Source: Desulfobulbaceae bacterium (lineage in GTDB: Bacteria; Desulfobacterota; Desulfobulbia; Desulfobulbales; VMSU01). Taken from it: a stretch of DNA of 64,000 nucleotides. Position 1 is the stretch's first letter, and the number at the start of each line of letters is the position of its first letter. The position numbers were made by a program, and so were the translations under genes. The notes under the pieces were generated by a model that made no database searches, had not been told where the DNA came from, and was given only the letters and a program-made list of their open reading frames with translations. Positions 1-64,000 of this stretch are shown here, piece after piece. The stretch covers positions 104 through 64,103 of the forward strand of contig VMSU01000028.1 of assembly GCA_013792005.1 (NCBI GenBank). Direction: 5' to 3'.

Positions 1-75
1 ATTCGCAAAAGCACACTGCGTCTTGTATATCGGCCCTTTTGCTCAGCCATCCCGTGACTTTTTGTGAGACCATCA
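1..75 (+). repeat. MITE-like repeat family, copy A (left part cut by window edge; short variant with no internal module)
   Basis: Ends in the family terminal sequence 'ccgtgactttttgtgagaccatca'. Shares 'gcaaaagcacactgcg..ttgtatatcggcccttt' with copies at 8800-9016, 12691-12900 and 42296-42497. Confidence 0.6.
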
Positions 76-428
76 TCTTTATCATGTCCAGGATTTGTTT
101 CAAGTCAAGCCAATGATCTGTGGAAGGCATTGACTTCCATAGGGAGGTAGAATATTAGTTAATACCTGAATCTCCCCGCTGGAGACAGTAGGGATTGGCG
201 CTTGGTGGTGTGAGTGGATTGTTCTTTGGTTTTCCTCAGGCCGTCATTGTTTGATTTGCCGAAAAACGGATTTTGAAGTGACGTTGGGCTATTTCCCCAG
301 GCCATGCCGAGTCCCAGAAACCATTTTCAGTAATTCCGCAGAATTACCTCCTTTCCCTGAAGTTACAGAGGGGTGATTCCTATGCAAAATTTAACAGTAT
401 GATGAAGTTTCCTTCATAGCTGAACATC

Positions 429-1277
429 ATGAAAAGAACAGCCCTGATTCTCATTTCCCTACTGACTATTTTCTTCTCCTTGATAAGCGATAGAGCTATT
501 GCTGCGGGACCGTTACGGTTTGGTCTCTACCCGTACCTGTCTGCCACTAAGTTGGTTAAGAAATTTTCTCCTCTGGTCGATTATCTCAGTCGAGAGATGG
601 GACACCCGGTAGAACTTGAACTTGCCAAAAGCTACCAGGAACATATCCGTCGCATGGGAAAGGAAGATATTGACATCGCCTTTATGGGTCCCATCTCTTA
701 TTTGCAAATGACAGAACAATTCGGTGCCAAACCGATTCTTGCCTGCTTAGAGATTGATGGCAAAGCAACGTATCATGGTGTCATTGCCGTTAAAAAGGGA
801 GATCTGCTTCATGATCTCACCAGCCTGAAAGGGAAAAAATTTGCCTTTGGTGCAATCGACTCAACCATGGGCTACTATGTTGCCCTTTACATGATGAAGC
901 AGGCAGGATTGAACGTTGCTTCGCTGGGGAGTTACGAATCTATTGAAAACCAGGAGAATATCGCCTTGGGTGTGCTTACCGGCGACTTCGATGCCGGGGC
1001 CATGCGGGAGTCGATGTTTAAGGTTTATGAAAAAGAGGGGTTACGGGCTCTGGCAATCAGTGATCCCATGCCGGAACATCTCTTTGTTGCCGCTAACCGT
1101 CTGGGGAGCGAAAAGGCTGCACGACTCAGTAAGGCCTTGCAGGCCCTTAAATCCAGTGACAAGGGCAAGGCCATTCTCAACGCTCTTCAGGGGAACTTGA
1201 CAGGCTTGGTCCCGGCCACGGATCAGGATTATCAGGGATTGCGTGCAATCTATCGTGCTGTAGAGGACCATGAGTGA
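429..1277 (+). CDS. Periplasmic substrate-binding protein, PhnD-type (phosphonate/phosphite ABC SBP-like), orphan
   Basis: Signal peptide MKRTALILISLLTIFFSLISDRAIA. 'LRFGLYPYLSA..DIAFMGP..KFAFG' pattern typical of PhnD-like binding proteins. No permease or ATPase gene nearby. Stop overlaps the next gene start by 8 nt. Confidence 0.7.
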   Translation: MKRTALILISLLTIFFSLISDRAIAAGPLRFGLYPYLSATKLVKKFSPLVDYLSREMGHPVELELAKSYQEHIRRMGKEDIDIAFMGPISYLQMTEQFGAKPILACLEIDGKATYHGVIAVKKGDLLHDLTSLKGKKFAFGAIDSTMGYYVALYMMKQAGLNVASLGSYESIENQENIALGVLTGDFDAGAMRESMFKVYEKEGLRALAISDPMPEHLFVAANRLGSEKAARLSKALQALKSSDKGKAILNALQGNLTGLVPATDQDYQGLRAIYRAVEDHE

Positions 1278-3774
1278 GATGAACAAGATCGGTTATGGCC
1301 GGGCAATCAGCGCGTTATTGATCGTACTGGTGGGTTTTCTTGTGGGCGCTGATTACCTCATCCTCTCCTATCAGCGCTCACTTTTGACGACAGAGGCTAT
1401 CCAGCATGCGCGGAACGAAATGCGACTCTTTGGGACCTTGTCTCGGGAAGCCCTGCTCAAGCGCGACTATATCACGGTGCGATTATTTTTGAATCAATTC
1501 GCAGCAGAACAAAGTGAGATACGTGTTTTGAAGGCGGTGACCCCACAGCATTTTATTTTGGCCGAGTATAGAGATTCGCGGCCGACTACGATTCCCCTTT
1601 CGGTTAGGCACGAGGTTTTAGTTGATGACCAACCCCTGCTTGTGCTGGAGATGGTCAAGGATTTTGGCTACATTGAGAAGACCTTACGCACTCTGATGTC
1701 GCGGCTCATTATCATTTCTGTCCTGCTGGCAACTGCCCTTGGTTTGTCGCTCTGGTATCTCCTTAAGAGTATAGCCATAAAGCCTTTGGAAAAGGAGGTT
1801 GATGTGCGCTGTCAGGCCGAGGAGACGGCACGGCAGAGCGAGGCACGCTTTCGGCAATTGAGTGAAGCGACCTTTGAAGGCGTTGGCGTTGTTCAGGACG
1901 GCAAGGTTCTTGATGTAAATCAACAAATGGCTGATATCCTGGGCTATCAGGTCTCGGAGCTGATTTCTTTGCCGGTGCAGGATATTGTTGCCCCTCAATC
2001 ACGTCAGCTGGTGATGGCAAATATTCAGGCCGGCTATGAAGGCCTTTACGAGTATTTTCTTATGCACCGTGACGGTTCGCTGGTTCCCTGTGAAGCACGG
2101 GCCAGGATGATGAAGTGGCAAGGCAAGGATGCGCGAGTCACCATCGTCCGGGACCTCACCGAGCGTAAACAGGCGGAATACCAGTTACAGGAAAACGAAG
2201 AACGCCTGCGTACCATCAATAATAATCTGGCCTTTGGGATGATCTATCAATCAATCACCCTTGGTGATGGAACCAGGCGGTTTACTTATCTCAGCGACAA
2301 CGTTCAGCGCTTTTATGGTATCACCCCGAGCCAGGGCCTGGCCGATGCCAATCTGATCTATAGCAGGATGCACGAGGATGACTGTTGTCTCCTCTTGCAG
2401 AAGGAAGAAGAGGCCCTTCGGAATCTGACGACTTTTAAAAGTGAGGTAAGGGTGCTGGATCCTCAGGGTTCAATCCGCTGGTCCTATTTGGTTTCTGCCC
2501 CTAGAAAGCTGGACAATGGCTCCATCTGCTGGGATGGCATCGAATTTGATATTACCGAGAGAAAGGAAACGGAAATACTGCTTAACCGCAAAAACAAGAT
2601 GGAGTCTATGGGGACCCTGGCTGCCGGCATTGCCCATGACTTTAATAATGTCCTCCACATTATCAACGCTAACCTCGAAATCGCCCGTCGTGAGCCCATG
2701 ACGTCAACTCTGAGCCAGACTCTTGCTGTCCTCACCGAGTGTGAACAACGAGGAGCAGGGCTTGTTCAGCAGATCCTTCGTTTCAGCCGCCAGAGTTCAG
2801 AAGAGAAGGGGACAGTAGTTCTTGAGCAACTGATCCGGGAAACGGTCCAGTTACTCAAGGCAGACAGACTGTTTGATAAAGTAACCCTGGATCAGCAATT
2901 CGAGGCCGAACCAGTGCCACTTCTTGCCGATGAGCAGGAGATGCGGCAATTGGTGAGCAACCTTCTGCTCAACGCCTGTCAATCTTTGGAGGAGCAGGGC
3001 GGCCATATCACCGTTACCCTCAGCGTCGAAGATCATGTTCAGGCAGTATCGGTTTACGACGGGCAACTCAAGCCGGGGAGGTATCAACGGCTCACTGTTG
3101 CCGATAATGGTTGCGGGATAGATGATGCCATCATGGCGAGGCTGTTCGAGCCCTTTTTCACCACTCGCGAGAAATCTGGTGGCACTGGACTAGGTCTCGC
3201 CATCGTCCATGGCATCGTGCGCGCTAATGGCGGAGGGATTACGGTCGAGAGCACGCTTGGGCTGGGCACCACCTTCCACCTTTACTTTCCTCTCTTGGAG
3301 GAGTCCCTGAAGAAAACTGCCAGAGCAGTGGCGGCCGTTTCCTCATCCTTTGATGAGCCGGTTCCTGTACCAATGACCAGACCACTCCTCTGTTCCTCTG
3401 AAATCACCATTTTGTTTGTCGACGATGAACCGCTGAACATCGATAACTGGAGCGCGCTTTTGGCTCTAGAAGGTTTTGCCGTCCAAGGGTTCACCTCCGG
3501 CGCTGAAGCCCTGGAGGTCTTCAAAAAGGAGCCAACAACCTACTCCATCCTGCTCACCGATCTACGCATGCCTGGCATGAGCGGCAGTGAGCTGGCCGAA
3601 GCGATCCGTCAGATCCGGCCCGAGCTGCCCATCCTCTTTTCTTCGGGTTGGATTGGCCAAGAGATGGAGAGAACGCTAAATGATCTTGGTAATAGCGCCG
3701 TGCTCTCTAAGCCTCACGCGGTCAAAACGCTGGTTTTTACTATCCTTGACCTCTGCTCTCATGGTGTCGGATAA
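1270..3774 (+). CDS. Hybrid sensor histidine kinase (two TM segments, PAS x2, HisKA, HATPase, C-terminal receiver)
   Basis: H-box 'GIAHDFNNVLHII'. ATPase motifs 'DNGCGI' and 'GGTGLGLAIV'. Receiver 'ILFVDDEP..LLTDLRMPGMSG'. PAS-like 'FEGVGVVQDGKVLDVNQQMADILGY'. Confidence 0.9.
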   Translation: MSEMNKIGYGRAISALLIVLVGFLVGADYLILSYQRSLLTTEAIQHARNEMRLFGTLSREALLKRDYITVRLFLNQFAAEQSEIRVLKAVTPQHFILAEYRDSRPTTIPLSVRHEVLVDDQPLLVLEMVKDFGYIEKTLRTLMSRLIIISVLLATALGLSLWYLLKSIAIKPLEKEVDVRCQAEETARQSEARFRQLSEATFEGVGVVQDGKVLDVNQQMADILGYQVSELISLPVQDIVAPQSRQLVMANIQAGYEGLYEYFLMHRDGSLVPCEARARMMKWQGKDARVTIVRDLTERKQAEYQLQENEERLRTINNNLAFGMIYQSITLGDGTRRFTYLSDNVQRFYGITPSQGLADANLIYSRMHEDDCCLLLQKEEEALRNLTTFKSEVRVLDPQGSIRWSYLVSAPRKLDNGSICWDGIEFDITERKETEILLNRKNKMESMGTLAAGIAHDFNNVLHIINANLEIARREPMTSTLSQTLAVLTECEQRGAGLVQQILRFSRQSSEEKGTVVLEQLIRETVQLLKADRLFDKVTLDQQFEAEPVPLLADEQEMRQLVSNLLLNACQSLEEQGGHITVTLSVEDHVQAVSVYDGQLKPGRYQRLTVADNGCGIDDAIMARLFEPFFTTREKSGGTGLGLAIVHGIVRANGGGITVESTLGLGTTFHLYFPLLEESLKKTARAVAAVSSSFDEPVPVPMTRPLLCSSEITILFVDDEPLNIDNWSALLALEGFAVQGFTSGAEALEVFKKEPTTYSILLTDLRMPGMSGSELAEAIRQIRPELPILFSSGWIGQEMERTLNDLGNSAVLSKPHAVKTLVFTILDLCSHGVG

Positions 3775-3833
3775 TCTGGCGGATCCATCACTCCTCCTGG
3801 ATAAAGTTCGAGCAGGACTGTGGAAATTTAGAG

Positions 3834-5444
3834 ATGGGAAGAGTGATGAAGAGTCGTTGGCACCTCGAAGACCTGATTGATCTGGAGTATTTTCTCCATC
3901 GTGTGGAGCGGGAGGATACCATGGATGTTCCGCCAGCGGATGGTCGTGAACAGGACCGTGAAATTTACCTCCATCGGATTAAGCCACAGTTTGTTGAGGG
4001 AATAACGCCGTCTCGTCGGGTGATTGTGAGGCTTTGGTTGGAGGTGCGCCGGCAGATGGAGAAGGAAGAGATTGGCAGGCAGAGGGTTTTGCCGGGCGAA
4101 CTCTTCTCCCAGGTGTGGCGGCTTGTCATGGGTGGGTTTCTGGTTAGTGGCATTGTTGCCGGAGGGTGGTTGGCGACGTCACTCCTCAGCTATCGCGGGA
4201 CTGAGCCGGTCAATGTCTCATTTTATGTTGCCATCCTGGTGGTGGCTCAGGCCGGGTTGGCGGCAATTACCACTTTTTTTTTGTTGCTGAGGCGACGGCA
4301 CTGGCGCTTGCCTGGCGGGGTGCTTTATCCATTGGTGCGTTCATTGCTGGCTACGATTATGGGATGGCTCCGGAAGAGGGTGGATGAGCGGGTGTCCGGT
4401 GATCGGCGGGAAGAATTCTCCGCCGTCATCGGGCTGATCAAGGGCAGGGGCACAGTGTATGGCACTCTTTTTTTCTGGCCACTTTTTTTTCTGGTCCAAA
4501 CCTTTGGGATAGGATTCAATCTGGGGGGCTTGGCCAGCACAGGGTTGCGTGTGGTCGGCACCGATCTTGCCTTTGGCTGGCAGTCTACTCTCCATTTAAG
4601 CGCCGGGGCAGTCCACCGACTGGTCAGGAATATTTCACTGCCGTGGTCCTGGGCGCTGCCGCCGGATATTGCAGCCCCCTCTCTCTCCCAGATCGAAGGT
4701 AGCCGGATGATCCTCAAGGACGGCATCTATCACTTGTCCACCGCCGATCTCGTTGCTTGGTGGCCGTTTCTGTTGCTGGCACTCTGCTGTTATGGTCTAG
4801 TCCCCCGGTTATTACTATTGGTAGTGGGCGTAGTGGCTCAGTATCGGGCATTGGCTCGACTCGATTTCAATAATAGCGCCTGTGACCGCTTGCTTCAGCG
4901 GCTTGAGCGTCCGGTGGTGCGCCTTGACGGTACCGTGACGCCTGCTTTGGTGGAAGAGGCGGACCGTCCTGCCGCCAGGGTCTCAATGGATGATACTCGT
5001 GTCTTGACCGGGGTTGCTCTGATTCCTGATGATGTTTTTGATAACTGTTCGCTTGATCGCCTCAGGGTACTGGTTCGACAAGTTTTCAGTCTTGAGCTGG
5101 AGACATCGTATCGAATCGGCTTGGGGCTTGCGGCAGATCAACAGGTTCTTCGTCAAATTGCTGGGGGAATGGATAGCGGGGAACCCTGGTCTGTTGTTAT
5201 TCTTCAGGAGGCCTGGCATCCTCCCATTCGGGAAACCCTTGCCTTTCTTCAGGAAATACGAGCCATCCTCGGGTTGCAAGGACGGATTGGGGTCGGTCTG
5301 ATCGGCAAACCAGCGGTTGGCACAATCTTCACCCCGGTTAAGGACATCGACTGGCAGACTTGGCGAAGGAAGATCGCCAGTCTCGGCGACCCCAACCTGC
5401 GCATCGAACGTCTGATAGAGGATAATGAACGGTATGATGCCTGA
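3834..5444 (+). CDS. Polytopic membrane protein, DUF2868-like
   Basis: 536-aa ORF with several hydrophobic helices and an N-terminal charged region 'RLWLEVRRQ' resembling DUF2868 as I recall it. Its 3' end overlaps the downstream GTPase gene by 20 nt. Confidence 0.55.
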   Translation: MGRVMKSRWHLEDLIDLEYFLHRVEREDTMDVPPADGREQDREIYLHRIKPQFVEGITPSRRVIVRLWLEVRRQMEKEEIGRQRVLPGELFSQVWRLVMGGFLVSGIVAGGWLATSLLSYRGTEPVNVSFYVAILVVAQAGLAAITTFFLLLRRRHWRLPGGVLYPLVRSLLATIMGWLRKRVDERVSGDRREEFSAVIGLIKGRGTVYGTLFFWPLFFLVQTFGIGFNLGGLASTGLRVVGTDLAFGWQSTLHLSAGAVHRLVRNISLPWSWALPPDIAAPSLSQIEGSRMILKDGIYHLSTADLVAWWPFLLLALCCYGLVPRLLLLVVGVVAQYRALARLDFNNSACDRLLQRLERPVVRLDGTVTPALVEEADRPAARVSMDDTRVLTGVALIPDDVFDNCSLDRLRVLVRQVFSLELETSYRIGLGLAADQQVLRQIAGGMDSGEPWSVVILQEAWHPPIRETLAFLQEIRAILGLQGRIGVGLIGKPAVGTIFTPVKDIDWQTWRRKIASLGDPNLRIERLIEDNERYDA

Positions 5445-6864
5445 ATTTGCTATTGTCGGCCATCCCAATGAGGGAAAATCTTCAGTAGTTTCTACCTTAG
5501 CTGAGGACGACTCTGTCCGGATCAGCGCCACTCCCGGCGAGACCATTCAATGTCAGACCTTTACGGTAACCATAGATGGCCGGTCGATCATCCAGTTTAC
5601 CGATACCCCAGGTTTTCAGAACCCTCGACGGACTCTCCAGTGGATGCAGGAGTATAACGGTCCGTCATCCGCACTTGTCGAACAGTTCAGGGCTACCCAT
5701 ACCACTGATCCAGAATTTGCTGATGACTGTGAACTGCTGCTGCCAGTGACACGGGGAGCGGGTATCATCTATGTGGTGGATGGCTCCAGGCCGCTTCGCA
5801 ATGTTGATCGAGCCGAGATGGAAATTCTCAGGCTCACCGGACGACCCCGGATGGCGATTATCAACTGTAAGCAGGATGACACCGGTTATCTCGATGAGTG
5901 GAAGAACGAATTTCGTAAGCACTTTAATGCCGTGCGGGTGTTTAACTCTCATCAGGCGACTTATGCCGAGCGAATCGAGCTGCTGAAGAGTCTTGAGGCT
6001 ATTGATCAGGACTGGCAGCCGGCTCTCGAAACGGTGATCCTGGCCTTTAAGGAGGACTGGGGGCGTCGTAATCGCGTTGCCGCCGGCATTGTTGGCGATC
6101 TTGCTGAGCAATGTCTCACCTATACTCTGGCCCGTCCGCTGGCGGAGAACGTTCCCGAGACGAAAGTCCAGGAGCAACTTAAGGGTGAATATATCAAGAA
6201 GCTTGCGACAATCGAACGGGAGGCCCAGCAACTGATCCGCCGATTGTTTAAGCACAACATCTTTCAGTATGATTTGCCTCCCCAATCCATCCTCCATGAT
6301 GATCTCTTTGGGGAGAGGACCTGGGAGCTTTTGGGGTTGAGTAAGGGCAGGCTGATCGTTGCTGCCGCCATGAGCGGCGCTGCTCTTGGCGGCGCGCTGG
6401 ACTTGGTGGTAGGCGCCACTTCTCTTGGGCTGTTCATGGCTGTCGGTGGGGTGTCTGGGGCAGGGTATGCCGCGCTTGGAGGAGTAGAGAGCCTTGCTCG
6501 AACCAGGGTTATGGGAAAAAAACTGGGTGGTCAGCAATTACGGATCGGCCCCAACCGGAATATTCAATTTCTTTACATCCTTCTCGATCGGCAGCTAATC
6601 TATTATTCACAGATCATTAACTGGGCGCATGGTCGTCGGAACTCTTCTGCTGTTGTGGCACAGGGTAAGGGGTCCTCCGGCAAAGCGGGTTTTACCAATG
6701 CCTGGGAGAAAGAGAAAAAGAAGATTTGTAACGATTTCTTTGGCGCGGTCTTGGTCGGAGATGACGATAAGCGGGATCGGGCAAAGCGGAACTTGTCCGG
6801 AATGATTGAAGATATTCTGGATGAAATTTCTGGCTCCTCGCTGTTTCGTGTGGGTAGCCCTTAA
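5425..6864 (+). CDS. Membrane-anchored GTPase, DUF3482-like
   Basis: G1 'GHPNEGKS', G3 'DTPG', G4-like 'CKQD'. Glycine-rich hydrophobic hairpin 'AAAMSGAALGGALDLVVGATSLGLFMAVGGVSGAGYAALGG'. The start could instead be the ATG at 5434 or 5437. Confidence 0.65.
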   Translation: MNGMMPEFAIVGHPNEGKSSVVSTLAEDDSVRISATPGETIQCQTFTVTIDGRSIIQFTDTPGFQNPRRTLQWMQEYNGPSSALVEQFRATHTTDPEFADDCELLLPVTRGAGIIYVVDGSRPLRNVDRAEMEILRLTGRPRMAIINCKQDDTGYLDEWKNEFRKHFNAVRVFNSHQATYAERIELLKSLEAIDQDWQPALETVILAFKEDWGRRNRVAAGIVGDLAEQCLTYTLARPLAENVPETKVQEQLKGEYIKKLATIEREAQQLIRRLFKHNIFQYDLPPQSILHDDLFGERTWELLGLSKGRLIVAAAMSGAALGGALDLVVGATSLGLFMAVGGVSGAGYAALGGVESLARTRVMGKKLGGQQLRIGPNRNIQFLYILLDRQLIYYSQIINWAHGRRNSSAVVAQGKGSSGKAGFTNAWEKEKKKICNDFFGAVLVGDDDKRDRAKRNLSGMIEDILDEISGSSLFRVGSP

Positions 6865-7033
6865 AATGGATTATTGGGGAGTCTTGGTCCTGTTTTCCCG
6901 AGCCTTGCCGAGATCTCAAGAACGATTACTTATCATCGGCTGCAGGCGATTGGAAGGACCGCCCTCCGAAGCGACAATGCAAAACGATGCGAATCAAGAA
7001 CGAGCTGTCGAAATTCTTTTAGGGGAGAAAACC

Positions 7034-8584
7034 ATGCGTTCGATCATTAACTGTATCTTGTATCTGGTAGTCTTATTTTTCCCGTCTCTTGCTTTGGCTA
7101 CAACAACGTTTCCGATAGCCACTACATCAAGGATGGAGGATGCTGTCGGTGTCGCTTTTGACGGGACCAACTTTTTGATAGGCATCGGAGACAAACCGGA
7201 ACCTGATCGTCACAACACTTACCAAAGCATTACCGCACAGCTTGTGTCTAAGGCCGGGGAGCTTGTGGGCTCACGTATATTGACGAGTGCAATCGGAGGT
7301 TCGCCTATAGTTGCGTTTGACGGGCAGAATTATTTGCTTGCATACGAGGAAATCACGACCAATACAGTGGCGGGACAGTTCATAAGCAAATCTGGCGCAT
7401 TGGTCGGTGCGCCGTTCAATATTTTCACGTCACCGAATAGAAGCCTGGGTATGGCGCGCGGCATGCTCTTTGATGGAGCAAATTATTTTGTCGTTTGGGA
7501 AAGCGACAGTGAGCCCGACAACGGAGATACGGCGGATATATTCGGTCAATTCATCACCCCAGGCGGCGCCAAGCTAGGTTCCGTCGTGTCTATCAGCACC
7601 GCCGTGCATGGCCAGCGAAATCCGGGCATTGCCTTTGATGGCAAAAATATTCTTACGGTATGGGCCGATGGTCGCAACCAGAGTGCGTGTTTTACGGACG
7701 GCACGGGCTCACACTGTTTCGAGTCGGACATCTACGGCCAGTTCATCACCAAATCGAGCGCATCAGTAGCAGGGACTCTTTCCGGAAGCAACTTCCTTGT
7801 GGACCCCGGCAGTCTTCCCCGCGACGGTAGTCCTTTGGCGCTTGCTTTCGACGGAACCAATTACCTGGTTACCTTTACCGAAGAAACAACGTTGCCGAAT
7901 GCCTGTGCCGCTGGTGGGTGCAATTGGGAAGCTTACGGCATTCTGGTTTCGAAAGCCGGCGCAACACCGGGCTCCAGTTTCGTTATTGGAGCTACCACAA
8001 CCCGACCCAAGGTACTCCCGGTTCCCACCTACGTCGGAACTCAGTACATCGTGACATGGACCGATGCCATGGGCACTACGTCCCCATATGTCAAAGGCCA
8101 ACTGGTGGCGACAACCGGTGAGGTCTCGGGTTCGGAATTCACGTTGCTCTCGCCACCACAATCGGGCGTCGTACCGTGGTTGGGAATGGTATTCACCGGA
8201 GATGGTGCAAATCTCATGGTCTCGAACTGGGGTGTACCTGACCAAACCGAACCCGACAATATGGATCTTTATTCCGGTAAAAATGTCATGGGTTCATTGC
8301 TGAATATCGCAACCATCAATGCCGGCGGGACGACATACAACATGTCAATCGGGTGGAATCTGCTGGGCAACGGCCTCGCCGATGCATCGATCAATGTCGC
8401 GACTTATTTTGGCGATCCAGGGAAATATATCTCGGTCTGGAAATGGGTGCCGGCCTCCTCAAGATGGGCATTCTATTCACCAAGCATGGACCCCACAGCC
8501 TTTGCTTCTTATGTGTCTAGCAAAGGCTTTGACGTCCTTACCGTGATCAACGGAGGTGAGGGTTTCTGGGTCAACGCAAAATAG
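7034..8584 (+). CDS. Secreted repeat protein (six approx. 60-aa 'FDGxNYLVxW' repeats, probable beta-propeller) with a distinct C-terminal domain
   Basis: Internal ATG at 7034 preceded by 'aggggaga' and followed by signal peptide MRSIINCILYLVVLFFPSLALA. Repeats AFDGTNFLIG, AFDGQNYLLAY, LFDGANYFVVW, AFDGKNILTVW, AFDGTNYLVTF, YVGTQYIVTW. Each repeat is followed by a 'GQFIxKxGxxVG'-type strand. Confidence 0.6.
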   Translation: MRSIINCILYLVVLFFPSLALATTTFPIATTSRMEDAVGVAFDGTNFLIGIGDKPEPDRHNTYQSITAQLVSKAGELVGSRILTSAIGGSPIVAFDGQNYLLAYEEITTNTVAGQFISKSGALVGAPFNIFTSPNRSLGMARGMLFDGANYFVVWESDSEPDNGDTADIFGQFITPGGAKLGSVVSISTAVHGQRNPGIAFDGKNILTVWADGRNQSACFTDGTGSHCFESDIYGQFITKSSASVAGTLSGSNFLVDPGSLPRDGSPLALAFDGTNYLVTFTEETTLPNACAAGGCNWEAYGILVSKAGATPGSSFVIGATTTRPKVLPVPTYVGTQYIVTWTDAMGTTSPYVKGQLVATTGEVSGSEFTLLSPPQSGVVPWLGMVFTGDGANLMVSNWGVPDQTEPDNMDLYSGKNVMGSLLNIATINAGGTTYNMSIGWNLLGNGLADASINVATYFGDPGKYISVWKWVPASSRWAFYSPSMDPTAFASYVSSKGFDVLTVINGGEGFWVNAK

Positions 8585-8621
8585 GAATCCCTCTGGTGCA
8601 CTCTTCAGCAATATCCATGCA

Positions 8622-8652
8622 ATGCTCCGTAATCTTTTGAGCTGCGGAGCAT
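8622..8652 (+). terminator. Possible stem-loop downstream of the secreted repeat protein gene
   Basis: 'atgctccg'(8622-8629) pairs with 'cggagcat'(8645-8652), 15-nt loop. No clear T-tract follows. Confidence 0.3.
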
Positions 8653-8799
8653 CTTCAATTGCCCTGGCTCCGGTAGCTGAATTTCATTGGTTCGGCGGCA
8701 GTAACCGTTCTTGGGGATAGTCGGCGTGCGCAGCTCAAGGCAGATGAGCTCGTCGAAAATCAACCACCAGGTTGGCGCTGTTTAACAGCGCTTCCAGGG

Positions 8800-9016
8800 T
8801 ATAAAGAGTGTGAAATTCGGAACCTATCAATGCGTTGCAGCATATTTTTTGCTCATTCAGCATACCATATGTGTGGCTTCATTCACAAAAACACCCTGCG
8901 CCTCGGAGTCTCTCTTCGCTCGCTTACCTGTATGTCGGCCCTTTCGGAGTCTCGCAGGCTCGCTTACCTGCTTAGACATCCCGTGATTTTTTTTGCGAGA
9001 TTATCAACATTAATTC
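8800..9016 (+). repeat. MITE-like repeat family, copy B (two internal modules, degenerate left end)
   Basis: Colinear with the reverse complement of 42296-42497: 'ttttgctcattcagcataccatatgtgtggcttcattcacaaaaacaccctgcgcc'. Modules 'tcggagtctctcttcgctcgcttacctg' and 'cggagtctcgcaggctcgcttacctg'. Right end 'ccgtgatttttttgcgagattatca'. Confidence 0.7.
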
Positions 9017-9056
9017 GGCTCAGAATGTTGGCTTATGCCCCGCTAATCCAAACTTG

Positions 9057-10241
9057 CTACAGACTTTCGCTCAGTTCCCGGTCCAGCAGATGGAGTTCGG
9101 TTTTGTCTGTGATGGCGCGATTCAGTTTTCCGTAGTCACGGGTATCGCCTAGCAAGATACAGCCGATGATCTGATTCTGATCAATGACGATTTTACGATA
9201 AGTGGTGTCGGTAACGGTGATTCGGCTCTCATGGCGCTGGTCGGCATCAATGTCTCCGATTGCCGCTAGATCAATGCCTGCGACCTTCAGCCGGTTGGCC
9301 ATAATGGTGCCGGAATAGATGGCTGTTTCGTAAGCCATAACGATGCCTGCGACCTTGCCCTGCTGCATGGCGGTTGGCCAGATCCCTGTTGGTGGTTGGC
9401 CGCCGAATTCGGCGACATCGCCAGCGGCAAAGACATCCTTGATGCTGGTCTCCATCCGTTCGTTCACCACAATTCCCTTGTCATGGGTAAGTCCCATAGA
9501 AACAGCAAGGTCCAGGTTTGGCCTGACCCCTGCCGAGATAATGACCATCTCGCAAGGCAGGGTCTCGCCGTCTTTAAGCGCTATCCCGGTAACACGTTCA
9601 TGTCCGATGATCTCTTTGGTTTGAGCGTCAAGTCTGAAGGAAAATCCTAGTTTTGTCTCCATCATCTCTTTGAGCCTTGATGCCCCTTGGTCGTCAAGCT
9701 GCCGGGGGAGGAGACGGGGGAAGAATTCTACCACCGTGACTTCTTTGCCGATTTTGCGGAGGGCCTGCCCTGTCTCAAGACCAAGGAGTCCGCCGCCGAT
9801 GACCACTACTTTGTTAGCTGTCGCCGCGTGTTCCTTAATGGACCGGGCATCGCTGATGTTGCGGAGAGTAAATACTCCTGGCGTATTAGCTCCTTGAATG
9901 GGCGGGACAAACGAGTGACTGCCGGTTGCGATCAACAGTCGGTCGTATGTAAGTGTCTGTTTAGTACTGGTGGTAACGGTTTTCGTCATTGGATCAACGC
10001 CGATGACACGGCACCGGGACATAAGGTTAATCCTTTGGTCATTATACCACTCCGGCTTCTGCGCGAGCAACCGCTCTTCGGTGACATCGCCTGAAAGGTA
10101 TTCAGGCAGTCTGATCCGGAAGTAGAAGGGCAGGTCCTCCTCGGTGATGATGGTAATGTCGCAGGAGTTATCTTTTTGTCTGATGGATTCAGCTGCGGTG
10201 GTGCCGGCAACGCCGTTGCCGATAATGAGATGGTGTGTCAT
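9057..10241 (-). CDS. NAD(P)/FAD-dependent pyridine nucleotide-disulfide family oxidoreductase (NirB N-terminal / rubredoxin reductase-like)
   Basis: Two Rossmann motifs 'IIGNGVAGTTAA' and 'VVVIGGGLLGLETG'. FAD motif 'AAGDVAEF'. AAGGAG RBS upstream of the ATG. Confidence 0.8.
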   Translation of the reverse strand: MTHHLIIGNGVAGTTAAESIRQKDNSCDITIITEEDLPFYFRIRLPEYLSGDVTEERLLAQKPEWYNDQRINLMSRCRVIGVDPMTKTVTTSTKQTLTYDRLLIATGSHSFVPPIQGANTPGVFTLRNISDARSIKEHAATANKVVVIGGGLLGLETGQALRKIGKEVTVVEFFPRLLPRQLDDQGASRLKEMMETKLGFSFRLDAQTKEIIGHERVTGIALKDGETLPCEMVIISAGVRPNLDLAVSMGLTHDKGIVVNERMETSIKDVFAAGDVAEFGGQPPTGIWPTAMQQGKVAGIVMAYETAIYSGTIMANRLKVAGIDLAAIGDIDADQRHESRITVTDTTYRKIVIDQNQIIGCILLGDTRDYGKLNRAITDKTELHLLDRELSESL

Positions 10242-10319
10242 CCGGGTGCTCCTTGGCTGAAGTAGAGTGGAAGTGGTCGATGGCCCGGTGCGGTAGACAG
10301 CTCTTGCGCACCGGTTTAA

Positions 10320-12125
10320 TCAATTTTCCGATGCAGCGTGGATTACTTGCAGGAATTGGTCTCCATAATGTTCAAGCTTATGGCGGCCAACTCCGTTGAT
10401 TAAGAGCATTGCCTCCCGGTCGGCAGGCCGGACGGCAGACATTTCGGCTAAGGTGGCGTCACTGAAGATAACAAAGGGAGGGACCCCTTCCTGGTCGGCC
10501 AGTCGTTTCCGTAACTCCCGCAGCCGGGCGAAGAGCGCTCGGTCGTAGATCAGTGGCGTGGTCTGTTTCTTGGTAGACGATTTTTTGGCCTCACTTGCTG
10601 GACGTGTCCTTGGTTTGGGCATGGTCAGGGCAATCTCGCCCTTGAGCAAGGGGCGGGCCGCATCGGTCAGGGTCAGGATCGAGAAGTTGTCCAGATCTTG
10701 TTTGAGATAGTCGTGGTGAATCAGGTAGCGGAGCAAGGCGCCCCAAAACTCCTGTGGTTTGTCTGTGCCGATTCCGTAAGTGGACAGGGTGTTGTGCCCG
10801 AGCTGAAGGATTCGTTGATTCTTTGAGCCACGGAGAACGTCAATGACGTGGCCGATGCCGAAGCGTTGGCCGACACGATAGACGCATGACAAGGCCTTGC
10901 GGGCCTCTTCAGTAACATCTATGGTCTCGGGCGGATTCAAGCAGATATCGCAATTGCCGCAATCAGCGTCCATGGTTGCGCCGAAATAGCTCAGCAGGAT
11001 GCGGCGGCGGCAGGTTTGGGCTTCAGCAAATCCGACCATGATGTTCAGCTTCTGATTCTCGATCCGTTTGCGTTCCTGGTTGGGGCTGTGCTCGATCAGG
11101 CTTCGGGCTATGGCAATATCGCCATAGCCAAACAACAACAGGGCCTCGGCCGGCATACTGTCACGTCCGGCTCGACCGGTTTCCTGATAATAACTTTCGA
11201 TGTTCTTGGGTAGGTCATAGTGAACCACGAAGCGGACATTGGACTTGTCAATGCCCATGCCAAAGGCCACTGTCGCCACCACGATCTGAATCTCATCGCG
11301 CTGAAAGGCGTCCTGGACATCCTGACGGCGGGCTGAGTTCAAGCCCGCATGATAGGCTTGAGCTTTGATCCCCGCCTTGTTCAGGTCGGCGGCCACTGAT
11401 TCAACGCGTTTGCGGCTCAAGGCGTAAACGATGCCGGCTTCGCCCTGTCTTGATTTTAAGAATTCGGTGAGCTGATTGGCAGGTTTGAGCTTATCGACCA
11501 CTGTGTAGCGGATATTTGGCCGGTCAAAGCCGGTGACGAAACACCGGGCGTTGGTCAACTTCAGCCCGGTAAGGATATCTTTCTGGGTGTGCGGTTCCGC
11601 CGTGGCGGTCAAGGCGATCATCGGTGGGCCGGGGAGGATGGTGCGAAGCCGTGACAGTTGACGATACTCCGGCCGAAAATCGTGTCCCCACTGGGAGATG
11701 CAATGGGCCTCGTCGATGGCGATCAAGGCGACTTCGATGCTCTGGATGCGTTCAAGGAAGGAGTCACTCATCAGCCGCTCCGGGGCGACATAAATCAGGT
11801 CAAGCTGACCTTCGTGCAGGCGGGCTAAGACCTGGCGTGCCTCGGTTGCCCCGAGCGACGAGTTGTAACAGGCCGCTCTGACTCCGGCCGCTGTCAAGGC
11901 ATCGACCTGGTCCTTCATCAACGAAATCAGTGGGGAGACGACAATAGCGACTCCTGGACGATGGAGGGCCGGGAGTTGATAGCACAGGGACTTTCCGCCG
12001 CCGGTCGGCATCAGCACAAAGAGGTCTTCGCCGTTGATAAGGGCGTCAACGATTTCCTGCTGTGACGGGCGGAACGAGGTATAGCCAAAGACCTCTTTCA
12101 GGCTTTCTAGGGGGGTATTGAACAT
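10320..12125 (-). CDS. recQ: ATP-dependent DNA helicase RecQ
   Basis: 'FGYTSFRPSQQEIV', Walker A 'MPTGGGKSLCYQLPAL', 'DEAHCISQWGHDFRPEY', zinc-binding 'CRRRILLSYFG..CGNCDIC', C-terminal HRDC-like region. Confidence 0.95.
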   Translation of the reverse strand: MFNTPLESLKEVFGYTSFRPSQQEIVDALINGEDLFVLMPTGGGKSLCYQLPALHRPGVAIVVSPLISLMKDQVDALTAAGVRAACYNSSLGATEARQVLARLHEGQLDLIYVAPERLMSDSFLERIQSIEVALIAIDEAHCISQWGHDFRPEYRQLSRLRTILPGPPMIALTATAEPHTQKDILTGLKLTNARCFVTGFDRPNIRYTVVDKLKPANQLTEFLKSRQGEAGIVYALSRKRVESVAADLNKAGIKAQAYHAGLNSARRQDVQDAFQRDEIQIVVATVAFGMGIDKSNVRFVVHYDLPKNIESYYQETGRAGRDSMPAEALLLFGYGDIAIARSLIEHSPNQERKRIENQKLNIMVGFAEAQTCRRRILLSYFGATMDADCGNCDICLNPPETIDVTEEARKALSCVYRVGQRFGIGHVIDVLRGSKNQRILQLGHNTLSTYGIGTDKPQEFWGALLRYLIHHDYLKQDLDNFSILTLTDAARPLLKGEIALTMPKPRTRPASEAKKSSTKKQTTPLIYDRALFARLRELRKRLADQEGVPPFVIFSDATLAEMSAVRPADREAMLLINGVGRHKLEHYGDQFLQVIHAASEN

Positions 12126-12156
12126 CGTGGGAATGTAGCAATCAGTCCCCGCGTCG

Positions 12157-12630
12157 TCAAGGATTATGTCCCTTTGGCAGCTCTCTTATTTCGGTAAACT
12201 CACTGGCCAGGCAGTGATAGATGTGTTTGCGGAACTCTGCCACTACCGGCAGGAGTTCGGGAAACGTTGTCCAGCGCCAGTTGATAAATTCCCCGGGAGA
12301 GGGCAGGGTAATCGCATCGTGTACGGGCAGGAAACGGAAGAGATACCACTGCTGGGTCTGGCCTCGACCGATTTTTAGAGACCGCCATTGCGTGGGTAGT
12401 TCGTATGAGAGAAGGTGCGGGTAGGGACGGATAAGGTGCAGCAGATCCGGGGTAATGCCTGTCTCTTCCTGAATCTCTCTGTACACTGAAGTGATCGGTT
12501 CTTCTTGGTCATCGATGCCCCCTTGCGGGAATTGCCAGGCTCCGACCGTGTCTGATCGTTCAAGGGCCAGCGCCATTCCTTTGGTGTTTACAATTACCGC
12601 GCCCACTCCGGCTCGAAAAAATTGACTCAT
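12157..12630 (-). CDS. rppH: RNA pyrophosphohydrolase (Nudix hydrolase RppH-type)
   Basis: Nudix box 'GGIDDQEEPITSVYREIQEETGI'. 'WQFPQGG' and 'GQTQQWYLFR' are typical of RppH. Confidence 0.85.
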   Translation of the reverse strand: MSQFFRAGVGAVIVNTKGMALALERSDTVGAWQFPQGGIDDQEEPITSVYREIQEETGITPDLLHLIRPYPHLLSYELPTQWRSLKIGRGQTQQWYLFRFLPVHDAITLPSPGEFINWRWTTFPELLPVVAEFRKHIYHCLASEFTEIRELPKGHNP

Positions 12631-12690
12631 GGTAGTTGCCTGTGAAAAAATGGTTGATGGTATTTGGGGCGGCAGTTGGAGACTTTAACT

Positions 12691-12900
12691 TTGATGATCT
12701 CGTAAAAAGGTAGCCGCTGGTTAAGCAGGTAAGCGAGCCTGCGAGACTCCGAAAGGGCCGATATACAAGGTGCGGGGTGTGTTTTGAGAGAGGTTGTACT
12801 ATGGGTATGCCAAGCGAACAAAACCACCACGCAATTCAGTTCAATCCCCGCTGGTGTCGGACGGGGACGCAGTAGATCGGACTTTTTGCGACGCCATCAA
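12691..12900 (-). repeat. MITE-like repeat family, copy C (one internal module plus a 35-nt hairpin insert)
   Basis: Left end 'ttgatgatctcgtaaaaagg' (degenerate). 'aagcaggtaagcgagcctgcgagactccgaaagggccgatatacaa'. Right end 'cggactttttgcgacgccatcaa', identical to the right end of copy D. Confidence 0.75.
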
Positions 12901-12915
12901 CTTTATCGTCACAGG

Positions 12916-12929
12916 TTGACTTAAGTCAA
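12916..12929. promoter_or_regulatory. Perfect 14-bp palindrome TTGACTTAAGTCAA, candidate CRP/FNR-family operator
   Basis: Fits TTGAC-N4-GTCAA (Dnr/HcpR/FNR-like half sites). Lies 109 nt upstream of the cupin ATG. A TACACT -10-like hexamer at 12952-12957 has class-II spacing. Confidence 0.45.
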
Positions 12930-13037
12930 TGGTTTTCACTGTATTTTTTCATACACTCAAATCATCAAACCTGATACGCTGACGTTACTGATGATATTTC
13001 ACGATTGATCAAAATGACCAAGACAAAGGAGGAAGCC

Positions 13038-13352
13038 ATGAAAAAGATTGAGCTGGGGCAGACCAATGAATTTAGTCCGATTTCGATCAGGAGTTTTGTG
13101 CTCCATGATTCTGAGTACTTCAAAATTATCAATTTCAATATCGGGGCAGGTCAATTGTTCCCTGTTCATTCCCATAAGATCGAGGGGCAGCTCAGCATGG
13201 TGGTCCTTGAAGGAGAGGGAGAATTCTTGGGCGAAAATTCATCGATCCCAGCCAAGGCCGGCGATATGCTGATTTCTGATATCAGCGACCCTCATGGGGT
13301 CAAAGCCAAAACTAATATGCGGATTATCGTAACCATCGCCCCGCCGATCTGA
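13038..13352 (+). CDS. Cupin domain protein
   Basis: ATG at 13038 preceded by 'aggagg'. Metal motif 'PVHSHKIEGQLSMVVLEGEGEF..GD'. Confidence 0.7.
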   Translation: MKKIELGQTNEFSPISIRSFVLHDSEYFKIINFNIGAGQLFPVHSHKIEGQLSMVVLEGEGEFLGENSSIPAKAGDMLISDISDPHGVKAKTNMRIIVTIAPPI

Positions 13353-13422
13353 TTTCAGATCTTTAGTGTCATGCTTACCCGAGAGAGAGAAATAGGAAAA
13401 TTAGGGATATAAGGAGAGCGCC

Positions 13423-14385
13423 ATGGAGAATTTTAGCCGTTGGGATGATTATTTGATCGCTGAGCATGAGCTGATTGAACGGAGTATGGCTATCCTCAAG
13501 CAATGTCTTGACGCCATTGAGTTGAGTGTCGAGGTAAATATTGTCCAGCTTGGACGGGCCATTGATTTCCTGCTTCAGTTTGGGGACAAGATTCATAATA
13601 CCAAAGAAGAGAAGTGTCTCTTTCCGTTGATGGAAAGGCACGGGGTGCCGGTCCAGGGTGGGCCGCTTGGGGTAATGCTCCAGGAACATGAGGCGGAGCG
13701 GGTTCTTTTGGCCGGGATGCAGGCGATACTCCCTACCTTTGCCGAACTTACCTTTGCCGAGCGGCTTCAATTCAAGGAGGAGGGCTTGGAGTACCTGAAG
13801 GTCAGGGCCGATCATATTTGGAAGGAGAATGATGTTCTGTACCCCATGGGCAGGAGGGCGCTGAGTGATGCTGATAACACCTCACTGATGGCCGAGTTCG
13901 CCCACATCAATCGGGAGACTTATGGTGACCAGGCATTTGTTCAGTTCCAAGCCATGGTGGATGAGCTTGAAAAGGGTGGACAGGGCGCCAAGAAATTGAT
14001 TGAAGGCTTGTCCTATAAGCAGCTTGACGCGATCATGGAGGCAATGCCCTTTGAGGTGACCTTTGTCGATGCCACTGATTCGGTAGCGTATTTTAATCGG
14101 TTGGATAAGGTGAAGATCTTCCCGCGAACGCGCTCGGTTATCGGTCGCCAGGTGGAGAAATGTCACCCGGAAAAGAGCGTGGACACGGTGAAAATAATTG
14201 TCTCCGGTTTTAAAAATAAGACCTTGGACAAGGCTGAATTCTGGATCGATTTCAAGGGTGAGAAGGTGCTTATCCGTTATTTCCCGGTGTACGACGATGA
14301 GGGTAAATACCTTGGGGTGCTTGAGGTTACCCAGGAGATCGGGGCCATCCAGAAACTGACCGGCCAGAAGCGTCTGCTCGATTAA
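13423..14385 (+). CDS. Hemerythrin-like / DUF438 / PAS domain protein
   Basis: N-terminal hemerythrin-type 'HELIERS..DKIHNTKEEKCLFPLM..MLQEHEAE'. C-terminal 'PFEVTFVDATDSVAYFNR..IFPRTRSVIGRQVEKCHPEKS' matches the DUF438-associated PAS fold as I recall it. Confidence 0.7.
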   Translation: MENFSRWDDYLIAEHELIERSMAILKQCLDAIELSVEVNIVQLGRAIDFLLQFGDKIHNTKEEKCLFPLMERHGVPVQGGPLGVMLQEHEAERVLLAGMQAILPTFAELTFAERLQFKEEGLEYLKVRADHIWKENDVLYPMGRRALSDADNTSLMAEFAHINRETYGDQAFVQFQAMVDELEKGGQGAKKLIEGLSYKQLDAIMEAMPFEVTFVDATDSVAYFNRLDKVKIFPRTRSVIGRQVEKCHPEKSVDTVKIIVSGFKNKTLDKAEFWIDFKGEKVLIRYFPVYDDEGKYLGVLEVTQEIGAIQKLTGQKRLLD

Positions 14386-14533
14386 CGGGTGGGGGAGTCC
14401 TGGTCCGGGTAAAGAAGACTAGGTTTTAAGTTGCGGAATTGCAATTTCCAGTCTATGTTCTTGAGCGGCCAGGGCAAAGGGCTAGGAGGATTTTTCCCCT
14501 TAAACGGCAACTGGTTTATTCCTTGGGGAGAGC

Positions 14534-14728
14534 ATGAAAATTCCAGTGATTGATATTGGCCTCTGTACTCAGTGTGAGGGGTGTTTGGCTGTTTGTCCGG
14601 AGGCTTTTCGTATGAATCAGGCAACATTCCTGATTGAGGTCGTTGATCTGGCCGAATATCCTGATGAGTGCGTGGATGAGGCGATTAAGATCTGTCCTGC
14701 AGATTGTATTGTCTGGGAAGAACGATGA
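14534..14728 (+). CDS. Small ferredoxin (single Fe-S cluster type)
   Basis: 'CTQCEGCLAVCPEAF' followed by 'DECVDEAIKICP', the Desulfovibrio-type 3Fe/4Fe ferredoxin pattern. Confidence 0.8.
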   Translation: MKIPVIDIGLCTQCEGCLAVCPEAFRMNQATFLIEVVDLAEYPDECVDEAIKICPADCIVWEER

Positions 14729-14816
14729 TTTCATTTGTCTTCGTTCTGACTGCAGGTGCAACTCCCGTCCGTCGAGTTGTTGGACGTTAGTTACCAAGTG
14801 ATAAGTCATTCAGTGC

Positions 14817-14904
14817 GGAGAGGTGCCAGAGTGGCCGAATGGGGCGGTCTCGAAAACCGTTGACCCTCCGGGGTCCGAGGGTTCGAATCCCTCCTTCTCC
14901 GCCA
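14817..14904 (+). tRNA. tRNA-Ser (anticodon CGA)
   Basis: 88 nt. Acceptor GGAGAGG/CTTCTCC (one G-U). Anticodon stem CGGT/ACCG with loop CTCGAAA. Long variable arm TGACCCTCCGGGGTC. T-loop GGTTCGAATCC. CCA is encoded. Confidence 0.9.
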
Positions 14905-15013
14905 TCGTTGATGGCCTTGACCCCTGGCTCGATATCAGTCCGAGACGTAAGTTTCGCTGTAATCATTTCTCTTTTCCGTAGCTTCCTCTTTTCGTTGCTT
15001 GTGTGACACCATC

Positions 15014-16279
15014 ATGCTTCGCGTCCTTCATACCTCAGACTGGCATCTCGGCCACAATCTCTTTCACCAGGACAGACGCTACGAACACAGCCAATTTTTG
15101 GATTGGCTGCTTGCGCTCCTTACTACCCACCAGATCGATGCCCTGATCATTGCCGGGGACATTTTCGATACCGTTGCCCCGTCCAATTATGCCCTTACCC
15201 TGTATTACGATTTTCTCCGCCGTTTAGTCAGTGATACGTCCTGCCGTCAGGCGGTGATTATTGGCGGTAATCACGACTCTGCCGCCAGTCTTCACGCCCC
15301 TCGTGAGTTGCTCAAGGTCTTTAATGTTCATGTGGTCGGCAGTCCTGACCTGGAGCAGCCGGCCAACGACCTTATTCTCCTTCACGACCCTGATGGCAAT
15401 CCCTGCGGCATGGTGGCAGCGGTCCCATTTCTGCGGGAGCGGGATATGCGCAGGGCCCATGCCGGGGAATCGTATGCAGATAAGAATCGTGCCTATCTTC
15501 AAGGTGTGGCTGCTCATTATGCCCAGGCCTGCTCGTTGGCGCGGGAGAGGATTGCACAACTTAGTGGCAGGGCTGATGGCTTGCCACTGATTGCTACCGG
15601 CCATCTATTTGCGGCTGGTGGCGAGGTGTCTGATGGCGAACGCGAGGTCTCTGTCGGTACCTTGGGTGGGATCTCGGCTTTCTCGATTGCCGCCGGATTC
15701 GACTACCTGGCCTTAGGGCACCTTCATAAACCGCAAACAGTTGCCGGTCCAGATCCGATCCGTTACTCCGGGTCACCAATCCCTTTGAGTTTTTCCGAGG
15801 CGGGAAGCAAAAAAACTGTGACCCTGCTCCATTTTGATGACCGGATGAAATCGCCCGATATTACTGAGATTCCAGTGCCACTATGGCAGCCAATGAAGAT
15901 TCTGCGCGGCGATTGGCCTGTGATCGAGACCTTCTTTGCCGGGAGGGACGGCACGGAAGATTTGCTCTGGCTTGAAATTCAACTGGAGACCGATATTTTA
16001 GGCGCCGGGGTTCAGGAGAGGGTGGCTGAACTGGCCGCGGGCAAGGCTTGTGATGTCTTGGCGACACGTAATTATCAACGTCTGTTGCCTCGGTTGATGG
16101 ATGGCGGTGATGAGTCGACGGAACTGTTGTCCGTGTTAACGCCCCAGGAGGTCTTTGCCCGACGCCTTGACTTGGTCGAGGAGTTGACGGGGGAGGAGCG
16201 CGAAGCGGTGGTAGCCCGCTACCGGCAGGTGGTTGATGCGGCCACTGTGGCGATGGAGGGCGCGGTTGATGAAGATTAA
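15014..16279 (+). CDS. sbcD: Exonuclease SbcCD, nuclease subunit SbcD
   Basis: 'VLHTSDWHLGH', 'IIAGDIFD', 'GGNHDS', 'ALGHLHKPQ' phosphoesterase motifs. ATG at 15014 chosen over the upstream alternative start. Confidence 0.9.
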   Translation: MLRVLHTSDWHLGHNLFHQDRRYEHSQFLDWLLALLTTHQIDALIIAGDIFDTVAPSNYALTLYYDFLRRLVSDTSCRQAVIIGGNHDSAASLHAPRELLKVFNVHVVGSPDLEQPANDLILLHDPDGNPCGMVAAVPFLRERDMRRAHAGESYADKNRAYLQGVAAHYAQACSLARERIAQLSGRADGLPLIATGHLFAAGGEVSDGEREVSVGTLGGISAFSIAAGFDYLALGHLHKPQTVAGPDPIRYSGSPIPLSFSEAGSKKTVTLLHFDDRMKSPDITEIPVPLWQPMKILRGDWPVIETFFAGRDGTEDLLWLEIQLETDILGAGVQERVAELAAGKACDVLATRNYQRLLPRLMDGGDESTELLSVLTPQEVFARRLDLVEELTGEEREAVVARYRQVVDAATVAMEGAVDED

Positions 16280-19200
16280 CGCCCTCACCCTGAAGAATCT
16301 TAACTCTCTGCGTGGTGAATTTCGTCTCGATTTTGACGCGCAGCCGTTGGCCGATGCCGGAATCTTTGCCATCACCGGTCCGACAGGAGCGGGGAAGACC
16401 ACCATTCTTGATGCCATCTGTGTGGCCCTCTACGGTCAGACCCCTCGGCTGCCCCCTGGCAGCAGCGCAGAGCTGTTGACCAGAAATACCGGCGAGTGTT
16501 TTGCCGAGGTTGAGTTCACGGTAGAGCAGGGCCGGTATCGCTCCCGGTGGTCTCGGCGCAAGGCTCGTGGCCGGGCTGAGGGCAATCTCCAGCCTACTGC
16601 CATGGAGTTGGTTGAGATCAGTCCGGAGGGTGAAGAACGGATTGTCGAGGAGCAGGTTCGTCAGGTGGTCGAGCGGGTTGAGTCCCTCACTGGTCTTGAT
16701 TTTTCCCGGTTCACCCGGTCGGTGCTGCTGGCTCAGGGTAGTTTTGCCTCATTCCTCAAAGCCAAGGACAATGAGCGGGCCGAACTTCTTGAGCGGATGA
16801 CTGGCACCCGTCTCTATTCATTGATCTCGGTTCAGGCGTTTAGTCGGGCTCGCGAGGAACGTCAGCGGCTCGATGAGATGATCGCCGTCAATGCCCATCT
16901 CAATGTCATGCCTTCGGAACAGTTGGTGGAACTGAGAGAGCGCAAGGTTACGATAGAGACTGAAATTATCACGGCAACCTCAGCCATCGCTGAGCAGCGG
17001 GATCAGGCGGCAACCGCGATTCGTTATCAGGATCTCATGGCCGCAATTAATGAAGCTGAGCAGTCCTTGGTTGTTGTGAATGCCGAGCAGACTGAAGCTA
17101 CGGCTTCTCTTGATCGATTGGCTCAGGCGGAACTGGCCCTGCCTCTGTTTTCTGATGTGCGGGCACTGGATGCCTTAGCTGAGCGACTAGACCGCCTTCG
17201 TGCCGAATCGCTTAAGCTTTCCGGGCAAAGTGAGGCGTTGCACAAGAGTGAGGAGGAAGCTCGTCAAGGTCGGCTGGTTCTTGATCAGGAGGTTGAGCGA
17301 TTTACTCAAACTGCAACAGTTCGGGAGGAGGCAATTCGTACGGCGGAAATGATGGATGAACAGATCCGTATTCATGGCGTGACCCGGATTTCTAAGCAAC
17401 AGGCTGTTGCCGTTGCTGATGCCACCATGTCCACCCTTCAGGCAGATGCCAAAAAACACCGTGACGCCTTGGCCGAAAGTCTTATCCGTCTTCAAACCAT
17501 TAACGCCATCCTGAGCGGGAGCGCCGCCGATGCCGGACTCGCTCACGATATCGGGATAATTGCCGCTACCCTGCGTGAACTTTCCGGGGGCAGACAGCGA
17601 TATGCCGCTAATCGTCGGGAGCAGGAGCGGCTCAGTGCCGGCATCGCCCGTCAACAAAAGGAGATTGACGGCTTACGCGTACGACAGGCTGCCGCCGGTC
17701 TTGAGATTACGGCCATCAGAAACCGTCTTGTCCAATGTGAGGATCGGTTGGCCGAGACCCTGCATGGGGGCTCCTGGGAGGATCTTGAAAGCGCACTGTC
17801 CGCAAATCGACAGCGCTTATCAGGGCTTGAGAGTGTGCTGGTTTTGGAAGCAGAGTATCAGAAGTTGGTCGCGGAGAGGAGAGTAAAGGAAGAACGTAAA
17901 AAGGGTATCATTGAGGGGCTTGGTTCCGATGGGATCAGGCGGCAACAGCTAGTCATGGATCAGAGTCAGGCTGAGCAGATTTTGTTGTTGATGGAAGAGA
18001 AGCAGCGTCTCGCCGCCCAAGTCGCAAAATATGAGGCCGACCGAAGGTGTTTGGCCGATGGTCACCCCTGTCCGCTCTGTGGGGCGGTGAGTCATCCATG
18101 GCAGGAAGGAGCCCCGGCCATGGATGAGAACAGGGTGGCCGTTACAGCCCAGCGGAAGAAGGTAGCTGCGCTGCTTGCCAACCTGGCAACCCTTGATGGC
18201 CGGATGCAGGAGCTTTCCGAACTGGCAAAGACTCTGGAACATGAGATTGCTGCTCTTATCGTTTCGCATGATCAACTGCGGGCTAGGCTGGTCCGGGAGA
18301 GGGCTGAGGTTGATCTCACTGCGGCCCATCTGACAGCTGAAATCAAAACGGATGTGGTCAAGGCTATTGCTTTGCAGCAGCAACGGTTGCTTGAAGCGCG
18401 CACGATTCAGGCAGAACGGGATGGGCTTATTCAACAGCTGCTGGTTGGCGAGAAGGCTGAATCTGCAGTGGTAGGTGAGCTGGAAAAATTGCTTGCCTTG
18501 ATTCAAGATCAGGGCACAGCTGTGCAACGCTTTCAGGAAGAGGATCAGGAACTCTGTGCGCGTGGAAAAGCACTGGGTTTGGAGCTTGAAGGGAGGCTCG
18601 CGATTTACGGAATTACCTTGCCCGCTCCAGGGCAGGAGGAGGCCACAGCCGAACTTTTACATCAGCGGTGGCAGCGATTCGATCAGGCCCGGCAGGATCG
18701 GAGTGTCATTGAGAGCCAGGCCCTTGAGGTCAAGCAAATTCTTTCCGTGCTGGCAACGCAAGAGGAGGGGCTTCGTGCTCGCAGGGAACAGGATCTGGCC
18801 GCAGTGACTGAAGTTACAACCACCATTGAGGCTTTAACCGTCCAACGGGTTGCGGTCCTGGGCAGTGAAACGGTGGCAGCTGCCAGGCGGCAGCTGACCG
18901 AAGCCTGGTCGGCGTATGCCGCGCGAATCAAGGAGAGTGACCGGATCATCTCCGAGCTTACAACTCACGCTGCTGCGGCGCTTGGGGCGTTTACAGAAAA
19001 TATCCAGCAGATGGAGCGGATGGCAGAGGAGTCGCAACGTTTCGGACAGGCACTTGATCAACGCCTGCACACCTCAGGTTTTGCTGACTTGACGACGTTG
19101 CGTCAGGCCCTTCTGCCAGAGGCTGAGTTGCAGTCATTACGAGGTGTGCGCGATGGTTTTGTTCTTCGCCGACAGCGCCTGGACGACCGGCTGCGAGAGG

Positions 19201-19907
19201 CCCGCGCCCAACGGCACGGTCTTGGCGAGAAGGCAGCAGGGATTAATCTGGAGGTCTTGCAAATCACTATTGCAAAGGCAGGGGAGTCACTGTCTCAGCT
19301 GCAGCAGGAGCTAGGTGCCTTGAGTGAGACTATTCGCCGTCAGGATAAACTTATGGCTGAACACCGTGAACGTTCAGCCCTGATTGATAATCAGCGCCGG
19401 GAACAGCGGCACTGGCAGCTGTTAAGTGATATGATCGGTTCTGCAGATGGCAAAAAATTCAGGCGCTTTGCCCAGGGGTTGACACTTGATCATCTGATTC
19501 ATCTTGCCAACCGTCAGTTGGTTCGGCTCAGCGACCGTTATCTGCTGCGTCGTCATCAAGATGAAGAGCTTGGCCTGGAAATTATCGATACTTACCAGGC
19601 CGATGCCATTCGCCCAACCGGCACCTTGTCCGGTGGCGAGGAATTTTTGGTCAGTCTGGCCTTGGCTCTTGGCTTGGCCAGGCTTTCGGGACAGAGCCGA
19701 ATCGATTCTTTGTTCCTTGATGAAGGGTTTGGCACTCTCGATACCGAGACCCTTGAAACAGCCCTGTCCGCTCTGTCTGCCCTGCACGAGACCGGCAAGA
19801 CCATCGGGGTCATCTCTCATGTTGATGCCTTGAAGGAGCGGATTCCGGTGCAGATCAGGCTGAGGAGGCTGGCAGGCGGCTATAGTAATCTCAGTGTTGT
19901 CGGTTGA
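16269..19907 (+). CDS. sbcC: Exonuclease SbcCD, ATPase subunit SbcC
   Basis: Walker A 'GPTGAGKTTILDAI', long coiled coil with zinc hook 'CPLCG', signature 'LSGGEEFLVSLALALG', Walker B 'LFLDEGFGTLD'. Start overlaps the sbcD stop. Confidence 0.9.
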   Translation: MKINALTLKNLNSLRGEFRLDFDAQPLADAGIFAITGPTGAGKTTILDAICVALYGQTPRLPPGSSAELLTRNTGECFAEVEFTVEQGRYRSRWSRRKARGRAEGNLQPTAMELVEISPEGEERIVEEQVRQVVERVESLTGLDFSRFTRSVLLAQGSFASFLKAKDNERAELLERMTGTRLYSLISVQAFSRAREERQRLDEMIAVNAHLNVMPSEQLVELRERKVTIETEIITATSAIAEQRDQAATAIRYQDLMAAINEAEQSLVVVNAEQTEATASLDRLAQAELALPLFSDVRALDALAERLDRLRAESLKLSGQSEALHKSEEEARQGRLVLDQEVERFTQTATVREEAIRTAEMMDEQIRIHGVTRISKQQAVAVADATMSTLQADAKKHRDALAESLIRLQTINAILSGSAADAGLAHDIGIIAATLRELSGGRQRYAANRREQERLSAGIARQQKEIDGLRVRQAAAGLEITAIRNRLVQCEDRLAETLHGGSWEDLESALSANRQRLSGLESVLVLEAEYQKLVAERRVKEERKKGIIEGLGSDGIRRQQLVMDQSQAEQILLLMEEKQRLAAQVAKYEADRRCLADGHPCPLCGAVSHPWQEGAPAMDENRVAVTAQRKKVAALLANLATLDGRMQELSELAKTLEHEIAALIVSHDQLRARLVRERAEVDLTAAHLTAEIKTDVVKAIALQQQRLLEARTIQAERDGLIQQLLVGEKAESAVVGELEKLLALIQDQGTAVQRFQEEDQELCARGKALGLELEGRLAIYGITLPAPGQEEATAELLHQRWQRFDQARQDRSVIESQALEVKQILSVLATQEEGLRARREQDLAAVTEVTTTIEALTVQRVAVLGSETVAAARRQLTEAWSAYAARIKESDRIISELTTHAAAALGAFTENIQQMERMAEESQRFGQALDQRLHTSGFADLTTLRQALLPEAELQSLRGVRDGFVLRRQRLDDRLREARAQRHGLGEKAAGINLEVLQITIAKAGESLSQLQQELGALSETIRRQDKLMAEHRERSALIDNQRREQRHWQLLSDMIGSADGKKFRRFAQGLTLDHLIHLANRQLVRLSDRYLLRRHQDEELGLEIIDTYQADAIRPTGTLSGGEEFLVSLALALGLARLSGQSRIDSLFLDEGFGTLDTETLETALSALSALHETGKTIGVISHVDALKERIPVQIRLRRLAGGYSNLSVVG

Positions 19908-20120
19908 TTTTTTCTTTCTGGGGGATTATCTCTGCCGATTTAAAGGCGGTTCATGGTGGTAGTTGTACAATCTTTTGCCAGTCTATGGTTTATTGACGAG
20001 ATTATCAGGCCCTTGGTTTGAGTCCCTGCAAGAAAAATCCTCGGACATGTTCCGCCACCTTACGTGCCTGCAGAAGAGGTATTATCTTGTGCCATGACTC
20101 ATGTTCGGAGATCTAAAACA

Positions 20121-20561
20121 ATGAATCGCTTTTTAGACGAAAAAATCATTTCCAACTGGAATCTTCTTTTTCTTTGTTGGCTCATTGCCGCGGCCTCGAT
20201 AGCAGGCAGTCTGTTTTTTAGTGAGGTCATGGAGTTTGCGCCGTGCAGTTTGTGCTGGTACCAAAGAATTTGCCTTTTCCCCCTGCTGTTTATTTTTTTG
20301 ACAGGGCTTTTCCCCTTTGATAGCAATGTGGTCAAGTACGCTCTGCCGTTGACTAGCACAGGGTGTTTGATTGCGTTGTACCAAAATCTTCTCTATTATA
20401 AAATCATCCCGGAAAGCCTCAAGCCGTGCACTCAAGGAGTTTCCTGCTCAGAGGGCTACATCGACCTGTTTGGTTTTCTGACAATCCCAATGCTTGCGCT
20501 TATCGGGTTTTCAATTCTAACAGCGTTGCTCTTGATCCTAAAAAGGAGAATCTCTTTATGA
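20121..20561 (+). CDS. Disulfide bond formation protein, DsbB/BdbC family
   Basis: Four hydrophobic helices, 'CSLCWYQRICLFP' CxxC in the first loop, second Cys pair 'KPCTQGVSC'. Confidence 0.8.
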   Translation: MNRFLDEKIISNWNLLFLCWLIAAASIAGSLFFSEVMEFAPCSLCWYQRICLFPLLFIFLTGLFPFDSNVVKYALPLTSTGCLIALYQNLLYYKIIPESLKPCTQGVSCSEGYIDLFGFLTIPMLALIGFSILTALLLILKRRISL

Positions 20562-21208
20562 AAAAACACGTGTTGATCGTCTGTTCAAGCGCCGTCCTCG
20601 TTCTTTTGTTTGCCTTTGGTTCGTATTTTTATACCATCCAACAGGAGAAAAAATTTGGTTTTCTGGCCCAGGAGAACGCCGCACTCTTTGTCAGGGAACA
20701 TGCTCAAACTCTGGGTGACGAAGAGGCAACGGTCTATCTGGTGGAGTTTTTCGACCCCGCCTGTGAAACCTGCAACGCTTTTTATCCGATTGTCAAAAAT
20801 CTGATGGCAGCCTATCCTGGCAAGATTAAACTTGTTATGCGATATGCCCCTTTTCATGATGGCGCCGACTATTTTGTCAAGATACTTGAAGCGGCGAGAA
20901 GACAGGGGAAGTATTGGGAAACGCTGGAAGCCATGTATCAATCGCAGCATTATTGGGCAAGCCATCATAACCCCCAACCGCATTTGGTGTGGCAGTTCCT
21001 CGGCAATATTGGCCTTGATCTCGAAAAGATTAAAACGGAGATGAACGATCCCGCCATCGTGCGGATGATTGAGCAGGATCTCGCAGATGCAAAAACGCTT
21101 AATGTTCGCAAAACCCCTGGATTTTTTGTCAACGGGAAACCGTTGACCAGTTTTGGAGAGCAGCAACTGAGGGACTTGGTTGCTGCTGAAATGCAGACCA
21201 ATAAATGA
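20558..21208 (+). CDS. DsbA/BdbD-like thiol:disulfide oxidoreductase (membrane-anchored thioredoxin fold)
   Basis: ATG 20558 overlaps the dsbB-like stop (ATGA). N-terminal anchor 'VLIVCSSAVLVLLFAF'. Active site 'FFDPACETCNAF'. Confidence 0.8.
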   Translation: MKKHVLIVCSSAVLVLLFAFGSYFYTIQQEKKFGFLAQENAALFVREHAQTLGDEEATVYLVEFFDPACETCNAFYPIVKNLMAAYPGKIKLVMRYAPFHDGADYFVKILEAARRQGKYWETLEAMYQSQHYWASHHNPQPHLVWQFLGNIGLDLEKIKTEMNDPAIVRMIEQDLADAKTLNVRKTPGFFVNGKPLTSFGEQQLRDLVAAEMQTNK

Positions 21209-21258
21209 ACAAAAACACCCTTCATCCCGGCTTATTTTTTTAAGGAAATAACGATATC

Positions 21259-21768
21259 ATGAAAAAAATTGCGATCACCCTCATGGCCTTGTGCTGTACT
21301 ATGATGCTTATTTCTGCCTGCGGGCAACGGCCAAAGCTGGCTGAAGTAGGCAAACTGGCCCCGGATTTTACCTTGGTGGATCGACAGGGCAAGACCTGGA
21401 ACCTGGATGATCTCAAGGGCCAGGTGGTCTTCGTGAATTTCTGGGCCACCTGGTGCCCTCCGTGCCGAGAGGAGATTCCATCCATGCAGACTCTATACAC
21501 CTCTATGCCTGCCGATAAGTTTACGATGCTATCCATCCTTTATAAGGATAACCCTGTCGTTGCGGATGAATTGGCCACCAAGTTTGGTATGACCTTTCCA
21601 GTCCTGGTTGATCCGGACAACAAGGCTGGACTGGCATACGGACTGACCGGGGTGCCTGAAACCTATATCATTGATAAAAAAGGTGTGTTGCGAGAGAAAT
21701 TCCTTGGTCCGGTGCAGTGGGATTCCACCGGTGTTAAACAGATGCTGATGAAATATGTCAATCAGTGA
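21259..21768 (+). CDS. TlpA/ResA-like periplasmic thiol-disulfide oxidoreductase lipoprotein
   Basis: Lipobox 'LISAC'. 'VNFWATWCPPCREEIP' thioredoxin motif. Confidence 0.85.
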   Translation: MKKIAITLMALCCTMMLISACGQRPKLAEVGKLAPDFTLVDRQGKTWNLDDLKGQVVFVNFWATWCPPCREEIPSMQTLYTSMPADKFTMLSILYKDNPVVADELATKFGMTFPVLVDPDNKAGLAYGLTGVPETYIIDKKGVLREKFLGPVQWDSTGVKQMLMKYVNQ

Positions 21769-22103
21769 CTGTAGAGTGATGGATGACCCGGAATGGCCTG
21801 ATGATGTATCTCCTGGGAATTTTTGATGTTGTCCTCCGCCCGGAGATATTTCCCCTCTGATAGGTAGGTTGCCGCAGCGACACTAGCGCGTTTTCTTGTC
21901 GTCCGGTATTCCAGAAATGCCGGTCTCGATCACTTGTGCCCCTTTTGGGTCCCCTGGCATAGCGGGATCAGTAAAACCCCATAAAACCCTTACAACCGCG
22001 TATAGTCACCACTTTATTTTCTTCTTGACCGGAAACGACAACCTGGTATGTTAGAAAAAAATTGAATACTAATTTGCCTGGAAAGGATAGAGCAGGGCAG
22101 AGA

Positions 22104-22445
22104 ATGCACAACAGTACAGTGGCGTCGCTCGCTAAGATTATGAAATCGATTGGTCATCCGATCCGGTTGAAGATCCTCTGTCTCCTGGTCGATGGCGGTC
22201 AGACGGTTGGTGAGATCCATGATCAGTTGACCACCTCGTTTGCCAATGTCTCCCAGCACCTTCAGCGGCTGCACCATCAAGGACTAGTGGTCACCGATAA
22301 GCAGGCAAATTTTGTCCGTTACTCTATCGCCTCACCCAAGGTCACAGAGATGATCGGTACTTTGCGACGCCTCTATTGTCGTTCTTTAATAGACAACGAA
22401 ACAGTTAAATCTCAAAAATCCAACCCAATGAGGAATAAGTCATGA
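22104..22445 (+). CDS. ArsR/SmtB-family transcriptional regulator
   Basis: 'IGHPIRLKILCLLVDGGQTVGEIHDQL..NVSQHLQRLHHQGLV' winged-HTH. ATG at 22104 preferred to the upstream TTG. Confidence 0.8.
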   Translation: MHNSTVASLAKIMKSIGHPIRLKILCLLVDGGQTVGEIHDQLTTSFANVSQHLQRLHHQGLVVTDKQANFVRYSIASPKVTEMIGTLRRLYCRSLIDNETVKSQKSNPMRNKS

Positions 22446-22657
22446 TTGTCACCGATTGGATTCACACTATTGCAGGAACCTTCATTCTCCTCAGTCTGGC
22501 CTTAGGCGTTCAGGCCAGTCCTCTCTTCCATAGCACCTATTGGTTATGGGTCACAGCCTTTGTCGGCGCTAATCTCTTTCAGTTCGGGCTGAGCAAGTTC
22601 TGTCCCATGGCCCTTATCCTTAAGGCCTTGGGAGTGCCGGAGAAACGGACGAAATAA
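22442..22657 (+). CDS. DUF2892 (YgaP C-terminal-like) small membrane protein
   Basis: 71 aa, two helices, 'ANLFQFGLSKFCPMALILKALG'. ATGA overlap with the ArsR gene. Confidence 0.7.
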   Translation: MIVTDWIHTIAGTFILLSLALGVQASPLFHSTYWLWVTAFVGANLFQFGLSKFCPMALILKALGVPEKRTK

Positions 22658-22818
22658 GTTGCGTTCACCCTGCTCCTCAAGCAGAGCCGAAAGGTACAGG
22701 ATGAGCAATTTTGACTCCTTAGGGACTGTTTATGCCAGCCTTTTTCCGACCATATCCAGAGATCGATCAATGGTCTCCTGGGTATGGTCGATCAAATTTT
22801 TATCCATGATTTTCACTG

Positions 22819-24561
22819 TTAGAGTTCTTTTCCCATTCCCATCTGAATGTAGCCGCATGGGCAGGCCTGAGAACAAATATGACACCCGACACATTGGTTG
22901 TAGTTGGTATACATCACTTCACCCGTTGGATTTTGCGGGAATGCTAAGATTGCCGATTGAGGACAGAATATCAAACATTGTCGGCACTCAAAACAGAGTC
23001 CGCAACTCATGCATCGTATGGATTCAGCCTGAAACTGTTCTTCGGTTATACCTAATTCTGCCTCCGACTCAAGCCCACTTGAACACCGCTGACCAACTGG
23101 TAACCAGTTACATTCGTTGCGTTTGAGTTCGGGATAATATTCCAAGCGCAGTGTATCAGGGGTTGCGATTTGTCTATCCGCGAAAAATCGGAACCCCTTA
23201 CCTTTGAATTTGGCATCAATCCGCTCAGCAGCCATTCTGCCATGGCCAATGGCTGTGGTCACCAGTTCCAGGCTGATGACGTCACCACCAGCGTACACCC
23301 CTGCGCCGACAGACCAGTCTTCATCAGGCATAAGCCAACCATTCTTGACAGGATCAAGCTGAATGCCACTCCAATCTGGACGTTGGCTGATGGCGTAGAT
23401 GACAGCTGTGCATGGCACTTCGAACTCAGACTTTGCCACTGGAATGACCATCCGCCGTCCACTGTTATCCAGTTCATCAAGCTTCATCCTTTGACACTTG
23501 ACGGCAACACCTTTGCCGTTCTCAGATCGAATTCCGAGAGGAGCGACCAGATACCGGATATCAATTTCTTCTATCAACGCAGCATCGATTTCCTTGTCAA
23601 GGGTGGGCATTTCAGCACGTGTTCTCCGGTACAGTAATGTCACTTGAGCTTCTAGTCGTCGTGCAACACGTGCGGCAGTAATGGCGGTATTCCCACCGCC
23701 AATGATCACTACTCTGTCGCCTATATCAATGGTCTTGCCAGAGTTGACCTGATTCAAGAACGCTACCCCGCTCAAGACATTGGGGGCGTTGTCCCAATTG
23801 CCTTCCAGCTCAACCCCCTTATGGGCTCCGATGCCGACAAAAATAGCGTCGTAATTTGCCCTAAGCCTTTCCCACTCAATATCTTTGCCAATGGTGGTGT
23901 TACAGACAATCTCAACACCCATTCTGGTAATGGCGTCAATTTCTGCGTCCAAAATGGCAGGCGGCAGTCGAAAGGCGGGGATTCCATAGCGAAGCATGCC
24001 GCCAGGCTGGGCAAAGGCTTCAAACACCGTTACCGGATAACCGCGTCGGGCCAGCTGAAAGGCGCAACTAAGTCCAGCCGGCCCGGCCCCGATTACCGCT
24101 ATCTTTTTATCCATGACCTCAGGACTTAGTTTTTTATGCTGCAAGCCATGGTTAATGCCGAAGTCGCCAAGCCACCGCTCAAAGGCGGCGATATTGACTG
24201 CGCCATCGTTTTTTTGGGTGCGATTGCATTGGCTTTCACAAGGATATGGACAAACCCGGCCGCAGGAAGCCGGAAATGGCGTGGTTTTACTGGCCTCGTG
24301 CCATGCTAATTCATATGATTCCCGCCAACTGCGATTTTTGAGCTGTGATTGTTGGACAATGGTCAGCCAGGATCGAATGTCATTGCCAGCAGGACAGCTA
24401 GCAGTACAGGGTGGAATTTTCCGCACATAGATTGGGCATTTGTGGCTATGGTCGCCAAAGGCAACAACTTTTTCTGTCCCGTGTTCTTCTGCAAATTCGG
24501 GATAGTGCCAATTGAGGGCGGAATCAAGAATAGGGTTGGAGTCAATAGGTTTGTTTGCCAT
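22819..24561 (-). CDS. GltD/NfnB-like NAD(P)H:acceptor oxidoreductase with C-terminal 2x[4Fe-4S] ferredoxin domain (DsrL-like)
   Basis: N-terminal Cys clusters 'CTASCPAGNDI' and 'SCGRVCPYPCESQC'. FAD and NAD Rossmann motifs 'IAVIGAGPAGLSCA' and 'VVIIGGGNTAITAA'. C-terminal 'CMSCGLCFECRQCLIFCP' and 'CVGCHICSQACPCG'. Starts 14 nt after the dsrB-like stop. Confidence 0.65.
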   Translation of the reverse strand: MANKPIDSNPILDSALNWHYPEFAEEHGTEKVVAFGDHSHKCPIYVRKIPPCTASCPAGNDIRSWLTIVQQSQLKNRSWRESYELAWHEASKTTPFPASCGRVCPYPCESQCNRTQKNDGAVNIAAFERWLGDFGINHGLQHKKLSPEVMDKKIAVIGAGPAGLSCAFQLARRGYPVTVFEAFAQPGGMLRYGIPAFRLPPAILDAEIDAITRMGVEIVCNTTIGKDIEWERLRANYDAIFVGIGAHKGVELEGNWDNAPNVLSGVAFLNQVNSGKTIDIGDRVVIIGGGNTAITAARVARRLEAQVTLLYRRTRAEMPTLDKEIDAALIEEIDIRYLVAPLGIRSENGKGVAVKCQRMKLDELDNSGRRMVIPVAKSEFEVPCTAVIYAISQRPDWSGIQLDPVKNGWLMPDEDWSVGAGVYAGGDVISLELVTTAIGHGRMAAERIDAKFKGKGFRFFADRQIATPDTLRLEYYPELKRNECNWLPVGQRCSSGLESEAELGITEEQFQAESIRCMSCGLCFECRQCLIFCPQSAILAFPQNPTGEVMYTNYNQCVGCHICSQACPCGYIQMGMGKEL

Positions 24562-24575
24562 CGGTGTGTCCGTCC

Positions 24576-25652
24576 TTAAAACCTGACGTGCGCTGATTGG
24601 TTAAAGGTGGTTCTGGCGTGTCGGTACGAATCAATCATGTCTTTTTCAAAGATCAGGCCAGTGGTGGCAAAGAAGTGCTTCCAGCCTACCCGGTCGATCC
24701 ATTCTCCCAATCGCTCCCAAGGCCTCCCTTCCTGTTTATAGACCTCAATGATTTTACTGACCACGGCATTGACCTCTGGCCAGCGAGGTGGATTGTTGGG
24801 AAGATTCTGAGCGACCAGGCAGCCCACGGCCGGCTTCGATCGGGCATTAGAGTTCTTGCCACCAACCCAGACCCCGAATTTTGAATGCTCGGGATGGTTG
24901 ATCTCCATGACCGGGCAGGCACCGAAACAAGCCCCGCAGTACATGCATTTTTTATGGTCAACCCTCAGCGATGGCTTGCCATTGACTACCGTTGGTCGAA
25001 TTGCGGCCACTGGGCAGCGGGCAACCACCTTGGGCAATTCACAGATGTTCGCCATCACCTCATGGTTAATGCGAGGGGGACGGGTATGTTTGACCACAAT
25101 GGCAATATCTGCCTGACCGCCACAGTTGATGGCACAGCAGGAGGTAGAAATTCTCACCTTGCTTGGCAGTTGACAGTTTGTGAACTCTTCATACAGGTTA
25201 TCCATGATGGATTTGACCACACCAGAGGCATCTGTGGCAGGGATGTCGCAGTGAAGCCAGCCTTGGGTATGGGACACATTAGAGACACAGGGGCCGATTC
25301 CTCCCACCGGCAAACCGATCGACTCCAAGGATTTGATTAGCAACTCCACCTTTTCCTCGTCCGCAGTCATCAGTTCCACATTGTTGCGCACAGTAAAACG
25401 TAGGTAGCCATCGGCGTAGGTGTCGGCGATATCACAAATTCGTCGAATCAAATCCACCGAATCCTGGCGGGGTGTGCCAGCCCTTACCGTAAACAGGACA
25501 TCTCCATTTTCGGCAACATGTTTAAGCACACCTGGTCGGAGCAGTTGATGATATTTCCATTTACCGTAATTTTTTATGACTACCGGATGGAGTGCACCCT
25601 GGTAGTCATAAGGTCCTGATTCAACCGTTTTCCAGGTTCGTTCGCTACTCAT
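24576..25652 (-). CDS. dsrB: Dissimilatory-type sulfite reductase beta subunit (divergent DsrB family)
   Basis: 'VIKNYGKWKYHQLLRPGVLKHV' DsrB N-terminus. Ferredoxin insert 'CPVAAIR..CMYCGACFGACP'. 'STSCCAINCGG'. ATG at 25652 with a GGAG RBS, 22 nt after the dsrA stop. Confidence 0.75.
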   Translation of the reverse strand: MSSERTWKTVESGPYDYQGALHPVVIKNYGKWKYHQLLRPGVLKHVAENGDVLFTVRAGTPRQDSVDLIRRICDIADTYADGYLRFTVRNNVELMTADEEKVELLIKSLESIGLPVGGIGPCVSNVSHTQGWLHCDIPATDASGVVKSIMDNLYEEFTNCQLPSKVRISTSCCAINCGGQADIAIVVKHTRPPRINHEVMANICELPKVVARCPVAAIRPTVVNGKPSLRVDHKKCMYCGACFGACPVMEINHPEHSKFGVWVGGKNSNARSKPAVGCLVAQNLPNNPPRWPEVNAVVSKIIEVYKQEGRPWERLGEWIDRVGWKHFFATTGLIFEKDMIDSYRHARTTFNQSAHVRF

Positions 25653-25674
25653 GGTGTGCTCCATTTCGCAAAAA

Positions 25675-26913
25675 TTAGTACGCGGATTTATAATATGGGT
25701 TGCTCCGAGGACTCGATACCATATCGATGGACGCCTCCAGGCCAACTCCATCCAGGAACTGTTTTAAACTGACTCGTTCAATAGTCTCGCCAATTCTCTC
25801 GTGGTCGAAGCCGTTATCATTCCACCACTCAATAATGGTTTCGCATAAGCAGATAAACGTCGCGATATCCTCATCGCTTTCCATTTTGAAGAAGGGAACG
25901 ATCATGGTTCCGCCCATGGCGCCAACCTTCAAGGTATTTTTTCCGCCAAGCAGGATGGCCAGACCTCTTTCCCTGCCTGGTGACAAGGCCTCCGTCATTA
26001 CGTTGATGCAGTGCATGCAGCGGACGCAGTTTGCATTGTCGATGGCCATTGTTCCATCGGCCAGGGAAAGGGCGCGTGTTGGACAACGACTGATCACGTT
26101 GTTTACCAGGAACTCGAGACCATTCTTTTGAATCCAAGCCTGCATGGCTTCCGTATCTACGAGGATGGCATCCCGCCACATCCCGATTACAGCCAGATCG
26201 GAGCGAAAGATTGAATTGCTGCAGTCATTGGGGCAGCCAGAAAATTTAAACTTGAACTTATAGTTATACTGGGGACGGTGGATATCCCCGGCAAAGTGTT
26301 TCATGACCTTGTAGTGCAGTAGCAAGGTGTCATAACAGGCATGTTCGCAGCGGGCAGGTCCCACACAGGAAATGCTTGTTCGCATGGCGGGACCTGCTCC
26401 CCCCAGATCCCAACCCGCTTGATTGATCTCATCAAAGCACTCTTGCACCTTGGCTTCCTCAATGCCCTGCAGCATGATATCACCTGTCTGGCCATGCAGG
26501 GCAATCAAGCCGGAACCATGTTTTTCCCAAGTGTCGCAAAGATCGCGTAACATCGTGGTGTTGTAGTGTAAGCCCGGTGCGGGCTGAACCCGGAGTGTAT
26601 GAAATTCATGGGCCTCCGGGAATTTGTCCGCAATCTTGGAGCGACGGCTGATTACTCCGCTCCCGTAGCCATATACCGTGACCAGACCGCCTTCCCAATA
26701 ACCGGTCTTAGTCAGGTAGGAATACTCCAATTGATCGAGAACTCCCCTGAGCATGGGTTTTTTGGTTCGTTCCGCCAATTCTTTAAGCCCACTGACAAAG
26801 CTGGGCCATGGGCCTTCTTCCAATGCATCCAGCAGGGGAGTTGGATGTAGGAAATTCCCTTCTATAACAGATGATTCGATGGGAAAGTCAGTATCTTTTT
26901 TTTCCTGATCCAT
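25675..26913 (-). CDS. dsrA: Dissimilatory-type sulfite reductase alpha subunit (divergent DsrA family)
   Basis: 'TPLLDALEEGPWPSFVSGLKE', 'VYGYGSGVISR', sirohaem/[4Fe-4S] motifs 'CVGPARCEHAC' and 'KFKFSGCPNDC', ferredoxin insert 'CPTRAL..CVRCMHCINVM'. Confidence 0.8.
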   Translation of the reverse strand: MDQEKKDTDFPIESSVIEGNFLHPTPLLDALEEGPWPSFVSGLKELAERTKKPMLRGVLDQLEYSYLTKTGYWEGGLVTVYGYGSGVISRRSKIADKFPEAHEFHTLRVQPAPGLHYNTTMLRDLCDTWEKHGSGLIALHGQTGDIMLQGIEEAKVQECFDEINQAGWDLGGAGPAMRTSISCVGPARCEHACYDTLLLHYKVMKHFAGDIHRPQYNYKFKFKFSGCPNDCSNSIFRSDLAVIGMWRDAILVDTEAMQAWIQKNGLEFLVNNVISRCPTRALSLADGTMAIDNANCVRCMHCINVMTEALSPGRERGLAILLGGKNTLKVGAMGGTMIVPFFKMESDEDIATFICLCETIIEWWNDNGFDHERIGETIERVSLKQFLDGVGLEASIDMVSSPRSNPYYKSAY

Positions 26914-26937
26914 GGCGTGACTCCTGTGTTGTTTCGA

Positions 26938-28575
26938 TCAAGGATGCGAATTAGCGCCATCCTGCTGAAGTTTTAGCATCATCAGCAATTTATGGGCAGC
27001 GTCTCTGATCTCAATGAGATCGCTTTTGGCCGGCGCGTTTCCATACCAGTGGGCATAATCCGGATTACTGTGACCAACCCCAAGGATCATGAGTTCAAGG
27101 CATTTCTCTAAATCAGACAGGTATTGGAGTAATCGTTTCATGAGCACTTCTGCCACTTGTTGGTTATGCCCAAAGTCTGCCAGTAGACGTAAAGAGCCGC
27201 TCGTATCCTGTTGAACAATCTTAGCGTTAATCAACTCTCCGACTACGCTGTCTGCATCCTTCTTCAAACTTTGGGCATGCTGCTTTATTGTCGACAGATC
27301 TTTAATGAATTGTGAGGTTTGAACCGTTGTGTGGCATGCGCCGCAGAGTTTTTCCCAATCAGCATTTGCCTTGTCGCCGGTCGGATGACAGGTGGCGCAG
27401 GCCGGTTTTTGCCGTTGATCGGGTAATACCCCGTGAAACGAGGATTCGTAGGTCACTTGATAGATAGGGCCGGGAACAGGGATAACTGAGGGAAGGGAGA
27501 TAAGCGAGAGCACGGCATTTTGGGCTGCCAACTCCTCAAGCATCTGGGCTTCGGCCTGTAACTCCTCCAGATGTTTTTGCAAGGGGATCAAGCCTTGGTA
27601 GGCAGCCATTTTAAAATCTTGATGATAGGCGCCTTGGCTCAGATGAATTTGCAAATACTTTTGCATTTCAAAGTAAATTTTCTCTGCTCGGGAGGTATCT
27701 TCATACAATTGGTGAGCGCCAAGAACAAGGGCCTTGCCATCTACCGGGTTAGGTTGCCGATCCTTGGGTGCGGGATAGAGCAGGTTGTTTTTGTTCAATT
27801 GCTCAATGATTATTCGACCGGATGCCAGCAATTGTTTTCCCTTTTGATCCAGCATGACAGCGCCATCCACCCATTTACGAGTGAACGGTTGGTCATGGCA
27901 CTTAACGCATTCCTTGTCAATATACTCACTGCTCAGCCGATCTAGATTCTTATTGGCGTTATGGGTGCCTGGCAGATGGCAACTGGCACAGGTAGAGGGT
28001 GTAAAGTGGTGCCCCGATTTTTGATATGCCTCCATCTGTGGATGATCAGGTCCCATGTGGCAGGTGTAGCAGGACTGTGGTCGTGCGGCCTCAGCCTTGG
28101 AGAAAGTATGTCTTGCATGGCAGAAATCACAGCGTCCGTCATTCTCTCCATAGCCTATTCGGTGGCAGGATTCGCAACCTTGTCTTTTAACCACGTCAGG
28201 CTGTTTTTGATAGCGGGCGTTCGCCTGCATGTTCTCCCATGATTTGCTATGATCGCTGGTCAGGAATTCCTCTGTTTCCTTTTGATGGCATTTCTGGCAG
28301 GCCGAACGGGCGGTCACCACGGACATCTTTTGGTGGTCAGCGCCATGGCAGTCGGTACAACCAACATCATTCTTACCATGAGCGCCTGACATATGTTCCT
28401 GATAAATCCTGGTGGTGGTCTTCTGATGACATTCCTCACAACTCATCTTTGAACTGATAATTTCTTCTATGGCCATCACCGGTTTTTCCTGAGCCAAACA
28501 GGAACCCTGGAGTGATAGAGTCAACCACCCCAACGCGGCTATAACGTGGCAAGCGATTTTTACCGTATAATTCAT
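26938..28575 (-). CDS. Periplasmic decahaem c-type cytochrome, hydroxylamine oxidoreductase (HAO) family-like
   Basis: Signal peptide. Ten CxxCH motifs counted by hand (CEECH, CTDCH, CQKCH, CESCH, CDFCH, CYTCH, CASCH, CVKCH, CATCH, CGACH). HAO-type signature 'CDFCHARHTFSKAEAARPQSCYTCHMGPDHPQMEAYQKSGH'. Confidence 0.7.
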   Translation of the reverse strand: MNYTVKIACHVIAALGWLTLSLQGSCLAQEKPVMAIEEIISSKMSCEECHQKTTTRIYQEHMSGAHGKNDVGCTDCHGADHQKMSVVTARSACQKCHQKETEEFLTSDHSKSWENMQANARYQKQPDVVKRQGCESCHRIGYGENDGRCDFCHARHTFSKAEAARPQSCYTCHMGPDHPQMEAYQKSGHHFTPSTCASCHLPGTHNANKNLDRLSSEYIDKECVKCHDQPFTRKWVDGAVMLDQKGKQLLASGRIIIEQLNKNNLLYPAPKDRQPNPVDGKALVLGAHQLYEDTSRAEKIYFEMQKYLQIHLSQGAYHQDFKMAAYQGLIPLQKHLEELQAEAQMLEELAAQNAVLSLISLPSVIPVPGPIYQVTYESSFHGVLPDQRQKPACATCHPTGDKANADWEKLCGACHTTVQTSQFIKDLSTIKQHAQSLKKDADSVVGELINAKIVQQDTSGSLRLLADFGHNQQVAEVLMKRLLQYLSDLEKCLELMILGVGHSNPDYAHWYGNAPAKSDLIEIRDAAHKLLMMLKLQQDGANSHP

Positions 28576-28610
28576 TTGCGGAGCCTCTTTGACAAGTTAG
28601 GAAAAATTAA

Positions 28611-29825
28611 CTACCGGACTCCGCTGCCTCCATATTCCTTACAACTTAAAGCGAATTCCTTACCGAAACGAATGCTATTGGTAACCGCCTCATCACTGGG
28701 GTTCCACTTCTCTCGAATGCCATCATTTACCAGTTGGAAGCCACTTGCTGTGAGTTTTTCGGATATGATCTTCACAGCCTCTCCACTCCATCCATAGCAT
28801 CCAAAGGCAGCTGCCTTTTTATTCTTGAATTTCAGCCCCTTGATTTCTTCGAGAAGGGCGGCGACAGAGGAGAGAATGCCATTATTGATGGTAGGAGAGC
28901 CGATCAGAATCCCTTTTGATTTGAAAATTTCTGTGATTAGATCATTCTTGTCTGAACGCGCTATGTTGAACAATTTTACGGCAACTGTAGGATCTGCGGT
29001 GGTGATTCCTTGGGTGATGGCCTCGGCCATCCGTCGTGTCCCGTCCCACATGCTATCATAGGCTACGGTAATTTGATCTTCGGCATAGTTGTTTGCCCAT
29101 TCCACGTATTTGGTGACAATCTGCAACGGCTCTTTTCGCCACATAACCCCATGACTTGGACAGATCATCTCCACCGGCACATTCAAGGCAAGAACCTCCT
29201 TAATTTTTTTGTCGACCAGGGCGCTGAATGGGGTCAAAATGTTGGCATAATACTTTATCGCCTCCTGAAACAATTCCCCCTGATCGACAAGATCGTTGTA
29301 CATCAACTCGGAAGCGATATGCTGGCCAAAGGCATCATTACTGAACAGAATGTTATCTTCAGTAAGATAGGACATCATGCTATCCGGCCAGTGCAACATC
29401 TTTGCTTCAATAAAGATTAGTTGTTTTGATCCCAAGTTGAGTGAATCGCCAGTCTTGATAATCTGAAAATTCCAATCCTGATGATAATGACCTTTGATGA
29501 TGTTTACCCCGTTTGCCGTGCAGTAGATCGGGGTGTCGGGGATATGACGCATTAATTCCGGCAGGGCGCCGCTATGGTCAGACTCGGCATGATTAATAAC
29601 AATGAAATCAATCGCTCCAAGGGGGATCTCTTTTTGCAGTTTGGTGACGAACTCAGCAGAAAATTTCCCCCACACCGTATCTATCAACGCTGTCTTTTCA
29701 TCCCTGACCAGATAGGAATTATAACTTGAACCGCGATGCGTCGAATATTCTTCACCATGAAATTTTCGTAATTCCCAGTCAACCTTCCCGATCCAGGAAA
29801 TGTTTTTATTTATAGTAAAGCCCAT
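28611..29825 (-). CDS. fprA: FprA-family flavodiiron protein (A-type flavoprotein; O2/NO reductase)
   Basis: Metallo-beta-lactamase-like diiron motif 'INHAESDHSG', C-terminal flavodoxin 'LIGSPTINNGIL', AAGGAG RBS. Confidence 0.9.
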   Translation of the reverse strand: MGFTINKNISWIGKVDWELRKFHGEEYSTHRGSSYNSYLVRDEKTALIDTVWGKFSAEFVTKLQKEIPLGAIDFIVINHAESDHSGALPELMRHIPDTPIYCTANGVNIIKGHYHQDWNFQIIKTGDSLNLGSKQLIFIEAKMLHWPDSMMSYLTEDNILFSNDAFGQHIASELMYNDLVDQGELFQEAIKYYANILTPFSALVDKKIKEVLALNVPVEMICPSHGVMWRKEPLQIVTKYVEWANNYAEDQITVAYDSMWDGTRRMAEAITQGITTADPTVAVKLFNIARSDKNDLITEIFKSKGILIGSPTINNGILSSVAALLEEIKGLKFKNKKAAAFGCYGWSGEAVKIISEKLTASGFQLVNDGIREKWNPSDEAVTNSIRFGKEFALSCKEYGGSGVR

Positions 29826-29874
29826 GGCAATCTCCTTGTGGTGATTATGTTGTGTTTATTAGTAATTTCACAGA

Positions 29875-30273
29875 TCAATCTGAGTCGGTGTCGAGTACAT
29901 GACGAACCATCTTAGCCATCCCGTGACTTTTTGCGAGACCATCAATACTCTCACTGGAATAGCCTGAAATGAAAATTATTTTGATCCGCTGTGAACGATC
30001 CTTGACGAGTTCAGCGAGCATAGTTCCTCGTCGTGCCGGCATAACCACATCCGTATTGTGTTATGGACAGCACAAGGTATCGATGGAGTTTGGTGTTCCA
30101 TCCACATTGGTATGATGCCAGAGTGTGTGGCTTTCCTGTCCGAGGAGTTCATCCATGGAATAACCGAGCATCCGTTGGGCTGCTGGATTGGCAAAACTGT
30201 GGCATCCTTTCTTGTCTATACCTAATAAGAGATCTGTGCTTGTCCTGACTTTTCGTAAACGTTCACCGGGCAC
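29875..30273 (-). pseudogene. Decayed hybrid sensor kinase remnant (PAS fragment fused in frame to the C-terminal half of a receiver domain)
   Basis: One minus-strand frame reads 'DLLLGIDKKGCHSFANPAAQRMLGYSMDELLGQESHTLWHHTNVDGTPNSIDTLCCP'. A TAA follows at 30061-30063. Then comes 'DVVMPARRGTMLAELVKDRSQRIKIIFISGYSSESI', which runs straight into a MITE end. No HisKA/HATPase lies between them. Confidence 0.6.
29911..29945 (+). repeat. MITE-like repeat family, copy E (solo terminal fragment)
   Basis: 'cttagccatcccgtgactttttgcgagaccatcaa' matches the right ends of copies A and B and the left end of D. The preceding sequence is unrelated to the family. Confidence 0.65.
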
Positions 30274-30444
30274 CCATCTGCTTTGTCAGCAGCCTGCTTA
30301 TGTGCAACAAGCACACTTCGCAGACCGCTTTATTGACCGACGAAGCGGGTCAATATAAATCGCGCATCCGGGGCACCCGGTAAACGTTTACAGTCCGTTG
30401 AAATCCGCACGTTCAACGCTTCTGGTGAACGATTACGACTTTTC
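30247..30444. repeat. Divergent MITE-like element, copy F
   Basis: Inverted ends 'gacttttcgtaaacgttcacc'(30247-30267) and 'ggtgaacgattacgacttttc'(30424-30444). The 53-nt core 30274-30326 is about 80% identical by hand count to 41143-41196 and includes the palindrome TGTGCAACAAGCACA (30301-30315). Size is similar to the canonical copies. Confidence 0.4.
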
Positions 30445-32026
30445 AACAAAGTACGGAGAGAGTGACCTGAAAAATCACTCCACCCAGGGGGAGATTGGTT
30501 GCCGTAACTCCACCGCCATGCTGCTCGGCTAACTCCCTGACAATGGCAAGCCCCAGCCCGGAGCCCTCGGTTTGCCGAGTCCCGGATGGTCGATGAAAGG
30601 GGTCGAAGATCCTTTCGCCGTCCTCGCAGCGTAACCCAATCCCGTTATCGGCTACCGTAAGGAGATGCCGGTCGCCATCGCTATTGTATCCGAAAGAAAT
30701 TTCGCTTAACCTATCGCCACCATATTTCAAAGAGTTGTCGACCAGATTACGCAAAATACGCAGCAGGGCCAGGCGGTCAGCCATGAGCGTTGGACAATAT
30801 TCCGGCTCGATCCAGGAGATGGCGCGTTCCTTAAGTTGGCAGTCAAACTCGGTCCGGAGGTCTCGAAGAATACTCTTAAGATTCACCGCCTCGACAAGAA
30901 GAGAGGCATTGCCGGCGGAGATATAGTCGTTGATCTTTCCCGTCAGTTCGGCAAGCTGATGTGCTGCCCTGACAATCTGTTCGCAGCAAGCCTTACCCCG
31001 GTTGTCAAGGAGGTGGCGGTATCGTTTGTCAAGAAGTCGGCATAGCCCTTCAATGGCAATCGCCGGACTTTTGAGGTCATGGGAAATCGAATAGGCAAAG
31101 AGCTTAATCTTTTCCGAACTTCTGGACAGGGCATCCTCTGCCCTTTGGCGTTCAAGGATTTCCGTCTGGAGTTCGTAGTTCATCCCGCGAAGATCTCTGG
31201 TTCGTTCTTTGACCATCTCCTCCAGGTGATTCCGGTATTGGGTCAATGCCTGCTCATTCCGTTTTCGTTCAGTACAGTCCTCGACCATCTCGATTGCCGC
31301 AATTACTTCTCCTGCCTCGCCATGAATCGGTGAGGATATGATTCGATAGTTCCGGATCACTTCCCCATCGGGGGTTTCGGTTACCGCTTCGTGAACCAGC
31401 CCGTCGCGTAACGTTTTAGAGGTTGGGCAATAGCTACAGATTCCTTGACGAGGCGGATTATTGAATGAGTGGTAGCAGACCGGCTTTAGAGAGATATTGA
31501 TCAAGGGAAACCATTGCCGCATCTGACGATTCAGAGAGAGAATGCGCATCTCCGGACTGATGACGGCGACCCCGATACCGATATTGTCCACCACGCTTTG
31601 ATATTTGTCTTCATTTTCCTTCAGCCGCTTACCAACATTGAGGATCTCGGTGATATTGCGCATCAGCACGATAACTCCAGACTCCCGACATTGCCCATTA
31701 TTGACCGGAATAATGGTGGTCTCCACCGCCAACTCGGCCCCAAACCCATCAACAAAAGAAAGGACTTCTTCTTGTCTTATGGCTTCCACGCAATGGAGAT
31801 ACAATGACGACTGATGTTTTCCAGCAGTACTGGTTAGCTGCTGGGTGAACACCTCAGAACAGTGGTGTCCCAAGACATCTTGATCAGAGACACCAAGCAT
31901 TGCTAGCAGAGAAGGATTTATTTCCCGTAGGATCAAATTATGATCAAGCCATGCCATGCCAACTGGCAAACTGGAGGCAATCCCTGGGATAAGGTCAGGA
32001 TTTGTGCATAGCAGATTGGCGAACAT
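30443..32026 (-). CDS. PAS-domain sensor histidine kinase (cytoplasmic)
   Basis: H-box 'YSISHDLKSPAIAIEG'. ATPase 'VADNGIGL..GSGLGLAIVRELAEQHGG'. PAS region carrying Cys motif 'CSYCPTSK'. Confidence 0.9.
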   Translation of the reverse strand: MFANLLCTNPDLIPGIASSLPVGMAWLDHNLILREINPSLLAMLGVSDQDVLGHHCSEVFTQQLTSTAGKHQSSLYLHCVEAIRQEEVLSFVDGFGAELAVETTIIPVNNGQCRESGVIVLMRNITEILNVGKRLKENEDKYQSVVDNIGIGVAVISPEMRILSLNRQMRQWFPLINISLKPVCYHSFNNPPRQGICSYCPTSKTLRDGLVHEAVTETPDGEVIRNYRIISSPIHGEAGEVIAAIEMVEDCTERKRNEQALTQYRNHLEEMVKERTRDLRGMNYELQTEILERQRAEDALSRSSEKIKLFAYSISHDLKSPAIAIEGLCRLLDKRYRHLLDNRGKACCEQIVRAAHQLAELTGKINDYISAGNASLLVEAVNLKSILRDLRTEFDCQLKERAISWIEPEYCPTLMADRLALLRILRNLVDNSLKYGGDRLSEISFGYNSDGDRHLLTVADNGIGLRCEDGERIFDPFHRPSGTRQTEGSGLGLAIVRELAEQHGGGVTATNLPLGGVIFQVTLSVLC

Positions 32027-32111
32027 CTCTCTCTCCTGTGTTTAAGTCTTCGACACAATCAACCATATCTTTCACTCTTGACTCTCTTCAACGTTGAATA
32101 TGAACGAATCA

Positions 32112-32789
32112 TTACAAATGAACATCCTCCTGAGGCTCGGAGTAAAATTCAGGGTACAATTTCTTGGCACACTCAGGGCAGATACCATGACTGAATTCTG
32201 CCTCGGAATGATCCCTTATGTAAGCTTCAATTTGATTCCAGGCTCCTTTGTCATCCCTTATTTTTTTGCATGAGGCGCAGATCGGTAAAAAACCTTGCAG
32301 TATTCTGATCTGGGCTAACGCCTCCTCCCGTTCACGGACTGCCTGAGCCTTTTTTTCTTCTATGAATTTTCTCTGCAACGATAAAACGGTCGTAACCCAA
32401 ATAGCAAATAGGGCCAGCGCTCGGTTCGTTAACACCTTCCATATCTCACCGCCTGGCGGTGAGAAAAATAATCCAAGAATTGTTAATATGGAACAGAGGA
32501 CTGCTACCATGACAGTGAAGTGGCGCTTTTTGTGCCAAAGAGAGAGCAGAACGACCGAGATATAAGGAACCCCGGCAGCCACCCCTAAAGGAAGGGCCAG
32601 ATCAACACTAAAAAGAACCAACGTCAGTATGGCATAGCCAACGACGAGCAACCGATTCCTCCTTGCCGTCTCTTCCGCAAGTTGCTGTTTTGTCTGCTCA
32701 GATTGGTTGCAAACTCCTATTGCTGTGGGCGTCATTTTGGACCCATACATTTCATCGTATATGTTCAATATTTCCCTCGTGGTTGTCAT
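32112..32789 (-). CDS. Membrane protein with C-terminal Cys4 'CxxCKKIRD...GICPxC' module
   Basis: Four hydrophobic helices, a coiled segment, then 'ICASCKKIRDDKGAWNQIEAYIRDHSEAEFSHGICPECAKKLY'. Start uncertain: TTG 32807, ATG 32789 or ATG 32735. Confidence 0.6.
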   Translation of the reverse strand: MTTTREILNIYDEMYGSKMTPTAIGVCNQSEQTKQQLAEETARRNRLLVVGYAILTLVLFSVDLALPLGVAAGVPYISVVLLSLWHKKRHFTVMVAVLCSILTILGLFFSPPGGEIWKVLTNRALALFAIWVTTVLSLQRKFIEEKKAQAVREREEALAQIRILQGFLPICASCKKIRDDKGAWNQIEAYIRDHSEAEFSHGICPECAKKLYPEFYSEPQEDVHL

Positions 32790-32991
32790 TATTTCAAGAG
32801 ACAGCAAGTCATTTACTGCACGATGTTCGCATCAGGGGCTCAATAATAGGTTTCTGGTTTCGATAGCTGGAGCGCCTGCAAAAAGCGTATGTTATTTTTT
32901 AGAGGCCCCCTGTTGGTAGCGGTCGTTCTCGACTCTTTTCGTTTCGGATCCCTAATCAAAGCAAGGCGCTGCAGAGATCGCCAGGGATTGA

Positions 32992-34074
32992 CTAGGTGTT
33001 GCTGTTGTATATCGCCGCGAACTCATGATGAAGGTCCCGAAAGGCCTCATGGATCCTTGGGTCGAAGTGATCGGGCATGGTGCGACCGTCACCCTTGATG
33101 AGTATTTTGCAAGTCGTCTCGTGATCAAAGGCCGGTTTGTATGGTCGGGAGCTACGTAAGGCGTCGTATTGGTCGGCAATGTTCATCAGTCGGGCGGCCT
33201 GGGGAATCTCCTCGCCCCGCAGGCCATGCGGATAGCCATGACCGTCCCAGCGTTCATGGTGGCTCAGGGCGATCTGTTCACCCATTATGATGTACTGTGA
33301 TGTCGAGCCGGTTAGGATGCTCCCGCCAATGAGCGTATGGTTCTTCATCAGAGCGAACTCCTCGTTGTTGAGCTTGCCGCGTTTAAGCAGGATATCGGAA
33401 GGGATGCCGATCTTGCCGATGTCATGCATGGGGGCGGCATAGGAGATAACTTCCACCTCCTCTGCAGACCAGCCTAGTGCCGTAGCCAGAAGGGCGCAGT
33501 AGGTCCCCACCCGCTTGATGTGCGAGGCCGTTTCTTCGTCCTTGAATTCAGCGGCGATGGTGAGCCGTAATACCGTGTCATGATAACTTTCTTTCAGTTG
33601 TTCTCTTGATTCGTGCAATTGGGCAGTGCGGGCCAAGACCTCACTTTCCAGCAACTCGTTGTGTTGTTTTAAAAAATCACCGTAATCCTTAACCTGCAGC
33701 AGATTTTTGGTCCGGAGCATCAACTCGCTCTTGTCAATGGGCTTGGTCAGGAAATCGCTGGCGCCTGACTCCAGACCCTTCAGCCTGGAGTCCCGATCGG
33801 TCAAGGCTGTGACCATGACTACCGGGATCTCGCTGGTGGCCATATCGGCCTTGAGTTCCCGGCAGACAGAGTAGCCATTCATTTCCGGCATCATGATATC
33901 GAGAAAGATCAGGTCCGGGACATATTCTCTTACCATTGCCAGCGCCTCGGCGCCACTGGCAGCGACTGCAAAATCATAGCCGTAATGGCGCAGCATAACA
34001 CCCATCACCTTCCGGTTTTTTTCTTCATCATCAACGATGAGAATTTTATGTGGTGTGCTCCTGCTCCTTTCCAT
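32992..34074 (-). CDS. Response regulator with HD-GYP domain (c-di-GMP phosphodiesterase type)
   Basis: Receiver 'ILIVDDEEKNRKVM..DLIFLDIMMPEMNGY'. 'HDIGKIGIP' and 'HHERWDGHGYPHGL'. Confidence 0.9.
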   Translation of the reverse strand: MERSRSTPHKILIVDDEEKNRKVMGVMLRHYGYDFAVAASGAEALAMVREYVPDLIFLDIMMPEMNGYSVCRELKADMATSEIPVVMVTALTDRDSRLKGLESGASDFLTKPIDKSELMLRTKNLLQVKDYGDFLKQHNELLESEVLARTAQLHESREQLKESYHDTVLRLTIAAEFKDEETASHIKRVGTYCALLATALGWSAEEVEVISYAAPMHDIGKIGIPSDILLKRGKLNNEEFALMKNHTLIGGSILTGSTSQYIIMGEQIALSHHERWDGHGYPHGLRGEEIPQAARLMNIADQYDALRSSRPYKPAFDHETTCKILIKGDGRTMPDHFDPRIHEAFRDLHHEFAAIYNSNT

Positions 34075-34106
34075 TGCCGTCCTCCTTCTGCTCTATTGAG
34101 CGTGTC

Positions 34107-36176
34107 CTACTGATTACTCTTGGCCGTGACCGGAACAAACAAGCTGAAACGACTTCCTTCGCCCACGGTGCTGTCGACCTCAATCCGGCCGCCAAGCAAG
34201 TCCAGGAACCGTTTACAGAGAACTAGGCCTAGCCCAAGTCCCTGATACGATTTGCTGACTGAGGAGTCCCCCTGCTGAAAGGGCAAAAAAAGCCGCTCCT
34301 GCTGTTCTTTGCTGATGCCGATCCCGGTATCCCACACGGTGATCCGTATCATTTCCTCTTCTTTCCCGGCATTAATGCCGACAGTGCCGCCGCTTGCGGT
34401 GAACTTGACCGCGTTCTCCACCAGTCTCTCCATCACCTTGGTCAATATCCTTGCATCACTGTTAATCATGCCAACTGAGGTGTCCACCTGCATCTGTAAG
34501 ACGATATCGCGCTGCTTGGCCATTTCTCGGAAAAATTCCAGCCAAGAGTCAAGCAGGAGTGCAAGGTCAAAAAACTCGTGTTCAACCTCTGTCCTGGCCG
34601 CCTCAAGCAGCGAGAGATCAAGAATGTCGGTAATCAGCCCCAAGAGTCGGTGGCCGCTTTGCCGGATTTCTTCAAGATAGTCCTGCTGTTCGCGATTTAC
34701 CGGGCCGATCATGCCGTCCTGCATAATTTCGGCAAAGCCGATAATGGCGTTCAGCGGGGTTCGCACCTCATGGGACATGTTGGCCAGAAAGGTCGATTTT
34801 GCCTGGCTTGCCGCTTCCGCCGCATTTCTCGCCTGGCGCAGATCGTCCTCCAGCAACCGACGTTCGGTGGTATCGCGGCCTACCGCCTGAAATTCAATAA
34901 GCTTGCCGTGTTGGTCAAGAATGGCGCGGTCAATCCAATGCTGCCAGCGGATGCTGCCATCCGGTAAGACCACCCGGTGTTCGATGTCGGCGCTGGGCCG
35001 ATCCCGACCCAACGAACTAAGGTGCTCCTCTGTCTGCCTCCGGTCTCCCTCCTCCGGGAGCAGGGACATAAAGCTGTGGCCCACCAAGGCCTCTTTTGAT
35101 TGGCCGAAATAGCGGCAATAGGCCTCATTGACAAAGGTCAGAATCCAGTCGGGACGGAAGCGGCAGATCAGTTCGGTCTGATCTTCGACGATGGCGCGGT
35201 AGTTGGCCTCGCTCTCCCGCAACCGTTGCTCGCTGCGGCGGTGACCCAGGATCTCCTCTTGCAACCGAGCGTTGACCCGCAGAAGTTCAGCGGTACGTTC
35301 CGCAACCCGGGTCTCAAGTTTTTCCTTGGCCTGTCTCAACTCCTCCTCCACCTCATGCTGGGCGGTGAGGTCGCGGGCGTTTACCACCACCCCGGAGACC
35401 GCACCATCCGCTTCGACCACAGGGTAGTAGGCCACATCCATAAACAGCCGCCCGAGGCCGGCGAACTGAAACCACCCCTGATAGCGAACCTCCTCGCCCG
35501 TCAGACACCGATCCAGTTTATCCTTCACCAATAGCTCAAAGGTCTCCTGTCCGAGCATTTCCACAACGCTGCGCCCGACAATATCCTCGCGTCGATGCTG
35601 ATGGGCCAGCAGATAGGTATCATTGACCGCCCGATAGATATACTGGCGGTCCACCAGTGACATATGTTCGCGGGAGGTGGCGATGATTCGTTCATAGTCA
35701 CGTAGGACTTTTTCGGTCTGCTTTCTGGCGGTTATGTCCCGTTCGATGGCATAGATGTATTGCTTGCCGCTAACAAGAATCAGCTGGGCGGTCACCTCCA
35801 CGGTGATGAGCGTGCCGTCTTTGCGCGTGTGCACGGCCTCAAAAGTTTCCGCCTGTCCGCTCATCACTCGCCGAGTCCGGTCCGGGATATTGTGCCTGGT
35901 TTCAGGACTGTCGAGGATACTGATCGGTTGGCCGAGCAGTTCCGCCCGTCGGTAGCCATGGACCATGCAGGCCGCCTCGTTGAGATCGACAATAACCGGA
36001 ATGCCGTCGTCGCCTAATTCCAGGATCAGGATATAATCGGCGGTCTGCTCAAACAGGGCTCGGAATCGTTCCTCGGTCTGATGTAACTCACTATTTTCCT
36101 GCTGCAAAGCGGCGAGTTGTCCCTCCAATGTTTGGAGGCGGATTTTTAGCTCTGTATTGGTTGTCTGTTGACTCAC
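34107..36176 (-). CDS. Multi-PAS sensor histidine kinase
   Basis: GTG start. At least three PAS-like segments. H-box '[21 protein letters not shown]'. ATPase 'DTGIGI..GLGLGLVLCKRF'. Confidence 0.9.
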   Translation of the reverse strand: MSQQTTNTELKIRLQTLEGQLAALQQENSELHQTEERFRALFEQTADYILILELGDDGIPVIVDLNEAACMVHGYRRAELLGQPISILDSPETRHNIPDRTRRVMSGQAETFEAVHTRKDGTLITVEVTAQLILVSGKQYIYAIERDITARKQTEKVLRDYERIIATSREHMSLVDRQYIYRAVNDTYLLAHQHRREDIVGRSVVEMLGQETFELLVKDKLDRCLTGEEVRYQGWFQFAGLGRLFMDVAYYPVVEADGAVSGVVVNARDLTAQHEVEEELRQAKEKLETRVAERTAELLRVNARLQEEILGHRRSEQRLRESEANYRAIVEDQTELICRFRPDWILTFVNEAYCRYFGQSKEALVGHSFMSLLPEEGDRRQTEEHLSSLGRDRPSADIEHRVVLPDGSIRWQHWIDRAILDQHGKLIEFQAVGRDTTERRLLEDDLRQARNAAEAASQAKSTFLANMSHEVRTPLNAIIGFAEIMQDGMIGPVNREQQDYLEEIRQSGHRLLGLITDILDLSLLEAARTEVEHEFFDLALLLDSWLEFFREMAKQRDIVLQMQVDTSVGMINSDARILTKVMERLVENAVKFTASGGTVGINAGKEEEMIRITVWDTGIGISKEQQERLFLPFQQGDSSVSKSYQGLGLGLVLCKRFLDLLGGRIEVDSTVGEGSRFSLFVPVTAKSNQ

Positions 36177-36206
36177 CGCGTTCTCCTTGCCAAAGTTACG
36201 ACAGCT

Positions 36207-36575
36207 TCATGCTCCAGTGGGTTCATATAGCTGGATCATCTCGACAAAATAGTTTTTGTTGATCGGTTTTGAGATGTAATTATTAAATCCGGCCTTCATG
36301 AATCGCTCCTTGTCACCTTTCATGGCATACGAGGTGAGAGCGATCACCGGGATCGCCTTTGTCGCATCCTCCTGGCGTAAACGGAGCACGGCGGAGATCC
36401 CGTCCAGCCGGGGCATCTGAATATCCATGAGGATAAGGTCGGGAATTGTCTGCCGGGCTACGGCAATCCCGGCCTCGCCATCCTCGGCGGTCAGGCATTG
36501 ATGCCCCATGGCTTCAACAATCACCCGGAATAGCTTAAGATTATGCGGGTTGTCTTCAACGATGAGAATTTTCAT
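36207..36575 (-). CDS. Single-domain (CheY-like) response regulator
   Basis: '[42 protein letters not shown]'. ATGA overlap with the upstream kinase stop. Confidence 0.9.
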
Positions 36576-39500
36576 GCTGTACTCCCTCCCTGAATTATTT
36601 GGTCAGTTGTCAGCGCCGACTTGGCCTGCAACACTGACAGCAGACCCTCAAAGGTGTCGCCGTCATCCGGGAAAAAGGCGGCCTCCACCTCAAAGGAATG
36701 GCCAGTCCCATTCAGTATCTCTTTGAATCGGGCCAGGGACTTGGCTAGTATGTTCCGTTCCATCCCGATAACGGCCAGACTGATGACCTGGTGGTCGGCA
36801 TCCGCCATGAGAACATCGTGCCCCCTGGTTTTCTGCTGAATTGTCGCCGCAGCAGCAATAAAATTCTCCAGCGGCATGAGGCTGGCGGGTTGGAAACGAA
36901 AGAGGGCGAATTCAACCTGTTCACGCTTGCCTAGAGAGAGTAGCCGGTTGATGTGCCGGCTCCCGGATTGCCAGTCCAGGATTCTGGTGCCGGGCAATAC
37001 ATTCGCAGCATCCTGAGCCTTGTCCTTCTCCAGGGGCTCGGTCGCCGTCTCTGGTAGCATAAAGATAAAGCGGCTGCCGACCCCTAATTCGCTTTCGACC
37101 CAGATCCGGCCACCGTGCAGTTCTATGAACCTGCAGCAGAGATTGAGGCCAAGCCCGGTGCCTGGATACTTTCGGCTCAGTTCCGTATCTAGCTGCTGGA
37201 AGGGTTTGAAAAGCCTAGAAATATCCTCTGGGGCAATGCCGATACCGGTGTCCTGCACGGTAATTCGTACCCAATCGCCTTCCTTGATCGCCATCACCAG
37301 GATCTTGCCACCATCCAGGGTGAATTTCATGGCATTAGACAGTAGATTTACCAGCACCTGTTTGATTTTGCGCTCATCGGCGACTATTTCCCCGACATCT
37401 CCAGCCAAGTCCACGGTCAGGGTAATGCCATGCTTCATAGCCTTTTCCTTGAAGAGGATCAGGCTATGTTCAACCAGATCGGTGAGGGCAAAAGTGGTGA
37501 GCTCAAGCTCCGCATGACCGGCTTCCACCTTGGAGAGATCAAGAATATCGTTGATCAGGCTGAGCAGATGGGTACTGCTGTCAATAACATCGCCCAGGTA
37601 TTCCCGTTGGATGTCGGTAGTTGGTCCGGCCATGTCATCACGGATGACCTCGGAAAAACCGATGATGGCATTGAGCGGGGTGCGCAGTTCATGGGACATG
37701 TTGGCCAAAAAATCGGATTTGGCCCGGTTGGCTGCCTCGGCCTGCTGTTTGGCCTCCTCAAGATTTGCGGTCCGTTCCGCTACACTCTTCTCCAGTCCCT
37801 CAATGAGCATGGCGTTTTCGATTGCCGTGGCCGTCTGATTGGTAAATATCTGGGCCAACTGGATGCGCTGCGGAGTAAAATGCCCGACCGTCGTGCTATA
37901 CAGCAGCAGGGTGCCGACGCATTTCTTCTTGGCACAGATCAACGGCAGCCCGAGCACCTCCTTGAACCCCTGACTTTGCATCTCCTCCGCCCAGAGATTG
38001 AGAAGAGGATCATCAAACCTCATCAGAACCGGCTGTTGCTCGCGCATTGAGCGGTCGGCCGGCCCCATCCCCAATGGCGACTCATCCCGCCTCACCCGGA
38101 TCGTCTTCAGGTAGTCACCGTCGCTGCCGGCCTGCGCCACTGGCCGGATGGTATTATCCTTGCCGGCCAAACCGATCCAGGCCAAGCGTACGGTAAAGAT
38201 ATCAATTGCTTGCTGGCAGATGGCCTTGGTCAGCTCGGCAAACACAGTAATCCCGAGGATGGAACTCGAACCCGAGGTCAGGGCCAGCACCTCATCGTTG
38301 AAGGCAGCCAGATCATTTTCGGCCTGTTTGCGAATGGTAATGTCGGTGGAAATGCCGCAGGTGGCATACTGAGCACCGGTTGCAGAGTAGAGGGGGAATT
38401 TGACCGAAATATAGGTGTGCAGTCCATCGCTCTGTAGCACCTCTTCTTCGAGCTCCATGGCACGGTTTGCCGCCAGCACCAGGCGATCGTTGGCCCGCAT
38501 GGCATCGGCCTGTTCTCTTGGAAAATACTCATGGTCGGAGGTGCCGACTACTTTCTCCCTCTCAATGGCAAAGAGTTCCTCCCAGCGTTTGTTGACCAGC
38601 AGGTATCTGCCATCAAGCCCCTTCATGTAGATGACGGCGCCCGAGTTGTTGATGATGTCTTGCAGTCTGGCTTCACTCTCCTTCAAGGCATTCTCCGCCT
38701 GTTTGCGGTCGGTGATATCCCGGGCGATGCCGAGCAGGGCAACGCACGCTCCCTGCTCATCCCGCACCGGCGCTGTCGTCAGGAAGGCCGGATATTCGGA
38801 GCCATCCTTTCTGGCCAGGTTCAGCTCGCCAACCCAGCCATCTGCCATGGTCCTGCTCAGTATCTCCTGTTCGAGCCCGGCTGGATTGTTGGCAGAAAGG
38901 TTTATGAAGGCATTCCTGCCGAGCATCTCCTTGGGCTGGTAGCCGAAATAGTTAATCACCATGGGATTGGCATGAATGATGGCGCCCTGGAGGTCGGTAA
39001 TCATAATAAGATCCCGGCTGCTGTCCAAGGCCTGGGCCAGCATGGTCACCTGCCGGTGGTTAAGGGCGTTCTGCAGGGCCACCGCTACAATATCGGCAAC
39101 GGAGCGTAATGACTCCTCCTCTCCGGCATTAAACACCTTGCCGGGTGGCAGGTAGAGGCAGAGAACCCCCACCAGCTTAGTGCCGACCATGAGCGGCAAT
39201 ACGCTATGGCCGTGCTCCGTCATGCCCTCATAGGTTGTGGTATGCCGGTAATCGGCAATAGTGGTTGCATAAATGGCCGCTTTCTTTGCCGCAGCCAAGC
39301 CGCAGAGACACTGGCCCACCGGCACAGTGCCGCAGCGTTCGAGCATATTAGGGCAATACTCGCGCGAGGCAACCAGGGTCAGGTGCTGTTTGTCCTCGTC
39401 AAACAGGAAGATCCCGCCTTTCTTGTCCAAGGTAAGCAGCTCCAGGCTCAGTATCTCGTCCAGGATATCATTCACCAGGAGATCAAAATTCAAGGTCCGA

Positions 39501-40327
39501 CTAGCCGCCCCACCTATGCGGTGCAGCATGGAGAGACGCCACATGGATTCATCCTTCTCCTTGAAGAGGACGGACAGGGTGGCGGCCATCTCATTGAAGG
39601 CTATTGCTAGGGAGCTTATCTCGCCCTGCCCCAGCACCGGCAGGTGAACGGCAAAGTCCCTCTGCCTGATCCGCTCTGTCGCCCGCTTTAACTCTTTGAT
39701 TGGCCGGATCAAGTTACGCTGGACATATAAGCTACTGCCTAGCGCTATGAGCAAAAAAAGGAACAGAAGGTAGTACCTGGTGTTGGCAAACTTACGCAAT
39801 TCGGCGTTGTAATGTCTCTCCAGCGAGGTGACCAGGGTGTCGAGATTGTTGATTGTGTCAGCGAAGGCGTCATGGCAGGCGGCGCACGACCTTTGTTGTT
39901 CCGCCAGTGGGGCGGTGATAATTTTCAGGAGCAGGGGGGCCTGGGAAACATCCCAGCGTTCGATGAGTCCGCTGACAAGAGTCCGGGACTGCCGGTCATG
40001 CATGTGTATCGCTTTCAGGTCGAGCGTCTCATCACCATCACGCAGGCCATACAGTACCGCTCGATACCGTTTCATTGCCCTCTCAACCTTGGCTAATTGG
40101 CTTTCGGCCTTGCTCGTATTGTCCGGGAAAATGCCGATCAGCAAGTGCATCTGCAAGGTAATTTGCATCAGCTGCAGGCGTTGGCGCCCAGCCAGGTTCA
40201 CCTTTCTGGACTCGCCCCGCATATGTGTGGTCAGTAAAAAGGTGGAGCCCGCCAGAAGCGCAAAAAAGGCCAGGGCCAGAAAACTCAGAAAAAGGTATTT
40301 GGCGGTCAGCGACTGAGTGAATTTCAT
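36572..40327 (-). CDS. 1251-aa sensor histidine kinase: PilJ/NarX-type periplasmic four-helix sensor with CxxCH, HAMP, GAF, PAS x2, GAF, HisKA, HATPase, degenerate GGDEF-like tail
   Basis: TM1, '[13 protein letters not shown]' P-box-like motif, 'SCAACHD', TM2 '[18 protein letters not shown]', HAMP '[14 protein letters not shown]', H-box '[21 protein letters not shown]', ATPase '[18 protein letters not shown]'. Confidence 0.9.
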
Positions 40328-40337
40328 GGGTTATCCC

Positions 40338-40829
40338 CTACATTTTTATGTCCTGCGTGTTCGCTGTTCCACCTGCCTTTACAGATGCCTCGGCACGTTT
40401 AACAGCCGGAAAGAACATATCCTCTTCTTCCTTGAGATGGGCGGTCATATCAAGGGAAATTCGATCAAAGATGGGGACGATTTCGATCACCTCAAGATGG
40501 TGTGTGCCATGGACCTCCGCAATTTTACGGAGATACGCGGCAATTTGGCCGGTGTTTTCTTTGAGATAGGCATGGTGGACGTTGATGATGTAGTCGATCA
40601 GGAAGGACAGATCCCACGATGCATAGTTTTGGCTTCGTTCAACCGGGGCACTCTTGGCAGCTGCAAGATCTGTGGTTATCGAGGCAAGATCAATCCCTTT
40701 TTCTGAGCAAACTGCTGCAAGAGGGATGTTACCACCACAACAAAAGTCAATGTCATGGGATTTAAACACCTTAGCGGTCCTGAAATCACTGGAGACAATC
40801 TCACCAATAGTTTGCGCTGAGAGGTTCAT
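40338..40829 (-). CDS. Iron-sulfur cluster repair di-iron protein (RIC / YtfE / ScdA family)
   Basis: 'DIDFCCGG' N-terminal ScdA motif. Hemerythrin-like His/Glu motifs 'NVHHAYLKEN', 'HGTHHLEVIE', 'HLKEEEDMFFP'. ATG at 40829. Confidence 0.85.
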   Translation of the reverse strand: MNLSAQTIGEIVSSDFRTAKVFKSHDIDFCCGGNIPLAAVCSEKGIDLASITTDLAAAKSAPVERSQNYASWDLSFLIDYIINVHHAYLKENTGQIAAYLRKIAEVHGTHHLEVIEIVPIFDRISLDMTAHLKEEEDMFFPAVKRAEASVKAGGTANTQDIKM

Positions 40830-40892
40830 TTTAAACGGGTTACCTCTACAACCTGCAGAAAATAACTCCACAATCACCCCATTTTTTCAGGG

Positions 40893-41051
40893 TTACTCCT
40901 TTTCGAAATCACTCTTGCCAGCACCACAAACAGGGCAGATCCAGTCATCTGGCAGACTCTCAAACGAAGTCCCTGGGCTAATTCCACTATCTGGATCGCC
41001 AAGGGCAGGGTCATAGACATATCCACAAACTTGACAAACATATTTAACCAT
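40893..41051 (-). CDS. Rubredoxin (52 aa; below the ORF-track size cutoff)
   Basis: Hand translation [52 protein letters not shown], with both CxxCG knuckles and the 'PDDW.CP.CG' signature. AAGGAGA RBS. Confidence 0.9.
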
Positions 41052-41115
41052 ATTTATTCTCCTTTGTTGTTGAGAAGATGTACGTTTGGAAAACCACAGG
41101 GTGCTCTATACCGAA

Positions 41116-41284
41116 GAAAAATGGTAACTGTCCAGCAGTGCCATATCTGCGTTGTTATCGGCCTGCTCATGTGCGAAAAGCACACATCGCAGGCCGATGC
41201 CTAGCATCTGCGGCACTACTGAACAGTTACGGTTCTGGGCTTCGGCACCTTTCTGGGTCAGAAGGTGGATAGTTACGAAAAATG
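41116..41284. repeat. Divergent MITE-like element, copy G
   Basis: Ends 'gaaaaatggtaactgtcc' and 'ggatagttacgaaaaatg' share the inverted GTAACTRTCC block. The core 41143-41196 matches copy F and contains the palindrome TGTGCGAAAAGCACA (41170-41184). Confidence 0.4.
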
Positions 41285-41455
41285 AACACACTGTGGCTTT
41301 CCGCTTTCTTATTTTTTAAAGTTCAAAATAACCATTACACATTTACCATGGCCTATACGGCCCCTTATGCCGCTGCCATGGATAGGATGTGACAATAATT
41401 TATTGACAACAGCTTACTCCAGTTTGATAACGGATATGGATTGTCAAAACATCAC

Positions 41456-42088
41456 TCATATGCCGTGTTCATGAGGAACTGCCGCTTTCTCATCAGCGCC
41501 GTGATGCATTCCACCGCCCTTGATCAAACCATGCAAACCTTCAACGTAATGGGTGAAAGTGACATAGGCCTCCACGAATTCTCGGCCTGCGGTGACACTG
41601 TGATCGGCGTGTATCTTGGTTTCACGAGCGTGGGCGAAACGCGCCTGGATGCCGCTGGCCATGGCCTTGGTCAGGGTGTCAACCAGGGTATCGACCGATC
41701 CGTTGTCCAAGGCCTTGTCAGCCATGGCCACTGCCGGGTCAATGTCCTTGCCCTCCTTGAGGCCGGTGTAGGGCGCCCCTTCTCCTTCCCGGTGGATACG
41801 GACCAATGTCTCGAAGAAGTATTTGTCTGCCAGCTCCTTTGCCTCGGGACCCTTGGCCCGCACTGTCATGGTCTGTTGAAATGCGTGCCGGATCTCACTC
41901 TCGTTCTCCGGTCGCACCCACTTGAGCAGGGGGGTGACATCACCTTTTTCCAGGGCGGTTCGAGCCGTTTGTACCACAGGCCCAATCAGGGTGTCGCAGT
42001 GGGCATAACTCTGTGCTGGAAAGAAAATAAACGTTGCCAGGAGCAGTATGGAACCTGAAAAGCAGGGGATAAACTGTTTCGTTCTCAT
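41456..42088 (-). CDS. Secreted protein of unknown function (DUF6448-like)
   Basis: Signal peptide ending 'AQSYA', followed by 'HCDTLIGPVV', which I recall as the DUF6448 N-terminal motif. AAGGAG RBS. The 205-aa plus-strand ORF here is judged spurious. Confidence 0.6.
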   Translation of the reverse strand: MRTKQFIPCFSGSILLLATFIFFPAQSYAHCDTLIGPVVQTARTALEKGDVTPLLKWVRPENESEIRHAFQQTMTVRAKGPEAKELADKYFFETLVRIHREGEGAPYTGLKEGKDIDPAVAMADKALDNGSVDTLVDTLTKAMASGIQARFAHARETKIHADHSVTAGREFVEAYVTFTHYVEGLHGLIKGGGMHHGADEKAAVPHEHGI

Positions 42089-42129
42089 GGCGGTTCTCCT
42101 TTGGTTGTGGTTACTGTTGGACTTTGATT

Positions 42130-42309
42130 TTATTGATTGTCTTCGCTCAAGGAAATGGCGCTGACCGGACAGGAATCAATAGCTTCTTGACAATCGCAGG
42201 TCGAGCATTGATCAGCACCAATGACTTGCGATTTTTCATCCTCCATCACAAACATCTCGGGACAGAGATCTGCACATATTCCGTAGCCTATAGCATGATG
42301 GTCTCGCAA
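42130..42309 (-). CDS. Ferredoxin-like 59-aa ORF (atypical Cys pattern; possibly 5'-truncated by the MITE)
   Basis: Hand translation (TTG)MRDHHAIGYGICADLCPEMFVMEDEKSQVIGADQCSTCDCQEAIDSCPVSAISLSEDNQ. Aligns to small Desulfovibrio-type ferredoxins, but the first two cluster Cys are replaced by A and Y. The only in-frame start is a TTG inside the repeat end. Confidence 0.4.
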   Translation of the reverse strand: MRDHHAIGYGICADLCPEMFVMEDEKSQVIGADQCSTCDCQEAIDSCPVSAISLSEDNQ

Positions 42310-42497
42310 AAAGTCCGGGGATGGCTAAGCAGGTAAGCGAGCCTGCGAGACTCCGAAAGGTGCGATATACAGGTAAGCGATCGAAGAGAGACTCCGAGGC
42401 GCGGGGTGTGTTTTGTGAGTGAGGCCATACATCTGGTATGCCGAACGAGCAAAACCGCCACGCAACACAGTAGATCGGACTTTTTGCGACGCCATCA
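42296..42497 (-). mobile_element. MITE-like element, copy D (best-preserved full-length copy, two internal modules)
   Basis: Terminal inverted repeats: 42296-42317 'tgatggtctcgcaaaaagtccg' versus the reverse complement of 42476-42497 'tgatggcgtcgcaaaaagtccg' (20 of 22 by hand). No ORF of its own. Confidence 0.75.
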
Positions 42498-42509
42498 ACT
42501 GTAGCCCAA

Positions 42510-42548
42510 ACAAAAAAGCCCTTGAATCAATTCAAGGGCTTTTTTGTT
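42510..42548. terminator. Bidirectional rho-independent terminator
   Basis: 'aaaaaagcccttgaa tcaa ttcaagggctttttt': 9-bp GC-containing stem flanked by an A-tract and a T-tract. Lies 38 nt downstream of the NlpC/P60 gene stop. Confidence 0.8.
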
Positions 42549-42585
42549 TGGTGATGACCAGAACTCGTTGTTTGATCGTAACATA

Positions 42586-43938
42586 TTATATTATACCTTT
42601 TCCTTCCGCATCGTTGCGCACCGCCAGTCTCGCTTTTTCTTTGAGTTTGCCAGGGTCAAATATTCCAACGCTGACTTTAAGTGATGTCCTTTTGTTTCGT
42701 GCAAGTTTGAACCAATTGGTAATCTCTGCAGATAACGTTTCTTCTCCCACCCGCTTTGCTGCTTTGCCTCCATCGACTTGATGATCAATGACTCCGGAGT
42801 TGACGTAAGTCCACTCTCCATCTTTTTGAGAAATAACTCCAGTGTGGCCTCGAGACGGGGTAGAAAACGAAAGCAACACTCCCTCCTGTAAGAGAGGTTC
42901 GATTCGGGTCATGACATCATCTGCCTGTTGCTCAGCATTGTTGATCACTGAAAAAGATTCATCAAAGAGCTTGTTTCCGGCAACTTCAATCAGACCTTCA
43001 CCATTGTGATAGGCGTTGTGACGAAGTCCTTGGTTTGTGGCAAGTTGAACAAGATGCTGCCGCAGTCCGTTGTTTCCTTTGTATTGGACACCGAGATCTT
43101 CCAGCCCGCGAATGACTAAACCATAGCAATCGATTTTATGATAGGGACGGCCCAGGTATGATTTGACCGATTCAGCAAACCTTTTGGCAAAACCATTGCT
43201 ATTAGAAATAGTTTGAGTTGATTCTATAACAGAGGTGATTGAAGTACCGTTACTCTGGGGCGTGGCACTGATTTTTGGCGCTGTTTTGTCTTGAAATGAT
43301 AACTCCAACGTTTTGGGGTCGATGAAAACCTGAGAGCCTGGTTGTAAGGTTGTGTAAGGTTTGTTGCGGTTTACAGTAGAAAAAATGATATCCCAGGTAT
43401 CGTTACTATAATAGGGATGGTTCTTGAGCAGATGGGAAAGGGTTGGCTGTTCGAAATTAATGTTACCGAGATTTATCAAGCCAGTATCGTTTTGTTGATT
43501 ATTTGAATCTAACACGTTGTTTTCTTGAACAGTTACCGGTTGGGATGGGGTGTTTTCCCAAATGATCTCCTTCGTGGAAGAGTCAAGAAAGACCTCGACA
43601 CCGGGCCTCATGTCGGTAAATTGTTTTTCTTGATTGATATCGGAGAATATAATCTCCCAACATTGAGCGTTGAGGTCTGGGTGGTTGATCAGAAGATGAG
43701 AGACGGAGGGTGAAGAGTCGTTGATTTTCCCCAGAGAGATCGGCATTTTTTGTCCATTGATACCAATAACTCCTGATTTCTCGATTGCATATGTATTGCC
43801 TGATTCACGGCTTGAAACTGTTGAGGTGTTGTTCTGAAAGGAGAGAATAGCGGAAAATTGTTTAGCTGAGCCGGATCGAGGAGCCACGGATCCTCTTGCT
43901 GCTGAGGGCGTCTCAGTATGTAGCGGAGTGATCGGCAT
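42586..43938 (-). CDS. NlpC/P60-like cysteine peptidase with two N-terminal approx. 65-aa repeats; no signal peptide
   Basis: C-terminal 'YHKIDCYGLVIRGL' (Cys nucleophile context) and 'SRGHTGVIS' (His). Repeats '..PSVSHLLINHP..WEIIFSDIN..MRPGVEVFLD' and '..PTLSHLLKNHP..WDIIFSTVN..LQPGSQVFID'. ATG at 43938. Confidence 0.55.
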   Translation of the reverse strand: MPITPLHTETPSAARGSVAPRSGSAKQFSAILSFQNNTSTVSSRESGNTYAIEKSGVIGINGQKMPISLGKINDSSPSVSHLLINHPDLNAQCWEIIFSDINQEKQFTDMRPGVEVFLDSSTKEIIWENTPSQPVTVQENNVLDSNNQQNDTGLINLGNINFEQPTLSHLLKNHPYYSNDTWDIIFSTVNRNKPYTTLQPGSQVFIDPKTLELSFQDKTAPKISATPQSNGTSITSVIESTQTISNSNGFAKRFAESVKSYLGRPYHKIDCYGLVIRGLEDLGVQYKGNNGLRQHLVQLATNQGLRHNAYHNGEGLIEVAGNKLFDESFSVINNAEQQADDVMTRIEPLLQEGVLLSFSTPSRGHTGVISQKDGEWTYVNSGVIDHQVDGGKAAKRVGEETLSAEITNWFKLARNKRTSLKVSVGIFDPGKLKEKARLAVRNDAEGKGII

Positions 43939-44340
43939 AGTGTTTCGGAGGCGAATAGTTGTGAGTTGTAATCTTGTACCCAATAATCAGTCAGTTGAGC
44001 TGTCTGACTACAACTCAACTCGAATTCTCTTTATATTGGAATGATATCTTGTTCTTTTGCAATTGTAGGGCCATGCCTATTAGTTTCTGATTATTCATTC
44101 ATAATGGCTTGTGTTTGTTATTATTAATGTGAGTTACGTGTGTCGTGGCACTCTCCATGAGACATGGTTTTATTGACATAGTGTTTGATGTCTGACATGA
44201 GCTATCCGAGGTTTCATGTGATCCGGGAATCTTGTTGCAATTTAAGGGTTGACTCAGTATCTTACCGAGCGAGAAAATCGATAAATTTGCCGTATTCCGG
44301 CTGGACTTATAGAAAAAATAGAGGGTGAGGGTACACGCGT

Positions 44341-45180
44341 ATGTGGGACTATACCGAAACTGTTAAAGATCATTTTTTAAACCCCAGAAATGTTGGTCAG
44401 ATTGATGACGCCAATGCAGTGGGAGAGGTGGGTTCACTGGCCTGCGGGGATGCCTTGAAACTGATGCTTAAGGTTGATGATAAGGAAATCATCACTGATG
44501 CCAAATTTCAGACCTTTGGCTGTGCCAGTGCCATTGCCTCTTCCTCAGCATTGACCGAAATGGTTAAAGGGATGAAGATTTCTGAAGCCGCAAAAATCAC
44601 CAATGCCGATATCGCCGATTTTTTAGGTGGATTACCCAAGGAGAAGATGCATTGTTCTGTTATGGGTCGTGAGGCGCTGGAAGCGGCTATTGCCAATTAT
44701 CGTGGAGTTTCGTTGCCAACAGTTGAAGGTGAAGTGGTCTGCGAGTGCTTTGGCGTGACCGATGTCGAGGTTCGTCGAGCCATTGCTGAAAGTCATCTGC
44801 GGACGGTGGAGGAAATTACCAATTTTACCAAGGCTGGTGGTGGCTGCGGAAAATGTCATGACCGTTTGCAAGAGATTTTGAATGAGGGCGTGTCCAGCGT
44901 CAAAGCCAAAATCATCCCTCTGAAAGCGCCACGACGGATGACCAATATCCAGAAGATCAAGGCAGTCGAAGATGTCTTCGAACGGGAAGTTCGACCAACC
45001 TTGCGTAAGGATGGCGGCGATATTGAACTGATTGATGTGGATGGAGATATTGTCATTGTATCCTTACGAGGAGCGTGTGGCAGTTGCGCCAAGTCTCGGA
45101 CCACTCTTAAGGAGTATGTGGAAAAGAAGTTACGTGAGCAGGTCCTTGATACCCTGACTGTGGAGGAAGATAAGGCATGA
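44341..45180 (+). CDS. nifU: Fe-S cluster assembly scaffold NifU (three-domain type)
   Basis: IscU-like 'GSLACGDALKL' and 'FGCASAIASSSA'. Central 'CECFGV..GGGCGKCH'. C-terminal Nfu 'LRGACGSCAKS'. Confidence 0.9.
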   Translation: MWDYTETVKDHFLNPRNVGQIDDANAVGEVGSLACGDALKLMLKVDDKEIITDAKFQTFGCASAIASSSALTEMVKGMKISEAAKITNADIADFLGGLPKEKMHCSVMGREALEAAIANYRGVSLPTVEGEVVCECFGVTDVEVRRAIAESHLRTVEEITNFTKAGGGCGKCHDRLQEILNEGVSSVKAKIIPLKAPRRMTNIQKIKAVEDVFEREVRPTLRKDGGDIELIDVDGDIVIVSLRGACGSCAKSRTTLKEYVEKKLREQVLDTLTVEEDKA

Positions 45181-46358
45181 ATTCGATAGTATATATGGAC
45201 AATAACGCCACTACCCGAGTAGCCCCGGAAGTGGTGGAGGTCATGGTGCCTTATTTCTCCGAACTCTACGGGAATCCATCCAGTATGCATACTTTTGGTG
45301 GTCAGGTAGGGAGCGCCTTGGTGCAGGCACGGGAGAGGGTGGCAAGTCTCTTGGGGGCAGACCCGGATGAACTGGTCTTCACCAGTTGCGGTACAGAGAG
45401 TGATTCTACAGCGATACTCTCTGCGATTCGCGCCAATCCCGAAAAGCGTCATGTGGTCACCACCAGGGTAGAGCATCCTGCTGTTAAAAATCTTGCGGAA
45501 AACCTTCATGCCTTTACTGGTCATAAGTATCGTGTTACCCAGTTAGGTGTTGACAGTCAGGGGTTGCTTGACCTTGCTGAATATGAAAAATCCTTGACTG
45601 ATGACACCGCCGTGGTCAGCGTCATGTGGGCCAACAACGAGACTGGTGTGATCTTCCCGGTCAAGGAGATGGCTGAAATCGCTAAATCGCGGGGGGTGCT
45701 TTTTCATACCGATGCGGTCCAGGCCGTCGGCAAGATTCCGATTAATTTAAAAGATACCGCTATCAATTTCTTGTCCCTTTCTGGTCATAAACTGCATGCT
45801 CCCAAGGGAATCGGCGTGTTGTATGTTCGTAAAGGAACGCCTTTTTCCCCCTTTTTGATTGGCGGTCATCAGGAAAAGGGCCGTCGCGGCGGGACGGAGA
45901 ACAGCGCTGCGATTATCGGTCTTGGCAAGGCATGCGAGCTTGCAGCCAACCGGATGACCGTTGAAAACACTCGGGTTAAACACTTACGCGATAAGCTTGA
46001 AAATGGCTTGCTCTCTTCTATCCCTAACGCCTTGCTTAATGGTCATCAGAGTAAGCGTTTGCCTAATACCAGCAACATCAGCTTTGAATATATCGAAGGG
46101 GAAGCGATTCTGTTGCATCTGAATACCTTAGGTATATGTGCTTCCTCAGGATCGGCCTGTACCTCAGGTTCACTAGAGCCGTCTCATGTCATGAGGGCCA
46201 TGGGAGTGCCATTTACTGCGGCTCATGGTTCGATTCGTTTTAGCCTTAGTATTTATAACACCGAAGAGGAAGTAGATTTTGTCTTGAAGCACCTTCCTCC
46301 TATTATTGAAAAACTTCGGAATATGTCTCCTTTTTGGCATAACCGGCACAACTCCTAG
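45177..46358 (+). CDS. nifS: Cysteine desulfurase NifS
   Basis: PLP lysine 'SLSGHKLHAPKGIG', active-site 'SSGSACTSG', ATGA overlap with nifU. Confidence 0.9.
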   Translation: MNSIVYMDNNATTRVAPEVVEVMVPYFSELYGNPSSMHTFGGQVGSALVQARERVASLLGADPDELVFTSCGTESDSTAILSAIRANPEKRHVVTTRVEHPAVKNLAENLHAFTGHKYRVTQLGVDSQGLLDLAEYEKSLTDDTAVVSVMWANNETGVIFPVKEMAEIAKSRGVLFHTDAVQAVGKIPINLKDTAINFLSLSGHKLHAPKGIGVLYVRKGTPFSPFLIGGHQEKGRRGGTENSAAIIGLGKACELAANRMTVENTRVKHLRDKLENGLLSSIPNALLNGHQSKRLPNTSNISFEYIEGEAILLHLNTLGICASSGSACTSGSLEPSHVMRAMGVPFTAAHGSIRFSLSIYNTEEEVDFVLKHLPPIIEKLRNMSPFWHNRHNS

Positions 46359-46435
46359 TAACAAGCATTTACGTGTTGGCATGAGAGTTATGCTGACTAT
46401 ACCATCTGAGATAGAGCAGATATCGAAGGTATGTT

Positions 46436-47383
46436 ATGAGAATAATTCCCCAATCGTTTGAGATTTTGACTGCCCTGGACCAGGGTTCGATGGCTTCGCG
46501 CCTCGAAGCCTGTGGGCGGATTTGTTATAAGAGCGAGGCCAAGATGACCCCGGAATCTGCGGAGCCATTTATTCGCAATATAGTAAAGAGCGGTCATAAT
46601 TCTGTTACCGAAATGGCTGTTTGTACGATAAAAGTAACAATTGATGCTCGTTCGATGATGGAGCGTTTTTTTGAGTCGTTACCTAAATTTCTAACAGTCA
46701 CCATTCTGGGGAAAAACGTACTGTTGATTACTGGTAGCGTCCGTGCCTTTAGAGAGTTGTACATCTCGTATCCCACCATGAAACTGGTCAAGGGGATGAC
46801 GAAATTTCTGGCTGACCGTTGGCCGATCTTCTTTTTTGATCTGGCACCCAAGAATGGTTGGTCTCATCAGGCTGGTGTCCTGGTTGAGAAACTCTCCCTG
46901 GCTGAGGTCGATCAACTATCTGCAGATTTGCTGGCCAATCATCGGTATGTGGCGGTAAAACTGATTACCAATCGGGCAGTGACTCATGAGATTGTCCGTC
47001 ATCGTCCTTGTTCCTTCTTGCAGGAGAGTCAACGCTATTGCCGTTATGATAAGGAGCAGTTTGGCGGAGAAGTAACCTTTATCAAACCTATGTTTTTTAA
47101 AGAGGGAAGTCCTGAATATACCCTATGGGCACAGGCCATGGCGGAAACTGAATCTCTGTACTTGAGGCTTCTTGAAACTTCATCGCCCCAGGCTGCCCGA
47201 ACAGTGCTGCCCAACTCTTGCAAGACCGAAATCATTGTCTTTGCCAATCTGACCGAATGGCGGCATATTTTCAGATTGCGCACCTCAACGGCGGCAGAAC
47301 CCTCTATGCGTGAGATTATGATCCCCTTACTTACCGAATTTAAAAAAATGTATCCCTCGGTGTTTGGCGGGGTAGGGGAGTAG
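46436..47383 (+). CDS. thyX: FAD-dependent thymidylate synthase ThyX (long form)
   Basis: ThyX signature 'RHRPCSFLQESQRY' (RHRxxSxxxxSxR). 'GHNSVTEM'. Confidence 0.85.
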   Translation: MRIIPQSFEILTALDQGSMASRLEACGRICYKSEAKMTPESAEPFIRNIVKSGHNSVTEMAVCTIKVTIDARSMMERFFESLPKFLTVTILGKNVLLITGSVRAFRELYISYPTMKLVKGMTKFLADRWPIFFFDLAPKNGWSHQAGVLVEKLSLAEVDQLSADLLANHRYVAVKLITNRAVTHEIVRHRPCSFLQESQRYCRYDKEQFGGEVTFIKPMFFKEGSPEYTLWAQAMAETESLYLRLLETSSPQAARTVLPNSCKTEIIVFANLTEWRHIFRLRTSTAAEPSMREIMIPLLTEFKKMYPSVFGGVGE

Positions 47384-47590
47384 CGGTAGGAGGTTTGGAT
47401 AATTTTCTCCTGTAGGGAATACTACCTATTGCGTTCCATCTGACAATCCAGTATTTTTTCTACCATTTTCAATAAGTCCTCCATTTTGGCGCGCTTTGAT
47501 TCGCCCTTGAGAGACGAAACTAACACGACTTCAAAAGGTCTTAATTTATATAGTTTGATCATCTTAAATCAACAAAAATGGAGGAAAAAC

Positions 47591-49354
47591 ATGGTTCTTG
47601 ACCCGACCAAACATGCTGACTGGGAGATTGCAGAAGAGGCAGAAAGCCGGATGAAAACTGTTTACGAGCTTGGTGAAAAGCTTGGCCTGAAAAAGGAAGA
47701 GCTTCTTCCTCATGGCCACTATGTCGCCAAACTTGATTATCGGGCCATCTTGAATCGGTTAAAGGATCGTCCGGACGGCAAATACGTCGATGTTACCGCG
47801 ATTACCCCGACACCCCTAGGTGAAGGAAAGTCTACCTGTGCCATGGGCCTGGTTCAGGGTTTGGGACGCCGCAATAAGAGCGTTGTTGGCGCCATCCGCC
47901 AACCTTCCGGCGGACCAACCATGAACATCAAGGGCAGCGCAGCCGGCGGCGGATTGGCCCAATGTATACCGCTTACTCCATTTTCACTTGGTCTCACTGG
48001 CGATATCAATGCCATCATGAATGCTCACAATCTGGCCATGGTAGCTTTGACCTCCAGAATGCAGCATGAGAACAATTACACTGACGCTCAACTTACTCAA
48101 CGCGGTCTGCGTCGTCTTGATATCCATCCCAAAAAAGTTGAGATGGGCTGGGTTATGGATTACTGTGCCCAGTCCCTGCGTAATATCACCATCGGTCAGG
48201 GTGGCAAGATGGATGGCATGCTTATGCAGTCCAAATTTGCCATTGCGGTAAGTTCTGAGGTTATGGCTATTCTGTCAGTTGCCCGTGATTTAAAAGATAT
48301 GCGCGAGCGAATGGGCCGCATTGTCGTCGGTTATGACCGTCAAGATCGCCCGGTCACCACTGAAGACCTGGATGTCGCTGGCGCCATGACTGCCTGGATG
48401 GTCGAGGCCTTGAATCCTAATTTGCTCCAGACCATTGAAGGTCAGCCGGTTGTTGTTCATGCTGGTCCTTTTGCAAACATCGCTATCGGTCAGTCCTCGG
48501 TTATTGCTGACCGTGTTGCTTTGAAGTTGGCTGATTACAATGTTACTGAGTCCGGCTTTGGCGCTGATATCGGTTTTGAGAAGTTCTGGAACCTGAAGTG
48601 TCGGTTCAGTGGCCTGAAACCTAACTGTGCGGTAGTTGTCGCCACGATTCGTGCTTTGAAGTGCCATGGCGGCGCTCCGATTCCAGTACCTGGCAAACCT
48701 ATGCCTATTGAGTATCAGAGCGAAAACGTCGGTTGGGTAGAGAAGGGTTGTGTCAACCTGCTCCATCATATTGAAACGGTTAAGAAAGCTGGTATCAATC
48801 CGGTAGTCTGTATTAACGCCTTCTACACCGATACTGATAACGAAACTAAAGCTGTTCGTCGTCTGTGCGAAGCCGCTGGAGCACGCGTGGCAGTTTCTAA
48901 GCACTGGCAGTATGGCGGTGATGGTGCGTTGGAATTTGCTGATGCAGTCGTTGATGCGTGTGAAGAGCCGAACGACTTCAAGTTCCTCTATGAATTGGAT
49001 ACCCCGCTCAGTACCCGTATCGAGCTGATTGCCAAAGAGGTTTATGGAGCTGATGGAGTAAGCTATACCCCTGATGCCCAGGCTAAGTTGAAGCGGATGG
49101 AGAGCGACCCGGATCTCAAGGAGATGGGAACTTGTATGGTTAAGACTCATCTCAGCCTGTCGCACGATCCAAAACTGAAAGGTGCGCCGAAGGGTTGGAC
49201 CCTGCCGATTCAGGATATTTTGACTTACAAGGGCGCCGGTTTTGTGGTGCCTGTTGCCGGGGCCATTAGTTTGATGCCTGGCACTGCCTCTGATCCGGCT
49301 TACCGCCGTATTGATGTTGATGTTGAAACCGGTCGGGTAAAAGGCGTTTTCTAA
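47591..49354 (+). CDS. fhs: Formate--tetrahydrofolate ligase
   Basis: ATG 47591 after 'ggagga'. '[11 protein letters not shown]' P-loop. '[12 protein letters not shown]'. Full-length, about 587 aa. Confidence 0.95.
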
Positions 49355-49380
49355 ACTTTTATAGCTGTAGTTATTATAAT

Positions 49381-49420
49381 GGGGCACTGGGATATCTTCC
49401 AGTGCCCCATTGCTTTGTGT
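49381..49420 (+). terminator. Rho-independent terminator after fhs
   Basis: 'ggggcactgg'(49381-49390) pairs with 'ccagtgcccc'(49399-49408), followed by 'attgctttgtgt'. Confidence 0.6.
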
Positions 49421-49590
49421 GCATCAATGAATTAATCTGTCGTCGGTGTGAATACGTTCGCTGTTACCACCATTAGTGTGTATCTGTCTGTTGCGTTCTG
49501 CGTCTCAACTCCGTTCGGTTTTTAGGACTGAACCCTACAGTATCTCTCTGAGTATCTTTATTCAGTCTATTCCTTTTAACGTCTAGGTCC

Positions 49591-51576
49591 ATGCTGCAAA
49601 TCACAAATCTCAGCCTGCAATACGGTAACAAACACCTATTTAAAGAAATTTTCGTTCGTCTCAACCGTGCAGATCGCGTGGGTTTGGTCGGGGTTAATGG
49701 TACTGGCAAATCTACCCTTCTTAAGATGATGGTGGGTGATGTCGAAACCGATTTCGGTGTCATTACCCGCTCGAAACAGGCGACTATCGGCTATTTGCCT
49801 CAGGAGATCGATCAATTCCCTCCTGGACGCACACTTTATCAGGAGGCCAGGACAGCCTTTGATCACCTGTTGACCCTGCAGGATGAGTTGCACCGGATCA
49901 ATCAGGCCTTAGGTCACGAAGAACCGACCTCCTCTCTTTTTGCCGATCTCCTGGAACAACAGGGGGAGTTACAACAACAGCTCGATGCCTCGGATATCTT
50001 TCATATTGATGCCAGGATAGAAAAGATTTTAACTGGTTTAGGTTTTTCCAAGGCTGATCAGGAAAAGGACTGCAATGACTTCAGCGGTGGTTGGCAGATG
50101 CGATTGATGCTGGCCAAGCTGCTTTTGACAAGCCCTAGTTTTCTCTTCCTCGACGAACCGACTAATCATCTGGATATTGAATCCTTGACCTGGCTTGAAT
50201 CCTTTCTCCAGAACTACCAAGGGGCAATGGTCATCATCTCTCATGATCGGGCCTTTCTTGATAACCTAACCAATCTCACCTGGGAACTGAGTCTCGGTAA
50301 GCTCACGATCTACAAGGGGAACTACTCAAGTTATGTTGAGGAGAAGGTTATCCGGCAGCAGGTTCATCTGGCCTCATACAATAATCAGCAGGCCAAGATC
50401 CAGCAAACCATGCGCTTTGTTACCCGCTTTCGCGCCAAGTCAACAAAGGCCAAACAGGTGCAGAGCCGACTCAAACAGTTGAGCCATATGGACCGAATTG
50501 AGGTTGAAGACTCTGAACAGGCGATCAACTTTCGTTTTCCTCCCTCGCCGCCAAGCGGTCGTCTCGCTATTCTAGCCAAGGATGTCGGAAAATCTTTTGA
50601 CAGTAAACAGATCTTGTCAAATGTTAATATCGAGATCAATCGTGGCGACAAGGTGGCAATTATCGGGGTTAATGGCGCAGGCAAGTCCACTCTGGTTAAA
50701 CTTATGGCCGGCCTTCATCAACCGGATGAGGGTGAGATCCGGCTTGGCTACAATGTCAAACTTTCCTATTTCGGGCAGCATCAAGCCAAGGACCTTCCCT
50801 TGGATTGGACAGTTCTTCAGACCATGGATGTGGTTGATTCAGGACACACCACCACCAGCGTTCGATCACTCCTCGGGGCCTTTCTCTTTCGGGGCGACGA
50901 GGTCGATAAAAAGGTGATGGTCCTCTCCGGTGGCGAGAAGAGTCGTCTGGCCTTGGCCAAGATGATTGCCAGTCCCGCCAACCTCCTGATTATGGACGAA
51001 CCAACCAACCATCTTGATATGATGTCCCAGGAAATCCTCCAAGAGGCTATGAATCAGTATGACGGTTCAATATTAGTGGTCTCCCATAATCGTTTTTTTC
51101 TGGACGCCTTTGTTAACAAAGTGCTGGAGGTCAAGGATGGCCGGGTAACCATGTATGATGGCAACCTGTCGTATTATCTTGATAAGGTGAAACAGGAGTC
51201 GCAGAATGTCGCACCAGTCATTAAAACAGGAGTCCCGCAAACCAACACTTCATCAACAGCTGATACTGTTGATAGTTCTCAGCGGCTGTCAAGCAAGGAG
51301 TCCCGGCAGGCTAAAGCCAAACACCGGGAAGAAAAGAATCGGAAACTTGGACCGCTAAAGAAATCGATTGCCGAAATGGAAAAGGAGATTGCGGATCTTG
51401 AGGCGCAAAAGTCCGCTCTTGAGTCTGCTTTGATGGACCCGGATTTATACAAGGATCAAAGCGCCTTTGCCGACAAGAGTATCTTGCATAAAAGAGTGAC
51501 TGAAAGACTGGAGCGTCTCTATCCGAACTGGGAGACCATGCAGGACGAACTGGAACAGTTGGAGAGTGATTTATAA
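49591..51576 (+). CDS. ABC-F family ATPase (two ABC domains, no TM domain, C-terminal coiled coil)
   Basis: Walker A 'GVNGTGKSTLLK' and 'GVNGAGKSTLVK'. Signatures 'FSGGWQMRLMLAK' and 'LSGGEKSRLALAK'. Confidence 0.9.
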   Translation: MLQITNLSLQYGNKHLFKEIFVRLNRADRVGLVGVNGTGKSTLLKMMVGDVETDFGVITRSKQATIGYLPQEIDQFPPGRTLYQEARTAFDHLLTLQDELHRINQALGHEEPTSSLFADLLEQQGELQQQLDASDIFHIDARIEKILTGLGFSKADQEKDCNDFSGGWQMRLMLAKLLLTSPSFLFLDEPTNHLDIESLTWLESFLQNYQGAMVIISHDRAFLDNLTNLTWELSLGKLTIYKGNYSSYVEEKVIRQQVHLASYNNQQAKIQQTMRFVTRFRAKSTKAKQVQSRLKQLSHMDRIEVEDSEQAINFRFPPSPPSGRLAILAKDVGKSFDSKQILSNVNIEINRGDKVAIIGVNGAGKSTLVKLMAGLHQPDEGEIRLGYNVKLSYFGQHQAKDLPLDWTVLQTMDVVDSGHTTTSVRSLLGAFLFRGDEVDKKVMVLSGGEKSRLALAKMIASPANLLIMDEPTNHLDMMSQEILQEAMNQYDGSILVVSHNRFFLDAFVNKVLEVKDGRVTMYDGNLSYYLDKVKQESQNVAPVIKTGVPQTNTSSTADTVDSSQRLSSKESRQAKAKHREEKNRKLGPLKKSIAEMEKEIADLEAQKSALESALMDPDLYKDQSAFADKSILHKRVTERLERLYPNWETMQDELEQLESDL

Positions 51577-51603
51577 ACCAACTGCCGACAGATCAAGAAG
51601 AAG

Positions 51604-51640
51604 AGACGTGGGGGGACAGATATCCCGCCCACGTCTTTAG
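51604..51640. terminator. Stem-loop between convergent genes (ABC-F / cytochrome-rhodanese)
   Basis: 'agacgtggg'(51604-51612) pairs with 'cccacgtct'(51628-51636), followed by 'ttt'. Confidence 0.5.
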
Positions 51641-51665
51641 TTGGAGTGAAATTCAATTCGCAATG

Positions 51666-53810
51666 TTAAAACATTCGCGACCACTCGGCCCAGGACCCGT
51701 CATGTACTTTGACGTTGTCGTAACCAAGGTAGCGTAAAGCAAGATATAACTCTGAGGCCAGGGATTTGGTGTTGCAGGAGGTGACAATGGTCTTCTCCAT
51801 CCCAGGGGCAATGCCATACTGGGCAAAAAGCCAATTCAGCTCATCAGCATTTTTCAGCTTTCCCTGTGAATCAAGCAAGGATTTTAAGGGCAGGCTCATC
51901 GCTCCAGGGATACTTCCTGGTTTCTTGGTCACATCGGTCCGACTGGAGTGTCCCATATATTCGGATACGTTTCGTGCATCAAGAAGAACCATTCCCCCCT
52001 TGTCCTTATTGTCTTTTACGTGCTGGCTGTTAACCAAGACTTCTCTTGGGTGGGCCGTATAGCCGCTGTCTGCTACCTCAGGGGTCTTCCCTTGTTCCAA
52101 GGTATAGCCAGCGGCAGTCCAGGCGGTGATATTGCCATCCAGAAAGGATACTTGCTTGTGGCCAATACGTTCCAAGGCCACAAAGGTAACGCCGGTCTTG
52201 TTTTTGCCATCATCATAGATCACTACCCTGGTATCGGGAGTAAGGCCTATTTTTTGACTGAAAACCTTGGCGAGTTCTTCGGGTGTTTTCATCATGTACG
52301 GGTGCGGTGTTTTCAAATCGGTTGTCAAATAACACTCACACAGGTTCCGAGCCCCAGGAATATGACCCTCCTCGAATTGCTTTTGGGTACGGACATCCAG
52401 GATCAACACATTCTTATCTTTCACCTTGGCATTTAACCACTGAGCATTGACACGGATTGATTCGTTCCTCTTGGGGCCAGTGATGATTAAGGGCTTAAGG
52501 GCATCGATGGCCTTGGGGATCAGGGTTTCAGGCACCATGACCTTCTGATTGGCTATCCGATCTGTTTCTGGCACGTCCTGTTCGGTTAAAAACAGGTTTT
52601 TTTGCCCATGACAGTGATTGCAATGGGCATTCTGCCACGTCTGTCGTTGAGTGTTGTGAACAGCGCTGCGTTTGAAAGTCTCCCCTTGTTGATAGTTTTT
52701 CAGGTTCTCTTTGAGGTAATGACTGAAACTGTCGGCTTGAATTGGAATTTGCCGCACGAGGACAAATCGTGGCTGGTCTTTATTCTGACTGCTGTTCAAT
52801 CCGATTTTGAACCCATTATACTTGTTGCCGCTTTGTGAATATGCCAATTTGTCTTGATCCACCCCCATATGACAGGAGGTGCAGTTTTCATAGGCTTGGG
52901 AGTGGCAGACAGCGCAATCGACCGTTCCTTTATGCAACTCATTTTTGCAGGTGACACTCTGTGCGAGATTACTATGGCAGTCTGTGCAACGAGTGCGTTC
53001 CGGCAGGGCGTAACGGTTAGTGATCTTGACGGCGGCAGCGTGAACCTCCTTGCTGCCATGGCAATCGACACAGACTTTGCCTTTCAGATAATGAATATCT
53101 CCGCGCGACTGTTTGCCGGTAAAATCATCGACTACAGGTTGGGCGTGGCAGGCGGCGCACTGGTAGGTGAAGTCCGGGCGTTTTTTAAAGATATGCCCTG
53201 CCATCAGACCACCACCGTTAACTCGAGGGCGGCTGACATGACAGGACCCACAACTGGCGGCGTGGCAGACAGAACATTGCTGACCGATGGCTTCTTTGTT
53301 GAGCGTTTGCCATTGCTCTTCGGAACAGCGGGCCCTTAATGCTGCCAGTGAGGCATTTGGTGAGGCGTGTAATGATTGACTCGCTGTTTGAGTGATCTCT
53401 TGATGACAACTACCGCAAACCTCTGTGGACATTGTGAGCGTCGGATCGGTAATCATCCCTTGGTGCGCGGCTTCTGGCGTATCGGCAAGGGGATCACCTT
53501 TGTGGCATTTGAAGCAGGCAATTTTACCGTGAGCCGTTTTTAAAAAATCTTCCTTGACCAGGACATTCTCGAACAGATCAAATGGCGCTCTTTTGACCTT
53601 GTATCCATCACCTTGTTGAAGTTCTGAGGTTTCGACGGTTTGCCGCTCCGTAATCAGCTCTTCTGTTAACTCGTCGATTCGGGAGCTGTCGAGATGACAT
53701 TTGGCGCAGCCGTCCAATTCTTCGGCATGGGCAGATAATTTGGGGAAGAAGGCCGAGGCTAAGCCGACCAGGAGAGCACAACATATCAGCCGTGCTTTTT
53801 GTTTTTCCAT
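51666..53810 (-). CDS. Periplasmic undecahaem c-type cytochrome fused to tandem rhodanese (sulfurtransferase) domains
   Basis: Signal peptide. Eleven CxxCH counted by hand (CAKCH, CFKCH, CGSCH, CSVCH, CGSCH, CAACH, CVDCH, CTDCH, CAVCH, CTSCH, CNHCH). C-terminal 'LILDVRTQKQFEEGHIPGA' (Cys-less domain) and 'VLLDARNVSEYMGH..IVTSCNTKSLAS..DGSWAEW' (Cys-bearing domain). Confidence 0.8.
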   Translation of the reverse strand: MEKQKARLICCALLVGLASAFFPKLSAHAEELDGCAKCHLDSSRIDELTEELITERQTVETSELQQGDGYKVKRAPFDLFENVLVKEDFLKTAHGKIACFKCHKGDPLADTPEAAHQGMITDPTLTMSTEVCGSCHQEITQTASQSLHASPNASLAALRARCSEEQWQTLNKEAIGQQCSVCHAASCGSCHVSRPRVNGGGLMAGHIFKKRPDFTYQCAACHAQPVVDDFTGKQSRGDIHYLKGKVCVDCHGSKEVHAAAVKITNRYALPERTRCTDCHSNLAQSVTCKNELHKGTVDCAVCHSQAYENCTSCHMGVDQDKLAYSQSGNKYNGFKIGLNSSQNKDQPRFVLVRQIPIQADSFSHYLKENLKNYQQGETFKRSAVHNTQRQTWQNAHCNHCHGQKNLFLTEQDVPETDRIANQKVMVPETLIPKAIDALKPLIITGPKRNESIRVNAQWLNAKVKDKNVLILDVRTQKQFEEGHIPGARNLCECYLTTDLKTPHPYMMKTPEELAKVFSQKIGLTPDTRVVIYDDGKNKTGVTFVALERIGHKQVSFLDGNITAWTAAGYTLEQGKTPEVADSGYTAHPREVLVNSQHVKDNKDKGGMVLLDARNVSEYMGHSSRTDVTKKPGSIPGAMSLPLKSLLDSQGKLKNADELNWLFAQYGIAPGMEKTIVTSCNTKSLASELYLALRYLGYDNVKVHDGSWAEWSRMF

Positions 53811-54158
53811 AGCGAGTCTCTCTTTTTGAATAGGTGGTTTAGAGCTTCTTCCGTCAACATTGTCATCATTGATGAAGGGAAGGTGACTATTCAGCTTGTT
53901 TTTGATCTGTATCGTGTAGAATCGGCTGCGAGAAAGAGGGTGTGGCAGTTAACTGTACGATGAGCGTAACTGCTCAGGTTGTCAGTTTACGGTTGACGGT
54001 GATTGGGTCCTGCCAATGGCTGAGAACACACTGATATTGAGTATCATGCGATGATTTATGACTAACCATGATTCTTTTAACCGTAAACAGATAACTGATT
54101 ACCGTTAACCTGTGTAGTTACCGATGAGCTTAATAAAGAGGTGAAAGTGAATCAAGGT

Positions 54159-54189
54159 AAGCGCCTCTGCCATGATGACAGAGGCGCTT
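54159..54189 (-). terminator. Stem-loop just downstream of the outer-membrane protein gene
   Basis: 'aagcgcctctg' pairs with 'cagaggcgctt' (11 bp), 9-nt loop, 10 nt after the stop. No strong T-tract. Confidence 0.4.
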
Positions 54190-54198
54190 GAGGTTACT

Positions 54199-56406
54199 CT
54201 ACCAGCGATAGTTAAGATTGGCGTAGGCATTCCACATCGTATCAGGAACGGGCATCAAGGTGTCCAGTGCATTCAGGTCATCGATTTTCTTGGGGTTACC
54301 CATGGGGTTGCCGCTTAAATTGTAGTCGTATAGGTAATATTGACTGCCGATAGCGACCGTGAATTTCTTGCCAATAATGGGCTGGTGGTAGTACGTTTCA
54401 AATACATGACCACGGGTGGCAAGCTTGCTGGTGTTAAGGGTGTCTTCACCACCGTTAAAACCGAACCAGTATCTGGAACCGTAGTTCCATTCAAAGCCGA
54501 GAGCGCCTTCAGTCCTGGTGATTGGCACCTTGACTCCTGCCCAGACGGAGTAACCGGTCTTGTTGCTGTAATCGCCGTCGCCGCTCAACAGGCCGTCAGT
54601 ACCCATAAACTGCATCATCGGATTGATTGATATACCACTGGGGCGGGCATAGTTTCCAGCAAGATCGATGAAGAAATCAACGTCATTGACCTTAGTCTGG
54701 AAGAGGAAGGTGGCGAGGTCCATGGAGCCGATATTGGTCATGGCTTCCATCCGGCTGATATAACCACCACCGTTGCCACTGAGAGAATACGTTTCATATA
54801 ATCTGTCGCCATTGGCATCATGTCCGGTAATAGTAAACGGCATCGCCACCAAACCGGTAAAGCCATCAGAGATGTCAAAGGCATGGGCGTACATATGAAC
54901 TAATTGAGTATCACCTTTTTGATACAACCGCATGATGTAGCCAAGGAAGCTGGTGTCATCGACATCATTATCATAACTCATGGCATAGGAGTTGCCGGAC
55001 CCGACTCCGGATTCAAAGCCTGATCCGTAACAAAGCTTGAAGTTGAAACCATCTAAGCCGACCTGCTTACTCAAGTCAAAGCCTAGAGACGCCCCGTCAA
55101 ACTGCCAGTTGATGGCGTGGGCCATGGGCGAGCCACCGACTACGGCATTCTGGCTGACCTCCCATGGCGCTCCATCCAGAGCTGGTCTTCGCCCTAATGA
55201 AAAATGCCAGGGGGCGCTTGCTGTTTCATCCCGGTAAGTGACGAAACCACGTTCCAGGCGAATTGCCGAGTCGGATCCTTTCTGGTTGATATTGCCGTCC
55301 ATGGTGACGGAGGACATGTCACCGTTGTACCATTTGACTCCGGTGCTATCGCCCCAGACCTTGTTTGCGCTTAAACGACCGCCAAAGGAGAGATTCGGAG
55401 TGGGATTTCCTTGCATATCAAAACGAATTCGACTGGTCCAGATGGCATCGTTATCAATATCCTGCTTTTGTGGGTCAATCTGTGCAAACATTCCTTGGTA
55501 TCGCTGCAAGTCGGCGGCGGTGAACTGTGAGCCAAAGAGAGGTGAGCCGTTTCCTGAACTGCTCGGTGCAAGAGCTGCTTGGGCATTAGGTGCTGCCTGG
55601 GCCAGCACGGCAAGAAACTGATCAAAATTCATACCAAATGCCCCCATCATGGTTTGGGCATCTTGGGCTGAAACAAATGTTCCCGCGGGGAAATTCGGAC
55701 CACCCATACCTGTTAAGTCCATACCTGTGGGTAAATACAGTCCGCTTAGGAAACCGCCTGAGAACATCCCGCCCATTTGACTAAACAATGAATTATAATA
55801 TGGGGAGCTTTGTCCTGCGAATGATTGGTTGAAGGTGTAATCAGCAAAGCCGTCGCTGTTCAAATCGACACCATTGCCTACCGGGGTAAAGGTGGTTGGG
55901 ATATTGGTGCCTAGAAATCCGTTGATTCCTGCAATTACTCCCGCATCGGCGATACTTGGTGCGACAAGGTTTTGATTGAATGGCACGGCCAGTTTGTCAA
56001 AGGCCCATAAATTCAACATAGTTTGGTTCCATTCCTGCAACACTCGAGCATCCTTATAATTCATGGTGGTTACTTCCGAGCGCAGATCAACGCCGATGGT
56101 CACCTTATCCATGATGGTATGCCGTTCGTTGGCGCCAACGCGGGAGTCCAGATCATCAAGATCATCTGCAACCTTGGAGATTTTTTCTTCAACCTTGGCC
56201 GTGTCTGTGGTCTCCAACTTCTTTTCGGTGTCGGTCAGGCGGGCGTTGAGTTTTTCGACAATCTCCCGTAACTGCCTAACCTCGTCCACAAGTTCCTGGC
56301 GAGAAGGTTCAGGTGCTGCCAATGCAGACGATACGCCTTGTCCTGTTGTTGAGATCACGGTTGCAAGTGCTGCCGCCAGACCGAGTGCCAAATACCGTTT
56401 CTTCAT
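54199..56406 (-). CDS. Putative outer-membrane beta-barrel protein with N-terminal coiled coil (DUF3373-like)
   Basis: Signal peptide 'ALGLAAALATVISTTGQGVSSALA'. Coiled coil 'LVDEVRQLREIVEKLNARLTDTEKKLE'. Alternating beta-strand pattern. C-terminal 'NAYANLNYRW' aromatic terminus typical of OMPs. Confidence 0.55.
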   Translation of the reverse strand: MKKRYLALGLAAALATVISTTGQGVSSALAAPEPSRQELVDEVRQLREIVEKLNARLTDTEKKLETTDTAKVEEKISKVADDLDDLDSRVGANERHTIMDKVTIGVDLRSEVTTMNYKDARVLQEWNQTMLNLWAFDKLAVPFNQNLVAPSIADAGVIAGINGFLGTNIPTTFTPVGNGVDLNSDGFADYTFNQSFAGQSSPYYNSLFSQMGGMFSGGFLSGLYLPTGMDLTGMGGPNFPAGTFVSAQDAQTMMGAFGMNFDQFLAVLAQAAPNAQAALAPSSSGNGSPLFGSQFTAADLQRYQGMFAQIDPQKQDIDNDAIWTSRIRFDMQGNPTPNLSFGGRLSANKVWGDSTGVKWYNGDMSSVTMDGNINQKGSDSAIRLERGFVTYRDETASAPWHFSLGRRPALDGAPWEVSQNAVVGGSPMAHAINWQFDGASLGFDLSKQVGLDGFNFKLCYGSGFESGVGSGNSYAMSYDNDVDDTSFLGYIMRLYQKGDTQLVHMYAHAFDISDGFTGLVAMPFTITGHDANGDRLYETYSLSGNGGGYISRMEAMTNIGSMDLATFLFQTKVNDVDFFIDLAGNYARPSGISINPMMQFMGTDGLLSGDGDYSNKTGYSVWAGVKVPITRTEGALGFEWNYGSRYWFGFNGGEDTLNTSKLATRGHVFETYYHQPIIGKKFTVAIGSQYYLYDYNLSGNPMGNPKKIDDLNALDTLMPVPDTMWNAYANLNYRW

Positions 56407-56520
56407 TGTGCGTTTCTCCCTGTTGTTGAATACCTGTTTGCTATTTGTCGGTACCTACACGTTCAGGTCATGCTGCCTGCATCGTATAAGGGGTGATTAC
56501 TTTCGCTTCTATCGAGGGGG

Positions 56521-56856
56521 TTAATCGCAGGTTTGTGGTTTGTCTGAGTCCAACGCATGTTCTACGGCATATCGGTGAACATCTTCGAGAAACTCGGTGG
56601 TATAGCCCCAAGAGTCCCATTCAGGCATTTTTTTCTTAAGTTTTTCAAAGTCGTTATCAAAGTAGCGGCCCCATTGTTTTTTGGTTTTGCTGGAAGGGCT
56701 CATGCTGGTAGCTTTGCTGCCATCGTGGCATTTCCGGCAGACAGCAAACGATTCCTTTCCCTTGACGGCATCTCCGCCATCAGGATTAAAGGATAAAGCC
56801 AGGCTGGTTGGAAGCAGTAGCAATACTGTCATGACCGCAGTTCTGTACATCTTCAT
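56521..56856 (-). CDS. Small periplasmic monohaem cytochrome c
   Basis: Signal peptide 'MKMYRTAVMTVLLLLPTSLALS'. Single 'CRKCH'. Confidence 0.7.
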   Translation of the reverse strand: MKMYRTAVMTVLLLLPTSLALSFNPDGGDAVKGKESFAVCRKCHDGSKATSMSPSSKTKKQWGRYFDNDFEKLKKKMPEWDSWGYTTEFLEDVHRYAVEHALDSDKPQTCD

Positions 56857-56909
56857 GATTTTTCTCCAATTGTATAGTGTTTGTGTTGCCAGGGCTTCTG
56901 TGTCTCGCC

Positions 56910-58766
56910 CTATAATTTCAATAATAGGTGGTCAAGCTCTTCCGCTTCTGCAGACAGGGTTTCTGCCTGGTGTTGAAGAGCCACAGCGTGATCCTTGGTG
57001 TCTCTTGCTGCCATAGAAACGTCTTGAATGTGAGACGACATCTCTTCAGCAAGAGAGGATACTCCACTGATGCGGTTGCTGATCTCAGAAACCACTGCCG
57101 ACTCCTCTTCGACGGAAGCGGCAATGGATGACGAATTTTCGCTGATTTTGTGAATGATCGAGCTGATATTCTTCATAACTTCAGAAGTATGTTTGGATTC
57201 TTCCTGAATAGTAGTGATCTTGTTATTGATCTCCTCTGCCGCGTTATTTGCCGATTGCGCCAGGGTTTTAACCTCATTGGCGACAATTGCAAAACCGGCC
57301 CCGGCTTCACCCGCCCGTGCAGCCTCCACATTGGCGTTCAATGCCAACAGTTTCGTTTGAAAGGCGATGCTGGATATCAACTTGCTGACTCCGCTGATGC
57401 TGTCGGCGTGATTTTTAAGGGTATCTACTACAGCAGCAGCACGTATCGATTCGTCGGTGGCCTCCTTGGCGATGCCGGCAGAGTTGACCGAGTTACTGGA
57501 AATTTCGAAAATTGCTGCATTGATCTCCTCGCTTGAGGCGGCGAGGGATGAGATATTCTCGGTTGTTTCGACAATATTATGGTTGGTACTCTCAACGAGC
57601 TGTTCGGTTCTATCCACATTGGTCAGCAGTTGCTGGGACATGGCTAAGAACAGTTGGGCACTCTCATGAAGGCGGTGCACCATCTGATTTAAGGTTTTGT
57701 TGAAGCCATGCATCATGGATCCGATGTAAATGGTGATTAAGACAGAAAGCCCCAGGCCAAGACCGGCAAAGACAAACACCCGTTTCTTGCTGGCTGTTGA
57801 TACGGATTTCATTTCGGACAAAGAGGACTGGAGGAGGGTGCTGTTGAGATATTTTTGAAGAGCGTTAGCTGCAACCTCTGCCCTATCGTAAATCTCGTTT
57901 AATTTGACTATTTGATCATTGAAGAGGTCCTGTTGAAGCCGGTATTTTTCTTCAACAAGTTTACCCAGGCCACCGAAAAAAAGTCCCAGGGTCTTTAAGT
58001 CCTTTTCTGCACTAATGAAGATTTGATTGGCTCCGTCAAGATCACCGGCGGCAATTTTTTCATCGATCTGGTGGGCATATTTGTGCAGTTTGTCGTGCAG
58101 GGGGTGAATTTCTTCAAAGACCTCTGTGATATCCTCATCCTCAAACTTAGTTTGCGAGTACCACTGATAGAATCCGCACCCCTCAGTGTCCAGACCACCT
58201 GATAATCGTTTGTTCTTGTCGATGGAATCCTTGATCGCCCGGATGAAACGGACATGGCCAAGTTCCCGTTCGTTAATGATGTCAGGAAGTGGCCGATTTC
58301 TTTCCTGATAATCAGCAGTATAGGAAAGCATTTTTTTGCGGATGGGGATAAATGAATCGATAGAGTCATAGAACTCGGTGCTGATAGCGATGAAGTCCTT
58401 GGCTAATTTAAGTTCCTGTGCCCCGGAGGCTACTTGTTCAAGTTGTTTGCCAATATCAAGGAACCGTTGCCGGAGGGTAGTCGCGTTAGCTCCTAATTCG
58501 TCAATGCCTGAGGTGGAAAGCTCAATGTCTTTAGGGATCTGACCGGCCTTGGCCAAATTAATTTTACATTCGTCCGCCAATTTGACTGCCGTATTGATTT
58601 CCAGCATCTTATTAACAGATTGAGTATTGCTTTCCAGTGTTGTGTGGGACAACCGTCCGAGAACGATAAACAGACAGCAAATTATGAGAAAAGAGAAAAA
58701 CAGTTTGTTCCGCAGGTTGAAACGGACATGTTTCAGGATACGGAAAAAGGATGGGGAAGAAAGCAT
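56910..58766 (-). CDS. Methyl-accepting chemotaxis protein with about 300-aa periplasmic sensor domain carrying a CZB-like His/Cys motif
   Basis: Signalling hairpin '[30 protein letters not shown]'. Two TM segments. Sensor 'HVRF..x22..CGFYQW..x21..HDKLH'. Confidence 0.9.
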
Positions 58767-59037
58767 GAAGTCACCCGATTGGTGGATTGTGGTGATAATG
58801 ATATAGTGTTCTTATGTTGATTCTCTCAATGGGAGGCACTGTGTGAATAGTTGAAAAGTGCCTGTAAATCGGAATTTACTTATATTTTATAGTAGTGAAC
58901 ATTGTTTATATTATCAGCCTACAGATAAAATCTTTCTTTAGTCAATTTTTATTTAAAAAAAACACACTAATTGCGAATTATTTTGTTTGATTTTAGGTAG
59001 ATCCACCCATGTGAAGTGTTGAAAAGTGATGATCTTT

Positions 59038-59412
59038 TTAGCGGCGTTGACGCCACCACCAGAGTCCGACAATGATTGCCGCACCCAAAAAATCGGCGAC
59101 AACGTCTTCAACGCAGGCCATTCTCAACGGTACAAAGGATTGGTGGAATTCATCGCTGATCCCGTAGAGGGTGGCGAAGAGAATGATTTCCAGGGCAGTT
59201 TTGGTCTTGGCGTGGTCGGGGACCGGGTGGAAGGCGAAGAGGCAGGTGGCGGCAAGTATGCCATATTCAAGCATATGCCAGGCCTTGTCAAAATTTAAAA
59301 ACGTTGGCAAGGCCAGCTGGTCGCCTGGTTGGGAAGAGACGAAGAAGATAGCGGTCATCATTCCAAACGCCGGGAGAAAACGGGCTGGTTTGATGACCGC
59401 CTTATGTCGCAT
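59038..59412 (-). CDS. VanZ-family membrane protein
   Basis: 'DKAWHMLEYGILA' and 'SDEFHQSFVPLRMACVEDVVADFLGA', typical VanZ-like motifs. Four helices. Confidence 0.7.
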   Translation of the reverse strand: MRHKAVIKPARFLPAFGMMTAIFFVSSQPGDQLALPTFLNFDKAWHMLEYGILAATCLFAFHPVPDHAKTKTALEIILFATLYGISDEFHQSFVPLRMACVEDVVADFLGAAIIVGLWWWRQRR

Positions 59413-59426
59413 CAGTCAATAATAGC

Positions 59427-59930
59427 TTATTTGGTTGGATCGACGTGGATCTGGTCGAGAAGTTCGCTGGAAAAACGGCTCTGTAGTTTTTTGATAGTGG
59501 CGCTGATTGAGGCGCTGGGGTAATTGGAGTAGGTTTCTACAGTCTTGTCAGCGTAAGCGGTGGTGGTGAACACCCTGCTTTTGACCAGGAATTGATGAGA
59601 CCAGTTTACCTCGATAGTTTCGGGAGACTCATTGATCTCCACTTCAATGGTTTCTCCTGCCCTTGCCACTATTACTGCATCCATATCGGTAAGTTCAAGC
59701 AGCCAAGCATCCCCCTCTTTGGTTGAGAAGAAGATAAAGACGCCGATAACCTTGAACGTTTCTTCATGATTGGCGGCAGCCTGTTGGAGCTTTGCCACTT
59801 CATCTTTTATGGATATCTTCTGAGGCTGCAGTGGCGCGCCCTTGTTGGCCAGGTGTTTCTGGAGGCAGCATTTTTTATATTTAAGCCCGCTACCACAGGG
59901 GCATTGTTCGTTTCTGCCAATTTTCACCAT
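59427..59930 (-). CDS. SEC-C motif protein of unknown function
   Basis: N-terminal 'GRNEQCPCGSGLKYKKCC' metal-binding SEC-C motif. ATG 59930 with GGAGA 8 nt upstream. Confidence 0.65.
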   Translation of the reverse strand: MVKIGRNEQCPCGSGLKYKKCCLQKHLANKGAPLQPQKISIKDEVAKLQQAAANHEETFKVIGVFIFFSTKEGDAWLLELTDMDAVIVARAGETIEVEINESPETIEVNWSHQFLVKSRVFTTTAYADKTVETYSNYPSASISATIKKLQSRFSSELLDQIHVDPTK

Positions 59931-60173
59931 GAGTTTTCTCCACATGTGATGTGTTCGCACAATCTCTGGAACTGAAAGAACCTTGACTGTGGCCGTTCTT
60001 TTCAGGACGGTAATCGATGATTGTAGCCATCATTCAACAAAGAGGTCATACCATAATAAGGACAACCAGGTGGTGTGACCGATTTTGCCCTGTCTCAGAG
60101 CACTGGCAAATATAGTCGAGACGGGATAAATTGCAAGGTCTGTCATCCTGGATCAGAAAAAATTCGTATATAC

Positions 60174-61235
60174 TTACAATTGATCTCTATTTGCTTGTGA
60201 AGCCAGCTGACCGCAGGCGGCCGAGATCTCTCCACCTCGGCTGTTGCGGATCAAAGTTGTAAAGCCGGCCTCTTTCAGGATACTTTGAAAAGTTTTGATA
60301 ACTGTTGAATCCGGACATTGAAAAGACATGAACTCTGATTCGTTGAATGGCATCAGATTGATGCGGCAGGGAATACCGTGGAGGATTTCGGCAAGGAGGC
60401 AAGCATCTTCCTCTGAATCGTTTATCTCCCGGAAGAGGATGTATTCTATTAAGATGACTTTACCAGGGGCGAGGGGATATTCTCGGCAGGCTTTGAGCAG
60501 TGAGGCGATAGGGTAGGTTCGGTTTACCGGCATCAGCTGGTTACGGGTTTTGTCGTCGGCAGCATGCAGGGAGATCGCGAGGTTGACTTTAACCGCCTCT
60601 CCTAACTCTCTGATCCGGGGGACCAATCCGCAGGTGGAGACTGTAATCCTCCGCTCGGTGAATTCGAGACCCAGCGGATCCATCAGGATCGCAAGTGTTG
60701 TCAGGAGATGTTCAAAATTAGCTAGCGGCTCACCCATACCCATGAAGACGAGATTGTTGATCAACTCCCGTGGCGTGGATCGTACCACTCCATTGCTAAC
60801 CATGAACTCCATGACCGCCATAACTTGGCCGACGATCTCGGATGGTCGTAGATTGCGAATTAGCCCCATTCTGCCAGTGAGGCAGAAGGCACAACCCATG
60901 GCGCACCCGGCTTGGGACGAAACGCAGAGGGTATGCCGTCGGGGGCCTGGGATCAGGACACTCTCGATCTCAACGCCGTCATGAAGCCGAAAGCTGAATT
61001 TTACGGTACCATCTTTAGCTGTTTCAGTCTTCGATGGAGTAATGACGTTGATGCTGGCATTTTTCTCAATAACTTGACGGAGTTCCTTTTTAACGATTCC
61101 CATGCTGGAGATATCTGTATTGCCGGGATGGAAAAGCCAGCGAAAGATGTGAGGCGCCCGGTTCCCTGGCAGGCCGAGTGTTTCAAGAAAATCAGCTAGT
61201 TGAGCTGATGTGAGGTTTCGCAAATCAAGACTCAT
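60174..61235 (-). CDS. rlmN: Radical SAM 23S rRNA/tRNA adenine-C2 methyltransferase RlmN
   Basis: 'SSQAGCAMGCAFCLTG' (CxxxCxxC), 'GMGEPLAN', C-terminal 'EISAACGQL'. Confidence 0.9.
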   Translation of the reverse strand: MSLDLRNLTSAQLADFLETLGLPGNRAPHIFRWLFHPGNTDISSMGIVKKELRQVIEKNASINVITPSKTETAKDGTVKFSFRLHDGVEIESVLIPGPRRHTLCVSSQAGCAMGCAFCLTGRMGLIRNLRPSEIVGQVMAVMEFMVSNGVVRSTPRELINNLVFMGMGEPLANFEHLLTTLAILMDPLGLEFTERRITVSTCGLVPRIRELGEAVKVNLAISLHAADDKTRNQLMPVNRTYPIASLLKACREYPLAPGKVILIEYILFREINDSEEDACLLAEILHGIPCRINLMPFNESEFMSFQCPDSTVIKTFQSILKEAGFTTLIRNSRGGEISAACGQLASQANRDQL

Positions 61236-61461
61236 GATCTCTGCCCGTCGGTGTGTGGCCACCAATTAGATGGTTTAATGGCAGGGGGAAGAATGGAAAA
61301 GGATCTCTCGAACTGACATCTCTTTCGGGTAGATTTTCTTTGCCTAATTGAACAAAGGGTTGTAGAAATGACACGTATTTTCGGCTCTCAGTAATGAATC
61401 CAAGTAAACGATCTCAACTAATCTGAACTTTCCAACCACTCTGTAATATCCAGGTGATATC

Positions 61462-64000
61462 ATGTCTAAAACTGTTCTGCAACTGTATCGTCTTGTCAAC
61501 GAGCAGATGGAGTATTGCTTTAATATTGAATGTTCCTCCTCTCTGACAGGCGAAGAATTGCGTCAGACCCGGCTGCTTTTAGCCGATGGCTTTATCGAAT
61601 CGACGATCACTGCTCAGTCACATCTCTCAGGAATCAGGGTGATTGAAGTCGGTCCGAGACTGAACTTTGCCACCGCCTGGTCATCAAACATGGTCTCCAT
61701 TTGCCAGGCAACCGGTCTGCAATCCATCACCCGTGTTGAGCGATCACGCCGGTATGTAGTGGCTGACGGAGAAGACATTGAAACCTTTGTCCAGGCCAAC
61801 CACGACCGGATGACAGAGTGTCTTTACCCAGAACCACTCGCTAGTTTTGAGACCGGCGTGGTGCCGGAACCGGTGTATGAGGTTCCTCTTAAGGAACAAG
61901 GTCCCGATGCCCTGCTCGCTATCCCGGGGATCTCCATGGACGAGTGGGATCGTAATTTTTATTACGAGTACTTTGTCACCAAACATCAGCGCAATCCGTC
62001 CATTGTCGAGATTATGGACCTGAACAATGCCAATAGCGAGCACTCGCGTCATGGATTCTTCCGTGGAGATCAGGTTATCGACGGTGTAGCACAGTCTGAG
62101 AACTTGATGGATATTGTCAAGTCAACCTTGCTTGCCAATCCGGACAACAGCGTTATTGCCTTTAAGGATAACTCGAGCGCCATTGTCGGCCGGATATGTC
62201 AAGTTATGGCCCCGGTCACTCCTGGCGAACCTTCGCCGCTCACTGTCCGTCAAGTGACCAACCATATTCTCTTTACCGCAGAGACCCATAATTTCCCCAC
62301 CGGCGTTGCCCCGTTTCCCGGCGCTGAGACCGGCACCGGCGGCAGAATCCGTGACGTTCAGGGAACCGGTCGTGGTGGTTACATCGGCGCCGGCACAGCG
62401 GCCTATTGTGTGGCCAATCTCCATATCCCTGGTTACGACATGACTTGGGAAGAACGCTACCCCTGTCCGGGTAATTTGGCTTCCGCACTCGATATCGAAA
62501 TCGAGGCCAGTAACGGTGCCTCTGATTATGGCAACAAATTCGGAGAACCGCTGATTCAAGGATTTACCCGCTCATTCGATCTCAGGCTTGACAACGGCGA
62601 ACGATGGGGGTTTTTAAAACCGATCATGTTCACTGGCGGTATCGGTCAGATAGATCAGCGCCACATTGAAAAGAAAGAAGCCAAGATCGGGATGCACATT
62701 ATTCAGGTCGGTGGTCCTGCGTATCGGGTTGGTTTTGGTGGCGGCGCAGCCTCCAGCATGCTCCAGGGCGATAACGTGGCAGATCTCGATTTCAATGCTG
62801 TACAACGTGGCGATGCCGAGATGGAGCAGAAGATGAACCGAGTCATCAGGGCCTGTAACGAGATGGGTGACTCGACCTTGATCGATGTCATTCACGATCA
62901 AGGCGCCGGTGGTCCGGGCAATGTCTTAAAGGAGTTGGTTGAAAAATCAGGCGGCAGGATCGGAATCCGCAAGATCAAGGCTGGCGACCCCACCATGTCG
63001 GTGCTCGAACTCTATGTGGCCGAGTACCAGGAACGCAACGGGTTCCTGATCAGTCCGGAGAATCTCACCGCATTTCTGGCTATTTGCGAGCGGGAAAAGG
63101 TCAACTGCGAGGTCTTAGGTGAAGTGACCGGAGATTTGCGCTTTGTGGTCTATGACGAAGCCGATGGCACAACGCCGGTCGATCTGGAGTTGCATGAGGT
63201 CTTGGGCAATATCCCCACCAAGACCTTTACTGACACGCGAAGTGTTGCTTCGTTAGCTCAGGTCGTTCTGCCTGAGGGGTTAACGGTCCGGGCAGCGCTT
63301 AGCAATGTCCTGCGTCTGCTGGCAGTAGGCTCCAAACGTTTTTTAACCAACAAGGTGGACCGCTCGGTGACTGGACTCATAGCCCAGCAGCAATGTTGTG
63401 GTCCCTTGCAGGCGACAGTCAGTGATGTGGCAGTTATAGCACAAAGTTATCAGGGACTTACAGGAGGCGCTTGCGCTATCGGGGAGCAACCAATCAAGAT
63501 GATTGCCGATCCGGCTGCCGGGGCTCGGATGGCGGTGGGGGAAGCGGTGACCAATCTACTCTGGGCCAAGATTGACGGGCTGAATCAGGTCAAGTGTTCC
63601 GGGAATTGGATGTGGGCGCCTAAACTCTCTGGTGAGGGAGCGGCGTTGTATGACGCAGCGTGTGCCATGCGTGATTGCATGATCTCACTTGGAGTGGCAG
63701 TGGATGGTGGCAAGGACAGCCTGTCCATGGCTACCAGGGTTGGTGAGGAAACGGTGAAATCACCGCGCGAACTGGTTATCTCTGTCTATGCGGCTATGGA
63801 TGATATTACCAAGGTAGCAACGCCTGACCTGAAGCGTCCTGGTCGTTCAGTGTTGTTTTTTATTGATCTTGGCGGCGGAAAAAATCGTTTGGGTGGCTCG
63901 GCCCTGGCCCAGACCATAAAACAGGTTGGCGCCTCTCCGGCAGACCTTGACGATCCGGCTCTCTTGAGCAGGGCCTTTGTCGTCATCCAGAACCTGCTGG
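61462..64000 (+). CDS. purL: Phosphoribosylformylglycinamidine synthase, large single-chain PurL (3' end beyond window)
   Basis: Not in the ORF track because it runs off the window. Hand translation from ATG 61462 gives 'FTAETHNFPTGVAPFPGAETGTGGRIRD', 'NGASDYGNKFGEP', 'QRGDAEMEQK', 'HDQGAGGPGNVLKE'. Confidence 0.9.
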   Translation, partial: MSKTVLQLYRLVNEQMEYCFNIECSSSLTGEELRQTRLLLADGFIESTITAQSHLSGIRVIEVGPRLNFATAWSSNMVSICQATGLQSITRVERSRRYVVADGEDIETFVQANHDRMTECLYPEPLASFETGVVPEPVYEVPLKEQGPDALLAIPGISMDEWDRNFYYEYFVTKHQRNPSIVEIMDLNNANSEHSRHGFFRGDQVIDGVAQSENLMDIVKSTLLANPDNSVIAFKDNSSAIVGRICQVMAPVTPGEPSPLTVRQVTNHILFTAETHNFPTGVAPFPGAETGTGGRIRDVQGTGRGGYIGAGTAAYCVANLHIPGYDMTWEERYPCPGNLASALDIEIEASNGASDYGNKFGEPLIQGFTRSFDLRLDNGERWGFLKPIMFTGGIGQIDQRHIEKKEAKIGMHIIQVGGPAYRVGFGGGAASSMLQGDNVADLDFNAVQRGDAEMEQKMNRVIRACNEMGDSTLIDVIHDQGAGGPGNVLKELVEKSGGRIGIRKIKAGDPTMSVLELYVAEYQERNGFLISPENLTAFLAICEREKVNCEVLGEVTGDLRFVVYDEADGTTPVDLELHEVLGNIPTKTFTDTRSVASLAQVVLPEGLTVRAALSNVLRLLAVGSKRFLTNKVDRSVTGLIAQQQCCGPLQATVSDVAVIAQSYQGLTGGACAIGEQPIKMIADPAAGARMAVGEAVTNLLWAKIDGLNQVKCSGNWMWAPKLSGEGAALYDAACAMRDCMISLGVAVDGGKDSLSMATRVGEETVKSPRELVISVYAAMDDITKVATPDLKRPGRSVLFFIDLGGGKNRLGGSALAQTIKQVGASPADLDDPALLSRAFVVIQNLL

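What the first reader, a model, noticed from the sequence alone, without database searches (positions are those of the whole stretch)
22819..29825. Operon joining a divergent DsrAB to a DsrL-like oxidoreductase, an HAO-family decahaem cytochrome and a flavodiiron protein
Seen: five minus-strand genes with gaps of 35, 24, 22 and 14 nt. Order is fprA, signal-peptide decahaem with the HAO-type 'CxxCHxRHxF...CxxCHMGPDH' signature, dsrA-like, dsrB-like, then a GltD-like flavoprotein with an extra C-terminal 2x[4Fe-4S] domain (the DsrL architecture). Established: reductive dsrAB is normally followed by dsrD and works with DsrC and DsrMKJOP. DsrL is known as an NAD(P)H-linked partner of DsrAB in sulfur oxidisers and some disproportionators. 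HAO-family cytochromes act on hydroxylamine, nitrite or NO. Flavodiiron proteins reduce NO or O2. Inference: this looks like a self-contained NAD(P)H-linked sirohaem reductase wired to N-oxide chemistry. It could serve sulfite/nitrite/hydroxylamine detoxification or link S and N metabolism. I do not recall this gene combination being described.
Basis: partly seen in the sequence, partly recalled or inferred. Interest (0 to 1): 0.85.

Follow-up and report, generated by a model that had tools for sequence, protein, structure and literature searches.

The report
Oxidative-type DsrAB inside an NO-stress operon
A Desulfobulbaceae-type bacterium carries a sulfur-oxidiser-type sulfite reductase (rDsrAB with its NADP(H) partner DsrL-2) in one conserved gene string with nitric-oxide defence genes. 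This gives the first concrete clue to when sulfate reducers use this puzzling second enzyme.

Summary
The five minus-strand genes and their 35/24/22/14-nt gaps are real. The "divergent DsrAB" is an oxidative-type (reverse) rDsrAB. It is 66-73% identical to green-sulfur-bacterial, SAR324 and Magnetococcales enzymes and 43-47% to reductive DsrA of solved structures. It sits in a 100%-bootstrap clade with Desulfopila IMCC35008, Desulforhopalus IMCC35007 and Desulfobulbaceae S5133MH15.

The flavoprotein is DsrL-2, with the YRR NADP(H) motif. This rdsrABL-2 cassette, present beside a normal reductive dsrABD in such genomes, is already published (Löffler 2020; Diao 2023).

The context appears to be new. 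The order fprA, HAO-like decahaem, dsrA, dsrB, dsrL recurs in other assemblies, preceded there by rubredoxin and ScdA. N-oxide genes (narGHJI, norCB, hcp, flavodiiron genes, cytochrome c', scdA) lie beside the cassette in 10 of 13 related loci, against 1 of 92 loci of classical sulfur oxidisers.

FprA is NorV-like. The cytochrome has an HAO fold plus two extra haems, and a Tyr at the position of the HAO cross-link.

DsrAB keeps every conserved rDsrAB residue, so sulfur chemistry is probably retained. I favour N-oxide-triggered sulfur oxidation (about 0.4) over NADPH-driven nitrite/hydroxylamine/sulfite detoxification (about 0.3). Direction, co-transcription and a second dsrAB in this genome are untested.

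The parts
28611..29825 (-). fprA: class-A flavodiiron protein, NorV-like core without a rubredoxin domain
   Evidence: NF008887 722 bits, above the cut-off of 635. ODP/Lactamase_B plus Flavodoxin_1 domains. 529 bits to the E. coli NorV core 6etb, 411 to the Moorella NO reductase 1ycf and 290 to D. gigas ROO. The diiron motif HAESDH aligns with that of NorV.
26938..28575 (-). cyt10: periplasmic HAO-family cytochrome with 8 + 2 haems
   Evidence: Ten CxxCH motifs and a signal-like N-terminus. The eight N-terminal motifs and the G-P-D(-H) after haem 6 are invariant in 40 homologues. A profile search against PDB gives E 1e-46 to 1e-62 to HAO-family entries (HAO-like Kustc0458, HOX, HAO, HDH) over profile positions 42-370. 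AF2 model pLDDT 82.8. The Foldseek top 8 hits are all HAO family. Tyr326 aligns with the cross-link Tyr.
25675..26913 (-). rdsrA: oxidative-type dissimilatory sulfite reductase alpha subunit
   Evidence: TIGR02064 496 bits. Homologues and tree. R101, R172, K213 and K215 (D. vulgaris numbering) and the Cys motifs are conserved. No clade-specific change at conserved columns.
24576..25652 (-). rdsrB: oxidative-type dissimilatory sulfite reductase beta subunit
   Evidence: TIGR02066 476 bits. 63-74% identical to Chlorobium, SAR324 and Magnetococcales DsrB. 320-371 bits to reductive DsrB of solved structures, with the CC-x3-C and ferredoxin Cys retained. The only clade-specific change is I322V.
22819..24561 (-). 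dsrL, type 2: NADP(H)-linked iron-sulfur flavoprotein
   Evidence: Fer4_20, Pyr_redox_2 and a C-terminal Fer4 dicluster. NF009410 580 bits. YRR motif at residues 311-313, present in all 9 clade members and in only 4 of 48 other DsrL. NfnB-like modules are the best PDB relatives. Directly downstream of dsrB in all relatives.
29826..29874 (-). Short leader or promoter region upstream of fprA
   Evidence: A sigma-70-like match GTGAAA-16-CATAAT at 29871-29844 (9 of 12; the overall count is not above chance) and an AAGGAG ribosome-binding-like site. Inference only.
29875..30021 (-). Remnant of a response-regulator receiver domain (…IIFISGYSSESIDGLAKSHGMAKMVRHVLDTDSD*)
   Evidence: Its 3' end is homologous to the end of the hybrid kinase gene that precedes fprA in L163 and dsrA in L164.
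40893..41051 (-). Rubredoxin, the likely electron donor of FprA; part of the same ancestral island
   Evidence: NF045768 106 bits, above the cut-off of 90. 82% identical to the rubredoxin that opens the Rd-ScdA-FprA-Cyt10-DsrABL string in L174.
40338..40877 (-). ScdA/RIC iron-sulfur repair di-iron protein, C-terminally short (179 aa against 241 aa)
   Evidence: ScdA_N and Hemerythrin domains. TIGR03652 141 bits, below its cut-off. 57-63% identical to the ScdA genes of L172 and L174.
41456..42088 (-). DUF6448 protein at the upstream edge of the island
   Evidence: PF20046. The same family opens the island in L172.
30443..40327 (-). Block of three PAS/GAF sensor kinases (one with a PilJ-type sensor domain), an RR-HD-GYP and a 231-aa protein, lying between scdA and fprA; candidate regulators
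   Evidence: Pfam. There are only sub-threshold NCBIfam hints to NosR-type RR (168 bits, cut-off 400) and NahK-type kinases. This block is absent from the equivalent place in L172 and L174.

Best explanation
The cluster is a nitrosative-stress / N-oxide island of a Desulfobulbaceae- or Desulfocapsaceae-type bacterium. Its ancestral layout was [DUF6448-norCB]-rubredoxin-scdA-fprA-cyt10-[dsrA-dsrB-dsrL]-ABM-RACo. The island carries the laterally acquired, oxidative-type rDsrAB-DsrL-2 cassette.

Shown: the identities of the genes, their order, conservation of that order in other lineages, and the phylogenetic type of DsrAB and DsrL.

Inferred: the five genes are read from the promoter upstream of fprA. 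In the window only 24 nt separate cyt10 from dsrA. The cassette would therefore be switched on when nitrate, nitrite or NO (possibly also O2) reaches the cell.

Proposed mechanism (all inferred):
- rDsrAB keeps its ancestral chemistry and oxidises DsrC-bound sulfane sulfur to sulfite.
- DsrL-2 passes the electrons to NADP+.
- The host's own AprAB/Sat, DsrC and DsrMKJOP complete sulfide or sulfur oxidation, with N-oxides as electron acceptors. narGHJI lies directly downstream of dsrL in two relatives, and a type III SQR directly upstream of dsrA in another.
- FprA, fed by rubredoxin, reduces cytoplasmic NO to N2O.
- The periplasmic HAO-type decahaem removes hydroxylamine, NO or nitrite. The toxic by-products of that life-style are thus handled by the same transcript.
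For: Oxidative type. The nearest relatives outside the clade are Chlorobi, SAR324, Spirochaetota and Magnetococcales at 66-73% identity. Classical sulfur oxidisers are at 55-58% and reductive DsrA of solved structures at 43-47%. The clade with Desulfopila IMCC35008, Desulforhopalus IMCC35007 and S5133MH15 has 100% bootstrap support.

Unchanged enzyme. There are 0 clade-specific substitutions at columns at least 95% conserved in 225 other oxidative DsrA, and only I322V in DsrB. The substrate Arg/Lys and the cluster Cys are kept.

DsrL-2. The architecture and the YRR motif are present. DsrL mediates electron transfer between rDsrAB and NAD(P) (PMC7596348).

Conserved order. L174 carries Rd-ScdA-FprA-Cyt10-DsrA-DsrB-DsrL-ABM, L173 carries FprA-Cyt10-DsrA and L163 carries FprA-DsrABL-ABM-RACo.

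N-oxide neighbours of the cassette. These are narGHJI (L001, L002), norCB (L164), flavodiiron-like + hcp + HAO-like cytochrome (L003), cytochrome c' (L006) and scdA (L083). That is 10 of 13 clade loci, against 1 of 92 control loci.

Sulfide-oxidation neighbour. A type III SQR (632 bits, above its cut-off) lies directly upstream of dsrA in L005.

Literature. Relatives hold a separate reductive dsrABD, and a switch of direction has been proposed for them.
Against: dsrEFH, which is needed for Dsr-type sulfur oxidation in Allochromatium, is reported absent from the related genomes, and no dsrC or dsrEFH lies in the window. The characterised DsrL-2 (Desulfurella) is NADP(H)-specific, and the authors argue that NADPH is needed as the donor for sulfite reduction. 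The immediate operon partners (Rd, ScdA, FprA) are defence and repair genes rather than respiratory enzymes, which fits a detoxification role at least as well. Co-transcription and induction are untested. The 13 loci are not phylogenetically independent. The control loci are largely filled with long dsr operons. It is unknown whether this genome has a second dsrAB or any nitrate reductase.
Confidence: 0.4

Rival explanations
1. NADPH-driven reductive detoxification. DsrL-2 feeds NADPH electrons into rDsrAB, which then works as a cytoplasmic sirohaem reductase during N-oxide stress. It would either reduce nitrite or hydroxylamine to ammonium, as a NirBD analogue. Or it would remove sulfite when nitrite or NO has blocked the respiratory DsrAB/DsrMKJOP route. 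FprA, cNor, Hcp and Cyt10 take care of NO and NH2OH.
For: The cassette lies in a string of defence and repair genes (Rd, ScdA, FprA, HAO-like) and next to norCB, hcp and cytochrome c'. It sits directly upstream of narGHJI, which releases nitrite in the cytoplasm, in L001 and L002. DsrL-2 has the YRR NADP(H) motif, which the characterised DsrL-2 uses for sulfite reduction. dsrEFH is absent in relatives. From general knowledge, sirohaem sulfite reductases also reduce nitrite and hydroxylamine in vitro.
Against: There is no sign of neofunctionalisation. All conserved rDsrA and rDsrB residues are kept, and identity to bona fide sulfur-oxidiser enzymes is about 72%. No DsrAB is known to act as a physiological nitrite reductase. 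Dedicated NirBD and NrfA are widely available to bacteria. A type III SQR neighbour in L005 points to sulfur oxidation.
Confidence: 0.3
2. Neighbourhood without shared function. The rdsrABL cassette is a mobile three-gene module that landed in a recombination-prone island. It is regulated and used independently of the N-oxide genes.
For: The cassette is present or absent at the same spot. L172 and L166 have cyt10-ABM without dsr, and L163 has fprA-dsrABL without cyt10. A conserved ~80-nt segment upstream of ABM follows either cyt10 or dsrL. Transposases lie near the cassette in L002 and L005. In L174 and L173 the cyt10-dsrA spacer is 142 and 116 nt, which leaves room for an own promoter. L085 and L005 lack N-oxide neighbours.
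Against: Different N-oxide genes (nar, nor, hcp, flavodiiron, c', scdA) flank the cassette in different synteny types, 10 of 13 loci against 1 of 92 controls. The window has only a 24-nt gap between cyt10 and dsrA.
Confidence: 0.13
3. Ordinary respiratory DsrAB with unusual neighbours, being the only copy in the genome.
For: The rest of this genome could not be inspected, so a second copy is not demonstrated here.
Against: Identity to reductive DsrA of solved structures is only 43-47%, and no dsrD follows dsrB. The enzyme is nested in the oxidative clade. The closest named relatives have an additional reductive dsrABD.
Confidence: 0.02

Closest known systems
rdsrABL-2 cassette of Desulforhopalus sp. 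IMCC35007, Desulfopila sp. IMCC35006/35008 and Desulfobulbaceae bacterium S5133MH15 (Löffler et al. 2020, PMC7596348; Diao et al. 2023, PMC10591310)
   Same: It belongs to the same DsrA clade (100% bootstrap, 80-84% identity). It has the same dsrA-dsrB-dsrL order, the same 580-aa DsrL with YRR, and no dsrD, dsrC or dsrEFH attached.
   Different: Here and in L173 and L174 the cassette is fused downstream of fprA and an HAO-type decahaem. Those papers do not mention nitrate reductase, cytochromes or flavodiiron genes beside the cassette (term searches). The second, reductive copy is unverified for this genome.
rDsrAB + DsrL of green sulfur bacteria (Chlorobium phaeobacteroides BS1 and Prosthecochloris marina with DsrL-2; Chlorobaculum tepidum with DsrL-1B)
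   Same: These are the closest enzymes outside the clade: about 72% identity for DsrA and about 74% for DsrB. The order dsrA-dsrB-dsrL is the same (for the DsrL types).
   Different: In Chlorobi the genes are part of a long dsr operon with dsrC, dsrEFH and dsrMKJOP, in obligate sulfur oxidisers. Here there is a bare three-gene cassette in an N-oxide island of a sulfate-reducer lineage.
Kuenenia stuttgartiensis HAO-like Kustc0458 with dihaem Kustc0457 (6h5l), and the oxidising HOX kustc1061 (4n4j)
   Same: The HAO fold and the order of the eight haems are shared, as is the Asp-His after haem 6. Eight plus two haems per unit is reminiscent of the Kustc0458/0457 pair.
   Different: The two extra haems are fused at the C-terminus together with a duplicated helical segment. 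The cross-link position holds Tyr as in HOX and HAO, not Trp as in Kustc0458. Identity is only 21-24%. The host is neither an anammox bacterium nor a nitrifier.
E. coli NorV-NorW, and Desulfovibrio ROO-rubredoxin
   Same: The flavodiiron core is shared (529 bits to NorV). A separate rubredoxin and a NorW-like flavoprotein are encoded in the window.
   Different: There is no fused rubredoxin domain. The NorW-like gene is about 19 kb away. NO versus O2 selectivity is unknown.
NirBD, the NAD(P)H-dependent sirohaem nitrite reductase (functional analogue only)
   Same: Both pair an NAD(P)H flavoprotein with a sirohaem-[4Fe-4S] protein. Both can sit next to narGHJI, as the cassette does in L001 and L002.
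   Different: The proteins are not homologous at family level. NirB models score far below their cut-offs. DsrAB normally works with DsrC.

Membership tests
DsrAB dissimilatory sulfite reductase | Paralogous alpha and beta subunits with NIR_SIR_ferr + NIR_SIR domains and a ferredoxin insert, scoring above the curated dsrA and dsrB models | tested here: met
   TIGR02064 496 bits (cut-off 393) and TIGR02066 476 bits (cut-off 341.5); Pfam domains
DsrAB dissimilatory sulfite reductase | Sirohaem-[4Fe-4S] cysteine motifs and the substrate-binding Arg101/Arg172/Lys213/Lys215 (D. vulgaris DsrA numbering) | tested here: met
   Alignments to 2v4j, 3mm5, 3or1 and 2xsj: FHTLR, AMRTS, YKFKFKF, C-x5-C and CPNDC in DsrA; HC, CCAINC and CMYCGAC in DsrB
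Oxidative-type (reverse) rDsrAB | Phylogenetic placement within the oxidative bacterial clade, apart from reductive bacterial and archaeal types | tested here: met
   NJ tree of 45 DsrA. The window groups with Chlorobi, SAR324, Magnetococcales and proteobacterial sulfur oxidisers. Reductive DsrA of solved structures are 43-47% identical. All 80 genome hits are sulfur oxidisers or the Desulfobulbaceae clade.
Oxidative-type (reverse) rDsrAB | Companion genes of the oxidative pathway (dsrEFH, dsrC, dsrMKJOP) in the same locus | tested here: not met
   None in the 64-kb window. In relatives dsrC and dsrMKJOP lie elsewhere and dsrEFH is absent.
Oxidative-type (reverse) rDsrAB | Operates in the sulfur-oxidising direction in vivo | not testable with these tools
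   Needs physiology or enzymology
DsrL, type 2 | N-terminal two-cluster ferredoxin domain, FAD/NAD(P)H-binding domains and a C-terminal 2x[4Fe-4S] ferredoxin domain, encoded next to dsrAB | tested here: met
   Fer4_20 at residues 48-137, Pyr_redox_2 at 153-441, Fer4_7 at 523-570. 14 nt downstream of dsrB. The architecture criterion is as quoted in PMC13047784.
DsrL, type 2 | YRR motif in the NAD(P)-binding domain, the marker of DsrL-2 and of NADP(H) preference | tested here: met
   YRR at 311-313, in 9 of 9 clade members. DsrL of proteobacterial sulfur oxidisers have S/T-x-x there. The definition is in PMC7596348.
DsrL, type 2 | Placement in the DsrL-2 branch (subcluster 2A/2B) of a DsrL tree | not tested
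   No DsrL reference tree was built. The 63%-identical DsrL of Desulforhopalus IMCC35007 is placed there in the literature.
HAO family of octahaem cytochromes c | Eight CxxCH motifs in HAO order, the HAO fold, and the Asp-His pair after haem 6 | tested here: met
   Invariant motifs and G175-P176-D177(-H178). Profile E 1e-46 to 1e-62 to HAO-family entries (HAO-like Kustc0458, HOX, HAO, HDH). Foldseek probability 1.0, TM 0.45-0.57.
HAO family, oxidising subgroup (P460 cofactor) | Tyr that cross-links to the catalytic haem of the neighbouring subunit | tested here: inconclusive
   Tyr326 lies 8 residues after the conserved His318. This spacing is as in NeHAO (H459 to Y467) and HOX (chain H407 to Y415), and the residues are aligned by the profile search. 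Kustc0458 has Trp at this position. The Tyr is kept in 22 of 26 decahaem homologues. Whether a cross-link forms cannot be seen from sequence.
HAO family | Homotrimeric assembly | not testable with these tools
   Only a monomer was modelled
Flavodiiron proteins (NorV/FprA) | Metallo-beta-lactamase-like diiron domain with the H-x-E-x-D-H motif, plus a flavodoxin domain | tested here: met
   Pfam ODP/Lactamase_B + Flavodoxin_1. NF008887 is above its cut-off. HAESDH aligns to the NorV motif HAEEDH.
Flavorubredoxin (E. coli NorV proper) | C-terminal fused rubredoxin domain | tested here: not met
   The protein ends after the flavodoxin domain. NF003954 scores 629 bits, below its cut-off of 711. A separate rubredoxin is encoded at 40893-41051.

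The most novel reading that the evidence does not exclude
The cassette has been recruited from sulfur to nitrogen-oxide chemistry. DsrL-2 would be the NADPH entry point of a complete N-oxide detoxification operon. It would drive sirohaem-catalysed reduction of nitrite or hydroxylamine by a DsrAB-type enzyme, and perhaps also feed rubredoxin and FprA. The decahaem would be a Tyr-cross-linked, P460-type hydroxylamine oxidase working in a sulfate-reducer lineage. That would make this the first DsrAB with a physiological N-cycle role, and an oxidising HAO outside nitrifiers, methanotrophs and anammox bacteria.
Probability: 0.2. Interest if true: 0.85.

Novelty: new variant of a known kind. Interest (0 to 1): 0.6.

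Why it matters
Several sulfate-reducer lineages carry a second, oxidative-type DsrAB with DsrL-2. Reviews can only speculate that they 'switch direction' (PMC7596348, PMC10591310). The repeated embedding of this cassette in NO and nitrate gene clusters names a concrete trigger: nitrate, nitrite or NO. It also gives a concrete experiment, because isolates of the same clade exist (Desulforhopalus IMCC35007, Desulfopila IMCC35008).

If the cassette is N-oxide-induced, dsrAB-based surveys that read 'Desulfobulbales = sulfate reduction' would miss nitrate-driven sulfide oxidation, or nitrite tolerance, at oxic-anoxic interfaces.

The 8+2-haem HAO relative with a Tyr at the cross-link position is a new architectural variant of a key N-cycle enzyme family.

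Tried and rejected
- A shared operator or palindrome was sought in 14 upstream regions of fprA or dsrA across the clade. None recurred.
- The conserved TGTGT-N7-ACACA element upstream of ABM in relatives was sought in the window, along with its 24-nt context. There were no matches, consistent with the absence of ABM-RACo there.
- A sigma-54-type promoter upstream of fprA was looked for by eye. There was no convincing match.
- Promoter and terminator scans were not above shuffle expectation.
- The search of 50%-identity representatives returned mostly fragments and added no named references.
- Look-ups of P0041 (Desulfopila IMCC35008) and P0040 found no contig on record.
- A DsrC-like ORF (C-x10-C-[VIL] at the C-terminus) was sought in all six frames. 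None was found.
- Clade-specific substitutions in DsrB seemed numerous (15) when only proteobacterial sequences were used. They vanished once Chlorobi- and Magnetococcales-type sequences were added. This was rejected as evidence of neofunctionalisation.
- Base composition gives no sign of recent transfer (GC 0.45-0.52 against about 0.5 in the neighbourhood).

Full report
**Observation**

The five minus-strand ORFs are present exactly as described:
- fprA, 28611-29825
- a cytochrome with ten CxxCH motifs, 26938-28575
- dsrA, 25675-26913
- dsrB, 24576-25652 (the second ATG of the ORF)
- a 580-aa GltD-like protein, 22819-24561

The gaps are 35, 24, 22 and 14 nt, and each start has a purine-rich ribosome-binding-like stretch. 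Curated models confirm the families. FprA scores 722 bits on NF008887 (cut-off 635). DsrA scores 496 bits on TIGR02064 (cut-off 393) and DsrB 476 bits on TIGR02066 (cut-off 341.5). The flavoprotein scores 580 bits on NF009410 (cut-off 516) and has Fer4_20, Pyr_redox_2 and a C-terminal dicluster domain. No terminator-like site lies in the gaps, and promoter and terminator counts do not exceed shuffles.

**What the DsrAB is**

The best homologues of DsrA fall in three tiers:
- Desulfobulbaceae-type MAGs and Desulfopila sp. IMCC35008, at 77-90% identity
- Chlorobium, Prosthecochloris, SAR324, Spirochaetota and Magnetococcales, at 66-73%
- proteobacterial sulfur oxidisers

A scan of one genome per species returned four Desulfobulbaceae or Desulforhopalus loci, including the isolate Desulforhopalus sp. 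IMCC35007. All other hits were sulfur oxidisers such as Magnetococcales, Sulfuricaulis, Thiomargarita, Woeseiaceae and Sulfuritalea. Reductive DsrA of solved structures (D. vulgaris, D. gigas, Desulfomicrobium norvegicum, A. fulgidus) are only 43-47% identical.

In an NJ tree (45 sequences, 389 columns, 200 bootstraps) the window sits in a 100%-supported clade. That clade contains Desulfopila IMCC35008, Desulforhopalus IMCC35007 and Desulfobulbaceae S5133MH15, and it is nested among oxidative-type sequences. DsrB behaves the same way.

The enzyme looks intact. The substrate residues R101, R172, K213 and K215 (D. vulgaris numbering) and the cluster cysteines are present. Across 57 clade members no position differs from residues that are at least 95% conserved in 225 other oxidative DsrA. 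DsrB has only a conservative I322V. The DsrAB is therefore not an unplaced divergent form. It is a standard oxidative-type rDsrAB.

**The flavoprotein**

It has the DsrL architecture and the YRR motif at residues 311-313. Löffler et al. use this motif to define DsrL-2 and to explain NADP(H) specificity. All nine clade DsrL carry it. Most DsrL of proteobacterial sulfur oxidisers carry S/T-x-x instead.

**Already known**

Löffler et al. 2020 (PMC7596348) state that four genomes each have two dsrAB sets: Desulfopila IMCC35006 and IMCC35008, Desulforhopalus IMCC35007 and Desulfobulbaceae S5133MH15. One set is oxidative (rdsrABL-2) and one is reductive (dsrABD). dsrC and dsrMKJOP lie elsewhere, and dsrEFH is absent. 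Diao et al. 2023 (PMC10591310) describe the same for five Desulfocapsaceae MAGs from oxic-anoxic transition zones and suggest a switch of direction.

Neither paper contains the terms nitrate reductase or narG, and the Löffler paper also lacks nitrite, cytochrome and flavodiiron. Further searches found no paper linking this cassette to N-oxide genes.

**The context, which appears to be new**

Loci carrying the cassette:
- L174 carries ferredoxin, rubredoxin, ScdA, FprA (88%), Cyt10 (74%), DsrA (88%), DsrB (91%), DsrL (80%) and ABM, all on one strand.
- L173 carries FprA, Cyt10 and DsrA up to its contig end.
- L163, the closest DsrA relative, carries a hybrid kinase, FprA, DsrABL, ABM and RACo.
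- L164 has norC, norB, a PilJ-type kinase and a second kinase upstream of dsrABL.
- L001 and L002 have narGHJI directly downstream of dsrL.
- L003 has a flavodiiron-like gene, hcp, an HAO-like 430-aa cytochrome and a molybdoenzyme upstream.
- L006 (Desulforhopalus IMCC35007) has cytochrome c' upstream.
- L083 has scdA upstream.
- L005 instead has a type III SQR plus DUF1641 directly upstream.
- L085 has a SoxA/TsdA-like cytochrome, an FMN reductase and a cytochrome-bd-like fusion.

Loci without the cassette at the same spot:
- L172 carries DUF6448, norC, norB, rubredoxin, ScdA, FprA, Cyt10 and ABM.
- L166 carries an FprA fragment, Cyt10, ABM and RACo.

The window itself has DUF6448 (41456-42088), rubredoxin (40893-41051) and a short ScdA (40338-40877). 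A block of sensor kinases and an HD-GYP regulator separates these from fprA.

In total, 10 of 13 clade loci have at least one N-oxide gene within the flanks. Only 1 of 92 loci (at least 12 kb) around oxidative dsrAB of other lineages does. Two caveats apply. The clade loci share ancestry, and the control flanks are largely filled by long dsr operons.

A conserved ~80-nt segment precedes ABM whether cyt10 or dsrL lies upstream. This shows that dsrABL behaves as a cassette, inserted at or lost from one fixed point of the island.

**The partners**

FprA is closest to E. coli NorV (529 bits) and to the Moorella NO reductase (411 bits). It is further from D. gigas ROO (290 bits). It lacks the fused rubredoxin.

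Cyt10 has these features:
- It has the eight HAO haem motifs and the Asp-His pair.
- A family profile matches HAO-family entries (the HAO-like Kustc0458, HOX, HAO and HDH) with E 1e-46 to 1e-62.
- A confident AF2 model (pLDDT 82.8, pTM 0.82) finds only HAO-family structures as significant Foldseek matches.
- Residues about 370-545 add two haems and a duplicated helical segment. This gives 8+2 haems, reminiscent of the Kustc0458/0457 complex.
- Tyr326 lies eight residues after the conserved His318. This spacing is the same as for the cross-link Tyr of NeHAO and HOX, and the profile search aligns the residues. The reducing Kustc0458 has Trp there. The Tyr is kept in 22 of 26 decahaem homologues.

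According to Ferousi et al. 2021, presence or absence of this Tyr encodes the direction of catalysis. Whether it cross-links here is open. Cyt10 homologues elsewhere have no constant NrfH- or NapC-type partner.

**Mechanism**

Orthology predicts the chemistry and neighbourhood predicts the occasion. The unchanged rDsrAB plus DsrL-2 argues for DsrC-linked sulfur/sulfite chemistry coupled to NADP(H). The neighbourhood argues that the cassette is deployed when nitrate, nitrite or NO is around.

I favour oxidative use (confidence 0.4). In this reading sulfane sulfur is oxidised to sulfite and the electrons go to NADP+. The host's Apr/Sat and membrane complexes complete the pathway. Nar and other N-oxide reductases serve as sinks, and FprA, rubredoxin, ScdA and Cyt10 handle NO and hydroxylamine.

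The main rival (0.3) is NADPH-driven reductive detoxification of nitrite, hydroxylamine or sulfite. It fits the defence-gene company, the nar adjacency, the YRR motif and the lack of dsrEFH. It lacks any sign of adaptation in the enzyme.

The other rivals are a purely historical juxtaposition (0.13) and an ordinary respiratory enzyme (0.02).

Co-transcription, induction, direction of catalysis and the presence of a second dsrAB in this particular genome are not shown.

**Verdict**

The core cassette is known. Its operonic fusion with fprA and an 8+2-haem HAO relative appears undescribed in the searchable literature, as does its systematic embedding in N-oxide gene clusters. This makes an open question directly testable in existing isolates.

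Noticed in passing
window 51666-53810 (-) and 54199-56406 (-): A 714-aa protein combines a multihaem cytochrome (MtrC/MtrF-like domain) with two C-terminal rhodanese domains (125 bits to 3-mercaptopyruvate sulfurtransferase, below its cut-off). It lies next to a DUF3373 protein. This may be a periplasmic or outer sulfur-transfer and electron-transfer module.
   Followed up: partly
window 29875-30442: The 617-nt stretch between the kinase gene and fprA holds a remnant of a receiver domain, homologous to the end of the hybrid kinase that precedes fprA or dsrA in L163 and L164. It also holds a 21-nt inverted repeat (30255-30275 / 30371-30391, 86% complementary, 95 nt apart). It looks like a disrupted hybrid kinase or a small inserted element.
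   Followed up: partly
window 40338-40877 (-): ScdA/RIC is only 179 aa, against 241 aa in L172 and L174, and ends 10 nt before the 1251-aa sensor kinase gene. The kinase block therefore seems to have been inserted into the Rd-ScdA-FprA string, truncating scdA.
   Followed up: no
L163 6730-6908, L174 9394-9579, L172 7923-8067, L166 9630-9777: A conserved ~80-nt segment lies upstream of the ABM gene and contains the palindrome TGTGT-N7-ACACA (…ACGCCTGTGTTTGGCGTACACAAT…). It is present whether cyt10 or dsrL lies upstream, so it may be an operator or internal promoter. It is absent from the window.
   Followed up: partly
L163 6909-7658, L166 9778-11637, L172 8068-8358, L174 9580-9657: An ABM-family protein follows the island in these relatives. 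In L163 and L166 it is followed by a RACo/AcsV-like ATP-dependent reductive activase (464 bits, below its cut-off). Such an activase next to haem and sirohaem enzymes might re-reduce damaged cofactors. Both genes are missing downstream of dsrL in the window.
   Followed up: no
L002 9443-9871, L006 7394-7777, L084 806-1180: A small glyoxalase/VOC-family gene sits directly upstream of dsrA in three relatives of the marine branch of the clade.
   Followed up: no
window 26938-28575 (-), residues 280-370 and 470-545 of the protein: Cyt10 has an internal duplication of the HAO C-terminal helical segment ('AYHQDFKMAAYQGL…' and 'GHSNPDYAHWYGNAP…'). The second copy matches the C-terminus of the 430-aa Geobacter/Geothrix-type relatives.
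   Followed up: partly
window 9057-10241 (-) and 13423-14385 (+): A 394-aa flavoprotein resembles the NirB N-terminal part and NorW (a rubredoxin-reductase-like C-terminal domain). A hemerythrin-PAS_10 protein lies nearby. These may be further redox or NO-related genes in the neighbourhood.
   Followed up: no
L005 7673-9642: In Desulforhopalus sp. GLR1684 a type III sulfide:quinone reductase (NF049943 'selenoprotein subtype', 632 bits, above its cut-off) and a DUF1641 protein lie directly upstream of rdsrA. An IS91-type transposase lies nearby.
   Followed up: partly
window 20064-21768 (+): A DsbB, a DsbA-like thioredoxin and a TlpA/AhpC-like redoxin form a cluster next to an ArsR-type regulator (22062-22445), which is convergent with dsrL. 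This suggests periplasmic thiol-disulfide maintenance, possibly for cytochrome maturation.
   Followed up: no

Follow-up and report, generated by a model that had tools for sequence, protein, structure and literature searches.

Desulfobulbales genomes that encode both reductive-type and oxidative-type dissimilatory sulfite reductases have been described for Desulfopila sp. IMCC35006/35008, Desulforhopalus sp. IMCC35007, and Desulfobulbaceae bacterium S5133MH15 (Löffler et al., 2020; PMC7596348). These genomes contain an rdsrA-rdsrB-dsrL-2 cluster, with reductive dsrABD, dsrC, and dsrMKJOP elsewhere; the Desulfobulbaceae cases lack type-I dsrEFH, and a nitrate or NO gene neighborhood is not mentioned in that report. 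The nearest relative outside the Desulfobulbales is the rDsr system of Chlorobium and Chlorobaculum (dsrNCABLEFHTMKJOP), in which dsrC, dsrN, dsrEFH, dsrT, and dsrMKJOP flank dsrABL in one cluster. Desulfurivibrio alkaliphilus and cable bacteria, by contrast, run a reductive DsrAB in reverse, having only this DsrAB type, no DsrL, and a YeeE-TusA-DsrE-like (YTD, or DsrEFH type II) cluster (PMC5516251; PMC13293266). The type of dsrAB is widely used to label environmental organisms "sulfate reducer" or "sulfur oxidizer", a rule that dual-type genomes break.

The window analyzed here, a 64,000-nucleotide stretch of a Desulfobulbaceae genome, carries on its minus strand rdsrA (25675-26913; 412 aa), rdsrB (24576-25652; 358 aa), and dsrL (22819-24561; 580 aa). 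Judged by sequence, their products are an ordinary, intact oxidative-type (reverse) rDsrAB and its DsrL-2 partner, and rdsrABL supplements, as a second Dsr set, the canonical reductive dsrABD that contig C26 of the same genome carries. A sequence-only reading of the locus had proposed a non-canonical paralog with a different physiological substrate; the paralogy is real, as the canonical dsrAB elsewhere in the genome attests, but the enzyme is instead a standard member of the rDsrAB lineage. The rdsrABL-2 plus dsrABD arrangement is already published for Desulfobulbales (PMC7596348), and the window DsrA is 77-82% identical to, and in one tree clade with, that of carriers of the published type (P0041, P0009). 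Unlike the published genomes, the present one belongs to another species and genus, comes from a GTDB family in which only 2 of 16 genomes have the module, and has genes for a flavodiiron protein and an HAO-like decaheme cytochrome packed directly upstream of rdsrA.

Several results support the oxidative-type assignment. First, in a maximum-likelihood tree of 38 concatenated DsrAB sequences, taken from loci of named genomes since representatives clustered at 50% were mostly fragments and of no use for this purpose, the oxidative group had support of 100/100, and a branch of ~1.4 substitutions per site separated it from the reductive sequences. The window pair fell inside a monophyletic Desulfobulbales rDsrAB clade (100/99) that was sister to Chlorobi (100/99), then to Magnetococcales, and then to proteobacterial rDsrAB. 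Second, the window DsrA and DsrB are each 73% identical to their Chlorobi counterparts (68-74% across the Chlorobi sequences compared) versus 44% and 46%, respectively, to the reductive subunits of their own genome. Third, the A-B-L gene order and the subunit lengths match those of Chlorobi (408-418, 359-363, and 579-580 aa), and the indels and motifs of the window DsrAB are common to all oxidative-type sequences. Finally, dsrL adjoins rdsrB (stop at 24576, dsrL start at 24561, a 14-nt gap), and no dsrD-like reading frame lies beside it; the genome's single dsrD comes after the reductive dsrB, on C26. The missing dsrD and adjoining dsrL had been noticed correctly; this is the normal rdsrABL arrangement.

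Both subunits scored above the NCBIfam equivalog cut-offs (TIGR02064, 496 bits versus 393 for DsrA; TIGR02066, 476 bits versus 341 for DsrB), and the DsrAB fold of the pair is certain, given that their sequences match those of solved DsrAB structures with E values of 1e-97 to 1e-111. The reductive copy on C26 has subunits of 426 and 376 aa, and the D. vulgaris PDB chains have 437 and 381 aa; the window subunits are therefore genuinely shorter than canonical ones, as had been claimed. The DsrB start (MSSERTWK) is backed by homologs. Because the shortness is real, corrected starts do not restore canonical lengths; yet both lengths are normal for the oxidative type. The block YWE-GGLVTVYGYGSGVISR likewise differs genuinely from HWKHGGIVGVFGYGGGIVGR of the reductive copy, and the altered blocks that had been considered odd are the oxidative-type consensus. 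The same applies to SCCAINCGG of DsrB, which is present as reported, with its CCX3C spacing intact, but is not unusual: HCDIPATD and SCCxINCGG are common to all oxidative-type DsrB sequences.

The catalytic features expected of an active enzyme are in place. Retention of CVGPARC..C and GCPNDC in DsrA, and of a ferredoxin insert in both subunits, was confirmed (CVGPARCEHAC and GCPNDC in full). By the published definitions of the siroheme-[4Fe-4S] cysteine motifs (PMC10229431), DsrA has CX5CXnCX3C as C183-x5-C189 ... C227-x3-C231, and DsrB has CXnCCX3C as C135 ... C172-C173-x3-C177. All residues listed in the same paper as defining sulfite binding and the dissimilatory type were found; DsrA Arg108, Arg178, Lys219, and Lys221 align with the Arg/Arg/Lys/Lys substrate residues of A. 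fulgidus, and Thr143 aligns with α-Thr133, the position at which assimilatory enzymes have arginine. The ferredoxin inserts conserve Cys277, Cys296, Cys299, and Cys302 in DsrA and Cys213, Cys236, Cys239, Cys242, and Cys246 in DsrB, the latter with a Pfam Fer4 match. The reading frames of rdsrABL are intact, and the three genes are under strong purifying selection, with dN/dS against the same-genus copy of 0.045 for rdsrA, 0.054 for rdsrB, and 0.086 for dsrL. With these residues and cysteines kept, the enzyme looks functional, as had been suggested. We found no radical clade-specific substitutions at sites fixed in other DsrABs. There were only two clade-specific changes, an L-to-F and an I-to-V replacement, both of them conservative, and for this reason the proposal of a different substrate is rejected as unsupported.

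The partner protein has the core architecture of DsrL-2, an NfnB/GltD-like protein in which an N-terminal two-cluster domain, folds for FAD and NAD(P), and a 2×[4Fe-4S] ferredoxin domain at the C terminus are combined. Its Pfam domains are Fer4_20, Pyr_redox_2, and a C-terminal Fer4_7 (residues 523-570), it scored 580 bits with NF009410, and its PDB relatives are NfnI/NfnB and GltD, consistent with an NAD(P)H:acceptor iron-sulfur flavoprotein. A YRR motif in the NAD(P)-binding domain, which distinguishes DsrL-2 (PMC7596348), occupies residues 311-313 and is also present in some Chlorobi. At 580 aa, the protein lacks the insertions of the 640-680-aa DsrL-1A enzymes, and it is more similar to a DsrL-2-like Chlorobi protein (58% identity, the highest value for Chlorobi) than to DsrL-1B (40%) or DsrL-1A (33-37%).

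The rest of the sulfur pathway is encoded elsewhere. When the genome was searched by tblastn, using dsr genes of Chlorobi together with its own dsrD as queries, no dsrC, dsrD, dsrN, or dsrMKJOP was found in the window, in agreement with the sequence-only reading, and all of them were placed on other contigs: dsrC on C68, dsrN on C138, dsrMKJOP on C134, and dsrD on C26. The genes that flank dsrABL in the single Chlorobi cluster are dispersed or absent here, and the host, unlike Chlorobi, has an additional reductive set. The single DsrC is of the two-cysteine type, and aprA and napA are also present elsewhere in the genome. Type-I dsrEFH, which is essential in Allochromatium, is missing from the genome: tblastn with Chlorobi DsrE, DsrF, and DsrH gave zero matches, and PF02635 matched only two TusA-DsrE fusion-like ORFs. 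Contig C32 carries a candidate YTD cluster, in which genes for YeeE (PF04143) and TusA (PF01206) are followed by ORFs of 105, 99, and ~57 aa; the 105-aa ORF has Cys53 and Cys63 and a sub-threshold DsrE match (E = 0.05-0.15). The genome resembles those of D. alkaliphilus and cable bacteria in being a Desulfobulbales host with sulfate-reduction genes and suspected nitrate-using sulfide oxidation, and differs by adding an oxidative-type DsrAB and DsrL-2.

The genes around rdsrABL point toward nitrogen-oxide metabolism. A secreted HAO-family decaheme cytochrome c, a neighbor rather than a Dsr component, is encoded 24 nt upstream of rdsrA (26938-28575, minus strand); it has ten CxxCH motifs, and its best PDB matches are the HAO-like 6h5l, 6t5e, and 4n4j. 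A NorV/FprA-like flavodiiron protein without a rubredoxin domain (FDP; 28611-29825, minus strand; NF008887, 722 bits versus a cut-off of 635) is encoded by the first gene of this tight five-gene run. Gaps of 14-35 nt are the evidence for an operon, because a promoter/terminator scan of 21800-30600 found sites no commoner than in shuffled sequence. In the same-genus genome G013, the cytochrome gene is absent from this position and a gene for an 86%-identical FDP lies immediately upstream of rdsrA. Farther away on the minus strand are genes for a RIC/YtfE-type di-iron Fe-S repair protein, suggestive of nitrosative stress (40338-40877; TIGR03652, E = 5.5e-41, although its 141 bits fall below the cut-off of 205), and a DUF6448 protein (41456-42088; PF20046, E = 7.6e-61). 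This FDP-DUF6448-RIC set matches one upstream of rdsrABL in locus L097, where the RIC protein is 59% identical to that of the window.

Across Desulfobulbales, nitrate-reductase or NO-detoxification genes lie within 10 kb of rdsrABL in 11 of 18 loci, compared to 0 of 20 random control regions (Fisher p = 2.6e-5), a comparison in which the markers (Nar, Nap, NorB, FDP, Hcp, RIC, and HAO-like) were picked after the loci had been seen and the related loci share ancestry. In at least six relatives narGHJI is directly downstream of dsrL, and two distinct NarG lineages are each found there; in some species rdsrABL and narGHJI may be co-transcribed. NarG occurs in 6 of 15 genomes with rDsrA versus 11 of 386 without it (p = 9e-6), both traits being concentrated in one family (f17), which confounds the association. 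We found no earlier report of rdsrABL beside nitrate/NO genes, and the pattern looks new. Of 17 relatives, 4 have a TTGAC-N4-ATCAA box of FNR/HcpR type ahead of rdsrA, a count equalled or exceeded in 3 of 300 shuffles, but none was found upstream of the FDP gene or rdsrA of the window, nor did a search detect a CRP-type TGTGA-N6-TCACA box; support for regulation of rdsrABL by FNR/HcpR is too weak to claim.

We favor, with moderate confidence, oxidation of sulfur by way of DsrC, in probable connection with nitrate or nitrite respiration, as the predicted main function of this second Dsr set. Sulfane sulfur would pass from TusA through a probable type-II DsrEFH to DsrC, rDsrAB would oxidize the DsrC-bound sulfur to sulfite, and AprAB and Sat would complete oxidation to sulfate. 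Electrons from rDsrAB would flow to DsrL-2 and then to NADP+ and/or by way of DsrMKJOP to the quinone pool. The gene neighborhoods suggest that the oxidative set would be used during nitrate or nitrite respiration, and, since reductive DsrABD would serve sulfate reduction beside it, sulfur metabolism may be possible in either direction. More tentatively, and with somewhat less confidence, we propose that rdsrABL-2 in Desulfobulbales is a nitrate-respiration accessory, a dedicated sulfur-oxidizing electron-donor arm kept beside nitrate-reductase and NO-detoxification genes, through which nominal sulfate reducers could turn to oxidizing sulfide or sulfur with nitrate. The neighborhood survey provides a testable clue as to when the oxidative set would come into use, namely alongside the metabolism of nitrate, nitrite, or NO; if this holds, part of the marine-sediment Desulfobulbales regarded as sulfate reducers would at the same time oxidize sulfide with nitrate and would couple the sulfur and nitrogen cycles. 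Features at odds with the favored reading are an NADP(H)-specific DsrL-2, the lack of type-I dsrEFH and of Nar in this genome, and the lack of an FNR-like box ahead of the window's operon; catalytic direction cannot be read from sequence.

Operation in the reductive direction, with NADPH reducing DsrL-2, DsrL-2 reducing rDsrAB, and sulfite being reduced with DsrC, is unlikely. Such an enzyme might serve as a back-up or alternative when nitrite or NO inhibits DsrABD, or in removal of cytoplasmic sulfite. DsrL-2 is NADP(H)-specific, and NADPH has been tied to sulfite reduction (Löffler et al., 2020; PMC7596348), in keeping with the NADP(H)-binding YRR motif; FDP, RIC, Hcp, and NorB are nitrosative-stress rather than sulfur-oxidation neighbors, type-I dsrEFH is absent, and a TauE gene of the sulfite-exporter family adjoins the module in one relative. 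However, bona fide sulfur-oxidizing green sulfur bacteria also combine rDsrAB with DsrL-2, and Chlorobi rDsrAB shares 73% identity with the window enzyme. Moreover, a full reductive DsrABD, along with its activator DsrD, is already available to the cell, and a candidate YTD-type sulfur relay could feed DsrC.

We regard as improbable the recruitment of rDsrAB as a cytoplasmic, NADPH-dependent siroheme nitrite (or hydroxylamine) reductase that replaces NirBD in Nar respiration. DsrAB enzymes do reduce nitrite in vitro. The position of narGHJI after dsrL in relatives fits this role, as do the lack of NirB above cut-off in each of 10 rDsr-bearing genomes, the additional lack of NrfA in two sampled genomes with high-identity narGHJI right after dsrL (G324 and G282), and a gene of the HPP (nitrite-transporter) family after dsrL in G031. 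Against it, the clade-specific substitutions are conservative, the threonine of dissimilatory, DsrC-dependent enzymes is retained in place of the assimilatory arginine, NrfA is present in 8 of 10 rDsr-bearing genomes, and the window's own genome lacks nar genes. As a variant of the accessory proposal, rDsrAB might itself be the missing cytoplasmic nitrite reductase where Nar is present and NrfA and NirB are absent, but this is less likely.

Distribution of the module in Desulfobulbales is patchy yet monophyletic: it occurs in 15 of 401 genomes, among them 2-3-contig assemblies, named isolates, and near-complete genomes in which it lies on megabase contigs. An artifact, either a contig from a co-binned sulfur oxidizer or a decaying relic of horizontal transfer, might be suspected in an assembly of 252 contigs, the more so as contamination has been raised as a caveat where MAGs show such combinations (Klier et al., 2024), but is effectively refuted by this recurrence, the monophyly of the clade, the intact frames, dN/dS of ~0.05, and a module GC equal to that of the genome. 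In tetranucleotide similarity to the genome, the window contig (C128) ranks first of 105 contigs, and this composition led us to reject both misbinning and a recent transfer. The window represents one more well-supported dual-Dsr carrier, not a binning artifact.

Five minus-strand genes lie tightly packed in the window, with successive gaps of 35, 24, 22, and 14 nt, and encode a flavodiiron protein (FDP; 28611-29825), a secreted decahaem cytochrome (26938-28575), DsrA (412 aa; 25675-26913), DsrB (358 aa; 24576-25652), and a GltD/NfnB-like protein (580 aa; 22819-24561) with a ferredoxin domain at its C-terminus. Both Dsr subunits exceeded their NCBIfam equivalog cut-offs, DsrA with 496 bits (cut-off 393) and DsrB with 476 bits (cut-off 341). 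As judged from sequence comparisons, the pair is an oxidative-type (reverse) rDsrAB. First, alignments showed that the following are all oxidative-type consensus: loss of one residue in 'YW(K/E)-GG' and of 13 residues in the ferredoxin region of DsrA, short C-termini, 'HCDIPATD', and 'SCCxINCGG' with a two-residue deletion. Every motif quoted in the sequence-only reading was found in the window proteins, but the blocks that it called altered and the short lengths that it noted are those of the oxidative type, with Chlorobi DsrA, DsrB, and DsrL (408-418, 359-363, and 579-580 aa) matching the window lengths. Second, the dsrA model, run against the entire genome (4.0 Mb in 252 contigs, 97.6% complete), recovered another, canonical copy on contig C26, which scored higher than the window copy (584 bits) and is part of a locus of dsrA (426 aa, 'HWKHGGIVGVFGYGGGIVGR'), dsrB (376 aa), and dsrD (86 aa), after which the contig ends. 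The window and C26 copies share just 44% (DsrA) and 46% (DsrB) identity, and all listed oxidative-type matches were closer to window DsrA than this reductive copy from its own genome. The nearest homologues (77-90% identity) came from Desulfobulbaceae MAGs and Desulfopila sp. IMCC35008, followed by Chlorobium and Prosthecochloris (~72%); a genome scan gave 79-82% for Desulforhopalus and Desulfobulbaceae, 66% for Magnetococcales, and 51-60% for many proteobacterial sulfur oxidisers (Sulfuricaulis, Thiomargarita, Sulfuritalea, Gallionella). Third, a maximum-likelihood tree of concatenated DsrAB (38 taxa, 770 columns) placed the window pair inside a monophyletic Desulfobulbales clade (support 100/99), with Chlorobi rDsrAB as sister (100/99), then Magnetococcales and proteobacterial rDsrAB; a branch of ~1.4 substitutions per site separated the Desulfobulbales reductive copies from this oxidative group.

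The 580-aa protein is, by the same kind of evidence, a DsrL-2. Residues 311-313 form the YRR motif that defines this NADP(H)-preferring type (Löffler et al., 2020; PMC7596348), and the protein shares 58% identity with one YRR-bearing Chlorobi DsrL and 40% with a DsrL-1B, falling to 33-37% for DsrL-1A of Proteobacteria, which is longer.

Dual oxidative and reductive Dsr sets are already known, and the window adds one more case. Two dsrAB copies, the oxidative as rdsrABL-2 and the reductive as dsrABD, were described in each of Desulfopila sp. IMCC35006 and IMCC35008, Desulforhopalus sp. IMCC35007, and Desulfobulbaceae bacterium S5133MH15, with dsrC and dsrMKJOP elsewhere and dsrEFH absent, an arrangement taken to suggest that sulfur metabolism can run either way (Löffler et al., 2020; PMC7596348). 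Such Desulfobacterota were also noted by Klier et al. (2024), who set one case aside over contamination worries. We rejected an artefact here: by tetranucleotide composition, the window contig (C128) ranked as most typical among 105 large contigs, GC content was 0.507 for the module and 0.503 for the genome, and near-complete relatives carry the same module on megabase contigs. Carriers made up 2 of 16 genomes in the window's GTDB family and 15 of 401 sampled genomes (9 of 83 genera) in its order.

The module is intact and under selection. The two arginines and two lysines for sulfite binding, the threonine marking dissimilatory versus assimilatory enzymes, CX5CXnCX3C in DsrA, CXnCCX3C in DsrB, and both ferredoxin inserts are kept (criteria from PMC10229431), and dN/dS against a congener was 0.045 for rdsrA, 0.054 for rdsrB, and 0.086 for dsrL, with dS near saturation. 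These results, together with the C26 copy, uphold the earlier proposal of a functional paralogue, although not its description as non-canonical. Nor was its suggestion of a different substrate supported: at positions invariant across all other DsrAB, the Desulfobulbales clade has no fixed radical substitution, which argues against such a change.

The best-supported reading is that the window encodes a standard DsrC-dependent rDsrAB with DsrL-2, which would provide an oxidative Dsr branch alongside the reductive one in the same cell. Elsewhere, the genome contains a single DsrC with both C-terminal cysteines (C68), dsrMKJOP (C134), dsrN (C138), and an aprA above its own cut-off (C40); no type-I DsrE, DsrF, or DsrH was found in it. 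A YeeE (PF04143)-TusA (PF01206) pair precedes three small ORFs (105, 99, and ~57 aa; C32:6516-9300), the first with only faint DsrE likeness. The genes are arranged as in the YTD / DsrEFH type II cluster (PMC13293266); because Pfam scores were sub-threshold, this set is an unproven candidate member. An NADPH-driven reductive role for rDsrAB-DsrL-2, which the DsrL-2 cofactor preference and the stress genes nearby favour, is a less likely alternative.

We think that the oxidative branch probably operates together with respiration of nitrate or nitrite, a link that is testable. Across rdsrABL loci of relatives (L-numbers), the A-B-L triad was constant and flanking genes recurred in theme. In L010, L011 (12427-17797), L098, L125 (3886-9710), L126, and L129 (10308-16177), narGHJI follows dsrL after 0.15-3 kb in the same orientation, and a further genome (G372) has it on the rdsrABL contig. 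Other neighbours were FDP (window, its congener G013, L132, L097, L010), hybrid-cluster protein (L124, L126, L132, L098), the YtfE-type Fe-S repair protein RIC (window, L124, L097), NorB (L097), Nap (L098), and an HAO-like cytochrome (window, L132). At least one nitrate/NO marker occurred at 11 of 18 loci, which are mutually related and were inspected before the markers were picked, versus 0 of 20 regions of 20 kb drawn at random from two carrier genomes (Fisher p = 2.6e-5). NarG was present in 6 of 15 genomes with rDsrA versus 11 of 386 without (p = 9e-6), both genes being concentrated in one family. The neighbouring nar genes represent two NarG lineages, both above the narG cut-off and only ~50% identical, which hold the post-dsrL position in two different rDsrAB subclades, suggesting that these genes came together on more than one occasion. 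A search of the window's genome found no Nar, but C99 holds a true NapA cluster. In a limited literature check, nitrate and nitrite went unmentioned in this context by Löffler et al. (PMC7596348), and the recurrent neighbourhood may be new. That window-type rDsrAB itself reduces nitrite is improbable given its unchanged active site, even though NirB exceeded its cut-off in none of 10 carriers tested and, in whole-genome searches, the two sampled carriers in which the high-identity narGHJI comes directly after dsrL (G324, G282) also lacked NrfA (PF02335), which the remaining eight had.

Several smaller features accompany these loci. Two marker-'negative' loci, checked post hoc, have a cytochrome c' gene directly upstream of rdsrA (L128:12334-12942, Desulforhopalus sp. 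IMCC35007) or genes for a CBS-domain protein and an HPP-family membrane protein directly downstream of dsrL (L127:6668-7918, G031). In Chlorobi, Magnetococcales, and several Desulfobulbales (L012:14231-14602, L097:14194-14595, L124:12156-12533, L134:4885-5250), dsrL is followed by a conserved ORF of ~125 aa that falls in neither a Pfam nor an NCBIfam family and has no homologue across the window's whole genome. Of 17 Desulfobulbales loci, 4 (L132, L133, L010, L128) have FNR-like boxes at 170-400 nt upstream of rdsrA, three of the boxes being perfect TTGAC-N4-ATCAA; at least four arose in 3 of 300 shuffles, and no such box precedes the operon in the window. The window cytochrome (26938-28575, minus strand), a secreted HAO-family protein between FDP and rdsrA, has eight of its ten CxxCH motifs in residues 1-230, then ~170 haem-free residues and the last two; it has no counterpart in G013, where FDP adjoins rdsrA directly, and its ~30 homologue clusters (45-74% identity), all unnamed, come mostly from Desulfobulbaceae-like MAGs. 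The minus-strand stretch upstream of FDP (30443-42088) holds a block of sensor-kinase and response-regulator genes, some partially matching NO-signalling families of the NahK and NosR types, and, beyond this block, RIC and DUF6448; L097 has the same FDP-DUF6448-RIC set upstream of its rdsrABL, beside the NorB gene. Convergent with dsrL (22062-22657, plus strand) are a 71-aa YgaP-like transmembrane protein (PF11127) and an ArsR/SmtB regulator with weak likeness to sulfite-sensing BigR (54 bits; cut-off 155), a pairing that frequently accompanies sulfur-stress genes.

Follow-up and report, generated by a model that had tools for sequence, protein, structure and literature searches.

A 202-nt repeat beside a ferredoxin-like ORF as a probable member of a MITE family common in Desulfobulbales

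We analysed a 64,000-nt stretch of DNA (the window), which corresponds to positions 104-64103 of contig C128 in a 4.0-Mb, 252-contig, 50% G+C genome of the sulfate-reducer type. The window carries a full-length composite repeat, copy D, at the start of a ferredoxin-like ORF, as well as four further loci of the same family (Table 1). The original prediction for this locus had described a MITE-like repeat bounded by 22-nt terminal inverted repeats (TIRs), and the ends it gave for copy D were borne out: the left repeat TGATGGTCTCGCAAAAAGTCCG faces CGGACTTTTTGCGACGCCATCA at the right, with 20 of the 22 positions complementary. The inner left repeat block (L2) of copy D is split by both internal modules, and the right terminal block is the part of the family that is most conserved across the order.

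Profile homology of the ORF to ferredoxins begins only at about residue 6-7, and its first cluster cysteine is replaced by Ala. The ORF is probably truncated or rearranged. Copy D itself has no target-site duplication (flanks AGCA versus ACTG). Because the N-terminus of the ORF lies inside an element without a duplication, we infer that a rearrangement or deletion occurred at the left edge of D after insertion. A later rearrangement beside the copy is the most likely reason why D has no duplication and replaces the ferredoxin-like N-terminus. The orthologous ferredoxin locus in a MITE-free congener (G048) runs off the end of its contig. Immediately 3' of D, at window positions 42506-42551, there is a perfect 22-nt inverted repeat (CCAAACAAAAAAGCCCTTGAAT / ATTCAAGGGCTTTTTTGTTTGG) that resembles a bidirectional intrinsic terminator; all weak Rfam matches of the region fall there (42500-42600).

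Table 1. Window coordinates of copy D and its parts, of the related loci and of the ORF at D.
Feature	Position	Strand	Description
Copy D	42296..42497	+	Full-length composite, 202 nt: subfamily-B core plus two 25-nt internal modules
Copy D, outer left terminal repeat (L1)	42296..42317	+	TGATGGTCTCGCAAAAAGTCCG; 20/22 complementary to 42476-42497
Copy D, start of inner left repeat block (L2)	42320..42331	+	GATGGCTAAGCA..AAAGG.GCGATATACA
Copy D, internal module 1 (optional)	42332..42355	+	GGTAAGCGAGCCTGCGAGACTCCG; inserted after ..AAGCA
Copy D, internal module 2 (optional)	42372..42396	+	GGTAAGCGATCGAAGAGAGACTCCG; inserted after ..ATACA
Copy D, apical hairpin (covarying central stem)	42423..42442	+	GGCCATAC-ATCT-GGTATGCC
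Copy D, right terminal block	42461..42497	+	Contains the right inverted repeat 42476-42497
Copy A	1..75	-	Window part of a 152-nt subfamily-A copy; duplication AAGA
Copy B	~8831..9006	-	Both 25-nt modules; truncated, without the right terminal repeat
Copy C	12692..12899	+	208 nt; module 1 plus the 33-nt 3' module; duplication ACTT
E (solo outer-left end)	29911..29944	-	34 nt; remainder of the element missing
Ferredoxin-like ORF (Fer4_13)	42130..42309	-	First five codons and the only start (TTG) lie inside D

The repeats A, B, C and E, which had been proposed as relatives of D, were all confirmed as family members after slight adjustment of their boundaries. Copy A extends beyond the window: the complete element spans C128:27-178 and starts 76 nt before it. 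Three of the five family loci in the window are damaged (D, B without its right terminus, and the solo end E), and the five loci found do not significantly exceed the 2.2 expected (P = 0.07). Two other repeats, F (30247-30444) and G (41116-41284), had been taken for divergent members; neither showed significant similarity to D. They represent separate families of ~97 and ~90 loci, respectively, and a 52-nt central piece is common to F and G alone. A fourth family, H (window 54040-54121; ~130 nt), is the most abundant, with ~166 loci, and the D family and the three others together amount to ~480 loci in the genome. Inverted G-family copies at positions 20255-20412 and 24808-24963 of contig C130 bracket two Y1 transposase genes (HUH, IS200 or RAYT-type; C130:20255-24963), one of them with an internal stop, which is a REPIN/RAYT-like arrangement for the G family.

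A BLASTN search of the whole genome with copy D returned 230 pieces that were resolved into ~139 loci, 128 of them at E ≤ 1e-5; the earlier estimate of at least seven copies had been far too low. Thirty-four loci were located within 60 nt of a contig end, indicating that the repeat breaks the assembly. The basic unit is 152/153 nt long and non-coding, ends in TG...CA, and occurs in two subfamilies that start with TGATGGTCTCGC... and TGACAATCTCGC...; the family ends read TGATGG..TCGCAAAAAGTC. Each unit carries three related repeats of ~20-27 nt, two of them direct at the left and one inverted at the right. The outer left repeat (L1) comprises element positions 1-22, the inner one (L2) reads GATGGCTAAGCAAAAGGGCCGATATAC, and the reverse complement of the right repeat reads GATGGCGTCGCAAAAAGTCCGATCTAC. 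TIRs were found in 66 of 71 full copies. Family members range in size from 82 to 236 nt, the 82-nt variant being an internal-deletion form. They hold only short chance ORFs, in agreement with the prediction that no transposase is encoded.

Size variants arise at fixed places in the unit. One or two optional 25-nt modules (GGTAAGCGA-N7-GAGACTCCG) follow AAGCA and ATACA, and further variants have a 33-nt module near the 3' end; module-bearing copies fall into length classes of 175-178, 183-186, 201-203, 208-211 and 236 nt. The site of module 2 is also filled in the genome of an isolate, 'Thermodesulfobacteriota bacterium B35' (hereafter B35). The 25-nt module occurs 62 times inside D-family copies (in the window, at the two sites in copy D and at 8911-8989). 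It was also seen inside F-family copies, and a variant (GCTAAGCG..GACTGCG) is present in a third family. CA always precedes the module, its variable middle is specific to each site, and two inverted modules make a hairpin in some copies and in B35; the module gives the impression of a second layer of very small DNA units that move or recombine. The 33-nt module TTCAGTTCAATCCCCGCTGGTGTTGGACGGGGA (copy C, region 12860-12880, and other copies) lies between two ACGCA words. In copies without it, the two words stand in tandem (ACGCAACGCA), and this arrangement could stem from duplication on insertion or be the footprint of an excision.

Flanking sequences provided the evidence for insertion. An exact 4-nt duplication flanked 48 of the 66 full TG...CA copies, against ~1.5 expected by chance (shuffled pairing), and a 5-nt duplication flanked eight more, giving 56 of 66 in total. 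The target-site duplications anticipated from a genome-wide BLASTN search were present in the family and missing from copy D. When elements from other genomes were added, 159 of 237 had a 4-nt duplication; among these 159 copies, an A was present at -5 in 154 and a T at +5 in 156. Reconstruction of the empty site gave YY-A-[A N N T]-T-RR, which is palindromic and AT-rich, and the target motif can be written YY-A-[NNNN]-T-RR. With T as its first and A as its last letter, the element can be parsed in two ways that its sequence does not distinguish: TG..CA with a 4-bp duplication, or GATGG..CCATC with a 6-bp ANNNNT duplication.

Paralogous empty sites were found in the H family. The copy at C191:14159-14311 is inserted in an H repeat, where the filled site reads ...AATCA-TGGT-[TGACAATC...CCATCA]-TGGT-TAGTC..., and dozens of uninterrupted H copies present the empty site, ...AAAAGAATCA-TGGT-TAGTCATAAATC... 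A second copy (C75:5406-5562) is inserted at this very position of an H repeat, facing the other way. H repeats are a recurrent target of D-family insertion, at the site TCA-TGGT-TAG. We mapped genes with crude codon-scored ORF calls (2879 genes, 84% of the genome), and on these calls the family is strictly intergenic, with none of 83 interior loci inside a gene.

The repeat is a genuine mobile element, its insertion being documented by the duplications and the paralogous empty sites. The core of the original prediction, that a non-autonomous element has spread in this genome, is backed by these two lines of evidence and by the target motif. The best explanation of the whole is that D belongs to a MITE family that is common in Desulfobulbales and had not been described before, to which we assign a probability of about 0.82. 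The literature searched described no MITE for Desulfobulbales and mentioned none of these sequence strings.

The copies had also been called mostly promoter-proximal and had been suggested to provide redox-stress operons with promoters, operators or RNA structures. The neighbours named for the window were confirmed as a flavodiiron protein (FprA-like), a rubredoxin, a cupin and the ferredoxin-like ORF. In the window, four copies have a gene start within ~90-140 nt, a -35-like hexamer, TTGCGA, points outward at each end of the element, and promoters are known from MITEs such as Correia (PMC10969869), all of which would fit a regulatory cassette recruited for the fprA, rubredoxin, cupin and ferredoxin operons. 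However, the genome-wide placement of the family does not follow this pattern. By crude ORF calls, 49 of the 83 interior loci were in tandem, 18 in divergent and 14 in convergent spacers, a distribution that matches the share of background intergenic length (63/24/13% tandem/divergent/convergent). Within the tandem spacers, 22 of 49 copies were co-oriented with the genes, that is, there was no orientation bias. A search for sigma-70-like promoters in 42100-42700 found none. Across 136 outward flanks there was no excess of -10-like TANNNT at the spacing that the outward TTGCGA would require (1, 4 and 2 at flank positions 9-11, versus a background of 2.3), and an outward hybrid promoter was rejected on this ground. 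In addition, the density of copies in the window is not significantly raised, and the element adjacent to the rubredoxin gene, G, belongs to another family. A regulatory role is thus unsupported, and recruitment as a redox-stress cassette is hardly credible; the association of the family with these neighbours is what any intergenic element would show.

We then considered the fold of the element. Copy D folds at -84.2 kcal/mol (z -5.45) and its complement at -71.1 kcal/mol (z -4.04). We aligned 20 representatives with less than 90% mutual identity from ~14 genomes. The alignment contained two nearly invariant blocks, GATGGCTAAGCA.AAA..CGATATACAAGGCG and CAACGCAGTAGATCGGACTTTTTGCGACGCCATCA. Between the blocks the central region differs wholly in sequence among lineages and keeps its self-complementarity, as in the arm pairs GCTTTTGC/GCAAAAGT, GTCGCGAAA/TTTCGCGAT and TTCCCGGGG/TCCGGGGAA. 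RNAalifold paired the inner left block (L2) with the right block and gave 41 pairs; compensatory double changes occurred in 19 of these. Standard pairs filled 94.1% of the cells, versus 83.6% after shuffling (none of 500 shuffles reached the observed value), and sliding the partner by 1-3 columns left only 26-51% of the cells paired.

The two strands were not equivalent in this analysis. The mean single-sequence energy was -68.8 kcal/mol on the D strand and -56.9 kcal/mol on the other, and the D strand was more stable in 105 of 107 copies. The alignment folded at -37.2 on the D strand versus -28.5 on the other, and a wobble-blind arm-to-arm alignment gave 78 G.T versus 41 A.C oppositions. This asymmetry is partly inherited from common conserved columns; it is not independent evidence and is suggestive only.

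Such a fold could also be read as a host-useful structured RNA on a mobile chassis (a stabilising or RNase-target hairpin, a terminator or a small RNA), with selection acting on the RNA. The covariation, the G.U excess over A.C on one strand and the strength of the fold (z -5.45) are consistent with this, as are the convergent spacers, where 11 of 14 copies are no more than 14 nt away from a stop codon; transcripts of ERIC and Correia elements undergo RNase processing (PMC10969869). However, a strand-specific role in read-through transcripts predicts an orientation bias, and the count in tandem spacers (22 of 49) shows none. The Rfam 15 covariance models gave no match within 42296-42497, either at the gathering threshold or at E ≤ 10. 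The U-tract lies within the stem and not after it, so that the element is not a canonical terminator, and two congeners (G048 and G086) do entirely without the family. We therefore regard selection on a host RNA as improbable.

Desulfobulbales include the cable bacteria and many sediment sulfur cyclers. A search of public genomes for the right terminal 31-mer, as an exact string with two free positions, yielded at least 120 stretches. Almost all of these were Desulfobulbus, Desulfobulbaceae, Desulfurivibrionaceae or 'Deltaproteobacteria' MAGs, together with the isolate B35, in whose genome a 164-nt version of the element is present ~50 times and shows clean 4-nt duplications. Sampling of the order showed the family in 81 of 121 genomes and in 38 of 54 genera, with copy numbers in the tens for most genomes; in a sample of the phylum outside the order, it was present in 8 of 200 genomes. 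Within the genus, three genomes had ~50 or more matches and two, the congeners G048 and G086, had none. Near-identical element ends were also seen on MAG contigs labelled Chloroflexota, Sideroxydans and Desulfuromusa (L005, L031, L091 and L102), which represent either mis-binned Desulfobulbales DNA or transfer outside the order. No viral contig or plasmid record carried the element. An exact-protein look-up for strain-level empty sites returned no record for the protein.

Two spacers common to congeners were examined as candidates for orthologous retained copies and were rejected, because the insertions in them are independent (C156:11650 versus L116/L095, and C133:4005 versus L014). They differ in duplication (AAAT versus TCTCA), position, subfamily or orientation. 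Such independent insertions in common spacers indicate that the family was active separately in each lineage, and the repeated hits in the same spacers suggest a limited set of permissive or preferred spacers.

The search for a mobilising enzyme covered the own genome, B35 and 120 fetched loci. None of these contained two paired family ends separated by more than 350 nt, and none of the integrase-fold transposase genes of the own genome (6) and of B35 (12 rve) was flanked by family ends. An autonomous element with the same TIRs, for which the original prediction had proposed a search, was thus not found in these sequences; as the own assembly is fragmented, the absence of an autonomous partner is not proven. 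Candidate partners were examined individually. An IS3-like element on contig C198 contains TGATGGACACGAAAAC, and it was rejected because 80 relatives place its true termini 17 nt further out (TGAGGTAGG...). This IS3-family element (C198:~75795-77060; ends TGAGGTAGG...) is unrelated to the D family. The same holds for an IS21-like IstA fragment behind tandem GTGATCGCCTTAATGGAGCCAC repeats (C34:1-1750) and for a TnsB-like transposase at a contig start (C108:1-1770). The ends of the IS3-like elements on C198 and C194 and of the IS21-like fragment were unrelated to those of the family. A solo end in B35 (L151) proved to be merely a degenerate remnant.

IS3, IS21 and IS481 elements are characterized by TG...CA termini, with duplications of 3-5 bp for IS3 and 4-8 bp for IS21. 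The D family has TG...CA termini and a 4-5-bp duplication, as expected of this type. From the termini, the duplication and the multi-repeat ends, an integrase-fold DDE group (IS3, IS21 or IS481-like) would be the putative mobiliser.

A REPIN-like route was weighed against this, in which a hairpin repeat is moved as single-stranded DNA by a single-copy Y1 (HUH, RAYT or IS200-type) transposase. It would accord with the long conserved hairpin, its compensatory changes and its better fold on one strand, with a family widespread within its clade and no DDE partner found, and with the several Y1 transposases encoded in the genome. The orientation of copies relative to the sign of GC skew, a test for replication-linked orientation, gave a further point in B35 (L232-L269, contigs 1 and 2), with +18/-9 in negative-skew and +6/-18 in positive-skew regions (Fisher P = 0.005). 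However, a local-skew test found no such link in the own genome (43 vs 53) or in the other loci (66 vs 54), these being fragmented genomes, and we give the B35 correlation little weight. Variable 4-5-nt duplications and empty sites indicate a staggered double-strand cut and not HUH insertion at a fixed target. On C130 it is the G family that brackets the Y1 genes, and D-family ends flank none of the Y1 genes. Movement by a Y1 enzyme is accordingly very improbable.

A reading that goes further is that the whole one-strand fold is selected by the transposition machinery or by the host. The family would then be a duplication-making counterpart of REPINs that passes through a single-stranded (DNA or RNA) hairpin, is served by an unrecognised, possibly single-copy, Desulfobulbales-wide transposase, and contains the 25-nt modules as nested elements. 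We consider this unlikely.

Taking D as a member of a MITE family, we propose the following course of events. A transposase supplied in trans would mobilise the element by way of a staggered 4-5-bp target cut. The sites of insertion are intergenic, AT-rich and palindromic, and their central 4 bp (sometimes 5) are duplicated. Descendants would be left only by copies in which both end blocks are retained and the centre can still fold, which would explain the conserved ends and the compensatory stem; the better fold on one strand may hint at a single-stranded step. Variants arise through internal deletion (the 82-nt form) and through the optional 25-nt and 33-nt modules. Effects on neighbouring genes would be incidental.

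The four repeat families break the assembly at many contig ends, and in the window repeats are found together with gene truncation, at the ferredoxin-like ORF (copy D) and at the solo end E. Knowledge of the family aids genome assembly and annotation, and it cautions against taking nearby repeats as regulatory motifs. With its order-wide spread, invariant ends, compensatory stem and lack of a visible parent, the family also offers a clean case of MITE persistence across an order.

Compared by description, the D family appears closest in character to the ERIC elements. ERIC elements duplicate TA. The D family, in contrast, duplicates a variable 4-5 bp at YYA-NNNN-TRR, its ends are asymmetric (two repeats at the left, one at the right), it lives in another host clade, and its sequence is apparently unrelated. 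The likeness lies in an imperfect palindrome of ~130-150 nt that is intergenic, family- or order-wide and present in a few to hundreds of copies (ERIC/IRU; PMC10969869). Both also show size variants by indels at fixed positions and conservation well beyond the terminal repeats, and a transposase is not known for either.

BOX elements of Streptococcus pneumoniae are built from tandem boxB units and are not known to make a clear duplication. The D-family modules, by contrast, are 25- and 33-nt inserts at fixed sites in a TIR-bounded, duplication-making element. What the D family has in common with the BOX/RUP/SPRITE repeats is a modular build with optional internal units, insertion of repeats in one another and clustering (PMC10969869). 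The Correia/NEMIS elements of Neisseria resemble the family as MITEs of ~100-200 nt with ~25-nt TIRs and more than 100 copies, with subtypes defined by internal segments and a location near genes (PMC10969869). Correia elements have documented promoters, an IHF site and RNase III sites, whereas no such features were detected in the D family; the duplication and the target also differ.

Like REPINs, the D family consists of hairpin repeats long kept within a clade without an autonomous multi-copy parent. REPINs have been proposed to pass through a single-stranded intermediate (PMC3116915), but D-family insertions create variable target duplications, and no Y1 transposase gene adjoins the D family. 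MITEs derived from IS3, IS21 or IS481 elements share with it the TG...CA termini, the 4-5-bp duplication and repeated end motifs that resemble transposase sites; they differ in that no parent with D-family ends was found, the ends and repeats of the C198 element and the C34 fragment being different. The D family has traits of its own in its target, YYA-NNNN-TRR, its asymmetric multi-repeat ends and its compensatory central stem.

Follow-up and report, generated by a model that had tools for sequence, protein, structure and literature searches.

Tandem rhodaneses such as SseA/3-MST, RhdA and bovine TST are standalone proteins of about 280 aa with a two-domain fold, in which the N domain is inactive and the C domain carries a six-residue Cys loop and a DGSWxEW motif, and they are cytoplasmic or mitochondrial. 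In Wolinella succinogenes, Sud, a periplasmic rhodanese-type carrier and single-domain dimer, passes polysulfide sulfur to Psr, which is a molybdoenzyme and not a cytochrome. In Geobacter sulfurreducens, the ext cluster encodes the rhodanese lipoprotein ExtH, the porin ExtI and ExtKL, which is MccSep (PMC13510729, PMC5877670). ExtH and ExtI are implicated in selenite and tellurite reduction (PMC5877670), and MccSep is a pentahaem selenoprotein polysulfide reductase that also reduces selenite and in which S-S cleavage by haem plus selenium was demonstrated only recently (2026; PMC13510729). The octahaem tetrathionate reductase (OTR) of Shewanella (PDB 1sp3) is likewise a multihaem enzyme, and its substrates are sulfur anions with S-S bonds. 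The only cytochromes entered in a 2026 selenoproteome review are ExtKL, the GSU2204 family and OTR, for the last of which it lists selenocysteine (Sec)-containing members.

Here, we analyse a gene for an undecahaem cytochrome c fused to a tandem rhodanese in a stretch of 64,000 nucleotides of DNA from a Desulfobulbaceae bacterium (the window). The system would resemble ExtH/ExtI/MccSep functionally without being homologous to it. Like the ext cluster, which is tied to S0/polysulfide reduction, it brings together a rhodanese on the periplasmic side, an outer-membrane porin and a multihaem cytochrome of a Sec-bearing kind, and the genes of Sec-type fusions, like those of MccSep, are split by gene callers at UGA. 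However, the ext proteins are separate, while the window has cytochrome and rhodanese in one chain; the window family has 11 haems and MccSep five; Sec lies in GxGUGG in the window family and in DGUPT in MccSep; the porin is of the DUF3373 type and not ExtI-like; and the window member, unlike MccSep, has Tyr at the Sec site. MccSep (PDB 9wt8) has no detectable homology to the family profile (E 0.12), and the five haem motifs, Sec/Cys site and similarity to GSU2937-2936 of the MccSep/ExtKL family are not found together in the window protein. The likeness to Sud is one of concept alone, the window rhodanese being tandem and fused. Unlike SseA/3-MST, RhdA and bovine TST, the window rhodanese is secreted and joined to a cytochrome, and its family differs from these named proteins in a CNT[K/N/G] loop and an extra CxC in domain 1.

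We suggest, with a probability of about 0.5, that the fusion is a periplasmic sulfane-sulfur (polysulfide/thiosulfate):cytochrome oxidoreductase working with an outer-membrane porin. By analogy with ExtH and ExtI, the locus might instead encode a module for the reduction or detoxification of selenite, tellurite or other chalcogen oxyanions; porin, rhodanese and cytochromes occur together as in the ext cluster (PMC5877670), MccSep reduces selenite as well, and the NCBIfam models for ExtH (NF040901, 51.5 bits) and ExtM (NF040943, 27.2 bits) give weak matches. Yet these scores lie far below the cut-offs of 200 and 800 bits, the porin is of a different family, and the fusion family is concentrated in sulfur-cycling Desulfobacterota, which makes an oxyanion module quite improbable. 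No NCBIfam model scored above its cut-off for the window protein, one Sec-type member or standalone relatives.

Architecture and conservation of the fusion protein

The fusion gene and its parts are the following.

51666..53810, minus strand: undecahaem cytochrome c/tandem rhodanese fusion gene, stop codon included (ORF list and translation)
53724..53810, minus strand: putative signal peptide, aa 1-29 (cleavage motif AHA before EE, by inspection)
52491..53723, minus strand: multihaem cytochrome domain with 11 CxxCH, aa 30-440 (motif count, Pfam)
53601..53603, minus strand: Tyr70 codon TAC in the motif GDGY; Sec (TGA) or Cys in relatives (alignment)
53325..53327, minus strand: Cys162, beside the invariant Arg161 (alignment of loci)
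52101..52463, minus strand: rhodanese domain 1, catalytically inactive, about aa 450-570 (Pfam, alignment)
52332..52340, minus strand: Cys491-Glu-Cys493 motif in rhodanese 1 (alignment)
51669..52043, minus strand: rhodanese domain 2, catalytic, about aa 590-714 (Pfam, alignment, Foldseek)
51756..51776, minus strand: active-site loop Cys679-NTKSL-Ala685 (alignment with SseA)

An earlier note on this DNA had described a secreted 714-aa protein with eleven CxxCH motifs and two rhodanese folds, and translation, motif count and Pfam agree with it. Its gene position, 51666..53810, also stands, but it had missed the strand: in the ORF list the gene is on the minus strand, and the plus-strand translation is riddled with stops. 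By inspection, the N-terminus, MEKQKARLICCALLVGLASAFFPKLSAHA followed by EE, is a Sec-like signal peptide; it has no lipobox in the translation, and the N-termini of homologues are equivalent to it. Besides two rhodanese domains, the window fusion matches the Pfam domains MtrC-II/IV and cytochrome c7.

The CxxCH motifs start at aa 35, 99, 132, 179, 187, 218, 247, 275, 299, 310 and 397 (n = 11, span aa 35-401); by our rough estimate, ∼0.003 would be expected by chance in a protein of this size. By sequence, several CxxCH, a putative signal peptide and candidate distal ligands are all present, as in multihaem c-type cytochromes. However, only 8 non-motif (distal) His are universally conserved among the aligned loci, for 11 haems, so that some haems (up to three) would have non-His or open ligation. 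This half also contains two non-haem cysteines, Cys162 and Cys288, which the earlier note had overlooked. The AF2 model of the cytochrome domain has a pLDDT of 83. A Foldseek search of the PDB with the cytochrome-only model gave nothing at E ≤ 1e-3, which is not informative, as cytochrome models that lack haem are poor in secondary structure, and with the whole AF2 model Foldseek gave rhodanese matches only. A single-sequence search of the PDB gave no cytochrome match. With the family profile of the cytochrome domain, the best solved structures were OTR (1sp3, E 2e-8) and OcwA (6qvm, E 1.6e-7), both weak matches. OTR differs in haem number, lacks a rhodanese and gave no Foldseek fold match. 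Moreover, relatives (one Sec-type fusion and standalone cytochromes) scored 15.7-30 bits with the OTR model TIGR04315, whose cut-off is 375, and at E ≤ 0.001 the window protein has no listed match to this model.

The rhodanese half is a putative TST/MST-type persulfide sulfurtransferase. Pfam PF00581 matches two stretches of the fusion (7.6e-36), the last 260 aa can be aligned from one end to the other with SseA of E. coli, Thermus rhodanese and RhdA of A. vinelandii, and the AF2 model superimposes on 3-MST and RhdA with TM 0.82-0.86 (Foldseek). Alignment upholds the claim that the first rhodanese lacks an active-site Cys and the second has a Cys loop: in our side-by-side comparison with the domain-2 loop, Asp534 (VVIYDDG) stands at the catalytic position of domain 1, and Cys679, which aligns with the catalytic Cys of SseA, is part of a loop of six residues, CNTKSL, after which comes the TST/MST signature HDGSWAEW. 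The protein therefore has both hallmarks of tandem TST/MST proteins, i.e., two folds and a Cys loop in the C domain with the N-domain Cys absent. The Cys491-x-Cys493 motif of rhodanese 1 had been overlooked in the earlier note.

At least 80 species-level genomes, prominently those of sulfur-cycling Desulfobacterota, encode this architecture; the earlier note had proposed a search for cytochrome-rhodanese fusions. The conserved loci (about 80) share 35-80% identity, and the D. sulfexigens DSM 10523 genome, which is complete, also has the fusion intact. We found no point in support of an assembly error or frameshift that joins two genes, against which the earlier note had advised a check; the uninterrupted full-length architecture recurs across many studies, in isolates and MAGs that are independent of one another, and refutes this reading, which we regard as practically impossible. 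Of the 81 aligned loci covering the Cys679 position, 80 retain the rhodanese Cys together with the full set of 11 haem motifs. This retention of Cys and haem motifs argues against a purely structural spacer, the other alternative raised before. One database homologue, P0060, has Gly in place of the rhodanese Cys.

Residue 70 in the fusion family

An in-frame TGA aligns with Tyr70 in 62 of 82 related loci, and a few have Cys; every in-frame stop at this residue is TGA (62/62). The hairpin that follows the TGA is 93.5% paired, has four doubly changed pairs and was equalled by none of 500 shuffles, and its mean MFE is −13.3 kcal/mol in Sec-type genes versus −0.7 in Tyr-type genes. A conserved in-frame UGA with a SECIS stem-loop, as in selenoproteins, is thus found in the 62 relatives, and TGA and the covarying hairpin together indicate selenocysteine as the predicted residue. 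The sequence U-G-G-S would fit the motif quoted from the 2026 selenoproteome review. The window gene itself is not a selenoprotein gene; it has TAC at Tyr70 and no hairpin there. An Rfam scan of the window found tRNA-Ser only, elsewhere in the window, and no selC.

The window protein belongs to a Tyr/Cys clade to which the porin partner, the extra Cys162 and Cys491-x-Cys493 are confined. Residue 162 is Cys in all Tyr-type relatives and in one of two Cys-type loci, Ser in the other (L006), and Ala, Ser or Thr in every Sec-type relative. Similarly, every Tyr/Cys-type relative has the CxC and no Sec-type relative does.

Sec beside haems suggests chalcogen redox catalysis and not mere wiring, as in MccSep (PMC13510729), and the cytochrome half is probably not just a wire, judging by the few universally conserved distal His and by the site of Sec, Cys or Tyr that lies between haems 1 and 2. 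The His/Cys-ligated c-type cytochromes TsdA, SoxAX and DsrJ of sulfur metabolism, in which a haem Cys does sulfur chemistry, might by analogy serve as a model for the site. With Tyr instead of Sec or Cys in the window protein, the ancestral haem-side chemistry may have been lost or changed.

Gene neighbourhood and proposed function

The fusion comes last in a conserved trio, after a 111-aa monohaem cytochrome c and a DUF3373 porin, two partners that the earlier note had overlooked. Its neighbours are the following.

54199..56406, minus strand: DUF3373 protein, 735 aa, predicted outer-membrane beta-barrel (Pfam PF11853, 3e-111)
56521..56856, minus strand: secreted monohaem cytochrome c (CRKCH), 111 aa (ORF; weak Pfam Cytochrome_CBB3)
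56910..58766, minus strand: methyl-accepting chemotaxis protein with CZB domain (Pfam), 53 nt upstream

The DUF3373 protein consists of a signal peptide, a 316-aa coiled-coil Gly/Ala-rich N-terminal extension and the predicted barrel; TCDB places DUF3373 in family 1.B.62 as a putative porin of 18 strands (PMC4827864). The 111-aa cytochrome is 70% identical to the protein at the same position in another locus (L087) and, in Desulfocapsa loci, has a 228-aa dihaem homologue next to the porin-fusion pair. The chemotaxis gene is possibly associated with the trio; sensor/MCP genes recur next to the porin-fusion pair in other loci. The gap between porin and fusion is 388 nt long and holds a strong hairpin, so that co-transcription of the two is not assured, and promoter and terminator scans performed no better than on shuffled sequence. 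A DUF3373 gene lies directly upstream of the fusion in all 20 distinct non-Sec loci and in none of the 62 Sec loci, near which no barrel gene was found in roughly 6 kb of flank. Sec-type loci have as a neighbour either a multihaem membrane protein that is NapC/NirT-like or a cytochrome c3, both of them typical electron donors in respiration.

The adjoining beta-barrel gene, the Pfam match to MtrC/MtrF domain II/IV and the long distance that eleven haems could bridge would also fit a plain extracellular electron conduit, i.e., a porin-cytochrome complex in which the rhodanese is merely structural or serves docking. However, the near-universal catalytic Cys and TST/MST signature, the 62 Sec-type relatives that lack a nearby barrel partner and the absence of a lipobox for surface anchoring all make a conduit very unlikely. 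Compared to MtrAB/Pcc systems, the adjacent barrel is DUF3373 and not MtrB_PioB, and the operon has no lipoprotein cytochrome. MtrB-type barrels have 26 strands and sheathe a cytochrome, and the 18-strand DUF3373 class is smaller, a further point against a conduit.

Several observations count for a sulfane-sulfur:cytochrome oxidoreductase. First, the secreted fusion is intact, and Cys679, the 11 CxxCH motifs and the trio are conserved. Second, OTR is the closest solved relative by profile; this similarity appears to be weak and in part driven by the haem motifs. Third, dsrAB followed by a GltD/DsrL-like gene lies within the same window, and the relatives include Desulfocapsa sulfexigens, which disproportionates S0 and thiosulfate. 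Fourth, the NapC/NirT-like and cytochrome c3 neighbours of the Sec-type loci fit this function. Fifth, the abundant proteins of the thiosulfate-disproportionating Dissulfuribacter include one of the DUF3373 type (PMC13490349), a hint from expression in a study that does not discuss the neighbours of the DUF3373 gene. Sixth, the predicted Sec beside the haems of relatives and the unusual haem ligation point to the same function. It counts against the oxidoreductase that DUF3373 is only a predicted porin, that the window protein has Tyr at the putative catalytic site and that porin and fusion genes are separated by the 388-nt gap.

We infer localisation, substrate, sulfur relay and direction as follows. 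A soluble sulfur species (S0-derived polysulfide, or thiosulfate) would cross the outer membrane through the DUF3373 barrel, and Cys679 of rhodanese domain 2 would take one sulfane sulfur as a persulfide. This persulfide would be resolved by Cys491/Cys493, Cys162 or both, and in the ancestral form by Sec between haems 1 and 2. The eleven-haem chain would then give two electrons, releasing sulfide, plus sulfite if thiosulfate is the substrate, and the 111-aa monohaem cytochrome c would connect the haem chain with a periplasmic or inner-membrane electron pool.

We favour this reductive direction, and reverse running could occur. In the opposite case, the rhodanese would gather sulfane sulfur that stems from sulfide or polysulfide, and electrons would pass along the haems to periplasmic acceptors. 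The arrangement of dsrAB and a GltD/DsrL-like gene in the host, which is associated with sulfur-oxidising or disproportionating Desulfobulbales, agrees with oxidation. Moreover, octahaem HAO-type enzymes are biased toward oxidation by a tyrosine at their catalytic haem, and the change from Sec/Cys to Tyr in exactly the window clade may, by analogy, recall this tyrosine. On the other hand, MccSep and tetrathionate reductase, the closest functional analogues, are reductases, nothing in the sequence fixes the direction, and we know of no haem-dependent oxidation with a rhodanese persulfide as an intermediate. Altogether, we consider the oxidative direction unlikely.

For the passage of sulfur compounds across the outer membrane and their entry into metabolism in disproportionators, the putative operon of porin, small cytochrome and fusion, conserved in Desulfocapsa and relatives, is a concrete candidate. 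If the reductive oxidoreductase is correct, the family would be a second, independent solution to S-S cleavage after MccSep, with the sulfur carrier built into the enzyme. More tentatively, and with rather low confidence, residue 70 and the neighbourhood can be read jointly, such that the cytochrome half is an unrecognised catalytic module that mostly uses Sec, and the series U to C to Y is a re-tooling for disproportionation. Multihaem seleno-enzymes of sulfur metabolism would then have in this family a second class, very widespread and mis-annotated throughout as truncated "SseA", in which the Desulfocapsa/Desulfobulbaceae clade went stepwise from U to C to Y and at the same time gained Cys162, the rhodanese-1 CxC and the porin partner. 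The re-tooled first step of disproportionation of S0 or thiosulfate would be the uptake and activation of external sulfur.

Spread and annotation of the family

At E ≤ 1e-20 the matches comprise more than 640 protein clusters, and domain architecture was listed for the best 120 of them. All of these 120 are truncated at the unrecognised UGA, at which gene callers cut the Sec-type genes; they are labelled as ordinary sulfurtransferases and named only "rhodanese-like" or "SseA". For these best 120 of more than 640 clusters, the mis-annotation hides the cytochrome nature and the predicted selenium dependence from metabolic reconstructions. The family is large and uncharacterised, and apart from the window protein most of its members would be selenoproteins that annotation has missed. 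In line with the earlier note, which named no characterised example of the fusion, none came up in the literature that could be searched; the homologue in D. sulfexigens, by its position probably UWK_00046, figures there only under the label "rhodanese-related sulfurtransferase". No G. sulfurreducens protein is among the best 120 matches of a Geobacteraceae family member. A selenoprotein of the Sargasso Sea survey is entered merely as a COG2897 rhodanese-related sulfurtransferase; there is no hint of a cytochrome in that entry, and we take it to be a different protein. Finally, in a fragmentary relative, P0119, what appears by eye to be the C-terminal half of a rhodanese stands in front of the cytochrome. 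Pfam makes no rhodanese call on this front part; if real, the reversed order suggests that the two modules were fused more than once.

Architecture and spread of the fusion

From its sequence, the cytochrome-rhodanese fusion of the window is best classed as a putative rhodanese-assisted multihaem enzyme for chalcogen redox chemistry, a variant of an already known kind of system. It is encoded at the following position:

51666..53810, minus strand: cytochrome-rhodanese fusion gene (ORF and translation, 714 aa)

The earlier note had the architecture right but not the strand. Motif count and translation bear out a single secreted protein with eleven CxxCH motifs, which span aa 35-401; by inspection, the N-terminus is a Sec signal peptide (…LSAHA, then EE) without a lipobox. 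Pfam recognizes two rhodanese stretches (7.6e-36) as well as MtrC/MtrF-II/IV and cytochrome c7 signatures. Over their full length, the C-terminal 260 aa align with E. coli SseA, the Thermus rhodanese and RhdA, and the AF2 model of the fusion (pLDDT 82, pTM 0.81) superposes on 3-MST and RhdA with TM 0.82-0.86. Side-by-side comparison of both rhodanese domains places Asp534 at the catalytic position of domain 1 versus Cys679 in domain 2, where it lies in the six-residue loop CNTKSL with HDGSWAEW after it, in agreement with the noted lack of an active-site Cys in the first domain and the Cys loop in the second. That description lacks the non-haem Cys162 of the cytochrome half and the Cys491-x-Cys493 motif of rhodanese 1.

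The fusion is neither an artefact nor rare. A frameshift joining two genes, the concern raised earlier, is dispelled by the same architecture in many genomes, including the complete genome of Desulfocapsa sulfexigens DSM 10523, and a Desulfobulbaceae MAG holds a partial entry 100% identical to the window fusion. Scanning a single genome for each species returned 164 relative-encoding stretches, of which at least 80, from many lineages, are cytochrome-rhodanese fusions (80/80 of the best). Hosts include Desulfocapsa, Desulfofustis, Desulforhopalus, Desulfosarcina, Desulfobacter, Syntrophaceae, Syntrophorhabdus, Geobacteraceae, Anaeromyxobacteraceae, Nitrospirota and others. A word-indexed protein search gave ∼69 full-length fusion proteins; starting instead from a Geobacteraceae member, a further search yielded 642 clusters at E≤1e-20. 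Among aligned relatives, the rhodanese Cys and all eleven haem motifs are essentially invariant. No characterised example was found in the searchable literature, in which D. sulfexigens is credited with nine rhodanese genes and its copy of the fusion (probably UWK_00046) appears only as one of these. A 455-aa metagenomic fragment (P0119) has the reverse domain order, with a half-rhodanese preceding a cytochrome of the fusion's family; read by eye, this is the C-terminal half of a single domain with the active loop CYTGQTA, for which Pfam makes no rhodanese call, and the fragment may represent an independent fusion.

No NCBIfam model scores above cut-off for the window protein, a Sec-type member or standalone relatives. 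The family profile of the cytochrome half matches the Shewanella octahaem tetrathionate reductase (1sp3, E 2e-8) as well as OcwA, GSU1996 and NrfB, while its score against MccSep, the Geobacter pentahaem polysulfide reductase, is not significant (E 0.12); Foldseek returned no match for a good model of this domain. For eleven haems, only eight non-motif His residues are universally conserved (His94, 116, 148, 206, 240, 257, 293 and 385). Conservation is likewise universal at, among others, Arg161, Ser193-Arg194-Pro195, Asp238, Tyr307, Lys380 and Thr391-Trp392-Gln393. Such a pattern would fit a chain in which one or more haems are unusual, perhaps catalytic, better than a plain wire.

An in-frame TGA in the relatives

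Many homologues are annotated as ∼640-aa proteins beginning 'MAPLEPQ…' versus ∼710 aa at full length. In a Desulfobacter locus (L003), a small ORF upstream encodes the lost N-terminus with its signal peptide and haem 1, and it terminates at a TGA in frame with the main ORF. We surveyed the codon aligned with Tyr70 in 82 loci, with the twice-retrieved D. sulfexigens locus counted once. It is TGA in 62 loci (L003, L022 and L024-L085; e.g., L003:6989-7036), TAC or TAT in 18, including TAC in the window, and TGT in one; the remaining locus (L021) fell outside the search pattern and reads Cys, as do five more members in the protein database. TAA or TAG never occurs.

A hairpin, typically GUGGCUCC-GUU-GGAGCCAC, follows each TGA after 12 nt. 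It is 93.5% paired, with changes on both sides in 4/8 pairs, and none of 500 shuffles and no slid register equals its pairing values. Its mean MFE is −13.3 kcal/mol in Sec-type versus −0.7 kcal/mol in Tyr-type genes. An in-frame TGA with a covarying hairpin is, on comparative grounds, the signature of a bacterial SECIS element, here with the motif GxG-U-GG, and the TGA-bearing relatives look like an unannotated selenoprotein family. Public gene calls begin just past the TGA, so that signal peptide and haem 1 are lost; the 120 best Sec-type entries among the 642 database clusters are all truncated there and named only 'rhodanese-like' or 'SseA'. Among the standalone cytochromes of the wider family (472 representatives at E≤1e-3), many likewise start truncated or carry a CGG motif at this site. 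A 2026 review of prokaryotic selenoproteins has ExtKL, the GSU2204 family and octahaem OTR as its cytochromes, and no cytochrome-rhodanese fusion; its G. sulfurreducens entry 'rhodanese-like form 1, UxxS' might possibly belong to the family described here.

Partner genes and proposed mechanism

The fusion gene is the last of three genes arranged head to tail:

56521..56856, minus strand: 111-aa secreted monohaem cytochrome c (ORF and Pfam)
54199..56406, minus strand: 735-aa DUF3373 protein (Pfam 3e-111)

DUF3373 corresponds to TCDB family 1.B.62, a putative 18-strand outer-membrane porin (PMC4827864). A related locus (L087) has the same trio, with the fusion 66% and the small cytochrome 70% identical to those of the window. 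Desulfocapsa loci retain the porin-fusion pair, with a 228-aa two-domain form of the small cytochrome just downstream.

Two clades differ in partner genes and residues. A DUF3373 gene lies directly upstream in 20/20 distinct Tyr/Cys-type loci, including the window, versus none within ∼6 kb in the 62 Sec-type loci. Residue 162 is Cys in Tyr/Cys-type loci (exception L006) and Ala, Ser or Thr in Sec-type loci; Cys491-x-Cys493 is present in the former and not in the latter; and the catalytic loop is CNTN (CNTK in the window) versus CNTG or CDTG. Sec-type neighbours are lineage-specific: 13 loci have a NapC/NirT-like membrane multihaem protein nearby, and 12 have a cytochrome c3 gene immediately after the fusion. 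Because porin and CxC are both found in Cys-type members, the simplest path is U to C to Y, which we infer to be the sole one that changes a single base at a time (UGA to UGY to UAY).

We suggest that sulfur anions (polysulfide, thiosulfate or tetrathionate) would enter via the DUF3373 pore and that Cys679 would take up sulfane sulfur as a persulfide, to be resolved by nearby thiols or a selenol. The haem chain would supply two electrons or, in the opposite direction, remove them, and the operon's small cytochrome c would connect it to the remaining electron-transfer network. The earlier idea that a haem wire linked to a persulfide carrier couples sulfane-sulfur chemistry to periplasmic electron transfer is partly supported, and the partner genes and the predicted selenocysteine site of the relatives add to it. 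The aligned codons indicate that in the window protein Sec is replaced by Tyr at residue 70. In one reading, the cysteines specific to this clade have taken over the catalytic role; in the other, residue 70 serves as an anionic ligand of a haem, and, since Sec, Cys and Tyr can each ligate haem, the Tyr substitution would retune that haem. The proposed system resembles the Geobacter combination of ExtH (rhodanese), ExtI (porin) and MccSep (PMC13510729, PMC5877670) and the Sud/Psr idea; however, by sequence the fusion is a member of none of these families. It is notable as a testable candidate for how disproportionators take up and activate sulfur, and for the large hidden candidate selenoprotein family that its relatives expose.

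Surrounding genes

Further features lie around the unit, elsewhere in the window and in a related locus:

54159-54189, minus strand: 11-bp GC-rich hairpin AAGCGCCTCTG…CAGAGGCGCTT at the spacer start after the DUF3373 stop (by eye)
56910-58766: MCP with CZB zinc-binding domain, flanking the unit
L088:4897-6849: MCP beside the porin-fusion pair of a related locus
22819-28575, minus strand: cluster of 545-aa multihaem cytochrome, dsrA, dsrB and 580-aa GltD-like NAD(P)-binding Fe-S flavoprotein

The host is a sulfur-metabolising Desulfobulbaceae, as judged from dsrA, dsrB, the flavoprotein, possibly of DsrL type, and the additional multihaem cytochrome, whose position directly upstream of dsrAB is unusual. 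Pfam and NCBIfam gave no match for the ORFs at 6806-8584 (plus strand, 592 aa) and 42586-43983 (minus strand, 465 aa). Desulfocapsa loci have a Tll0287/HAMP sensor upstream of the porin-fusion pair (e.g., L001:4834-5745), and that sensor genes recur beside the pair may mean that chemotaxis or regulation is linked to its substrate.

Between the porin stop codon and the fusion gene lie 388 nt that include a strong hairpin, and the fusion gene may, therefore, have its own promoter; promoter and terminator consensus scans did no better than on shuffled sequence. The hairpin, which has no clear T-run, could act in attenuation, termination or RNA processing. The window DUF3373 protein carries an N-terminal extension before the barrel (aa 1-316), a coiled-coil followed by a Gly/Ala/Ser/Phe-rich low-complexity region, which is found in its close relatives and Cys-type loci (proteins of ∼716-735 aa) and is absent in Desulfocapsa (578 aa). 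The small cytochrome c and its homologues share a conserved C-terminal motif, …DSDKPQTC-D/E, which gives the protein a free C-terminal cysteine besides its single CxxCH.
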